The notes: a model not told the origin generated them from the sequence alone. A DNA stretch of 55,548 nt, filler included, from Platydemus manokwari (GCA_037951405.1; 4 parts of 4 records of this genome joined end to end with filler, not necessarily neighbours in it); one strand, 5' to 3'; positions 1 to 55,548 are shown, numbered from the whole stretch's first letter. Made by a program: numbers and translations.

Positions 1-702
1 ATGGAAACCCTGCATGTTTTATCTGTATGAGTTTAAATTAATAGTTTTTCACATCAAGAAACTCGTAATAGAGTAAGCGAAATTATACCATTGCTTTGAA
101 TGCCTATTGTTGTAACACCTCAACTTACAACAAATGTAGTCACACATTTAAACTACAAATCAATATTAATGTTATTGTAATTAGAGATAAATATGAACAA
201 GTGAACTGACACATACAATACAATATAGGCATTTATAACGAATGAATAACCAAATATTTTATCATTCTTTTATCAAGCCAATGAAAAGTCTGCATTTAGT
301 CATTAATAATTTCTTTAAGATTATGCATGCATTAAGAATCCTTATCGATTTATGAAAAACTGAATATTTGAGAAAGAAAGTAGTTTGATTAATCATATGG
401 AAATATGTTGTATAGATAGTAACAATATAACAAGAGTAGTAATGGCAAGTAAACAAAATAATATTTTAAAATTTAAAAACTTGAACTATCAAATACCAAT
501 TTCTTTAAAAAATTTGGAAATGGAGAGTGGCCATTATTTCGGTGATTCTGAAAATAAAGTGAAATTTGAAGCTTTAAGTGTTTATATAGTAAATAACAAT
601 GGTTATGAAAATGAAAATTTGATTTTTTAAAAATCCGTTCACTCGGCCAGGATATGACTCCAAAGACAAATCTTTACTGCTCCTATTATTAACTCTACAT
701 AA

Positions 703-746
703 AATAACAAATTTCAAATAACAAATTTCAAAAATAACAAATTTCA
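703..746. repeat. Short tandem repeat AATAACAAATTTCA x3
   Basis: Read directly from the sequence. Confidence 0.85.
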
Positions 747-1348
747 GACATTTTTAAAATTTTAAAAATCATAAAGTAATTTTCCTAATAAAAAACACCT
801 CATAGGTAAATGTATTATCTGGAAGCTATTATTTCCCTTTTATTTCAAATGGATTAATAAATATAGAAAATAAGGATAACAAATGTTTTTTTATATTCAA
901 TACTAACGCACATACATCCAATTGATGTAAGGTGTCACCCAAATAGACCGGAAAAATATTTAAAATATAATGATAACATATAGAAGGAATATCATTTCCG
1001 ATATATTATTATCGATAGCGTGTTAAATAAATCAACTCCACACCGCAATATAAAGCAAATGTGGGTAAAATTCTAACACCCGAAAAAGATGGTATAATAG
1101 TTATTAATATAGTTAAAATTCCTCCAGATGTAAAAAGAAAATTCTATAGATCACTATCAAATTTTGTCTATTTATTTTTATTGTAATGATTTAATAATGA
1201 TTTAATGGCATAATAAGTTTATTAATATTTACTTTTAATATATCATTTCCTTAACCCAGATATGATGGACTCATATTCTGAGAGTCTGGTGGAGCCCTTG
1301 GTTTACTAAAAATATCAAAAGAGGATAAAAGGTTTTTGATCCTTCATT

Positions 1349-1900
1349 TTATTTAATTAAATATGAAATTTTATAATATACCATATCGGGATAATTTTCT
1401 GAAAATATATTCATGATTTCAAATTTTTCATTAGATAAAGGACCATCAATCATTATAAATTCCCAGAGATTACTCTTTGATGGTGTATCAGCAAATATAT
1501 TACCAATAAATAAATTAATTTTAAATGGTTTATCTAATTCTTTAAGTAATTTATCATTTAAGTAAATAGAAGGCTTTCCATTTTAGATTTTTTATTAAAT
1601 TCATCAATTAATAATCTGGTATTTGTAGTCATTAAATTCCACTTATTTCTCAAATAAGGAAAAGAACATTTATCAACGCAAACATACTCCGTTCTATGAT
1701 TATTATCCTTGAATACAATCCCATCTTTTGTTCCAATACAACCTCTTTTTCCACTAACATATTGAACAAGAAATATATAACTAAATCCATCATATGTAAC
1801 CCTTGTCGTCTTTTAGGAAATTTAGATTCATAATTATAAAACCATCAACACCAATATTATTTTTTGCTATTATAATACTCATGGAAAGTAAACCGCAAGA
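1349..1900 (-). pseudogene. Decayed viral fibre/head-like gene, second copy (homologous to ~18900-19400)
   Basis: Clear nucleotide similarity: 1442-1568 matches 18942-19068 and 1623-1785 matches 19121-19283. Translation: FLVQYVSGKRGCIGTKDGIVFKDNNHRTEYVCVDKCSFPYLRNKW...IYLNDKLLKELDKPFKINLFIGN...SNLWEFIMIDGPL, with frameshifts. Confidence 0.7.
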
Positions 1901-3564
1901 ATTTAGAAAAAGCGTCTAGTTTAGGAATTATCGTAAGATATTTTTCATAATTTTTCGAGGCAATCAGCAAAAAACAGTTTTTTGTTTTTATAACAATTAA
2001 TACTATTTCCCTTCATTTAACATACAAATTTTATGTGTCTCCGCCTCCTCATCCAAAACATAGACATTAGTTGGTTTTCTTAGATCAGAGATAGCTTTCG
2101 TCAATGTTTTGATATTATTGGTATTTTGGAATTACTTCTCTATCTACTCTGTTGTTGGCATACTATCGTAATATGTCTATCTTCATCCTAAATATAACTT
2201 CTGCTGGACTAACATCAATCGTGTTTTCTGCTATACCATTCAATGTATATTCGATTCCTGGTAATATTAAAACCCAGTTTGTGTGTTGCTTATCCATCAC
2301 CTTCGCATCTATATAGTCTCTTATCGTTCTAATCTGTAGCTCAATCAATCCATTTATACTATCGTGATATGGACTGGAAAATAATAAATCTATTCCCATT
2401 CTAAAAGCCATTGCTGTGATTCTCTGTGATTCAAAACATTTACCACAATCTACATATATTTCTTTTGGTGCTAGTTGGGCTAGTTAGCCATTTCAATTTT
2501 TTGGACACCTCACATTTATCTTTTCCAAATCTTTCATGTCGAAATTATTTCTTATATATCGTGTTACTTTCTCAGTTTCTGCATGACACAACAACTTGTG
2601 AATTTATTCAATCATTTATTTTCTTTTAATTGCTGGTATCCAAATTTTGTGCTCTTTTGTTTTCACAATGTCATCCTCGAGTATGTAATGACCATTTCGA
2701 GTTTTTCTATACCTTTTTTAGTCATTGTTATTTCTTCCTTAATTCTTGCCATTCTTTTCCTCTATTTTCTGTCATTATAGTCAATATTCTGGTTTTCATT
2801 TTTCCTTTGCTTGGATTATCATGTTTTGTTAAACATTGTAAACAGGTTTCACATGTGTTTTTTGAGAGCATATCGGCATTTTCGTGATTAATACCCTTTC
2901 TAAATATCATGTTTATGTCCAAGCTACTTAAATGATTCAACCATATCTGAAATTGTGGTGCTGTCGGATTTTTCGTTTTTAACATGAATGTGATTGCTTT
3001 GTGATCCGTTCTAAATGTAAATCTTTTATCATACAGGTAATAGTTGAAATGTTGACAGAAATAATATATCGCCAATAATTCTTTCTTAGTGATGCAATAT
3101 CCTTTCTCATGCTTATTCATTGCAAGAGATCCGTATGCAATTACATGTTCATTTCCTTGTTCATCTTTCTGTGATAGAACTGCTCCTATTGTGTCAAAGC
3201 TTGCATCGGTGTCTAGAATGAATTCTTTCTTAAAGTCAGGAAATTTAAAAACTGGTGATTTTGTAAAAGCCTTTTTCATTTCTTGAAATGTCTTATCACA
3301 TGTTTCGTTCCATATTAATTTACTGTTATTCTTCCCACATTGTTCTTCTAAGGCTCTAGATTTTGTTGAGTAGTCTTGTATAGATAATAACCACGAATTC
3401 CTAATCATGCTCTGGTCTTACAAGGCAATTACAACCAAATTCCTCATTGATGTGGTTGTTTTACATATATCAAAATATCGATTACAGCTTTTAATAAATT
3501 GTTCGATATCGTCACCTCGACTGTACTTTTCAAGCACAACTCTACTCAAGATCGCATCCATGTG

Positions 3565-3575
3565 CGTGGTCGCCA
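3565..3575 (-). promoter_or_regulatory. Primer-binding site TGGCGACCACG (tRNA-Arg(UCG)-type)
   Basis: Complementary to a tRNA 3' end CGUGGUCG-CCA; directly abuts the LTR terminal CA. Confidence 0.65.
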
Positions 3576-3873
3576 TGTTAGTAGCCTCTACTTTACTTGC
3601 AATTGATGTTTCAACAAAAAAGTCATTATTACGATTTTCTTAAATTTTATTTAATTACAACACTTTATATAATTTTTTTAAAAAAATTAATTCCATTTCT
3701 AGAGAGTTTCAATATCAATCTTAATCAGGCATATATATAGCTCACAATTTATATGGCTTATCTGTTGATTTCTAGCATTTATTCGAAATGTATTACTTCA
3801 AATTAACATAAGGTAACTAGAAAGTATTTGTAATTCATTTGTTTCTATTTTTATTCAGATTGATACACTTACA
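3576..3873 (-). repeat. Putative 5' LTR (~300 bp)
   Basis: Bounded by TG...CA (minus strand TGTAAG...CTAACA), contains TATATA and AATAAA, and is followed immediately by a PBS. No matching 3' LTR was seen, so the far boundary is inferred. Confidence 0.6.
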
Positions 3874-4013
3874 CGGCTTCAAATAAGCTCAAAGGTATAT
3901 GTTTATGTGCGTGTCATACGATTTGTTTTAATTTTAAAATTAGTTCAATATTTTTAGAAGTAATAAAAAAAGGTTTCGATACTCAAAATATTGTTTCATT
4001 AAATGCAGCTTAC

Positions 4014-7000
4014 GTAACCAAAAACACGCCACTTTTCATTTAATAATTGACGAACGACTCCACCTTCCAACATATCCAAATGTTCATCCGAAGTTCCATT
4101 TATAATATACATCAATGAAGAACTCCAATCAGTATGTCCGTCAATTCCTATAGTATCCAGTTTAATTAAAGGATAAACGGAGCAAACCATAGCTCCATAC
4201 TTCCACAGCTCCTAAACCACCAGTTTAATATGATATTGCATTAATTTCCAATTAAATAACATTACTTGAGTGTTCAAGTCAATAATCTCCATGAAGATGT
4301 GTTTACGCCCGAGTTTTGCAGATAACGTTATTGGAGTTAATCCGTAATTATTTATAATATTTGGATCAGCAGGCTTTTTATAATGTTTCAATGCAAACCG
4401 GTATATCGACTTAAAATTAATCGAAATGTTTATATCTGTGAATTATAAATTCTTTACCGTTCTGTTGTGAATGACCACCATATGAAGCACCGTGTTCCCA
4501 TTGCAATCTTGATCATTTGGTTCTGTTCCATTTTCTAGAAGAAAATCGTAAATGTCTTGATTGCCTGTACAAGCAGCAAAACTCAAGGGATATTCTCCGA
4601 AATAGTTTAAATCTCCATCAACAGTGTCATTTACCAAATTTTGGTTTCCTGAAGTTTAAATTTCTAACAATGAGAAACTTAATTATAAAAGATATTTCCT
4701 ATAAATTAAGCTAAAGTCTGCAGAAGTTAAAGTCAATAAAAAGTTGCATATATTTAATTGGATTGTGTAAACATAACTGTCAACATCCTTAAATGCATAC
4801 AGTGAATGATATTCAATGCTAATTCAGTTGTCAGGTAAAACAGGAAATTGACTCTATTCAGCGCATGGCCAACACTATTGTAAAAAAATATAAAAAGAAT
4901 TTTTAAGAAAACACTCATTCATAGTCATGATTTGACTATTCGGTTAATAAATAAATAAGCTTTTATATTCACTGAAAATATCATATATGTAATATTTTGA
5001 TGAGTTTAATAAATAATATGCTATAAAATAATAATAATAAAAAATAAAAATTTAATTTAATTCAATGGATTATCAAAATATTTTTAATACTTATAGCGAT
5101 ATAAAGCTCTATGTAGAAAGTGTGATATATTTTAAAATGATTATATGGTCATTCTTATCATTAAAAATTATGGTAGTTGACTAAAAATATAGATCATAAA
5201 TGAATATGCAAAAATTGATTTACCTCATATAATATGTAGGAACGATTTAAATTTTTATTAAGAATTTATCTGTTATTCCGAAATTGAAAGCACGTATTTT
5301 TAGAAATTGAAATTAAAAATTCATTGACAAAAGTTTGTTCAAAAAATTTGTTAAAATAAAAGTTGTGTAAAATTTTGAATTTAATTTGAGAAATTCTCAC
5401 AGATAGTGTGATATCGTTTTAGAATAAATGATATATTTAAGATCAAATAATGTTTCTGTTATTAAATTTTAAATAATTCGAGTAATGTTTAACAGGTTTA
5501 TAATAATTTTGAAGACATCTAAGTTATTGCATTAATCATCTTTAACAGGTCGTGATAAGTCGATTCATTCTATATGCATATATTGACAAACTCCATATGA
5601 GATTTTGATCGAATCTTCAATAAATTTAATTAAAATTTAATCGTTCAAGAGTTGGATTAAGTAATTATTTTATGGATCGCTATTGGTTCATTTATCAAAT
5701 AAATATAAAATTGTTCATTTTGAATGCGTTACCTGATGTTAAGTTTAAAGTATTTTTCAACCATTGAAGAGGCGAGAAACTATTTGTTGATTGAATGAAT
5801 TGCGATTGGAAAAAATGACCAAGTGCTCTCTGGTTTACATCTACTCCACTGTACACTAAAAGTTTTACTATTTCAAGATCACGTTGAATTATATATTGAT
5901 GAAGAGCTGTCTGACCTGAACGATAATAGATATTTGGTTTTCAAATTATTTAAATAAATTATCAGACCAAAGAATTTGTCACCAATGAACCAATCTCTAG
6001 CAATATTTGGAAATAATTTCAAAAGCATTTTAGCGATTATTCGATGAGGGGAAGTGATTTGCATTCCACAGAGATGTAACAATGTTTCTCCATTTACACC
6101 GCGTTTTGCGTGATTCCAGCAAATATATATTTTTTCATTAAAGACCTCATCAAAGTATGGTAAAATAGAGCAGTAGGAATCTTCAAAGTACTGCTTTTTA
6201 GGTTTTTTATTTACAACTTTAGTTTTTATTACATTTTTATTTTTCTTATTAAAGTTCTAAAAATTACATTTAGATGCAAAATTTAACATTTAAACTTACA
6301 TTTATGTCCATGTATTCTTTACAAGTAATAGAATATCTTGCCATTGTCATTTGTTTAACCTCTTGTCTGGATATCATCATTCCTTCCCCATTATTCAGTA
6401 AATATTTTGGAATTTCAATTTTTAAAAATTCCTCTAATGCTCTTTCACCTTGCTCACTATAAATATCTAGTAACTTTCCTTTACCATTTGATTGCATGAG
6501 ATTATAAAGTTCTGTTCCTCTAACGTTTTCATTTCGTCGAAGCCAAATTAAATCATCACCTTCAACAGAATTTTGTGCAAATGGTTCTGAATCTATAAAT
6601 GAAGTAATTGATGAGAGTCGTTTTCCTTTGTTTATCATAAACTTGCTTAACTTGAAACTGTTTTTTAAATTCACTGATGAATCATTTATTCCACAATCAA
6701 TATTACGTCTTTGAGGAATACTAGGAAGCATTGGAGAATGCATATTTACGGGAGGTTTTGAAATCATTTTGTATATGAAACTTGGTAATAAGCTAACTAA
6801 GTTAACTTTTAGTGAAAATTTTCTTGAGATATTAGTCAACCACAAATTATTGAATAAAGTAGATTTATGATTTTGACTACAATCTTCACTTTTTGTTGCC
6901 TGATTGCATACAATATTTTCAAACGAAAAACAAGTAAAGTTAAATGACAAAAAAATTTCGAATTTTGTATTTTTAAAAAGTTCAGAATTAATAGTTTCGA

Positions 7001-7112
7001 AAAATTCAATTGTTGAATTTGAAGATTGAAACGAATTATTTGTACTCTTTCTATTAGACGATTTATTCGTTGTTTTAACGATTTTATCAGAATTGGCTAA
7101 TTTAATGGACAT
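4014..7112 (-). CDS. TRPV: TRPV channel, OSM-9/Inactive-like; N-terminal and ankyrin part only (TM region not in window)
   Basis: Exons 7112-6300, 6256-5968, 5915-5733, 4648-4458, 4409-4266 and 4211-4014 have GT-AG borders and join in frame (1818 nt). Motifs: RGVNGETLLHLC, GQTALH, YFGEYPLSFAAC, GNTVLHMVV, GLTPITLSAKLG, ELWKYGAMVCSVYPL..LDTI, HLDMLEGGVVRQLLNEKW. The true start codon within the first long exon is uncertain. Confidence 0.92.
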
Positions 7113-7591
7113 GACTCGAGTATGTGAAGCTCAAAATACATTAAACACTGTTTCCTCAACGACATTTGAATTTTAAGAATGTGAGCTATAATTGGTCGCA
7201 TTTCTCAGTTAAAGGTATTTTTTTTAAATAAACAAATTTCTTTTATTTTAATTTTATTTCTTTAATATAATTTAGTTTTAAATTTGGAATATTTATATTA
7301 TTGATACATAACTCATTCTAATATTAACGATGATTGTAGGATCTATTTTATCTAACAATAACGTACTTTAATATTTCGAAATAGCTGTGCTTTATTAGTT
7401 TAAAGTGCTACATTGAAATCTTGGAAAAATATATTTTATCAATTATAAATAGAAAAATAATGTAAAACAAAATTTTGTTTTTTTGAACTAATTTGTTAAT
7501 CTAATATTTGTAATTTTTAAATAAATAATTATGGATGAACATGTAATAGTTAATTAATTAAATTTAATATCTTTAACTTATTTTAAAGTCT

Positions 7592-9547
7592 ATGCCATGT
7601 TGGTATTTTGAAAAAGAAGAATTACGAAATACTCCATCATTAACAGATGGAATTGATCCACGAACTGAAGATAAATATCGAAATGAAGGAGCTACATTTA
7701 TAAGTGAGCTCGGGAACAAACTTGGACTAAAATATGATACTTGTGCTACGGCTATGGTTTACTTTCATCGATTTTACATGTTTCATTCATTTAAAACAAT
7801 GCCGAGATTTGTAAGTGTAACTAAGTTTTAATTTGTTATTTTAAGCAATTTTAGTTAACTGCATCTTGCTGCTTATTTTTAGCGGGTAAAGTTGAGGAAA
7901 CACCTAAAAAATGCCGAGATATAGTGACTATGACCAAGTCAATATTAGATAAAAAACATTTCAATGAATTTGGTAGTGATCCTAAAGTAATTTAAAATAT
8001 ATTTAAATTTTGAAAAATTTGCTTTAGGAAGAAATAATGACAATGGAACGAATTTTGTTAAAAACTATTAAATTTGATTTGCAAGTATCTCATCCTTACA
8101 AATATTTACTTAACTATGTTCAAAAGATAAAAGGTAGATATTTTAATGATCAGATCTTCTATTACGTTTATAGGTAAGCAAACCAATGTTGAAAGACTTG
8201 TTCAAATGTCTTGGACATTTATAAACGATAGTTTGCGGACAAATCTTTGCTTGAAATGGGAACCAGAGATTGTTGCATGCGCAGTACTATACTTGGCCAC
8301 AAAATTAAATAAACAAGAAATAGAAAGTTGGGAAAATCAACAGGCAGGTCAAAAGTGGTGGGAGAGTTTCGTTGAAGGAATGACCATTGAAGTTGATATA
8401 TTTTTTAAATAAATGTATATCAATTTATCTAATAAAGGTTATGGAGGATATTTGTCATCAAATATTGGACTTGTATTCAGATCCTAAGACTGGAAAATCG
8501 TATTCTGATTCTTCAAACCAAGGAAATTCAAGCAATACACCTCCGAATCTATCGTCAAGTGTCACTTCAACACCTGCTAAAAGACCACGGTCAGATCATC
8601 ATGGAGTTTCTTCTGAACGACCAAAATCCTCTAAATTACATCACGTTTCTGATATTCAATCCATAACTACTATAAGTTCAAATTCGTCAAAACAGAATCA
8701 ATCAAATTTACCAGGTGACTACTTTTTAGAGTCTAAAAATAAATAGTTTGAATTTAATTGAAATGAAATGTTAATTTTGTTTGTAATAAATCTCATCTTA
8801 ATTTTTCCTTGTATTTGATTAGAATGTTTTTAGCGTTAAACTACGAATTTTTGGGCGTATTTTAACACGGGAAATGTTTAAATATTTAATTTTAGCTTGG
8901 TTTATCTGTTATTATTTCAGTTAATAGAGCCCATTGTTTGTATAAGTTTAAGCTGTTAATAGAATATTAGAACGAAATCACCATGGTAACCATCTTAAAA
9001 ATATCGTTTGGGACAATTTCTGATGTAAAAATTCTAATTGAAAGAATAATTCAATTAAAAAACTGAAAATAATCTTTAAATATTTCGCCAATTACCGCTG
9101 AAAGCTCAACAAGATAAGATTAAAATGATTATTTTTCTCTTTTAACCAATTTCAAAGGGCTTCTCTCATTGTCGCGTTGAGTGAGCCATCAAACTTGTAT
9201 GGTTTTTAACATGAATATTAAAATGAATGATAAATATCTCAATCAAAATAAAATATACAAATGATATTAATATTATATTTATATAATCATTAGGAACAAA
9301 TCAATTGAGTTCTGGATCTCAAATTCCAATTGTCGTTGGCAATACAACATATTCGCATTCTGAGCTTGGTAATGTCAATTATCATTCTCAAGTAATCCAA
9401 TGAAAATAGTCTTGTTGTATCAATATTATTATTATATTACATTGTAAATAGATTAAAGAAAATTCTGGCAGATGGTATACAGCAGGATCTTTCTCTAATA
9501 TTCATGGTGATAATGGTGTGCTTAATCAAACTTATCAGACTCACTAG
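7592..9547 (+). CDS. CCNK: Cyclin K
   Basis: Exons 7592-7810, 7855-7986, 8028-8133, 8174-8391, 8438-8714, 9294-9391 and 9452-9547 total 1146 nt (381 aa). Motifs: [83 protein letters not shown]. The last two exons are less certain. A possible upstream micro-exon lies at 7531-7542. Confidence 0.93.
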
Positions 9548-10739
9548 AGAGAGGAATTTTGTTGCACAGTTTCATTATAATTAAATATTTTTCTTGTTTT
9601 GCTTTTGTTTGCTTTTTGAAATGATATTGTTTAATCAGAATGAAAACCAATAAACAACATTTAATAATTGTTGTCTTGTCGAACAGATAAAATATTGGAA
9701 TTGTTTGACTGATACAACATTTAGTAAATTGATCATTTGAAACAAAAGATTTGTGTATGAATATTTTATGATGTACATATATACCTTTACCAAGATGAAT
9801 TCGCAATATAATAAGGATTATATAATTGATATTCAATATAATCATTATATTAAATTGAAATCAATCAATATTTATAACTGAAAGAAAAATCTTTATCAGG
9901 CGTTTGCGTAATTATTTTTTCTGTTAAAAATCATTATTTATATTTTTTTGGTATTTGGTGATCTAAAAAAATAATTCCAATGGATTTTTAGCTTCAATAG
10001 GTATAATTAGATTTATATTTCTAATCGGATTTAAAGGTAAATGATAAGTTTGATTTTTGTTTGAAATATATCAATGTCCTAGTTTGTCGATTCTAAGCAA
10101 ATTTATACTCTATCTACATCACGGTATAGCAATATGGAGCACTTTTGTAATTGTAGGCTTTAAAGTGTTTTCGTATTAGTTGTTACTTGCGCTTGTTCAG
10201 TGATTTGATTTTGTTGAAATAGATTAAATAAGACTAAAGTAATTTGTGGCTTGCTGGATATTTCGAACTGAGATCGAAGTTTCATTTCAGATCTTCGGAG
10301 TGCCATCAGATTGGTTTTGTTCTCCAATAGAGTATTAAGTGGCCTTCTGGACTCGCACGTTTTGTTATCAATCAATATGTTATCCGTAAGAGAGAAAGAA
10401 GGAAACAGCAAAATAAATTTAGCTATGTAAATGGTTTTCCTGAATATTTTGGTTGATTTTTGATATATATATATATATATTTTGAACTGTCGATCATACT
10501 TACAATTTAGTGCATGTTGATTGGCTTCTCTGTAGCCCAACTTTGTATATATTTTCATGAAGTTATACTGAATATTTTAATGAAATTTCTGGAAGTTCTA
10601 CGGTTAATATAAATAAAATACAATATGAATTAATCTGAAACAATATTGTAAAACCAGTTTATAATAATACAACTTAAAAAACAGTTTAAAATTTTCCACT
10701 ATGATAAAAATATCCATAAAATAATAATAACAAATAACC

Positions 10740-11249
10740 TGTTATATATTACCACACGTTATCTCGCGCAGTACGTAAAAGTAATCAAGCAGAATAAAAT
10801 AAAATTGCAAAGCATTGAATTCAATTTTATATTTATCTTTGCAATAATAAAATATAATATTTATTGTCTTTGGAGTCTACTTTTCAGTTCCAAAAAAGGC
10901 TGGCAGGAATCCATATAACTCAATCTCTTTTATACCTCTATCGAGTGTGTCTGTTTTATGTCACGGATCTTCGTTTCGTATTCTATAAATTTGTTCGTGG
11001 ATAGATTTTCTTGAGTTTTTCCATACATCTCTCGTGCCATTGGCAGATATTTGAGCTTGCTGCCTGTCAATTCTTAGCATCTAACTATGGATTAACATTA
11101 GAACGAATCTGATTAGTTAAAGGCACATGTGTGTTTATCGGATTTGTGTGTATTGATCCTTTTTAGGGTTATTTTTTTGGTTCTTGTGATCCTTTCTGAT
11201 TGATTTGTGACCTACCCAACAAATCAACAGAGCCCCACGACAAAGAATT
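10740..11249 (-). repeat. LTR-like dispersed repeat (possible solo LTR), cut by a gap
   Basis: The minus strand has GGTATAAAAG (10927-10936), then AATAAA (10860-10865), and ends ...ATATAACA at 10740. Positions 10911-11219 are homologous to 49599-49920. Confidence 0.6.
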
Positions 11250-11349
11250 NNNNNNNNNNNNNNNNNNNNNNNNNNNNNNNNNNNNNNNNNNNNTTAATTA
11301 ATTAANNNNNNNNNNNNNNNNNNNNNNNNNNNNNNNNNNNNNNNNNNNN
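11250..11349. other. Artificial scaffold linker N44-TTAATTAATTAA-N44
   Basis: Identical 100-bp structure occurs three times; the 12-mer gives a stop in all six frames. Confidence 0.97.
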
Positions 11350-12875
11350 ATATTTTCTTATGAGTTATGCTTCTTCAAATATGTGCATGAAAATCGGACA
11401 TTTCATATGGGACAACCTAATATTTATATATTGGTAGATATTGGTAATCAATAAACATCATCTACCTATAATTAGGCCCATTATATAACCTACAATTATA
11501 TCGAAAAAATAATATAAAAATAATAAAAGAAAAAAAATTAAAATTTGTCAAATACTTTCTAAATATTTTTTATTATCATTTCTTTGTGATATTTTAAATA
11601 TATATGAAAATAATCTCTTTTTTTAGCATATTATTTGGTGTTGATAGGATATAAATTTCTACTTATTTTTTGTATCTAATGCCGATGAAGTATTCCGAAT
11701 TTATTTATTTATTTCATTATTTTGATATGTAATTCCAGTTTTTTCTGTCTTCTCTTCCTGACATATATATCAAATATCATGTGATTATCTTGTTACTATT
11801 TTTAGAAATTAAATTAAAATATTCAAAATAATAATTGATGCGATTTTATTAATCTCCAAATAGCTTCAATTTGTTTAATTCAATTTTATTACTATGTTTA
11901 TTCTATAAGATAAATTGACAAAATCTAGAATCACGAACAATTGCTTGCTTTTTATAATTCTACAATAATTATTAATAAATTATGGAATCAATCAAAGCCT
12001 CTAAAAATATTTTATCACAATATTGATATCAATGCACTAATAACGCATTGAGGATCTTTCTTAGGATGTGTGCAATAATTTAATGAATTTTAAAATTATA
12101 ATATTTTTATATTATTTTAATTTTTTTCCTATAATCCAATTTTTTATTTGAATTACTTATTAAAATTATATAAATTATTAATATTGGGTTGGTGGGTTAA
12201 TCAGTGTGGTTTTATTTGGTGCAAAGAAAACACACGAAATTCTTTTTTAACTTATCTAAGTTATAATTATTGAGCTAATTTATCTATTTAAATCATTTTA
12301 GACTAACTTTCACTTTCATTACACTCATTAGAACATCTCCTATCTAGCTTTATAATCAGTATCTTACTTTAAAATTAAACTTTATCAGCACTCTATTTGT
12401 CTTTGTCAATATAAGATATATTTTAACTTGCTTAGAATCGATAAATAAAAAAAAAGATCAGGATTTTATATATTCATCTAGATTAAAAACACTAAGTTGT
12501 AAATAACACATGTTATGTACCCTAACATCTACTCTCAATGAAACTAAACATCAGTTATCAATTAATAAAACAAATAGTAGTACCATTATTTAAACAATAA
12601 GTAAAACACTAGAAAACACAAAAATATATCTGAAACTTAAATACAAATAATTATAAAATAAAGAAATTTAATATTAGTACTATCCATTTATTGACAAGTA
12701 TAAAGTAATAACAATTGTAATGGTCATAGAAAATGGCACAAAAAATATGAATGAAGAGAAGATTAATTAAATGATCACATCAAATACAACTTCATCAATG
12801 ACAGCGACTAATGAATATGATAGTGTTGCAACTCAAAACACAATATGAAACATGATTTCTTCGTTGATTTAGATG

Positions 12876-13670
12876 TTAAAAGTAAATTATTGTATTAGAA
12901 TTATATATAGCATGAATTTCAAGACATTTCGCGCTTTTTCCGTCATAAAAAAATTTCGTTCCTTTTGTTTTTGGATTGAACACATAAAGAACCTGAGGAA
13001 TTGTTTTTGTTTTCATATTGTTTGAACAAAAATCAAATTTATCAAAAATTGCTAAAATCCCGGCATCTATAGTGCAATTACCATAAAAGTAATTGATAAA
13101 AAACCGTCTTTGACTTTTTCTGTTACCAGCAATTGAAAAAAAAACAAATTTCCTACGCAACAACCACTTAATATTCCATGGGTAGCTTTTTCGAATATTA
13201 GTTCTATTGAACCAGGATGTCAAGTTATCATTTTTTCTAACTATAAAACTTAACCACGCAACTATTGCATTGCTGTGATCTCTAATCGTTACATTCATTT
13301 CTACTGGTCGTATCATTTTCCATTCATTGAGAAGAATACTTCGAAAATTCTCTGAATAATTTTTTGCTTCGTCAGACGCCTTCAAATAAGCAGCATTTCT
13401 TTGAGTATAAAACTCATACGATGAAACATTGCTCCCAGTGACAATTCGAAATAATGTTACTTCTTTCATTTGTTTTTGATAAACTTTGTTATAAGTTTCG
13501 TTTGATTTTATCGCATTTTGATATTGCGGCTCATAACACGAGTTATTCACAATTGCAAAATAATCTCTGCCTTCATTTACAGATTGGAATGCACATCCCA
13601 AATAATTTGATAAATCACCATTAGCTAAATTGTTATTATGTAAATATATAAAAATATAAAGGATAAACAT
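12876..13670 (-). CDS. Intronless putative secreted glycoprotein, 264 aa, uncharacterised
   Basis: An uninterrupted 264-codon ORF is unlikely by chance at this AT content. It has a hydrophobic N-terminus and many N-x-S/T sequons. The pattern LFR..TG / SWF / FSIAG..RRFFINYFYGNC..DAG is one I recall from uncharacterised invertebrate extracellular proteins. Confidence 0.75.
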   Translation of the reverse strand: MFILYIFIYLHNNNLANGDLSNYLGCAFQSVNEGRDYFAIVNNSCYEPQYQNAIKSNETYNKVYQKQMKEVTLFRIVTGSNVSSYEFYTQRNAAYLKASDEAKNYSENFRSILLNEWKMIRPVEMNVTIRDHSNAIVAWLSFIVRKNDNLTSWFNRTNIRKSYPWNIKWLLRRKFVFFSIAGNRKSQRRFFINYFYGNCTIDAGILAIFDKFDFCSNNMKTKTIPQVLYVFNPKTKGTKFFYDGKSAKCLEIHAIYNSNTIIYF

Positions 13671-16600
13671 TTTAATTGCAAAATGAATGCCACGTAAGAA
13701 AAGATATTTTTATATGAAATATTTGGTAACCATTGGCATCGTCACCTGATTCTATATTTGGTTCATAGAGAATAACATGATGTTTGTATGACTATTTGAC
13801 TTTTCCTGAAAAGCTACAAGTATTATTCTGAAACGAATTTCACTAATAATTATTAAGATGTTTAATTTTCCAATATATTTTGTCTGGTTATTCTAAAATA
13901 TTAAATCGATGAGTCAAATATGTTAGACGATTGAAATTTGATTAAAATTTTTGAGAACAATTTATTTTCTTACATTTTTTAGTCCTCAGATAAAGAAGGA
14001 AAAATCATTTAATATTTTTAGTTATAAACATTTTTACAATTATTATAAATTACTATGGTAAAATATTGAAATGGAATTATACAGTATTTGTAATAATGTG
14101 CTTTCATGTCTTAATAATGTTTGTAGCAGCGTAATAATTTTTGAAATAATTTATTTCAGTATACATTTCAGCAAATGTCCATAAACGAAAAATTAGAATA
14201 AAATCTTTTGTTGCCATGATAACAATAAAAATTTCTATATTGTAGCAAAAGTAAAGCTATATATTGGCCTGTGGTTAGTGTGTGTAACGCAACATCACGT
14301 TTATTTATTAACGATTGTTGATAACAAAATTGTTATATAGTAACTTTCTAACACACCTATTCAACGATATTTTTTTATTTTTAGTTCATTTTCATTTTCA
14401 TCCACATTAATGAGAAAATCTATATTTAATATATTTAGTCAGTAAAAATTCACATGTTCTGGATAAACCTTCTAACAATGCGTCTATTGTTGTTAATTTT
14501 ATGCTTACCATCAATTATTGTATAGAATAGTTAGAAATTTTTTTTCCTGTGGAATTAGAATACCCACAAATAAGGTCTCAATAAAGAACATATTTTTTGT
14601 TTAGAACTAAATAAAATCCAAATATTGTTTATTTTTGTAAATTATTTTAACACTAATTTTATCTTTGAAACAGTTCTTTTATTGAATACAATAATTTATA
14701 TTTTATTGTTACTTCTTATTTGAGATATTTCTTTTTTCATACGAGTGTTTTAAATAGTTAATTATTAATATCTCAGTTACATGGTTTAAATATTATTCTG
14801 TATGATGAATGAAAATCGAATTGAAAAAAAAGCAGAAGAAGCGCTTCGTAAACTGAATAACAATTATTACATTCAATTTGTAACAACTTGTTCATAAATT
14901 CCTTTAGCTGTTTAAAATAAGAAAATGTGAAGTTCGAACCGCGGACTGGTGATTTTGTTACATAAATACTAAAAAAGACATCAGAGATTTTTAAGACAAA
15001 TAAACTATACAAACCTTGTTGCAGTAGTAAATGTAAATTGAAATTAAGAATTAATAGAAAAAGCGAAGACCTATTAGAGAAAGATATGACACTCCAAAAT
15101 AAAGTATGTATAGGATATTGAGCAATTGGGAAAATTGATAATTTAGAAAATCGTCCAAATACTGAACGTGTGTTGCTCAAACTATGCTCAAAAATGCTAG
15201 TGTATTGATTTGGTTTTTCTTATTTCTTTGCAAGTTTATAATGTCAAAAAAAATCTTAAAGTTCTTGATTTTCCATGAGTTTCAAAATGCATAAATATAT
15301 ACTTTCATATATTACCAGTTATTCAATATATTGTTGGAATATGTCTTATTATCTAGAAACTGATATTAGTTTAGATTTTTCAAATATAGATCTCATTGAA
15401 TCGCTAAATGAAGAATTTTACTGGGAATAAAATTACCACATATAATAAATAACTTTTTATTCATATTGTGTAATCGTGATGTCATGTTCCAAATAAATAT
15501 TACAAGTAGAACACAAAACTAGATATTTATAGAGTGTCTATAAAAAATAAACTTAATAAAAATTATTTACATGTGAGAATGAATTGTAAAAGTTTTATTT
15601 ATTATGAAGTTAATTCCTATTTAACTTTCAGGTTCAGTTTAAATATTGTAATCAATTATGAAAGTAACTTTCTTTGATGAATTCATTTTAGAACATCTCA
15701 CATTGACATATCATGTTACTCTTATTCATTGTCGTTTCATCAAAGAATAGAAAATACGCATAATTAAGCGTGATGATTTATTTTAAAATTTTACAGCTCG
15801 ACAATTGTTATAGACATGAATTGACCAATCGATGATGAAATAATGTCAAGTCGAAAATGTGTTCTACTTTACTAATTAATAATAATTTGCCTTTAAACAT
15901 TATATTCTGATGAGTCTGAGTAATTTTTAAAGCACACAGATTGCCAGAGTCCTTAAATCATTATTAATTGTATGTTTCCTGGAAAGTATCGAAGTTATTA
16001 ATTTCGCGATGACAATAAATAACAATGGTAATTTCTAAAAATGAGTAATTACAATTGGATTTTAGCGTTCCATTTTATTGCTGGGAAATATACAAAAACG
16101 TTTAGGTAAAGTCAGAATATTTCTCTATTATCAGTCTCTAGCTATTCTCAAACAACATTTATTTCCTTAAAATTAGTTGGTGAACTATAATGCTATGAAA
16201 GTGAGAATATTTATCGTTTATCAGTGAGTGAATAAAGAGGTCGATTAAAAATTATTAAATTTGTTTTCATTAAATTTAATATTTTATTAATTGGTTGCTA
16301 CTGACAACAATATTAATCAAATATTGATGATGATCTGACTCCAGATAATTCGAATGAAATGTAGGAAATATTGAAATAACTTTAAATGAATTGAAAAACT
16401 TTACATCCTACTTGAAATTCATATAAATGTCATGCTCTGAGTATCATTTTATTGATTTTCTCATTGATAACATTTTTTATGAAGAAAAAACATTGAAAAA
16501 TTTAATACAAAACCTTTTATCGATAATTTAAAATTTAAATATTAGTTTGAATGCTGATTCCTTGGTGTTATGATTTTATGCATATACAAGCTATTGATTT

Positions 16601-17559
16601 TCCTGTAATACCACACATACATTGATTATTTGAAGAATGAAAACCATTTAATAGATTTCAGAATTCTCTCTTACTGTTGCTATGAAAACTGAAACCCAGC
16701 AGATATAGTATTAACGTATCTCTGTCATCGGTATGATGCTGGTCCGAAGCAACATTTATTTAGTCAGGTTTTACATAGAATTGCCATTACTGGAAAATGC
16801 ATATGAATTAATGAACATATCGTTACGATTTTTGCGCTGTATTTATTATTTCTATCTATTTTTAGTTTTATTTTTGTTTTGATTAATAATATTATAAGCA
16901 TTTGAATAAATTGGTGTTTATATTTTAATAAAAGTACATCATCATCTTTAAAATTACATATAAACCAATTTTTGACTTTAAAATTTAATGTACAAAAAGT
17001 TAACCAGTATTCTAATAAGTGTTTGCACTATCTATAATTAATAACCTATTAAAAGTTACATTGAAATTTCCTAAAGTTTTCAAGTTTTAATGTAGATTTA
17101 ACTTTATTTATTTCAGTTACCCTATGTTTTTAATAGATTTTAAAGGCAAAATTGTTAACATTTATCAGAATAATTATTAATAACCCGAATTTTCATCAAT
17201 TATTTGCTTTCCATAAGTATCATCAAGACAATCGATGAATATGTCTTAGCGTTGTGTTATGGAACATATTAATGATGATATAAGTTAAATATAAAATCAT
17301 CACAAATGAAATCAAAAGTACTTCGTGTATTTGAAAGATTTTCACACAAAGAATAATTCTTAATCGATTTTCAATTGTGATAAGCAATATTCATATGCAA
17401 TACCATTTCTTTATGTTCATCCAAATTATGATAAAGTGAAACGAGTACATTAATAATTATTCTGTTTCAGTATTTGTTATCGTTATGAGTTTTATATAAT
17501 TTTAAATAAGGTTGTAAATAAAACTTACGATTTTAACTTCGTTCAAAGTTTGTTATTCT

Positions 17560-17950
17560 TTTTATAGTTGTTTTTATATTTTTGTTCTATTTTTTCAATT
17601 TTTCTGGTTATTATTTTACCTTTTGTTGTAATTTCCTTCATCTATAATTTTCCAATGCCACTTCATATCTTTTTTAATCTTAATTTTTTTATTAAGACTC
17701 TATTTTCCCTTCTGAATTCGCGTTTATTTTGTGTTCTTTTACCATTATTTTATTTTTCTCAATTTCATTATTATTTTCTAATAAATACTTTAAAATGTAA
17801 TCGGTTTATCCTTTTTCTAAACATGATTTTTGTTGAAGTGACCTTGATGGTGTTTTGCATTGTTTCATTTAATATGCATTTCATCTCTGGTAACATTACC
17901 GCCAAGTTTGCATTTTGTCAGTCCTTTCTTGTTGCTTTTATATATTATTA
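17560..17950 (-). mobile_element. Decayed Ty3/gypsy integrase C-terminal fragment
   Basis: Minus-strand NANLAVMLPEMKCILNETMQNTIKVTSTKIMFRKRINR aligns with HTNWVLILPGIEYTLNGIAENTIDVSPAEVIFRMKIDI of the element at 2163-2411. Confidence 0.65.
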
Positions 17951-18169
17951 TAAACTATATATCAGTATATTAATAAATTATATATCGGTATGAGTATATG
18001 ATGTTTATTGATTATCACTCACTACCAATAAATAAATAAATGCTAGGTTGGCTAACACTTAACAATTTCTGGAATTTTAGCAGCTTAGCCAGACTTATGG
18101 TAAATATATCTGCTTGAAAATATTTTTTCTTATATTATTAAAATTATCTAATTACCTTCCATTATAATA

Positions 18170-18360
18170 TTTTCCCAAAGATTATTATTTGTTTTATTGA
18201 TCTATCTTGCAAATCATTTACAAAATAATAAACATCATGTTGCATTGCTATTGGATCTATTCTATTTACAGGTTGATGATTTTCTTTTGGTATGGGTGGT
18301 ATATCTAATTTTCCAGTTTCATTATAATTATTAACAATTTCAACGTAATTTGCTGTGTTC
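18170..18360 (-). pseudogene. Parvovirus/adintovirus-type phospholipase A2 domain remnant
   Basis: Minus-strand translation ETGKLDIPPIPKENHQPVNRIDPIAMQHDVYY contains the PxNxxDxxAxxHDxxY motif (18225-18272). Confidence 0.7.
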
Positions 18361-18859
18361 TTGTGTATTTTTTTGACAAATTCTATTATCTTTCAATTAA
18401 AGTATGGACGATATTTTAAGCAATTATTAGAAATGATTAAACTCTTCAGAATCATCGACCTTTAGTCTCTGAACAGTTTCAGTATAATTATCAAAACAAA
18501 ATTAGGGAACTTGTTTTGAATTGTTCATTCATTTCTCATAGTTTTAACTAGAAACCATTCATTAGATAATTGTGTGGTTTTTAAAATAGTAGCGGCTAAC
18601 AATCTTTATTAAATTTAATTTTATTTATAGTTTTGTTTTTTATATATTTTTTTACGAATAAATCATAAATCTCAAATACGTCTTCAATTATTACAATTTT
18701 TATATTTATTGTTAAAAAAATTAAAAACTCATTTTCTAGAGGGCTGCGCAATAATTCAGAATATATTGCAAAAATTAAGAAATTCTAATATCAAATTTTG
18801 ATAAAAATAAATCCCATATAAAATATAAGAATATAAGTGTTGTTTGCCAAAATATCTCT

Positions 18860-20168
18860 ATTCTCGAGATTGAAACCAGAACACTTTTTAAAGAAAAAAT
18901 ATATTATTTCTCGATTTTATTTTTGTCTTTATCTGTTAAAAACCATCAATCACTATAAATTCCAAGAGATTACTCTTTGATGGTCTATTAGGAAAAAAAT
19001 TACCAATAAATAAATTTATTTCATATGGTTTATCTAATTCTTTAAGTAATTTACCATTAAGTAAATACAATACTTTCTGTTATCATAATTTATTTTATTA
19101 AATTCATAATAATCTGGGTTTTGTAGTCATTAAACCCCATTGCTATCTCAAATAAGGAAAAGAACAATTATCAATACATACATACTCTGTTCCATGATTA
19201 TTATCCAAGAATACAATTTTGTCTCTTGTTCCAATACAACTTCCTTTTCCTTCAACATATTGAACAAGAAATATAAAATTAAATCTCCCATTTATTATTC
19301 CAAAAAGCGTAATAGGAAATTTACATTCATAAGTACAAACATTATAAACTCCAATGTTATTCTTTTTACTATTATGAAATTCCTTAAAACTATACCATGA
19401 AATTAAAGGTTTTTCCTCAGTCAATGAAATATATTTTCCCAAATTTCTTGGCAACTTGAGGTTAAAATTAGTCTTCATTTCAAAGATTCTATAGGAATTT
19501 TATAATTTAAATCCATTTCTTTATTTTCATATTTTTCTCTTCATTCGATTTTTTTAGATCATTAATAGATTCTTTTAATTTTTTATTATCTTTAGTATTT
19601 TTAAGGAGATAATTCCATTTTTTTCTAATTTCCCTCAGTCAGAACAAGTAATTTTTTCATCATTATCTCTATAAATTCTGCTTCTGTTTTTTCCTTTTAA
19701 GAATTTCAAACTTTTAAACTTTTCCGAGATTAATTTTATTTCTTTCTCATTTATTTTTTTATTATCATTTACCAATGTAATTAACGATTTACATAAAGAG
19801 TCAAGTTTATCAATACTTTGTTTTCTTTCATTAAATCAGATCTAGCATTTGACATATAAGTAGAAATCTTCAAGATTTTATTAGTTTCACCGATTTCTTT
19901 TTCGGAATTCTTTCTAATTTTATCAATTTCAAACCTTAATTCACCCCTAATTTTTTCAAAATATTTTTTTATTAACAGCTTCTGTTTCATTTTCAGGATC
20001 ACTCAAGTTTGTTATTCTATCATTGTTTAACTCTAAATTACCCTTCATACTATCATCCTCCTTATTAATATATTTTTTATCATAGGTTCTTTCTCTAGCA
20101 TTAACCATTTCTTGAATATCTCTTATATTGTTAACTGAACTATTATCAAACTTGTGAGTCATAGACAT
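18860..20168 (-). pseudogene. Fibre/spike-like protein: anchor motif, coiled coil and ConA/LamG-like head (fragmented)
   Basis: ORF fragments 19956-20168 (KYINKEDDSMKGNLELNNDRITNLSDPENETEAVNKK), 19781-20002 (heptad-rich) and 19143-19478, continuing as YLLNGKL..LFIGN..LLEFIVIDG. Treating these as one ancestral gene is an inference. Confidence 0.55.
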
Positions 20169-20573
20169 TTTTTAGTTTAAAATTTTTATTATTGATAATG
20201 TCATCAAATTTTAATCCTTTATTTAAACAATCCAAAACATACATTGATAATTGTCCACATAATTATCCTTCAGATTGTATATGCATTTTATTATAGGTTA
20301 ATTTGTCTTTATCAAAAAAATTATAAACCACTTTAGTTGGTAAAATCCCACTACGATCAAAATAAGTATTATGAAGTTTACTGATTAAAACCCAGTGTGA
20401 GCCCTTACGTTTTGTAGTTTCTAAATTCATAATGATATATACCTTGTAGTATTTATTAACTCATCTCCCATTAGAAGTTTTACATCTAAATTTAAATCAT
20501 CAGCAATATCCTTTAAATTAAAATTAGTTGTTTTATTAATTCCATATTTAGCTAGAAAATTTATCAAGTCCAT
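20148..20573 (-). pseudogene. Adenain-like (adenoviral-type) cysteine maturation protease
   Basis: Translation: MDLINFLAKYG.../YIIMNLETTKRKGSHWVLI...TYFDRSGILP...HIQSEG*LCGQLSMYVL. This matches the adenain pattern IxN..GxHW..YFDSxG..Q...CG (His-Trp at 20392-20397, Cys-Gly at 20254-20259). There is one frameshift at ~20440 and one stop at 20263-20265. Confidence 0.85.
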
Positions 20574-20596
20574 TTTTTAACATTAAATAATAAGGT

Positions 20597-20696
20597 NNNN
20601 NNNNNNNNNNNNNNNNNNNNNNNNNNNNNNNNNNNNNNNNTTAATTAATTAANNNNNNNNNNNNNNNNNNNNNNNNNNNNNNNNNNNNNNNNNNNN
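20597..20696. other. Artificial scaffold linker N44-TTAATTAATTAA-N44
   Basis: Same structure as 11250-11349. Confidence 0.97.
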
Positions 20697-23600
20697 AAGT
20701 TCATTTTAAAGCGAGTTATAGTATTTTAAAGTATACGTTTACAAACGGCCATTATTTTCCCAACAACCTAATACAATAAGGGTGAGACAAAGTTACGTTT
20801 TTGTTAACGTCCATTACCATTTAAAGATTTCAGAAAAAATTTACTCCACCTAAATTCCATATTATAAAGTTATCTTTAACAATGTTTCGAAAATGTTTTA
20901 TTAACAAAACAAGCTTTGAGATTAATTAATCATTAAATTCTATTTAATGAAAATATTCTAAATTTGTTACAGTTGTGTCAGCTATTTCTTGATCAAAGAA
21001 TAATCAAAGGTAGAAGATACAGGCTAAATGGTAAATTTAGTTTCAATGCCCATTACATTCTCAATGAAATTTTCTTTAATGATCAAAAGCGTTGTTTAGA
21101 AATATCCAGGTATAGTTATAGTTTTACAGATTTTACATGATAAGATACAATAATATCAAATAAACTATCATTTATCGTTAATTTACTTAAATCTTTTAAT
21201 TGTATTGATCAGAGTGAAGATCATTTCATAAATTCAACTGAGCATTCTTTAGATTGGTTTTTAAAATTTTTTAGGTCTTGTTTGAATCCTCACACTTATA
21301 AATAAAAGTGAATTCTTGTTCAAAAGCGATTAAACATTAAAAGGTATTTTCATGAAATCATAGGATTTCGTTGAGGTACCTATCATTTTTAATTGGAAAA
21401 TATATTATTTCGTGTCACTGTGTTTGTCTATCTTGTCTTGCTTTGCATCCTCTAATTATTTGTTTAAGTATTATAACTAAATTAATCATCGATATTACAA
21501 ACCGAAAATTAAATTTAATCAAAAATATCTGGTTGAGACTTTTTACATAACGGGTCTTTATATAAGTTTAATTTTTAGAATGCGAAATATAGAAACGTAT
21601 ATACCAAAATACCAGCCCAAATTTCTTGTTGGTGTTTAAGGAATATAATCAAAAAGCATACACAACTACTGTTAATTCTCATCATTTCTGGGATTTCGAT
21701 ATAGGCAATTAATATTTAAATGTTTTGTGTTCACATTCACCTAGTCTCTAGACGTCACGAGAGTCATTAGATCATCGGCATGTAATAATGTTCTGTCTAC
21801 CAGCTCTTGGTTCAGTTTGGAGGACAATCAACTAATTAAATAATTAACTAAGGTACCAATTTTGTAAATGCAAAGTTGTTTTTGATAAAAATCAATACTG
21901 AATAATATGTGTATTGAAATTTTGTGTAAGGAATTCTAAATAGGACTCACCTAGCTTCTATCTCACATAGTTGAAGGTCAGAGCTATTTGTTTTTATTAT
22001 TTCATATCAATCCATGGAATAAATCTAATCTATGACTGTAAGAAAAATTGCGTTTAAAATTCTAATGGAGAATCAATGTGTAATTTATTTATTTTTCATT
22101 GAATTCTTAAATTTTATAATTTTGCTATGAACAGTTAGCCTCCATTAAGAATAATGAATAGATTTCGATCAATAATATTTATGAATCTTCAATAATTAAG
22201 CGCTCTACGAAACGAATGTAAATAGTTGAATTTATACTAAAAGTGAATTTTATACAATTCTTTAGGATTTAATTAATAAAGAAATTAACAAAATAAACAC
22301 AAATAAATAAATAAAATTAAAAGATCAATGAATTTGCCTTATTAAATAAAAACCAGTGACATTACGTAGTAACATTAAGAAAACGGTGAAAAGTAAAGAT
22401 CCGTAGAGAGTATTGACACCCTACACTAAAAACTAGCGTTACGCCAATAGTCACGTATATACTTAAAACTCATAATTTCCGCATGTCTTGCTTTCCTAAT
22501 TACCTTATTTTTTATTTTATAATTTCTTGACATTACTTCAATAATATTCAAGTTTACAACAATCGAGTAATTATTTTATTATATTTAGTATCAGAAACAT
22601 TTATTGTATATATTAATATTTTTTAAATAACGTATCTTTTATGTCTGAAGTTTTTTTAAAATTCTTATTTCATAGAAAGGATTTATTGAGTGAAAAACCT
22701 ATATTTGATATACAACAAAAGGTAAAGCAGATAATTGTTTGAAAATTAAAGATATTTTGAATTCCAGTTGTTGTGGATAATGTCTCGTAGATATAAGATT
22801 ATTATCAATCCTATAGAGAAAAAAGTATTTCATGTAAAAGTAATAAAGCTTTTCTTGTTAACGATAATATTTAGAAGAAACGGTACGTTTCTCCTCAACT
22901 ATTACGTTATACATCTGTTCAATCTCATTGATTTATTAAAATTGGACGATATCTCTTTTAATATTTAGTTTTGGTTATGGTTTGTTATTATTTTTTGTTT
23001 GAATTGTGATATTATTTTGTGCTCTTATTAAATGATGTTGCAATGTTTGTCAATATTTGTAAATAGATTGTTATGAAATAAAAAGAAAGTTTAAAAGAAA
23101 TTATTATTTTTTATTTGTAATATAATGCTCTTACTTTAAAATATCTTAGACTATTATTTTATAAATGAAAATATATTAACATAGTTATTTAGTTACATCG
23201 GGTGGTTATTAAACTCATGTGTGGAAACTAATTGGAAAATTATACAAGTTAGGAATATCGCTGAAAAATTTAGTGGTACGAAAATCTAAATTAATTAAAG
23301 GAAAAAAAATAATATTTGAAGGATTTGAGGAACAAATAGAATATGATATTTGAAATCAATAATAACATATGTCCCAGGGATACTGGTGGTTGTAGGTGAT
23401 ATGAGCACTGATGAAAATTAGAATTATGGATTTCGGAAACCGATAAGTAAAATGTGTCTGCCATTTATTATCTTATTCTATCTGTAACAATTACTAGTAT
23501 AGCTAAAACAAAAATCGGTGATTTTCAGAGCTTATCCAATGAAATAACGATACTTTAAAAATCTAATCACTGAAAGAATATTTTTAATTATGCATTTTTA

Positions 23601-25839
23601 TTACTATAATCTATTTTTAAAGTATAAAAAATGTTTTCATACTTTTCTAAAGAACAGTAAAAATCTCATTTCATAAGGGAAAGGAAACAAACCGAATTTA
23701 AAGTAATGGAAATGAGGATTTAATTATCTTTCGGAGAATTTGTTTTTTGTAAAAAAATAAATGGCTATATAAATTATATACGATGACCAAGAATAAAATA
23801 TGATAAATAAAAATAAATATAATTTATTTATGTATTCCAAAATAGGGAATAAATAAATAGTAGCTAATAACAAAAATTCAGACAAATTTAATCATCAGTA
23901 AATAAATGGAAAAATATGATAAAAAATTTGAAAAATTAAACTCAGAGATAAGTCAATTGAATTTTATAAGTCTTCTAAAAATAAAAATGATTTTGATTAT
24001 ATCACACAGAAATGCAAAAGCAATAGAAATTATCGATTGGAATTGTTGACTGAAGTTCGATATAAATACAGGGTCTACTGGCAGCAAAAATAGTTAAAAA
24101 ATTTCGGACAATAAGAACGCTAACAATTTTGACTATTAATACACTTGAACAGTCTCTGAGCAGTTGGAGCACTGATTTGGACTGCACTTGATTCGGCTAA
24201 CAAAAATTGACCTGAAAAATTGTGGTGAAAGTAACTATATTATCGACGCTTAAGAATTTTAGCAGCTTTAACACGATTGTTTAAAAATCCAAACTTCGAA
24301 TATCTTAACACTGGACAATAATTGATTTCCAAACTTAAGAAAATATTAGCAGCTGACCCCTGATCAATAATCGGTAAAAATTATTGATTATTTATAATCT
24401 GGAGGTTTTCCATTCATAAAGGCAAAACATATAGTCTGCGTAAATTTGGTCTTCCTGTTTCTTGATAAAGCAATACACTATACCAGTGTGACATAAAAAT
24501 ACTGGATTAACGTTAGAGTGCTTGTGTGATAAATTGAAAACAATTAGCTGTGGCGGTGATTTGTGTTAAATTTTTTACATAATTAACACTCTTTACTCGG
24601 AAAGTAATCACTCAAATCATTGAATTAACCAAGTATCTTTTAGTGGAATTGTGATAGCAATTCAATATCTCTGTTAATTTCAACACCGTATTGACATTTA
24701 ATTCACCAAAAATCGAAAAACATAGAATTACAAAAGAAACAGATACTATGATAATAACCACAAATGGAACTAAATCACTGTCAAAGTGCCAACTGATGTT
24801 GTTAAGATTTTGTATTTCTATAGAAATCCATCACATTAATAAAATATTTTTTCTTCTAAATGGAAATAAATTAAATTTATTAAGATATTGTATAAGCCAT
24901 TCAATTTTGAAAAAAAAATGTTGATTTCAGATTTTTGTGATCATATATACTTTCTTTCTATTAGTTTATTATAAAATGAATTAATACTTTATGATAAACC
25001 CATGATTCGTAGAAATAAATTGTTTTAAAATATTCTAAAATCCAAAACCTTTAATACCTCGAGATAAAGAAAAACTTCGAATTCAAGATATCCTTTAAAA
25101 TTGGTTTCATTAGTTATATTTGTTGAATATCGTGAAGTAGTAGTCTACAATTTTATTTTTGTGATTCAAGCTGGGCAGAGGAAATATTGTCCTTTTATAT
25201 TTTAATCAATAGAAAAATGAGAATGGGTTATATGTTTTTATTTTCTTTGAATATACTCAACTTTTGTCTTGGCAGGTATTACTTTGCATTTGTTTTTATT
25301 AAAAGAACCTACATTTGCTTTACCATTTTAAATTTGAATTTAATTTTATTGGTTTTTTGATATAATTTTAATTTAACGATTTTTCGTATATTATTTAATT
25401 TCAAAATGTACTTATAACGATATTTTTATCATAATCTGACTCAAAAATCAATTGTAAATGAAAATAAATAAAACCAGCGAAATTCTATCTGAAAAAACAA
25501 TTGCCATATAATGTTTATTTAATGTTTTGAGCACAAATGTCTCGATTATCTGGAAGGCCACCAGCATTTCAAGTGTTAAATTTTCTGATGAATAAATTTT
25601 TAAATTATCAACACGATGGAGAAATTGGACCTTAAAATTTAAAAACAAATTAACAATTTAAGTCGTGGCAATATATTTGTCTTCAAACTTTATCGTGACA
25701 GTAGAAAAACAGAAACAGCGGTACTTTTAATTTTAAGAATTATTTTTGAAAATTCCTTTTGAATTTTTAGATGATATTAGCTGGGGAATTCGATCCAGTC
25801 ACATTTGAATTCATATCATTGAATCAAATTGATGATATT

Positions 25840-28060
25840 CATCATTTGGAATCCATTTTTGTTTTTTCGCAATAATAAAAGTTTTTTCCAATTTATTCAT
25901 CAGAGCTTCCATGTCGATGAATAGTCCTTCCGCTGTATTAAAGCACTTCTAGGTAACGCTACCGCTCTTCTAGATTAATTGTAGGAACTTTCTCCTTGTA
26001 GATCATGAGTTCCCCCGCGTTAGTACTTGATTTTAGAATGCAAGTACCCGCATTTTATAGTTTGAATTTGAATCCAAGTTGAAACCCGAGAATCAATTTT
26101 CAGTTATTCATCATTTGGAATCCATTTTTGCTTTTTCGCAATAATCGCTATGTCATCTGATTAGCGAAGCATGAAATTTGATGATTTGCAATTATCAGGC
26201 CTCCAATAAGACAGTTATTCATTTGTACCAATATTAGATTAATAAGCATGGAGATTAGGCCGCCTTTCCTGACTCCCCTTTGAATTTTGATTGGTTTCGT
26301 TTGATTTAAATCACACCACATAGTATGATTCTGATCGTTGTTTCAGTCGGACTTCTATGTTTTAGGATTGTAAATATCTTCTTTGATGTCTAAGAATCCG
26401 ATGTGATATAGATATTTTTCTTACTGTATTCTTATATTATAGCTCGAAGTAAAAAGTTTTGTTTGGCACACCTTTCATTTGGACCTGGGCTTTTCTGGAG
26501 TTGATGTATTAGGTTGGTTTCATCAATCAGATTCTTCAGTTGTTTGCACAGAATAGATATGTGAATTTTAGAGCTAAAGTTGAGCAGCGCAATAGGAAGC
26601 CAGGAGCTGACTTGATGATAGTGGCCCTCTTTCATGGTTTTTGGTATCATCAATGTTGTATATATTTTCCATTCCTCTGGTATTTATTGTTTATCTAAGC
26701 ATTTTGTAAAAATCTTGTGTATGATTTTGGTATCTGGGTCTGCACACATAATATATTCATAATTGATCTTGTTTTTTCCAGAAGCACTTGGGTTCTTTTT
26801 ACAGAGAGTTGGATAAATTGCTTCTGGTTCTACTTTCCCGAAATAACGTTTAGTAACTTTATTTAATGAACAATGATTTTTACTTGCTCTCGTACGCTAT
26901 CCTTCACTTTCAGGAAGATATGTTTTTTGCTTCTGCTTGATCTCGAAATGTTTTATGAAGTCTATTTTAGTGCGTAAACAGTCAGCTTTTGGGTATTGCA
27001 TAGCCAACTCAAAGACAGCAGACGGAGCGAGGTTGAACAGTCTCCTCAGTTTTAAGTCAATTTCACCTCTTTTTTCATCATTGGCTCTACCTAAGTATGG
27101 GTTACTTGCTGATTTAATTGTGCTGACTCAGAAAATGAATTTGCAGTATTGGCTAAACATTTCATCTAATATTTCATTTGTATAGTTGTTAACCAGTCCT
27201 TCTGTTAATGATTTCTTAATTTCAAATAAATCATTTGGATATTTATAAGGAATGTACATTAGCTGTTCCTCACTTTTGACCTTCCATTCTTGTTTGAGAA
27301 TCGCCTTATTTGTATTTTTTGTAATTGCTTCGATGTTTATTCCTGTCAGTTGAAAGTTGTGATTGATGTATATCCAAATACCAGGGACTCGCTTTCTCCA
27401 AAATTGCATTGTAGTAGTCTGGTCTTAACAAGCTCGATTTTTCCAGACCTTCTTTGATTATAATAATATGGAAATATTTCTATTTGGACTATTGAAGAAA
27501 TTTGTTTATCATCATCCATATCATCACCTCTAGGGTCCAGGAAATTAAATTGAGTTTTTTGCAAATATTATCGCTAGAATTCAGAGTTAAGATTTCATCA
27601 AGTAGGTAAAAGATAATTTCTATAAGTTTGAATTACTGGAACAACAGAAATTCCAGAATATCTTCTGCCTGATCAAGTTAGAGGGATATGGCAATGAAAG
27701 GATCGAGTACTAGAAATTCTTTTTAACACTAGGTCATCATGTATCTTTCTGTAAAAGGGATATGGTCTGGAGCGGCTGGTCTCATCTCCGTTGATTGATG
27801 TTTATGAAATGTTTTGTTTACATTTTCTTCTTATGGTTTTAACGCATACGCCTATGTACGACTGGTTATTGGCTATGCAATGAATGTAACCGCATATTAA
27901 TTGGTAGTAGTCAAAGTTATTCGTTTGTAATTGCTGTTTCTTATCGAATAAGTTACATTTTTATCTTTTAGTTTTTCCAAAGTACGTTTTGTGTTTGAGT
28001 ATCTTGCATATCCTCTTCGCGTGAAGGATTGTCACATAAAAAGAAGGCTTCCTAAAAACC
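25840..28060 (-). mobile_element. Decayed non-LTR retrotransposon, R2/NeSL-like reverse transcriptase
   Basis: IPK...SSWLPIALLN..SKIH..IL..QL...LQK..GPNERCAKQNFLL (26432-26653), IQRGVRKGGLISMLINL (~26240-26290, for GVRQGDPLSP), and a disrupted FADD at ~26150-26170. Boundaries are approximate. Confidence 0.8.
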
Positions 28061-29073
28061 CCTGTTTTGATATACACACATATATATAGCGATAACAGGC
28101 AAAATAGTTAGACAATCAGAGATTAAATAAATCGAAGATTTTCATCTTAAAAAAGATACACGGATATTAACTAATGCAGCTCATCGAAAATTGATAGAAT
28201 TTGGTTTACATAAATAGAAAGTCAAATTAAAATGTAATATATGACGGTGGAAATATGACCTATTGTCACCTGAAGCCGATAAACAGGAATTTGTTCATGC
28301 TGATCAGCACCAGGTATTATGCAAGTACAAGGTGCAATATTTACTTTATTTTGATATAATCAATCAATATCTATACCTTTTTCAAGTAGTTTTAAGAGAC
28401 TAGCGTATGAAATTGTGCAGTCGGTGTGGTAACTTTTAAATTTCCATCGCGTTTAACACATTAGAATAGTTTTTTCTGTTCAATCTTTTCCTTAAGAATT
28501 TTTATGCTTAATGGTGAACGAAACACAAAACAATCACCGAAATAATATTCCACTAATTTCCATTTTAAATAAATGAATTGTATATACACAAATATTTAAG
28601 CTGTGAAATACATAAACAAAAACTAAACATTTTTAAAATACTGATATTAAAAATTGTTAAATAATTAAAAATAATCTTTTTATTGATATCAATTAATTAT
28701 TTAATAAACAATTAGTAAGTAAAACAACTTTGGTTGAAATTTTTCTATAAACTTCATATAAACTATTAGAACACATTAAATAATATTAAAAACAATGAAT
28801 AATAAATAAATAAGAATTAGAATTTTTTATAAAAAGTATATTTCTTAATTTTAAGTTTAGATTTTAAATCTTTATTTATATATTTAATATTTGATATTTA
28901 ATTAACAAAAAAATTCATTTTTGCATTGATTAGAATATAAACAACTTTTATATAAATAAGATATTTAATATTTGCTATATAAATATTTGTTTTAAGGAAT
29001 CCATGAAACAATAATTTTTTAATTATCTGACGTATTACTAGTAAAATATTATTTCAGTTATTGCAATTTATTC

Positions 29074-32000
29074 ATGATTCCCACTTCCTACAATTTGTGA
29101 GTTTTTTGCGTATTTCTTGAATTTACTATTTGAAGTTACTAAAAAATCATTGATTATTTACTGTAGGCATATAGAAAAAGATAAATTCATTATTTATCCT
29201 TGTACCAATGCCATAGAATATTTAATAATCGATAGATTATCTGAAGAAGTTACTATTCAAAGTAAGTCATTGCTTGATGTTTATTAGTATCAAGAAGAAT
29301 TTTTAGAAGATGTAAAAATAGAGTCAAATTCAAATATTTTTAAAATATGGGGTATATGGGGAATGATCAAATTGATTTCAGGTTAGAAACATAGGTGCTG
29401 CACAAATTTCCAATATTATTCTTTTAAATTAGGTCACTTCCTAATTGTAATTAAAGATATTGAGAAGATTGGCACGTTAAACAAGCACGATATATTTAAA
29501 ATTGTAGAAAGTCAAATTATACCATTGTCAAGATCAAATCGACACATTATAGATTCCCAAGTAAAATAAATAACATGGGTGGAGTTTGTGATTTTATAAA
29601 ATATAAAAATTTAGATTTTGCTTGAAAAAGAATATCTGCACATGTTGGAAACTGTCTTGAGCACTCAAAATTTCTATTTCTCTCATACAATGGATTTGAC
29701 TCATACATTTCAAAGATTACAGGATGTCAGTTCGGATTTCTATCAAATGTCACTCTTTGAAAGGGTAATTTTTTATGTTGTATTTAATAAAATAATTTGT
29801 TTTGTGGATTATTATTACATCTTAATTATTACTAATTGAATAATATCGATTCTTTAAAACAACTGATTCCGTCAAGCAATGTTGATGACAAACTAAGCTA
29901 ATTGGATAAGCAATCAACCAATGACAACTGATCATTTACTACGTGCGATTTTGAGACAAGTATTAATGTGACAGTTAAGGACACATTTGAAATATTAATT
30001 ACAATCGACATTTATAGTGCAGCTGAAAATGTTATTTTTGGTTAATCTTCGTTTGTAAGATCGAATTAGGATAAGTGGTGTGAATTGCAAAATAAGTAAT
30101 TGAGGAGTTTCAATTTTTTTTTAAAAAAATTTCTCTCGTGGGAATATATTATTAAACAATTTTTTCTTAATGATTTTCCATAAATGGCCTGGAAGTAATA
30201 ATGAATCTAGTTTCAAATGGCGTGGGTACGATTCCATTGGTAAATGTATGGAATTGATTTGTTTTAGACTCTATGTGATGCTTATATCTTGGAATTTCTT
30301 GACCATTATCGAAGCCAGTGATTTTATCATTGATGTAAAGCCTATCATTACTTTTATCAAGTGATTAAAGTGAAATATAATCACTGACACCGCATCTATT
30401 TTGATTATCACGACCGATTGTCGTGTTACAAAGTTCACTACTTTAACAGTTCTTATGCTTCAATGAACTTTCACCCATTAATTTTATTGATTTTTAATTT
30501 TTACAGATTTGTGTCATATCGATTAAATTTGTCAATTTAATAGCTGTGATAATATTTATCTCGTGATATTATTTTTTGAATCAGTTATTTCAAATATTTA
30601 TATAATATATTTTTATTCATTTCTCTCACTGAAATCACAAAATTATTTCACATATAATATCAATGGATACATTTCTTGGTTGATATTCGTAATTTTGAAA
30701 TATTAATGAATAATGTTCACATGTTTTTCAATTCCATATTTTGCTATGCTATTTAAGAATGGCAACATGTTGAATGGGCTGATTTGTGATGTTGATAATT
30801 ATATAAATAGTATAATTCGTGTCAGTGAAAGTAGGTCATATTCATTCAATCAGATGATTTTTCACACAGCTTCAATTTTATTACTTTTGCATTTTTGATA
30901 AATTAATTTGAATTTTATATATATATATATATATGTGTGTGTACGGTGTGTGTACGGTGTGTGTTCAAAGTTATACAAACTGACTTGGTAATTTGAGATA
31001 AATCAGGAGATTTTTGTATTGATTTTCTATTATTTATTGAGAATATTATTAATTTATAATTATTATTGCTTTAGTTCTTTCATTAATCTATAATTAAATA
31101 TTATTAGGCCGATGAACGATTTGTCTGGAACCGACATTTGGTGAACAATTTTGTTCAGAGCCCTGAATTACAGAAATATGTTTACCCAATCATGCATGGA
31201 TGTAAGCTTATCAATAATAATGTGTATTTATTAATTTGGTAACACTTTTTTGGGTTGCGGACCCACTTTACGAATCCAATTTTTTTCGCGACTAAAATAA
31301 AAATAATAAAGTAAAAAAAAATTTAACACAAAAAATTAAAATATATTTAATAATAACGATTTTGCATATTTTGGCATAAAACATCAAATCTTGGCTCTAC
31401 TTAGGTGATGGCTGGTCTTAGTACTAAATCCAGATATTTAAAATTCAATCGATATTTTGTGTTCATATTGGTCAGAATAATTTCTTATGAATAATTGACT
31501 ATAACTTTGAAATTTCTCGCGACCCACCTTCTTTTGAAGAACACGGATTCAATGCATTGCATCATATTCTTATCGCATGACAAATTTATCACCAAATATG
31601 ACTCTTTGAATATTTTAAAATTAGTAGATATATTTGTCATTATTTTTATTATATAATTATTGAAATCTAATTTGTCAAACCTCAAATAATCTCCCGTGGG
31701 GACTCATTGAATAATGTGGGATATTTGCATAAATATACACGAAACCATTGATATATTCCCGATACTAAATCAACCATTTTTCTCTCAGTGGACCATTTAT
31801 TCAGTTATGAAATTGTCATGGTTGTAATGAAATAATTTCAATAACGATTAAATGAACCAATTAAACGTGCAATTAAACAGTTCGATTTAATTTCCATTTT
31901 AATTGAATCAACATATGGAATTTAATTTCCGCTATTTAATTATATCATTTGTAAACATATATAATATGGGAATGTTTTTGTTATAAAATATTATTTCCTT

Positions 32001-35000
32001 TAGTTATTGGTCATATTACCAATCAGATTTCACGAACAAGCAGTCCATTTACTTTATGGTTAATTAGCCGACGCAGTGTTCATCGTGCTGGTACTAGGTA
32101 TTATTCTCGCGGTTGTGATAACGTGGGCAATTCTAGCAATTTCATTGAAACCGAACAAGTTCTCGTTTCTGGATCAGAGATTGTTTCATTTATCCAGGTG
32201 AGAATTACTTAATCAGTTGTATTCATAATTTTACTTGACTGATCAATATTTTTGTTTCATATTTTTCCTGATATTGTCAATTAATACCGCTTGATTTATT
32301 TATGCTCATTGCAGTTATTTTTTGTTCATGTTTAATATGATTCATTCAAGAATTAAATCATATTGCTCCTCAACTCGACACGAAATTAATGTAGAGAGAA
32401 TATATTGTGATTGTGAACATTTCTAGAAATTTCTCCTAATCCAACTTTATTTACATAATTTGTAACATTGGTCCTTAAATTCAATGTGTTTCGAAAATCG
32501 AATATTCAAATTTGTTGTAAAAAGTTTCAATTTAATAATCTTATTCAGTAATATTTGTTTCTCCGGAATTCATTTTAATAGAACTGATAGACAATAACTA
32601 CCAACATTGCTAAAACTTATCATTTTGAGTTAAAAATCTTGGTGCTGATTTTACACATTGTCAAGTGGAATATATTTACAGTTTTTGCTTTGCTTTTTGT
32701 TTTACAAATGATAAATGTAATTTTTGTAAATTAATTTTATATTTCTTTTCAACTGATGATTTTTTAACGCACCAGAATTTTCCTTTAAACAACAATATCC
32801 TATGAAAAATTGTAATCAATAATAATCAAGTGATATTTGTGTTTATAAATATTTCGAATATCTTTAGAAATTTTCAGCTTTTTGAACATTCGGAGCTTTG
32901 ATATTTTAATGAAGTGTGTTTTCACAGCATTTGTGCTTTAATAATTATCATATTTTCTGGTCAATTTCGCAATATTTTTTTATATATTTAAAAATAATTA
33001 TTTATAAAATGTTAATAAATGTGAATGGAATACCTTTTAATGTGTGAAATATTATTAATTGATGGATTCAACTTCCTATTCGATACTGATAAAGGGAAGT
33101 GTGGAAACCAGTCTATCGTCGGATTACTTGTTGGAATTATCATCAGTTCAATCAGTAAACCATTACGGACGAATTTTCTTGTTTTTTATGTTAAATATAC
33201 ATAAATTTTTATGAATAAGGACTTAATAAAGATAAGAATGGAACATCATTTATTGAATCATGATTAATTATTTATATGAAGAGTACATCGGATTAACGAA
33301 CACTATTTTTAAAGAGAATGTTTTGTGAATTATCAATAATTAATAGATCACAAAATTTACCTATTCCATTATAAGAATTACTTTTACTTTTGAGAGAAAA
33401 GGCCTTCATTACAAAGTATCAATTGATTTCCATGATCAGTTATATTCTATTTGTTTTTTGGTGATGTTTCTTTCAACTGGGATCAAATTTTAATTATTGT
33501 AGAAAAACTCATTGTTTCCTTTTGATACCAATTTGCATATTTATTATCTTATCTAAACATATGATATAAATGGCTATCGATCACCTTAAGGTAAAATCGA
33601 TGTCTGAATTATTGGACTTTTCGATGTTATTAAACTATAGCAAGAACTGATTGCAAGATCCGACTCGCATATATACATATTAAAATTAAGCTTACGTTTG
33701 TGTCGTATGATTTGCAGATAAATTTAATTATTAAAGAAAATAATTTGAGATTTTGGACATACTCATTTAATAATTTGTCTGAATTGTAAAATTTTAATAG
33801 TTTCAAATAGCACATTGCCATGCCATTATAAGCAGTATATCAAGATTCTATTAAATTTTATATTACTGTTGTCTTTCAAAACCCTTTATCTTGTACAAAT
33901 CAATGACCAGTGTTAATGTGATAATGTTCTTCATAGAAGTTGGTACAGATTTCATTAAGGAATGGATGATCAATACAGCTTATTTTAATTTATATCTTCA
34001 CATCATTAGATAGTGTTTATATATTATTTGAAATATCTCTTTTAAAATGTTTCTTTATGGGATAACGGAACGTTTTGCTTTTCTTATCGTAGAATTTATT
34101 CAAGTTGGATTAATTTTGTACCCATTGGAAATAATGATTTAACTTCATTTAAAATAGACTAGAGGTTCTATCCCACTAGTATGGAATCAAAAGCCAAATC
34201 TATATTACAAACCACGACCTCAAATGACTGTGTCAGAAGAGGAACAAGTGGTTGTATTGAGCGAGCATTTTAATTCTCAGATCTATTTACATAAATATGG
34301 TCCACAAATAGTCGTCAATTTACTCAATCAGTCTGGATCAGAAAAGCCACTGGGTTCACTTTTTGCTCGTGTACTCCATGATGCTGATCTAAAAAACGTA
34401 AAGTACGTTCAGTTGTTATTTATTGTTAATGGATGGTTTTTCTCACCAATTTTAGCTTGTTTATATAAATTCCTTATTTATTTTTTAATCTATATATAAT
34501 GATATTTCATATTTTTTTATTTCCTTGATATTTATTGAAATTTTCGACAATTGATTTGCATTGTTTGATATTTTTTTCTCTGATAAAAGGTAATGGATAA
34601 TGGTATCGATCTCATTATTCATATTCTATGGCCACCTTTTATCTAAGTATAATATTAACAAAGATTTTTAGTGTTATAATTTGTGGATTTATTTATCTTT
34701 TACTTAATATTTTTTGATTCTAATTCTCATCACTGTTAGTCAATGTAATCTGTTGAATTTCGATATTGATGTATTTTATTATGCAGATATGTACCGTTTG
34801 ATTTTCATAATATGTGTAAGCATATGAAATGGGAAAAGTTGGATATTCTTATGGAGACCTTACAGCCAGACATGAATGAAATGAAGTACTTTCTTAATCA
34901 CCATAACAACGATCGTTAACATTGTCTATCATTGTCAGATATCTCCATATGTCATTGAAAGACAAAGGATCTCCTAATGTCCATTTGCGACAGAAAGGTG

Positions 35001-37123
35001 TTTTCCGTACGAACTGTATTGACTGTCTTGACAGAACCAATGTTGTTCAGTCCATGATTTCTTGGTGTGTTCTTGAAGCATTATTGATCGATTTGCATAT
35101 TCTTCCAAATTCTACACAATCTCCCCAATCTCAAGGAGTTGTTTTAGCTCAGACATGTCCGGAATTGCAGTTTCAATATAAAAATCTATGGGCTGACAAT
35201 GGAGATACGATTGCGTTTCAGTATACTGGTACTGGGGCTCTGAAAAGTGATTTCACTCGAACTGGTAAATATCTATATATACTATTTTATATTTGTCGCT
35301 AGATATTAATATCAGTAAAGGAATGATGATTCACTCGACATATTTATATCAATTGCTTTATTTATGTTATTAATAATATTTATAATGTCTCATTTCGTAC
35401 TTGGAGTCTGTACTACTGATAATTTGTAAATATTTTTTCATAATTAAATTTGATAATCATTTTATATTATTATTTAAATATATCGGTACGGTGTATAATA
35501 GTTTATAAAAATGCTATATTAAATGCGATACGTTCATTTTCAGGAAATGTGAAATCGATATTTTTTGTTAATTCCTAATGTTCTAAAAATTAATATGATT
35601 CAATAAATAATGACTGTTATCAATAAGTAATTGGCTTAATTACTTTTGTTATTTTTATGATTCTCCATGACAGAAGTTAATCGATTGTGTGTTCATAAGC
35701 AAGACCCATTATCAGATCATGGAACATATGTGTTATAGAATTAATATATGTATTGAGAATCATTAAATCGAAATCAAAAATCACTTATGCTATTTAGATA
35801 TTTCTGTCTCGTTGTTAAATAAATTTCTTTTTCTCAATTAGCTTACTAAAATATATTCCTATTAGATTTACTCCAGGAAGCTTTTCTGTGTTATGGAAAT
35901 TGTATTTTTCAGCTATCGCAATTATAATCGCATTATTAGATTCAAATTACTTCATTAATCGATTCGTTAATCTTCACGTGAAATAAATAGATTGGACACA
36001 GCTCTTTATCATTTTTGAAATTATTTTCAAATCGATAAGGTTTTCTGTTGTGATATCATTGAAATTATTGATGCCGTTTTAGAAGAAATGTCATTTTTAA
36101 ATTACTCTCAATTTTTAATTTTCAATCCTTTTATTTCTAGATTCGATTAAATTTTGTTCTTGATTTCTAATTATTAGGATGATACCAGTAGTTGAATTTT
36201 AAATTTATTAATTTAATTATTTAGATTCAATTATAATAATTATTTTTATCTGCATGCGTAGGAACATAATTATTTTAAATTACGTCTTGTCTATTGATTA
36301 TGGTGTGTTTGCACAATCATATTAAATACAGATCCAGTCAAGGAAATATCAGTTAATTACTATATCAAATATGATTTGCTGACAAAAGTTATTTTTAGAA
36401 ATTTTATAGCCTCAATTTTATTGATTTCATTTTTTCGAATATAAAGTTGAGATTTTTCAAGTTTCTCTTTAATCTAAATATAGCCAATCTCGAATTGTGA
36501 TCAATATGATTTTTATTTTCTTGAAATGATTTATTTGACAGTCGATTAATAGACAATAGATATCTTAATGGAAAAAATGAGACGATCTATAATTTGTTGG
36601 GCGGCATATATTGTTAAATGTAGGCGTTCTAAAATTGTGGAATAAAATATCGTGTAGCGTTTATATTTACATTGGTTTTGATATAATTCAGGCAAGCGAT
36701 CTCCATCTGGTGTCTTAGCCGATGGTTATAAAAGCTCCATAAGATATGTGCTCAACAACTTCCGCGATGGATTCAGACAAGATGCTATGGAATTATTCCT
36801 CGGGAATTATATTGTTGATTCTCTTGAAGGTTCTTCAGCTAATCGACTCAGTCCTCTTCAAAAACCGCGTGGAATATTATATAAAGTTCTACCTTGGTTA
36901 ATAATAGTGACATTATGTTCTCTCATCATCAGAATTCTTTTCCCGACCGGTAAACCAAACTTTATTCACATATCGATTAAATTGATTTCCTATTTCAGGT
37001 GACTGGAGTAGCCAGGCGGTATATTTGTTTGGTTTGGTTTCGTTTCTGTTGATTTGTGTTTCCATTATTTTCAATAATGGATATATGTTTGTCGACAGTC
37101 CTAGACTGCGCAAAGATGATTGA
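29074..37123 (+). CDS. SACM1L: Phosphatidylinositol-4-phosphate phosphatase SAC1
   Basis: Twelve exons (29074-29096, 29167-29261, 29307-29381, 29433-29560, 29615-29764, 31108-31201, 32004-32197, 34158-34402, 34787-34885, 34939-35264, 36692-36949, 36999-37123) total 1812 nt (603 aa). Motifs: FYFSHTMDLT, ADERFVWN, LISRRSVHRAGTRY, NFIETEQ, TRGSIPLVW, catalytic RTNCIDCLDRTN, WADNGD, GTGALKSDFTRTG, NNFRDGFRQD. Two C-terminal TM helices follow, and the protein ends FVDSPRLRKDD*. Confidence 0.96.
30916..30964. repeat. Compound (TA)n(TG)n microsatellite in a SAC1 intron
   Basis: tatata...tgtgtgtgtacggtgtgtgtacggtgtgtgt. Confidence 0.85.
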
Positions 37124-39063
37124 CTACAGGCAGTCAGCGTTGTTAAGAGAGACAATTTATCATCGACAACTAATCATTTCACCAATGTTAATTCCTATTT
37201 CCAACGCAATAAAATACAATATTCCAATGATATAATAGTTGTGTGAGAATTGTTCAATGATGGTCGGGAACAGTGGCGATTGCCTTTCCAATGCTTAATC
37301 GTGTTGATCTTGTTATTAATATGTTCTTTAAATAATTTTTATCGTTTGTTTTCTACTTTAGTTCACACAATTATTTCTGTTGATGAGATTCGCGGTAGTT
37401 TATATGACAAAATATTATTAGATTTTCTTATCGATTATAAAATATAATATCTATTATTGATTATATATATTACGTTTATATCTATTATCGGGTATTGATA
37501 TTTATTATTGGTTTTTTAACTTCATATTTATTTTATGTTCTTCCTCATAAATCCTAATGAATTAATTTAATGATTTTGTGTACTGAGTTCAAATTTTAAA
37601 AGTTTAACATAGAACTTGGGTTATCTTTTTTCTGTTGAATTGAGAGTTCATTTCGATCTTACTCATTTCACTTTATGTTATGGTTGGCGGAGATATGACT
37701 TGACTAAACAAACATTTACATTAGCACCAAGAGGCTAAACAGTTTTCTTTGCAAAATATCAGGTGATTGTTTAATGTTAATTGAACGGAGGAGTAAAAGT
37801 TATTGCTTCATTATAATTGCAGTTTTTGAAAAAACGAGTTTATTTTCATTAACAAAAGTAACTTTATTATTCATATAAAAGCATGGAATTTTTCGTTAAA
37901 TAATCATAAAATAAAACACTAAATAAATATTGGATACGTTGTTATAAATTTTAATAAGAATTATCTAGATCAAGACTTGTAAACACACGCACTTCCAAAG
38001 CCTATAATTTTTTTTACAATTTTTTGAGTTGAAGTTAATGAAATGGATTTGTAAGTAAAATTTGTTGAGTGTATTTCAAAAATATGGCTTCTTTAATTGT
38101 ATTGATTAATAATATTTTGAAATTTTGTACTTAAAGTACTTCAGATGGTTTTTATTTGTTTGAAATGAAATAAACTAAGTTTAATAATCTTCTAAAAAAT
38201 GGTTATTTATAAAACTTAGCAAAATTGGACATTTTTAATTTATTGACATTAGCAAGTTTACCCACAATGAAAGACTCGAAATTAAACTAATTTTATAGAG
38301 TTGTCGTTTTGTTTATCTGCTGTATTGGAGATTCGATTTTATTCGTCTGAAGACTAGTTTATTGACATATGATCTTTTCTTTCGTCAATGCCCTTTATAG
38401 GTATTCATTTGTTGTTTTAGTTGGCCACCGAGTTCTCTAGTAGTTGCTACTTTGAGAGGTTAGGGTTAAATTTATGAAAATTAATTGCAACAAGATTATA
38501 ATTATTATTCATCTGTAGCATTTCAATTGCTGGATATTATTTTGAAATATTCATTGACCAAATCTCAATTGCATGATGAAGAACAATGTTTAATTTTTTT
38601 CTTTGTATTTCCAGTAGTATAGTTCTCAATACTTGTTACTGAAGACCTTTCAGAGCCAGTGTAATAAAATATTATAATTAAGAACATAATAAACAATATT
38701 ACATAGTGGTGCCAGTAAAATAATTAAAATGCAGATACAGTCAGATGAAAATTCATCGAAGGATTTCAAACTTCAGTATATATTTTGACAGAAACAAAGA
38801 ATGTTTTTGACAAAATAGAAATTTAATCAAGACAAGGATAATTGCACATAAATTTCAAACCAGAATCGATATGCACCAAATATATTCTTCCTTCTATGGT
38901 ATCTTGTAGCTGAAGACGATAATACATCGATTCCAAAGATGTATTAGAATGTTTAATTATATGAATAATTTATAAAGTATTTCTAGAAAATTAGAATAAA
39001 TATGTGTAGAAGTAATGTATAATGAATAGAAGATTATGATAATAAATAAAAATAAATATATCC

Positions 39064-41035
39064 TGTGATATTATGCCCTGCCAATATGTGGTGATGGTGT
39101 CGGACACTGTCTGACTTGTATTATAAAAACTGTGTTTAATCAATAAATATTTGTATAATATGAAAAACAACTTCTTTTACCTAAACTGGAAGAGGCAACT
39201 GGTGTAATAACCAGTTCAAAAAAGAAAGCAACGAGTCAAGTAATTATAAACCACCGCATACTATCACTACACGAACCCCGAGCTAATAGCCTCAGAACAG
39301 AAGTTCGCTTCAGGTAGAGAAAGACATGACCAAGAAACTGTAAAATAAGTGTCGAGGCATGCCAGATCTAAAAGAATAACGCTTGCGAGCAGAAAATTAC
39401 TTCTGCTGTAGAGAACGTAGCCACTACAGAAGCCAGTGTTTTTTAAGGCATAAATGTTTAATATACGGACAAGAAGGCTATCATTTCAGATCGTGTCATT
39501 TAATACGAGGTACAACACACGAAGTAGAAGGTAGAATTTAAGATATTCAAGACGATATTGAGGAATTTGATCCACTCGAAGACCCAGTAATGCATAAGGT
39601 AAAAGACCAAAAAACCACAACAACTTCATCGCATACATTTCGTAAGTGTGGTTCAATCAATAGATAACAAGGAAATTCGAAATGGAATCAGATGTGAAGA
39701 GATGTTTAAGAAGGACGACTCTAGGATATGGAGTACTATTTTGATCAACGCAGCTGATGTAGAGATACTGTGGGATTCGTCAGCGTCTATCACAGTGATG
39801 AGCAAGAGCTATTAAAAGAAAGTGGGAACCCCAAAATAATAGAATAGCTTGATTACGATTAGTGCAATGTCTTCAACATGTGCCGAATGCTTTATGGGTC
39901 ATTCAGAAGTGATTGCCGAGTGAAAAGAAAAGAAAAGGAAAATAAGGGTTGTGATTACAAAAAGAATTCGATCCGACTTCATCGGAGGTGTTGACACGAT
40001 GAATGCATACGGGGCTTTGCTGAAAGACATGGGCACAATTGATTCATTGCAATGTAACGACAAATATACAGATGATGAAAGATTGAAACTCGAACCTAAA
40101 AAGATCAAGACTGGTAACACGGGCAGAATTAGAAGACTCATCAAGGAATACGGAAAAATATTCATGGCTTCAAAATTGGATCTAGTTCTGAACCAACTTA
40201 GTTGCTCACGATATCATAACTTCTGGAAATCCTATTTCACAGAAACCCAGAAGACAGCCTGTGCACTTAGATACAAAAATTGAAGAGATGATAGAAAACT
40301 TGCTCGAAATAGGAGTATTAAGATCGTGCTACGGTACTTGGAATTCACCACTGAACAGATCTATCTGGATGTGTGTGGATTATTCAAAACTCAACGGAGA
40401 GACAGAAAAATTTAGTTTCCCTATGCCTTATACCAATTAACCTCTAGATTGCTTGGTGGATGCTAAATATTTCTCCTCGATAAATTTGGGACACGCTTAT
40501 TACCAAGTCGAAATAAGTCCGAAGTCCCAATATTGCACCGCTTTTAGCACAAGAACCGGCTAATAAAATTTCAATAGACTCTCGTTTGGACTATCCACAT
40601 CACCAGTAACTTTTAAAAATCTAATATATAAGCTGTTGGATGAATTGATCTTTGAAGGCGTTGTGGTACATTTGGATGATGTGCTGATATACAAAAACTT
40701 AAAGATAAGCTGAAAGTGATGCTAGAGTTAAAATTTGGGCTTAATTGTTGCCAAGGATAGAGTTCTATATCAACTCAAGACATCAATCAACAACGATGTC
40801 TCGCTTTTCGAGATAATATACCGGCAAATAATCAATGTCTATACGGATGTGAGTCACAATAACTAAACTCGAGATGATATTGCAGCAGTAGCAGCTAGAG
40901 AAAATTCCATAATGGTAGCCAACATAACGTTTAACCAAGACAGGGGAGAATAGCACATCGAATTTTTAAGGTGGGAGAGAAGATGCTAGTACGTGTAAAT
41001 CCCCAGTGCCAGAAGAATAACGGGAAAATATGTGT
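39064..41035 (+). mobile_element. Decayed Ty3/gypsy element (gag, protease, RT, integrase tail)
   Basis: Protease ILWDSSASITVMS (~39765-39803). RT motifs WNSPL, MCVDYSKLN, FPMP, AKYFSSINLGHAYYQV, TAFSTRTG, FGLSTSPVTF and VHLDDVLIY (~40340-40692), with many stops. RNase H and most of integrase appear deleted. Confidence 0.88.
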
Positions 41036-41538
41036 GTTTCAAGGGAAATGAAAAATTTTCATTGACTTAATATTTTAAACAATTGAGAAAGTTATTTCAT
41101 TAATTTGGATTATTGTTAAAACATTATTTTTTAAAACGATGTTTAATGTTCCAATTTATGAGTTAATTATACACATATAGAAATCCAAAAAATTTAAACT
41201 ACTATGCTGACAGTTAACAGTATTTTTATATTTATTAAATTGCAAACCGTTAAATATGTCGGTGTTAAAATAAACATGCTCTTTATATTTTCAAAAATAA
41301 GCTGTTCATACGACTTACCATGTTTTTTTAGTATGACTTGCATAAATTTACTTTTGTATAAATATATTATTATTATAGATAAAATTGTTTAATTCATAAT
41401 AAATCTAAAAAACCCATTTCTAATATTTAATAACTCTTATAATAATCATATAATACTGTTGTTTTAAAATTCTACTGCATCAGTATTAAATAATGATTTT
41501 TTAAAATATTTAATTTGTCAAAATAATTTAATATTAAA

Positions 41539-41858
41539 ATGAATTGGAAATTATGGCTGAAACCATTTATAATGATAATCTATGTTATATTAATTTGTAT
41601 CTCATTGCCATTTATAATAAATGAATTTAATAATGAGCATGCAAATAGCCGTAAAGAAGCCTGGTTAGTGGGAGGCATATTTGTTATGGGCGCCGTTCCA
41701 ATATCATTATGGACAATTTTGGAGCACGTGGTAAATTATTCAAAACCTTATTTGCAAAGACATATTATAAGGTTTGGGTGTTTTAGATTACCATTAAATA
41801 TAACATGATTTATACTTTCAGAATATTGTGGATGGTTCCAATATATGCATTGTGTGCA
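41539..41858 (+). CDS. TMEM184C: TMEM184C-like (OST-alpha family), first two exons only
   Basis: Exons 41539-41771 and 41822-41858 give [50 protein letters not shown], the TMEM184 signature. The remaining exons were not found. Confidence 0.88.
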
Positions 41859-42969
41859 GTTAGTACAATATTTAATTTTACTGAATTATTGATAATAACT
41901 AATTAAAATTAACAAATTAATTTCTCTTTTTGTATTCAAAGGAAAAAAGTATATATTACAAAAACCGCTTAAAAATATAAATTCATTTAGATTGACTAAA
42001 TGTTAGGAAGTTGATTTATAAAATAGTCCAACCTTAAATAAAAACGACTTAAAAAAATCTATAAATAAAATTTTAATCATATAAATGTTTATATTATGTA
42101 ATGAGGTCGACACAAATTATGTAAATAACATTCAAAATTTGTAAGTCTTTGATTGGATAATTTCAATAATTATTGTACCGTCTAGGAATTATATATATAT
42201 TATAATGATTTCATAATATTATTCCATGTGGATATGTATTATCGGAACTTTTAATTTATTGCTAATTACGACGAACCCTTTTAATAAAATGCAAACAGCC
42301 CTCTACAACTATTATTATCATGTATGAGAGTGATCTAATAATTACAAACTCGACAGTTGGGAAATACGGTTACAACAATTATTATGTTTTTATTACGTAA
42401 TGGGAATTGAGTTTCTCGGTGCTACATTTATATATTTATATTTATTTGCTTTTGAATTATCCCGGGTATCAAATATATTTTTTATTTCGATTATATATAT
42501 TAAATCATAGAACCATGTCATAAAGATACAAAATGTTATTGTATCCAAATCGATGTCAAAGCATCATTGAAATTTCTTAGATATCATATATATGTATGTG
42601 TGTGTGCACGTGTGTGTGTGTAAATCGTGGGCTAATATTGTAGAAACATTCCCTGTTTTACAGAATAAATATTAATATAGAAATACGAAACACGAAATGT
42701 TAAATGGATTATTGAGGCCGATTTTATCTGTTTTAAGGATTTTTCCTCAAAACTCAAGGCCGAATCCTGTGTCACTCAATAACTTGAGAACTAAATAATA
42801 ATAATTTTAATTAACTACTGCTTATGATTCTAGTTTTCTCTATCAAAATTGACTATGTTTTGGAATTGTGTTTCTTGTGTAATTTTGGAAATGTAAATCT
42901 GATGGGATTTTTATCCAATCAATAAAATGATTTTTATCTGTAAGCATTTTTAATGATCAGTTTGACATC

Positions 42970-43069
42970 NNNNNNNNNNNNNNNNNNNNNNNNNNNNNNN
43001 NNNNNNNNNNNNNTTAATTAATTAANNNNNNNNNNNNNNNNNNNNNNNNNNNNNNNNNNNNNNNNNNNN
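42970..43069. other. Artificial scaffold linker N44-TTAATTAATTAA-N44
   Basis: Same structure as 11250-11349. Confidence 0.97.
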
Positions 43070-45260
43070 TAGAGATGACTCACCAATGTATAGGGCAGAC
43101 ATTAAAACCAGTCTTTGCTACTATGTCATCTTAGCCGCTACTAGCAATTCAATCAAGATTCACAGATACCCCAACGCCACCTCTGGCAACCCTGGATCTC
43201 CAGGGAGTAAACATTATTTTTACTGGTTTTTTCTTGATGAAATTCTTTGACATTTTTTGTATGCTCGAAATGTCTTGATTTCTCCAAGTCTTATCTTGAA
43301 GGTCTTCCAAAGCAGATTCATTTCAATGAGTGTGGTCTTTCTGTTATATATCTTATTTTGATTCCCCTAATCGTAAACTCCTTATTTCATAAATCAAATA
43401 AGTTCACAATATCAAAACAATATTATAGGGAGAAGGAAGCTAGAGTCACCCCCAAAAGTCGGATATTTTCTTATCAAATGTGAGGTCGGCGCAACAACTT
43501 AGAAAGGAGTATGAGTTTTCCTCTAAAGCTAATTTTGCTTAAAATTCTGCTCTCATCAGACCCATTTTCAAACCCGAGTTCACTTATGATCATCCCCAGT
43601 CATTGGATGAATCTTTCGATGTCTACTTTCCATTCCACTTTGCCAAGTCTACAAATTTACCAATTTCTAATGAAGAAAATGGGACTGTCTTTACTTTCGT
43701 TTCCAACCCGGAATTTCTATCGTATGACCTCTTGTATAGCAATTACAATGATATTGATACAAATCGTTCTTTCCTGTTTGAAATCTTTAATTGTAATATT
43801 TCGTCCTTTGAGATTCCAACACTGTGCAAATCTTTCAAAACAAAATTGATTTTAAAATACAAGAAAGATAGTAAATCTCATATTGTCTCTTCTTGGCGAT
43901 CAATTTCTCTTATGGACACGGTATAACATGTCTTTGCTTCAGTGATTAATAATCAATTATTAAGTTAAATATAACAAGGGAGTTTACTTTTTGCATTTTT
44001 AGAAGGCTCTTCTCTTGGATGATGGTTGCTTTGAACACAGTGCATAATTCCACTCAATTCTGGAGAGTTTCCTCTTAATCATGTTGTATAGCATATTTGC
44101 TGGCTTGACTTACATGAAGAATTTCCAAGCGTTCCTAATAATCTCATCTTGCATGCTCTGCATAAAATGGATTGGAATGTAAATACTATATCTATTATAT
44201 CAAACTTGTGTAATTATATCAAATTATTCAACTACTTATCATTGCCTATCGACAAACACAAACCTAGTACAGTTGATAAAAGTGATGAAATAAGGCTGTC
44301 CTCTCTCGATGACTTGTTTTGTTTGCAATTGATTTTATTATTCGTGAATTTAGCATTTATCAGATTATCCTTAAAATTAATGCCATCCAACTTAATATTT
44401 TACTATATGAAGATGACCTTGTAGTTGTGGCCAAGTCATTCACTCTCATCTTTCATTTCTTCTTCGGAACTGAGAATTGTATACCTTGAGTATGCCTTCA
44501 CCTCCAATTCGAAGAAAGTAGGGCTTTTCGGAATTGTTTCTGCTCTTCATGAGTATCATGTACAGAGTATTGTCGACTTCCACGTTTTCAATAGCATTGA
44601 TAAGGTATTCAGTCATTTCATAAACAAGGAACTATTATACATGTGCTTTTTACCCCTCTACATTCTTCCATTGAGGTGATCTCTGACAGGCATTGGACTG
44701 ACTGAGTAAATTGAACAGTTAACTGTAAATTTTATTTAAATGAATTAGATCTGTGTCCAAAATTTGATAGGTATAATGATGTAACTTACCTTTTTAATGA
44801 TAAAATGAAAATCGATGTATGTAAGATTCTGCATGATTGTGCGAAGCTTGTTCATGCAAAATGATGAACCACCATGAAGTGGCAAGATCGTTTCTTTCCC
44901 TCCTTTTTTCAGTCTTCCCGATAAAATATGGTGATGAAAGGTTTGCTTGTTTCTGATAATGTCTGTGGTGCTAAAATTAAAATACCTAGCTTTTCGAAAA
45001 GTAAAGTGACTGGATCTTAATTACAGTCGCTGTAATACACAAGTGGAAACAGTTGCACATGTTCACAACCATTCACCACAGGTCTTCACACATCAACGCG
45101 CAAACATAATATATTATTGAATTTCTGCATAACATGAGGTTTGGTATTGACATTAGTCCTGTCGAGGTAGACACAGGACTCTGGTCAGACTTGATTTGTT
45201 TCATTTGCCTTTTCTATAGGTACAGAGTTTCTATTGAATGTCTAAGTTCTTTTCTTCGCT
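43070..45260 (+). mobile_element. Decayed non-LTR retrotransposon with restriction-like endonuclease (R2/NeSL/Utopia-like)
   Basis: KK...VSSWRSISLMDTV, GCFEH, LDL..FPSVP, YEDDLVVVA (44405), a zinc-knuckle remnant SRCNTQVETVAHVHNH (~45025-45072), RKHNNI, and TGLWSDLI (PD motif remnant, ~45172-45196). Confidence 0.8.
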
Positions 45261-45684
45261 GTCGTGACATTAGTTGATATCTTAATAAATCGTAGTTCAA
45301 ACATCTTTTATTTAGTTTGTGGTAGTAGTAGAATTAGTAGCATCAGCGTATTATTTATTGATTCATTTATTAATAAGTGACTTATTAATTTATCTTATGC
45401 ATATTTAAGCATTTAATAATTTGATGTAATTACAAATATGTATTTTAATTTAAATAGCAAACTAAAAATACTAAAAAGAACTTAATAATAATCAGGAAAT
45501 TTAGTATCTAAATGTATGAAATGATTATCTTTTTCTTAAAATTATTTTTAAACTGATATAAGTCAGAAATGTAAGTCATTGTTACGAGATTATTTTGAGA
45601 AAAGGATTCCATTTATAAAGATTTTGAAATTAATTTTTTCTAATTTTTTGTTTAAATAATTTGTAATTTGATTAATTTTGAAGC

Positions 45685-48155
45685 ATGTCTGTCGATATTG
45701 AAAAAAGTTTATGGAAAGATCTTCCTTGTAAATTATCTAAAAATACTAGAGATGCCTTAAAAGGTCTAAAATTTAAAAATCCAACACCAATCCAAGTAAT
45801 TGCAATTTAATATTAGATGGGTTTATATTTTTTTCAGGCTCATGTTATTCCAACCTTTTTGAAAAAAAAGGATATTGTAGCTCAAGCTGTCACAGGATCT
45901 GGAAAAACTCTTGCTTTTATTATTCCTATAATTGAATTATTGAATAAAATGGATTCTGTGAAGTCTTCAGATGTATTTTCTGTGATTTTGTCACCAACAT
46001 CTGAATTAGCTAACCAAACATATGAAATGTTTAACAGCTTCTTAACACACTTTGGCGGTTCAAAGTTGATAATTAAATATCTAGATACATATTTCATTTG
46101 CTTATAGACCGAATCTTAAACTTTTCAATAAGAAATCTGCTGCTACAAATATTGAATCAAACAAAGGAATAATTATTATTTCAACCCCAGGAGCTTTTGC
46201 AAAGGCTATTGAAAAATCAGTAGAAAATTCTTCATTGATCAAATCTCTGAAAACAGCTGTATTTATTTGGATTTTATATATTTGGTACAAATTAGTCATT
46301 GTATAGGAAATTTTGATATTGGATGAAGCTGATAGATTGTTGGAAATGGGATTCGAAGACCAGTAAAATTACTGAATAGTTAATTGCAAACTTGTCATAT
46401 TTTTTAGACTGTTAACTATTATCAAAGGTCTTCCCAAACAAAGACTTACGGGTCTTTTCAGTGCTACTCAAACTACCGAAGTTGAAGATCTTATCAGAGC
46501 AGGTCGATATTTTCGTATTTTTTAAAGATTTTTAAGGCAAATATATGCAGGATTGAGAAATCCTGTCCGGGTCAGTGTCAAAGTAAAACAAGGTGAAAAC
46601 GAAACCGAATTAAATGACAATATTCCAAAAAATTTGACAAATTATTACATGGTGAGAAGTTTATGGCGATAAAAATTGATTTTTAACTATTTTCTTGTCA
46701 ATCAGATCATTGAAGAGGAGAATAAATTGGATATTTTGATAAAATTTTTAATCGATAAAAAAGACAAAAAAATTCTTATTTTTTTAGCCACTTGTTCTTG
46801 TGTCGATTATTATAAAAATGTCTTATCTCAGTGAGCAATTTGATTTTTACTCTAAAAGAGATTTTCATCAATTGAATCATTTAGAATTCTCAAAAAGCAC
46901 ACCTTTGTGGCTTTCCACAAAAAATTGAAGGGCAAAAGATCGAAAATATTTGATCAGTTCAAGAAAATGGAAACGTTAGTTTAAAATTAAAAAAACAAAT
47001 TTGTTACTAAAAATAGCATCAAATACTTCATAATAATTATTGATACTAATTATAGAACGTTTTCTATTGGTTAGTTTGCAATTTTCTAATTTCGATTTTT
47101 ATTTAGTGGTGTGATGTTGTGTACTGATGTGATGGCCAGAGGTATCGATATTCCAGACATTGATTGGGTTATCCAATATGATCCACCTAAATCCGCTACG
47201 AATTTTGTCCATAGATGTGGTAGAACTGCCAGATGTGATCAGTTTGGTCAAACTTTAATGCTGTTGAGATCCAGCGAGGAGGCATATTTGCACTTCCTCA
47301 AATCGAATCAAAACGTCGAGATGAAGGAATTTCGACCAGATTTCGACATAGAAGCACTCGATTCTTATGAAGGTCGAATGCAGGATCTTTGTGCCGCTGA
47401 TCGTCTGTTGTATGAAAAGAGTGTCAACGCTTTCATAAGCTACGTCATGTTCTACCGAAAGCACGAACTGCAGTACATTTTCAAACTCAAAGGTTTGATT
47501 GGTTGATAACTGTTAGTGTTGACATAAATCAATTTTGTAGATCTCAATATGGGCAAACTGGCTAACGGATTTGGTCTTTTGCGTTTACCTCAAATGGCTG
47601 AACTGAAAGGGATAGATTTGTCGGATTTCAACGACCGAGGCATTGATTTGTCGACTTTGGTTTACAAGTGAGCTAACAGTTGTAACAGTGCTAACGTATT
47701 GATTATCGATATATTTCATTACTAACAGGGATAAGAGTGTGAGGAAAGTGCGTGAGAAAACTCGAATCATCAAGAAGGAACGACGAGAAAAGGAGGCATT
47801 GGAAGCGATGGAAGTTGATGAAGAGGAACCCGTGGTACCGGTTAAGGGCAAAGGAAAATCAAATAAGAAACCGAAAAACAAGGCTGTGAGTGCTGAAGAG
47901 CCCAAAGAAATGGAGGTGTCGGTGAAGAATAAGAATTTGAAAAATGGTTCGCAAAAGAAATCGAAACCAATTAAGAGAAAGAATTCAGAAGAAAATCAGA
48001 AGGAGAGTCCCAAGAAAAAGTCCAAAATAAGCCAAGGAAGCGTGGAGAGCTCACAGAAAGTTGCCAGTAAAGTTGAATCAAGTGTGAAGAAATCGCAACC
48101 GATCAAGAACTTGGGGGGACAAGGAATAATGGCGAGCTTTAATAAGGCTGGCTGA
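45685..48155 (+). CDS. DDX55: DEAD-box RNA helicase DDX55/Spb4
   Basis: Eleven exons (45685-45795, 45838-46064, 46108-46258, 46307-46362, 46408-46502, 46551-46651, 46706-46830, 46885-46974, 47107-47492, 47541-47667, 47729-48155) total 1896 nt (631 aa). Motifs: [92 protein letters not shown], plus a basic tail. Confidence 0.95.
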
Positions 48156-48227
48156 TTGTAAAATATAAATAAATATGAGAGTTCATTTATTATTGAATTA
48201 TCATTGTGTGATTATTGATTGATGAGT

Positions 48228-48434
48228 TGGGATATAATATCTGTGACATTGCTAGTAATTATTGATTGGAATACAATATCTGTGATATTGCTAGTAATTA
48301 TTGATTGGAATACAGTATCTGTGACATTGCTAGTAATTATTGTTGATTATTATTGATTGGAATACAATATCTGTGACATTGTTGATTATTATTGATTGGA
48401 ATACAATATCTGTGACATTGTTGATTATTATTGA
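48228..48434. repeat. 39-bp minisatellite, about 5 copies
   Basis: Unit ATATCTGTGACATTG(CTAGTA/TTGATT)ATTATTGATTGGAATACA. Confidence 0.95.
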
Positions 48435-49598
48435 CTTGATAGATAAATATTACCCAGTAACGAGTAGACGAAAATTTGATATGGCTGCATATGACTCGCA
48501 TTGATATTTTTAAAATAATGACAATGAATATCAAATAATTTTTCAATTATATCGAGAAATTATGTGCAGTACCCTTGTCAAAATTTAACTTCTATATAAA
48601 AAGAAAATTATTAAAGTGATATCTCGAATATACTAAATTTAATATTTACAGTAATTTATTACTCGTAAAACATCTTCAAAATATTAGCTAGGGTTTCATT
48701 CATTATTTTGTTTAATATTTGTTTAGTATTTCATATATTTACATTCACAACATTTTAAATTGTTATTTTATTCGTTCAATTAATAGAGAAGCAGCTGAAC
48801 TTACGCAATAATTAGAATCAAACAACAGTCATAATCATGCTACATTATTTTATAAAATCCAATAAATGAGAAAAAAAATTTCCTTCTGATTATTCTGTAA
48901 ATGCGTCGCAAATAATAATTGAGCAATCTTTTGTATTGATCTTTTATACCAGGTGTCTGCTTCTTGAACAATTCTAATTGTAATATTCTGCTTTATAATG
49001 CGGTTTTGATTTTATGTAATTAGGTAATTTTTTTCTTTTCTGTATGTCCTTTAATATTTTTGATTATTCAAGCATATTATTTTTTTTCTTTATCCGCCTT
49101 ATAATTTACTATTTTAATAAATCGATGTCACCTCAACTTGTAAATATTAAATCAAAATAATCCCGTGCAAAAGCTATCACTATAAATGACGCATCAATTA
49201 AACGGTACAGTAACTTATCAATGAAAATTGTCACAATTAATTAAGGATGCACACTGACGAAAGAGAAACTCTTGCCAGGAGCCATTCACAGGCCTTTAAA
49301 TGAAGAAGGTGCTTAAGATAATTTGGGATTTGTAAATAATAACAGAAATATTAGATACGTTTGGTTATCAAACAACAATTTAGATCTGCAAATTTGTATT
49401 GACTAAAATAATACACTCCTAGTCTCAAAAGATACAACAATAAATCTTTATGCAATTCACAAAGAAAATCACTCAAGACGGCATCAGCACCTGAAAGTCA
49501 AACAGAATGAAGTGTAACCAAAATGACTGATATCAATGACTAAAATCACAATTAGGCTAAGCTCTGAAGTTACAGACAAAAAACGACTTGCAGAAATC

Positions 49599-49920
49599 CA
49601 TGAAACTCAACCTCTTGTATAGTCCCATCGGGTGTGTCTGCTTGATATCGACAATCTTCGTTTTCCATTTGCTGAATTTGTTAGTAGATTGATCTACTCG
49701 AGATTTTGCTTAGATCTCACGGGCCATTGGTGGATAATTGAGCTTGCTAACATTTGTAAGTATGTGCCTGTCGATTCTTATCTTCTAAATATGGATTAAG
49801 ATCAGAACCAATATGATTGGCTAACAGCACGTGTGTTCATCGGGTCTGTATGTATTGACCATTTTTAGGGTTCTTTCCTGGGTTCTTATGAGCCTTTTAA
49901 TTGATTTGTGATATACCCAA
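49599..49920 (-). repeat. Second partial copy of the LTR-like repeat
   Basis: Colinear similarity to 10911-11219, e.g. ttgagcttgct, tgtattga..tttttagggtt, ttgatttgtga..tacccaa. Confidence 0.75.
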
Positions 49921-50639
49921 AAGATAATGTGCAATCTATCTTCATATAATCAAATTATAATATCTTCAAAAGATTATGCAGATCTTACTGTAACTATTGA
50001 AACCTTATTTTATTATTAAGTGATATTCATAAAAGAGCTGTAGTATAATAATAATGATTATTATTATTTTTTATTTTTAATAATATTAAATTAATGAACC
50101 AGAATCGCTTCATCAACGAAATTATATAAGTAAGATTTATCAGTGTACATCGGTTAAATTAAACAAATATTTCATTTCACAACTTACCAAAACTCCTTCT
50201 AAAAATTACCAGATTTTCAATTAAATTTTCAATTAAATTAAGAAATTGTGAGAAACAATTAATATCGAAATATAGCAATTCACAACAAAATTTCTCAGTC
50301 AACACCGAGTCTCTAATTAATTTCTTATTTAAACTTGTTCTTGAGGAAATAGAAAGGTCTTTTCATCTAGAATAATAAATAACTTTCGATTCGTTTCAAT
50401 TTAGAATCATTTACCCATCAAATGTAAGTTAAAATGATACTAATAACTGACTTGAATCTCTACTACCATCGGAATGCCAATTATTGTAGTATATTTCTAA
50501 TTTTTCTTAAAATATTTTGTGCTTTAAAAGCATATTGAAAAATTATCTCTTCAGGATTTGTTTGAAAAATCGTACGAAACTATATTTCAGGCAACGTCTT
50601 TTATATAACTTTTGCTTAACTAAGCCCTATCATGTGTCT

Positions 50640-51369
50640 TAATTAACCAATGGAGTTCTTATAACCATGAGTAGTCATTAACACTAAGGATTGCTTTATA
50701 AAGTTCTTCCACTTCAATGCCTTCAAATATTATATGAGTGGCGGGGATTTTAGTTTTTATTGGTTTATAACAACAATACCTTCACAATCAAAAGGATGGT
50801 CAAATGAGGGTGATTTAATTTTTTATTCAAATGAAGTGAATCCTTAAGCCCACTGAGCTGCAATAAGAACACTAGTACTTTGGTTAAATAAGTTTTGAAT
50901 ACTTATACAATACTTTTACTGAAATTTTTTATATCCCTCCTTCGTAGATTTGAATCATAACCGTATATCAAGATGATTGAGACAAGCCCAATACATATGA
51001 TATATTAAATATTACCAAATAGAGATGCTTTTGATTTTATAATTACTAGAAATTTACATATAACCTGGTAGCGGTTATTGTTGAGTGTCAAGGATTTTAA
51101 TTCTATGACTAATCTTCTTGATAACAAACAGTGTATGTAACTTCATAAGGAACATGCCAGATTTTATTTTTAACATGGTTTTAATATCAAAATAGACATG
51201 GGGGTGTACTCTGTGACCCTATTTATATTTAAAATATTCCCTTCGAATTTTAAAATATTAATAATTATTGATTCATGATTTTTAAAATAGAGTTCGATAT
51301 ATTCGATGGATTTCTATTGTTAATTTTAATCAATATTTTTTGTTTTATTTAAATTTCTTCAAGGGTTAA
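50640..51369 (-). mobile_element. Possible piggyBac-like transposon relic
   Basis: Terminus AGGG|TTAA at 51362-51369. Minus-strand fragments YWGLSQSS*YTVMIQIYEG and SFDHPFDCEGIVV resemble piggyBac transposase segments. No second TIR was found. Confidence 0.3.
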
Positions 51370-54300
51370 ATAATATTTTTTTAAATTTTATTTTGCTAAA
51401 TAATAGAGGAATATTTCCTGTGGACATTGATGTTTTAAATATTTAATGGGAATTTTATCAATGATAGTTTTTGATTATAAAATTCAATCATTAATTCGAG
51501 TCGAATTCCAAGCTCTCACTCGCTATTGTTGCTCGTAATTTTTTTTTCAGTCGTGCACTATTTTATATTAATTTGAATAATTATTAAGACATAATTTCAT
51601 TTTGGCTTGAAAATCTTCTAATAAAAATATAAAATTTGAAATCAGGTGCTATTAAACAGTTCTTATACTTTCATACATTTATATCACGGTATTCATACAA
51701 ATCACGAGATCAGTTATTATTATGCATATCAATAACGTTATAGTTGTTTTTAGTTCAGGTGCAATCAGCAACAAATATGGACTGAAAATGAATGTCATTA
51801 CCAAAAATATTCGATTAACTGTGATTCAATGATAATCTCAAATGTAATGATACTAATTAAATGACATATGGTTTGCAATCTCAGCAAATCTATACTTAAT
51901 TGTATAAAATTCTTCACTATGCTCGGAATTTTACTTCAATCAATGAAATACAATAGTGGAAATCGATTTGAATAACCTATTACATAATAAATATCAATTG
52001 ACGAATCAGAGATTGTTGAATACAAGGAATAAATAATTGATACTGCACATCCGAATAATTGCCTAATACCCCACAGACACCGGTTTTTATATCAATAAAA
52101 ACTATAATTAAAAAACAGAATGTATGAGTACTTGATTTCTCCTTGCGAGAAACCGTCATGGAGGAAACACAGACGCTAATGATTCCTTATATGATTTAAA
52201 ACATTAATTGGTGTAGATTTTAGAATATTTTATCTCAGAGCGTTTCATCTTCTGACAAGTAAAATGAAATATTTTAAGATGCGAAGCACGTTTTTCAGTA
52301 TGGACATTTGTGGCTTTCTAAATATATTTTCACTTTCTAAATATACTTTCACCTTTCTACCTACCCTTCGATGTCTTATTTTTCAGTGTTCATACGGTCT
52401 TTTTCTACCAAAATGTTTAATGTCAATACAGTTGAACTATGTAATTCTTAAAATGTTTGTTCATTATAATTAACATCAATTGATTAATTCATTCTTCTGA
52501 TTTTCTTGATGATTAAATGCGTAAGATTAATTAAGTCAAATGGATTTAGTTTTTTTTTTACCTTATTTCTAAATCAATCAACTTTCTTTACTACTTAGAT
52601 ATCTTTATCGGTACAGAAATTTGAAATAAATTATATAATATCATAATTTTTCGCAGAAATTTTTCAAATTTCGAAACCTTTTTTAGTGAGAAACTAATAA
52701 AACATCGATTGAAATATCGAGAACTAACAAAATTTTATAAATAATTTAGGCATAAAATCCCATTAAATTTTAATAATTTATTTTGGTTGAATTTGTATTG
52801 CTATATTAATAAATAATTAAGTTATAAATTTAAATAAGTATAAGTTAACTTCTTTATTTAAAATATTTTAATTAATGTTTTACAATATTTTTAAATTTGT
52901 TTGACGATAAAACTTAGTTATCAACCACAGTCATTAGACTTTAAATAAAATATAATTTCTTCAATAGTATATGATTTATAGATATCTAACTTTGCAACAT
53001 TTAATTTCGAAATTAAACAAAAATAGACTCAATACAAAAAAACAATTATGACCTTGTTTTAAATAATCATGACTAATCATTGAATGTAAGATATTTTTGA
53101 AAACCGTTATCTCGCTTTATTGGCAAAATTAATTTTCATTTTTATTTTGATATCTCATCACCATTATTGCAATGATATTTTTAAAATGTTATATATGGAT
53201 TTATTTTTTCTTTGGTATGTTTGGATTTTTATCACATTTCTTGATTTAATTCTACTCAACTAGTATGCCTGCACGATATTTTTGGTAAAGAAGCACCCAC
53301 TTCCCAATCTAGTAAATTCAAAGATTTTAAACTGATATATGAGAGTAATGGAGATAATGTTGATTCAGTTAATCTTCGAAAGAAAGATTATTCCAACAAA
53401 TGCTCCATATTTTGTGAAAATAAAAGCGAAAATGTCAGTGATTTTTTAAAATATTATGCCGCTATATCATTATTATAATTTTATTATTAATTCATCACAT
53501 TTGATATTTATAATTATTTTTAATTTGAAAATATGAATTTCAATGTTTAAAGATATTTTTGAAGATAAATTAGGAAAATACGTGGAATGGATTTGTTGAT
53601 AGGCAACACCATAATAATAGCACAACAGATATTAGGTGGTTGTAGGTTTGAAACCACTAATGAGTTATTTATAGTGTAATGAATTTGATGCCATGTCCGG
53701 TATTGATTAGATGAAATTAATACAAAATCGGTCTGTCAGTGTGCTATATACTGAAATTAATAATATTATTATTAATGATAAATATTATTGATGTCATTGT
53801 TATCATTATATTTCACAATGTAATTATATTTGTATGTTAATATTTAATAAAATATTTTGAATGAACAAATCATTAATTAATCAATAATAATTTATTTCAT
53901 TTTAAAATGATGATGAATAAAAATCTTGATTCAACCCGCAATATTGTTCTGCAAATAAAGCTTGTTTTTCTGCAACAATTTTTAACCCTACATCTCAGCG
54001 TATGTATTGGATTTAAATGTTTATTTATCTTTGTCACATCTGTTAACGAGGATGGATTTGGAAAAATTTGTCTGTTGGTAAAGTTCTGTCATCAAATCAA
54101 CACAAATCGTTGGACGTTATTGAATAAATCGAATAAATCCGAGTCAGAAATTGTTGATTTATAAGTTATTCTGTTTCGAGAATGGAATTATAAAATATTA
54201 TTTGCTTGGGTTTATTTCATGACAGATGTAAAATTGGAGAAATGATCCAGATTTCGAGAAATAATTCCCATGGGGATTTTGATAATTTTATTATTGGATA

Positions 54301-55548
54301 AACTTTCTGATTTGAAAAGATCGATTTGGATCACATCTTTCAATATTTTGCAATTTCTGTCAAGCTTGTCTTGAAACATATTCGATTGACGATCATTTAA
54401 TCGAAATTTTACTAAATTTTCATTATTATACGCTATAGAATCGCTATGACAATATTTCCAAATTTCCTTTTAGACAATCTCCTAATTAATTTTATTCAAA
54501 TTCCTCCAAGTCAATTCAAAAAACTTTGGTTAATGGCTGGAAATTGTTAAACTATTTAATAATCAACTAAAAATATCAAGCCCCCCCCCTCCCATCATCA
54601 CCGGATATCATGTTTCTTTTCTTCAATTTACAATATCATAATAAAATAAATATTTTCATCAAGAAGGTTCAAGTAAAATTTGTCCAATTATTATACTAGC
54701 TAAGAAAACATGTTTATATTTTATTATAATATTGATATGAATCGAAAATTCTGCAAGTGTGAACACCACTTGTTGATATCACTTAGTACCGGAAATGGAT
54801 TTTATTTTAGTAGAATCATTGTTTTTCATTTGCCGCTCGAATTTATCTATTTTTCAATTTGTAATCTTTATCCCAATTTGTTTGTGTGACGGAAATAATT
54901 TATTACTTCTGATAACAAGATTAATTAAATAATTAAAATTTAAAAATTTTACTAAAATTTTTAATTAAAAAATTCTTTGTCGTTTATTTTTGCAAAAATA
55001 TTTCAAACTATTTTTTATATTTCAGTTAACAAATATAATTTAAAAAAATATATTTTATTTGATTGTTATTATTTTTTAGATTTTTTGTTTATTTTATAAC
55101 TTATGCACTTAAACTCTATTAATAATAGCTCGCTCAATTCGCATTAATTATAAATCGATTCGGTAACTGCTATTTTTGACCAGTAATTTAATTCGTTTCC
55201 TATGATTCTCTTCGAATAATAGTAACATTTTAAAAATTCGTTTGGAAATGATTAAAATTTCACTTTAACAGACGAGGTTAAATTTGATTGGCTGGATTGG
55301 CGAAAGATAATTTACAAGAAATATCTCAAGATAGATTAACATTTCTAGTGCGTCCAATTATATTTATCGACAAATATACTCGCAGTGTTTGGTAATTCTA
55401 AGATGTCTCATTCTAAAATAGTAGTTTTATTAATTTTTTAAATCAATTTTTCATTAATATTAGTTCTTTTATATAATTCTAATTCTAAAAATTGTGAGAA
55501 GGTATATTAAGCTTTTTTAATTCAAAGTCGCACATGATATATCTCATT

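What the first reader, a model, noticed from the sequence alone, without database searches (positions are those of the whole stretch)
18100..20596. Hidden endogenous adintovirus/Polinton-like virion module (adenain, fibre-like gene, PLA2)
Seen: three co-oriented intronless pseudogenes, of which the protease and the PLA2 motif are absent from the ORF track. The protease end overlaps the next gene's ATG at 20168, which is virus-like packing. Known: adenain proteases and parvovirus-like PLA2 domains co-occur in adintoviruses and animal Mavericks/Polintons. Inferred: this is a fossil of a virion-forming dsDNA element in this host lineage, with capsid, ATPase, pPolB and integrase genes in the gap or in other copies.
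Basis: partly seen in the sequence, partly recalled or inferred. Interest (0 to 1): 0.8.

Follow-up and report, generated by a model that had tools for sequence, protein, structure and literature searches.

The report
Decayed Maverick/Polinton virion gene fragment
This is a broken remnant of a Maverick/Polinton (adintovirus-type) DNA virus in an invertebrate genome, keeping traces of its particle-maturing protease, an attachment fibre and probably a membrane-breaching phospholipase; such fossils are common in animals.

Summary
On the minus strand lie a near-complete pseudogene for a clan-CE viral maturation protease (20573-20146; one frameshift, one stop; His, Asp, Gln and Cys kept), an overlapping broken gene that starts with a phage tail-fibre motif (ATG 20168), and a PLA2-like catalytic motif (18392-18162). 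The protease has 140 relatives at E<=1e-3. Their profile matches ASFV S273R and adenain (E about 1e-9) far better than SENP1 (E 0.007). One relative is fused to an rve-like integrase fragment, and two run into the same fibre motif. PLA2 is the weakest call: an Atlas lead plus a motif, no Pfam hit and no calcium loop. A second, 78%-identical piece of the fibre gene lies at 1402-1894 and shows no sign of selection. No capsid, ATPase, pPolB, Polinton integrase or TIR was detected in the window; the contig ends 24 bp upstream of the protease start, so linkage is untested. Protease, Fiber and PLA2X are already on published Alpha adintovirus maps, and most Mavericks are degraded. Verdict: new member of a known kind. 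The only fresh angle is that the protease sits in a subclade whose database members carry no informative name.

The parts
20146..20573 (-). Pseudogene of a Polinton-type capsid maturation cysteine protease (clan CE, adenain-like), about 142 codons; frameshift near 20457-20460, stop at 20265; His 20397, Asp 20358, Gln 20277 and Cys 20259 retained
19956..20168 (-). Open 5' end of gene 2 with a phage tail-fibre-type motif (20072-19968); ATG inside the protease frame
   Evidence: PHROG phrog_2710 E 1.4e-5; same motif at the C-terminus of protease relatives P0067 and P0087
19500..19955 (-). Middle of gene 2: short K/E/N/I/L-rich open stretches in changing frames, read as a broken coiled-coil stalk (inferred, untested)
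   Evidence: frames; strong strand skew; only weak PHROG hits of unknown function, E>=0.07
18896..19499 (-). 3' part of gene 2: about 190 codons, beta-rich by appearance, putative fibre head; family unknown; 3' end approximate
   Evidence: 118-aa ORF; second copy in the window; no match in Pfam, PHROGs, PDB, Atlas or homolog search; model unusable
18393..18895 (.). Unassigned interval; may hold the 5' part of the PLA2 gene or another decayed small gene
   Evidence: no relevant Pfam hit in the three minus frames
18162..18392 (-). 76-codon open stretch with a parvovirus/Polinton-type PLA2 catalytic (His-Asp) motif starting at 18266; calcium loop not found; pX-like tail not seen
   Evidence: Atlas PF08398, score 0.91; motif count; weak AAV capsid hits E about 2 in PDB, not significant
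20597..20696 (.). Artificial contig linker (44 N, a 12-bp all-frame-stop palindrome, 44 N) that cuts the element 24 bp upstream of the protease start
   Evidence: identical linkers at 11250 and 42970
1402..1930 (-). Second, separately decayed copy of the 3' part of gene 2, on another contig of the scaffold
   Evidence: 78% over 508 columns for 1402-1894; identity falls to near shuffle background beyond about 1930
17771..17936 (-). Gypsy-type integrase remnant just downstream of the module; not part of it, marks the left limit
   Evidence: tblastx to the integrase at 2170-2307, 37% over 46 aa, E 1.6e-4; no hit from the integrase part of P0075

Best explanation
The stretch is the dead remnant of the virion-gene arm of a Maverick/Polinton (adintovirus, class Polintoviricetes) that integrated into the germ line of an AT-rich invertebrate. 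SHOWN: a short stand-alone clan-CE protease of the viral type, overlapped by a gene with a tail-fibre motif, followed on the same strand by a PLA2-like motif; all intronless and broken; part of it present twice. INFERRED from the known families: in the live element the protease cleaved virion precursor proteins during maturation; gene 2 made a fibre (anchoring motif, coiled-coil stalk, beta-rich head) for cell attachment; the PLA2 breached the endosomal membrane on entry, as in parvovirus VP1; and pPolB, rve integrase, packaging ATPase and jelly-roll capsid genes lay in the part lost at the contig end or by deletion. Today the locus encodes nothing functional and decays neutrally among Gypsy and LINE debris.
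For: 140 relatives at E<=1e-3. Both halves of the protease are matched across the frameshift. Family profile: ASFV S273R 1.9e-9, adenain 5.7e-9, SENP1 0.007. The model of relative P0002 (pLDDT 92.4) has the clan-CE fold: adenovirus protease Z 10.8 (rmsd 3.2, 129 aligned), SENP/Ulp1 Z 7.3-7.7; a Terrapene adintovirus adenain is third in BFVD (E 2e-5). In a tree of 84 of the 235 relatives, the window sequence nests in a clade of 40 proteins of 98-205 aa (support 1.0), apart from 16 longer proteins, most labelled C48/C57. P0075 joins an rve-like fragment (E 0.002) to the protease; P0067 and P0087 join protease and the fibre motif in the window's order. Alpha adintovirus maps carry Adenain, Fiber and PLA2X labels (PMC8502044 Fig. 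S2 text). [quoted passage not shown] Intact moth Maverick proteases also miss the adenovirus endoprotease profile (E 6.1 and 0.58; PMC5803895). Flanking host genes are intron-split and include a nanchung-type TRPV.
Against: No pPolB, ATPase, capsid or Polinton integrase was detected: Pfam scans covered six frames of 15000-27000 and 152 open stretches (50 of >=48 aa, 102 of 52-79 aa) across the window; these scans also missed the protease, so they are insensitive. No TIR or TSD was identified. None of the 105 proteins has an informative name, and no contig context was obtained, so the relatives are not proven Polinton genes. By fold, the bacterial deubiquitinase SseL (Z 11.5) ties with adenain, and two giant-virus proteases rank first in BFVD. 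The PLA2 lacks a calcium loop and has no HMM hit. The two fibre copies show no codon-position bias (33/37/36 mismatches over 152 codons; pN/pS 0.89, 0.61-1.47), so they give no independent support for the reading frame of the 3' part.
Confidence: 0.82

Rival explanations
1. Protease and fibre gene are a Polinton remnant, but the PLA2 motif is not part of the same element: a chance look-alike or a separate parvovirus/densovirus-type insertion.
For: No Pfam, PDB or phage hit of significance; no calcium loop; Atlas recognition below its 2300 mark; 500 unassigned bases in between; the second copy stops at the end of the fibre gene.
Against: The motif occurs once in 55 kb, on the same strand and within 2 kb of the protease, and in 0 of 150 simulations (post hoc pattern); 29 of 30 Atlas hits fall in the PF08398 set; no Rep/NS1 or parvoviral capsid trace in six frames of 15000-20596; protease plus PLA2 co-occur in known Mavericks.
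Confidence: 0.09
2. The fragment comes from a non-Maverick relative that also has protease and phospholipase, such as a Gossevirus/VC35-type protist virus or a giant virus, either integrated by accident or joined in by assembly.
For: Gosseviruses and VC35 carry the cysteine protease, and about half carry a phospholipase; the relatives come from unnamed ENA/JGI/Logan contigs; ASFV and mimivirid proteases score well; the piece lies at a contig end.
Against: Heavy pseudogenisation and a second decayed copy on another contig that carries intron-split animal genes point to old germ-line insertions rather than contamination; the protease is short and groups apart from the long C48/C57-labelled proteins.
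Confidence: 0.07
3. A retroposed cellular Ulp1/SENP pseudogene next to unrelated debris.
For: 14 of 97 relatives hit Peptidase_C48 at E<=0.01; the fold is shared with SENP/Ulp1.
Against: Profile E-value 0.007 for SENP1 against 5.7e-9 for adenain; the gene has its own start and about 142 codons, like its stand-alone relatives; relatives are fused to integrase or fibre pieces.
Confidence: 0.02

Closest known systems
Alpha adintoviruses (Mayetiola-class virion module) / group 2 Maverick-Polintons, class Polintoviricetes (PMC8502044; 10.64898/2026.06.19.733378)
   Same: Adenain-like protease, a Fiber gene and a parvovirus-type PLA2 in one tightly packed, intronless, co-oriented block; endogenous and degraded in an animal germ line.
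   Different: No PolB, integrase, FtsK/A32 ATPase, penton, hexon or ITR seen; no pX tail seen on the PLA2; protease directly followed by the fibre gene (gene order on the published maps could not be read reliably from the extracted figure text); no close relative carries an adintovirus name.
Spodoptera frugiperda Mavericks 1 and 2 (PMC5803895)
   Same: Protease that barely scores against the adenovirus endoprotease profile, plus a PLA2-bearing small ORF.
   Different: Those elements carry ATPase, integrase and PolB ORFs and their PLA2 keeps catalytic and cofactor residues; here everything is broken and the calcium loop is missing.
Vertebrate Mavericks (PMC8097293)
   Same: Mostly degraded fossils with stops and frameshifts; adenovirus-like protease.
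   Different: The terms PLA2, phospholipase and fiber do not occur in that paper's main text; there the protease sits in a module with integrase and capsid genes.
Adenain (Pfam Peptidase_C5), ASFV pS273R and other clan-CE viral proteases
   Same: His-Asp-Cys triad with oxyanion Gln in the same order; same fold; best PDB matches of the family profile.
   Different: Shorter (about 142 against 204-281 aa); the window sequence itself does not reach the Pfam model.

Membership tests
Maverick/Polinton (Polintoviricetes) | Adenovirus-like (C5-type) maturation protease | tested here: met
Maverick/Polinton (Polintoviricetes) | [quoted passage not shown] | tested here: inconclusive
   No Pfam hit; scans are insensitive to decayed genes and the contig ends at 20596
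Maverick/Polinton (Polintoviricetes) | Retrovirus-like (rve) integrase of Polinton type | tested here: inconclusive
   Only Gypsy-type integrase remnants in the window; 1 of 26 relatives scanned carries an rve-like fragment
Maverick/Polinton (Polintoviricetes) | A32/FtsK packaging ATPase | tested here: inconclusive
   No Pfam hit; element truncated
Maverick/Polinton (Polintoviricetes) | [quoted passage not shown] | tested here: inconclusive
   No Pfam hit; no Polinton capsid query was available
Maverick/Polinton (Polintoviricetes) | [quoted passage not shown] | tested here: inconclusive
   No inverted repeat brackets the module; one end lies beyond the linker
Maverick/Polinton (Polintoviricetes) | Dispersed copies in the host genome | tested here: met
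   One further partial copy within the window; the rest of the genome was not available
Alpha adintovirus virion module | Parvovirus-type PLA2 domain | tested here: inconclusive
   Atlas PF08398 0.91 and catalytic motif present; no HMM hit, no calcium loop
Alpha adintovirus virion module | pX-like C-terminal domain on the PLA2 (PLA2X) | not tested
   Nothing evident by eye after 18225; no profile available
Alpha adintovirus virion module | Fiber gene (similarity to phage tail fibres or coiled coils) | tested here: met
   phrog_2710 E 1.4e-5 for the 5' end; label on Fig. S2A
Alpha adintovirus | OTU-PolB of the Alpha class; hexon and penton clustering with Mayetiola | not testable with these tools
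   These genes are not in the window
Cellular Ulp1/SENP proteases (C48) | Closer similarity to C48 enzymes than to viral maturation proteases | tested here: not met
   Profile E 0.007 against 1.9e-9 and 5.7e-9; Z 7.3-7.7 against 10.8
Giant-virus (NCLDV) I7/S273R/Ulp1-like proteases | Longer protein grouping with C57/C48-labelled viral enzymes | tested here: not met
   About 142 codons; separate clade from the 16 long proteins (midpoint root, unnamed sequences, labels)

The most novel reading that the evidence does not exclude
The fossil is an animal-host anchor for an undescribed Polinton sublineage, defined by a distinct short protease clade (support 1.0; members seen here only as unnamed proteins, mostly on short contigs), a conserved protease-to-fibre junction, and a fibre head of about 190 residues that matches no family searched and could be a new receptor-binding domain.
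Probability: 0.3. Interest if true: 0.45.

Novelty: new member of a known kind. Interest (0 to 1): 0.3.

Why it matters
As it stands it is one more decayed Maverick/Polinton, of value for annotation: ORF- and Pfam-based pipelines miss it completely. Particles have not been observed for Maverick-Polintons (10.64898/2026.06.19.733378), so entry genes (fibre, PLA2) in another invertebrate lineage add a little support for a virus life style, but a dead fragment cannot test it. It would matter more if the protease subclade proves to be an undescribed lineage with less decayed copies in this host, since that would tie many unnamed metagenomic proteases to an animal host and point to a new fibre-head domain.

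Tried and rejected
Pfam on six frames of 15000-27000 and on single pieces: no relevant hit. Single-sequence PDB search with the protease: only spurious tubulin-tyrosine ligase hits. Word-based homolog searches with the protease part and the fibre 3' part: nothing, although HMMER later found 140 protease relatives, so one search is no evidence of absence. Loci of relatives: two alignments were too variable for the locus tool; two single proteins found nothing in prokaryotic genomes and one found nothing in phages. The cluster look-up for names could not be made. No Atlas result exists for the protease. My idea, by eye, that the fibre head is a LamG/concanavalin-like lectin domain found no support: no Pfam, PHROG, PDB or Atlas match and a single-sequence model at pLDDT 32 that was not searched further. 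The idea that the two fibre copies diverged as functional genes was not supported. The integrase remnant at 17771-17936 as the element's own integrase: rejected, it resembles the Gypsy integrase next to RNase H at 2163-3417. The 45-bp inverted match 11421-11465/17994-18038 as a TIR pair: rejected, it does not bracket the module. My recalled regular expression for the fibre motif did not match the window; that call rests on PHROGs instead. Flatworm names were absent from the held part of the PMC8502044 supplement, but that file is cut and its Table S1 and File S2 were not seen.

Full report
SETTING. The window is about 27% G+C with three identical 100-bp linkers (44 N, a 12-bp palindrome, 44 N) at 11250, 20597 and 42970, so it is four contigs joined artificially. 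It carries intron-split host genes: ankyrin exons with a best PDB match to Nanchung (E 7.5e-11), cyclin, SacI-domain, Ost-alpha and SPB4-type DEAD-box genes, plus a Gypsy RNase H/integrase remnant at 2163-3417. The host is therefore an invertebrate animal (inference from the Nanchung match). Its lineage was not established; a planarian is only my guess from base composition.

PROTEASE. Minus-strand frames show an open stretch from ATG 20573 to beyond 20457 and, in another frame, 20460-20146 with one stop at 20265. Pfam, a PDB search and a word-based search missed it. HMMER over 1.84 billion representatives found 140 proteins at E<=1e-3, 6 at <=1e-10, best 1.6e-18. Back-searched against the window, 138 of 140 hit the 3' part, and 19 of 140 also hit the 5' part that was not in the query; with 95 further proteins the count is 67 of 235. 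The two pieces are thus one gene of about 142 codons with a frameshift near 20457-20460. His, Asp, Gln and Cys are present at 20397, 20358, 20277 and 20259 (residue roles recalled from clan-CE proteases). No second protease copy is in the window.

FAMILY OF THE PROTEASE. I aligned 97 of the 140 hits, leaving out most fragments, the long proteins and some others. Of these, 28 hit Peptidase_C5 and 14 hit Peptidase_C48 at E<=0.01. Their profile finds ASFV S273R (1.9e-9) and adenovirus proteases (5.7e-9 to 6.8e-8), then a gap to Chlamydia DUBs (0.004) and SENP1 (0.007). A model of relative P0002 (about 50% identical to the window gene; pLDDT 92.4) matches SseL (Z 11.5, rmsd 3.4, 134 aligned) and adenovirus protease (Z 10.8, rmsd 3.2, 129 aligned), a tie, ahead of Ulp1/SENP (Z 7.3-7.7). 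In BFVD the first hits are two giant-virus proteases and the Terrapene adintovirus adenain (E 2e-6 to 2e-5), with Sputnik V9, adomavirus LO8 and a MELD virus protease further down. The fold says clan CE; sequence says viral. In a FastTree of 84 of the 235 relatives (23 long, 31 closest, 5 C5-labelled, 25 random; 131 columns; midpoint root) the window sequence lies on a long branch inside a clade of 40 proteins (support 1.0), separate from a clade of 16 long proteins, most with C48/C57 labels. The close members were chosen for similarity, so the clade is partly circular, and no named reference is in the tree. None of the 105 proteins listed has an informative name. Among 26 relatives scanned, P0075 joins an rve-like fragment (E 0.002, below the curated cut-off) to the protease, which is Polinton-like.

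GENE 2. Its ATG at 20168 lies 23 nt inside the protease frame; decay could have moved the protease stop, but the length fits the relatives. The open 5' end hits phage tail-fibre families (phrog_2710, E 1.4e-5; 6 of 10 listed families are tail or collar fibres) and weakly cyanophage proteins (E 2e-3). Relatives P0067 and P0087 carry the same motif at their C-termini, matching 20072-19968, so protease-then-fibre is a real arrangement in this group. The middle consists of short open stretches in changing frames that look like coiled coil (by eye). The 3' part (19499 to about 18900) matches nothing and did not fold (pLDDT 32). That these parts form one gene is inferred from position, strand skew (GC skew -0.18 to -0.42 over 19000-20500) and the shared copy, not shown.

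SECOND COPY. 1402-1894 matches 18896-19396 at 78% over 508 columns, fading to near shuffle background (0.52-0.56) beyond about 1930. Mismatches fall 33/37/36 on codon positions over 152 codons, pN/pS 0.89 (bootstrap 0.61-1.47), no lower than in other frames (0.74-1.06); in the best-aligned 91 codons they fall 16/13/11. This fits neutral decay of two copies from similar parents. It does not confirm the reading frame, and it cannot tell two insertions from a host duplication.

PLA2. ORF 18392-18162 holds the only match in the window to a recalled PLA2 catalytic pattern, against 0 of 150 simulated windows (pattern written after seeing the sequence). The Atlas ranks PF08398 clusters first (0.91; 188 of 256 features; PF08398 on 38% of the top cluster's members; recognition 1909, which it calls weak). 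Pfam, PDB and phages give nothing significant, and the only calcium-loop pattern in the window is at 11485, unrelated. Probable, not proven.

WHAT IS MISSING. No pPolB, ATPase, capsid or Polinton integrase in six frames of 15000-27000 or in 152 further open stretches; the same scans miss the protease, so absence is weak. No TIR pair brackets the module. The contig ends 24 bp upstream of the protease ATG. Context for relatives was not obtainable (viral and metagenome contig collections closed).

MECHANISM. Shown: a viral-type protease gene overlapped by a fibre-motif gene and followed by a PLA2-like motif, intronless, co-oriented, broken and partly duplicated in an animal genome. Inferred from the families: virion maturation, attachment and membrane breach for an integrating dsDNA element whose replication and capsid genes are not in view. 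Present function: none expected.

LITERATURE. PMC8502044 (passages, first part of Results, extracted text of Fig. S2; the supplement is cut, Table S1 and File S2 unseen) describes adenain, PLA2X as typical of Alpha virion modules, and degraded germ-line copies; Fig. S2A carries Fiber, PLA2X and Adenain labels. 10.64898/2026.06.19.733378 (passages) treats Mavericks, Polintons and adintoviruses as synonyms, finds phospholipase common in group 2, and notes Gosseviruses and VC35 with protease and phospholipase. PMC8097293 (passages): most vertebrate Mavericks are degraded. PMC5803895, PMC11296320 and PMC3671162 (passages): protease and PLA2 in insect Mavericks and related elements. 10.64898/2025.12.11.693146 (passages) reports a Maverick expansion in Dugesia, relevant only if the host is a planarian. 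PMC6431247 (passages) gave general background. Five searches (listings only for the other papers) showed no paper on this protease subclade, which is weak evidence given the library's limits and the unseen supplements.

VERDICT. Observation confirmed, interpretation largely right but its linkage claim untested. A new, decayed member of a known kind; interest 0.3. Most novel reading not excluded: an animal-host anchor for an undescribed Polinton sublineage with an unknown fibre-head domain (probability 0.3, interest 0.45).

Noticed in passing
window 1402-2483: The second fibre fragment directly adjoins a Gypsy integrase cut just after its core, same strand and without an LTR between; the main copy also lies about 230 bp from a different Gypsy integrase fragment (17771-17936). 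Probably deletion junctions in transposon debris.
   Followed up: partly
window 11250-11349, 20597-20696, 42970-43069: Three identical artificial linkers; order and distance across them are not evidence of contiguity.
   Followed up: yes
window 12876-13709 (-): Intact-looking 277-codon intronless ORF with a hydrophobic N-terminus and several cysteines; no Pfam hit; probably a secreted host protein.
   Followed up: no
window 10892-11219 and 49579-49920: A dispersed repeat of about 340 bp, 74% identical, unidentified.
   Followed up: no
window 11421-11465 and 17994-18038: 45-bp inverted match (87%) enclosing 6.6 kb that includes the 277-codon ORF; does not bracket the viral module.
   Followed up: partly
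window 25700-27400 (-) and 43071-44700 (+): Decayed stretches that look like LINE reverse transcriptase/endonuclease by eye; no Pfam hit.
   Followed up: no
window 48200-48434: Tandem array with a 39-bp unit.
   Followed up: no
proteins P0056, P0065, P0105, P0136: Protease relatives of 358-377 aa with a shared-looking C-terminal region of about 220 residues that has no Pfam match; an unnamed fusion worth a look.
   Followed up: no
protein P0075: rve-like fragment, zinc finger and protease in one ORF.
   Followed up: partly
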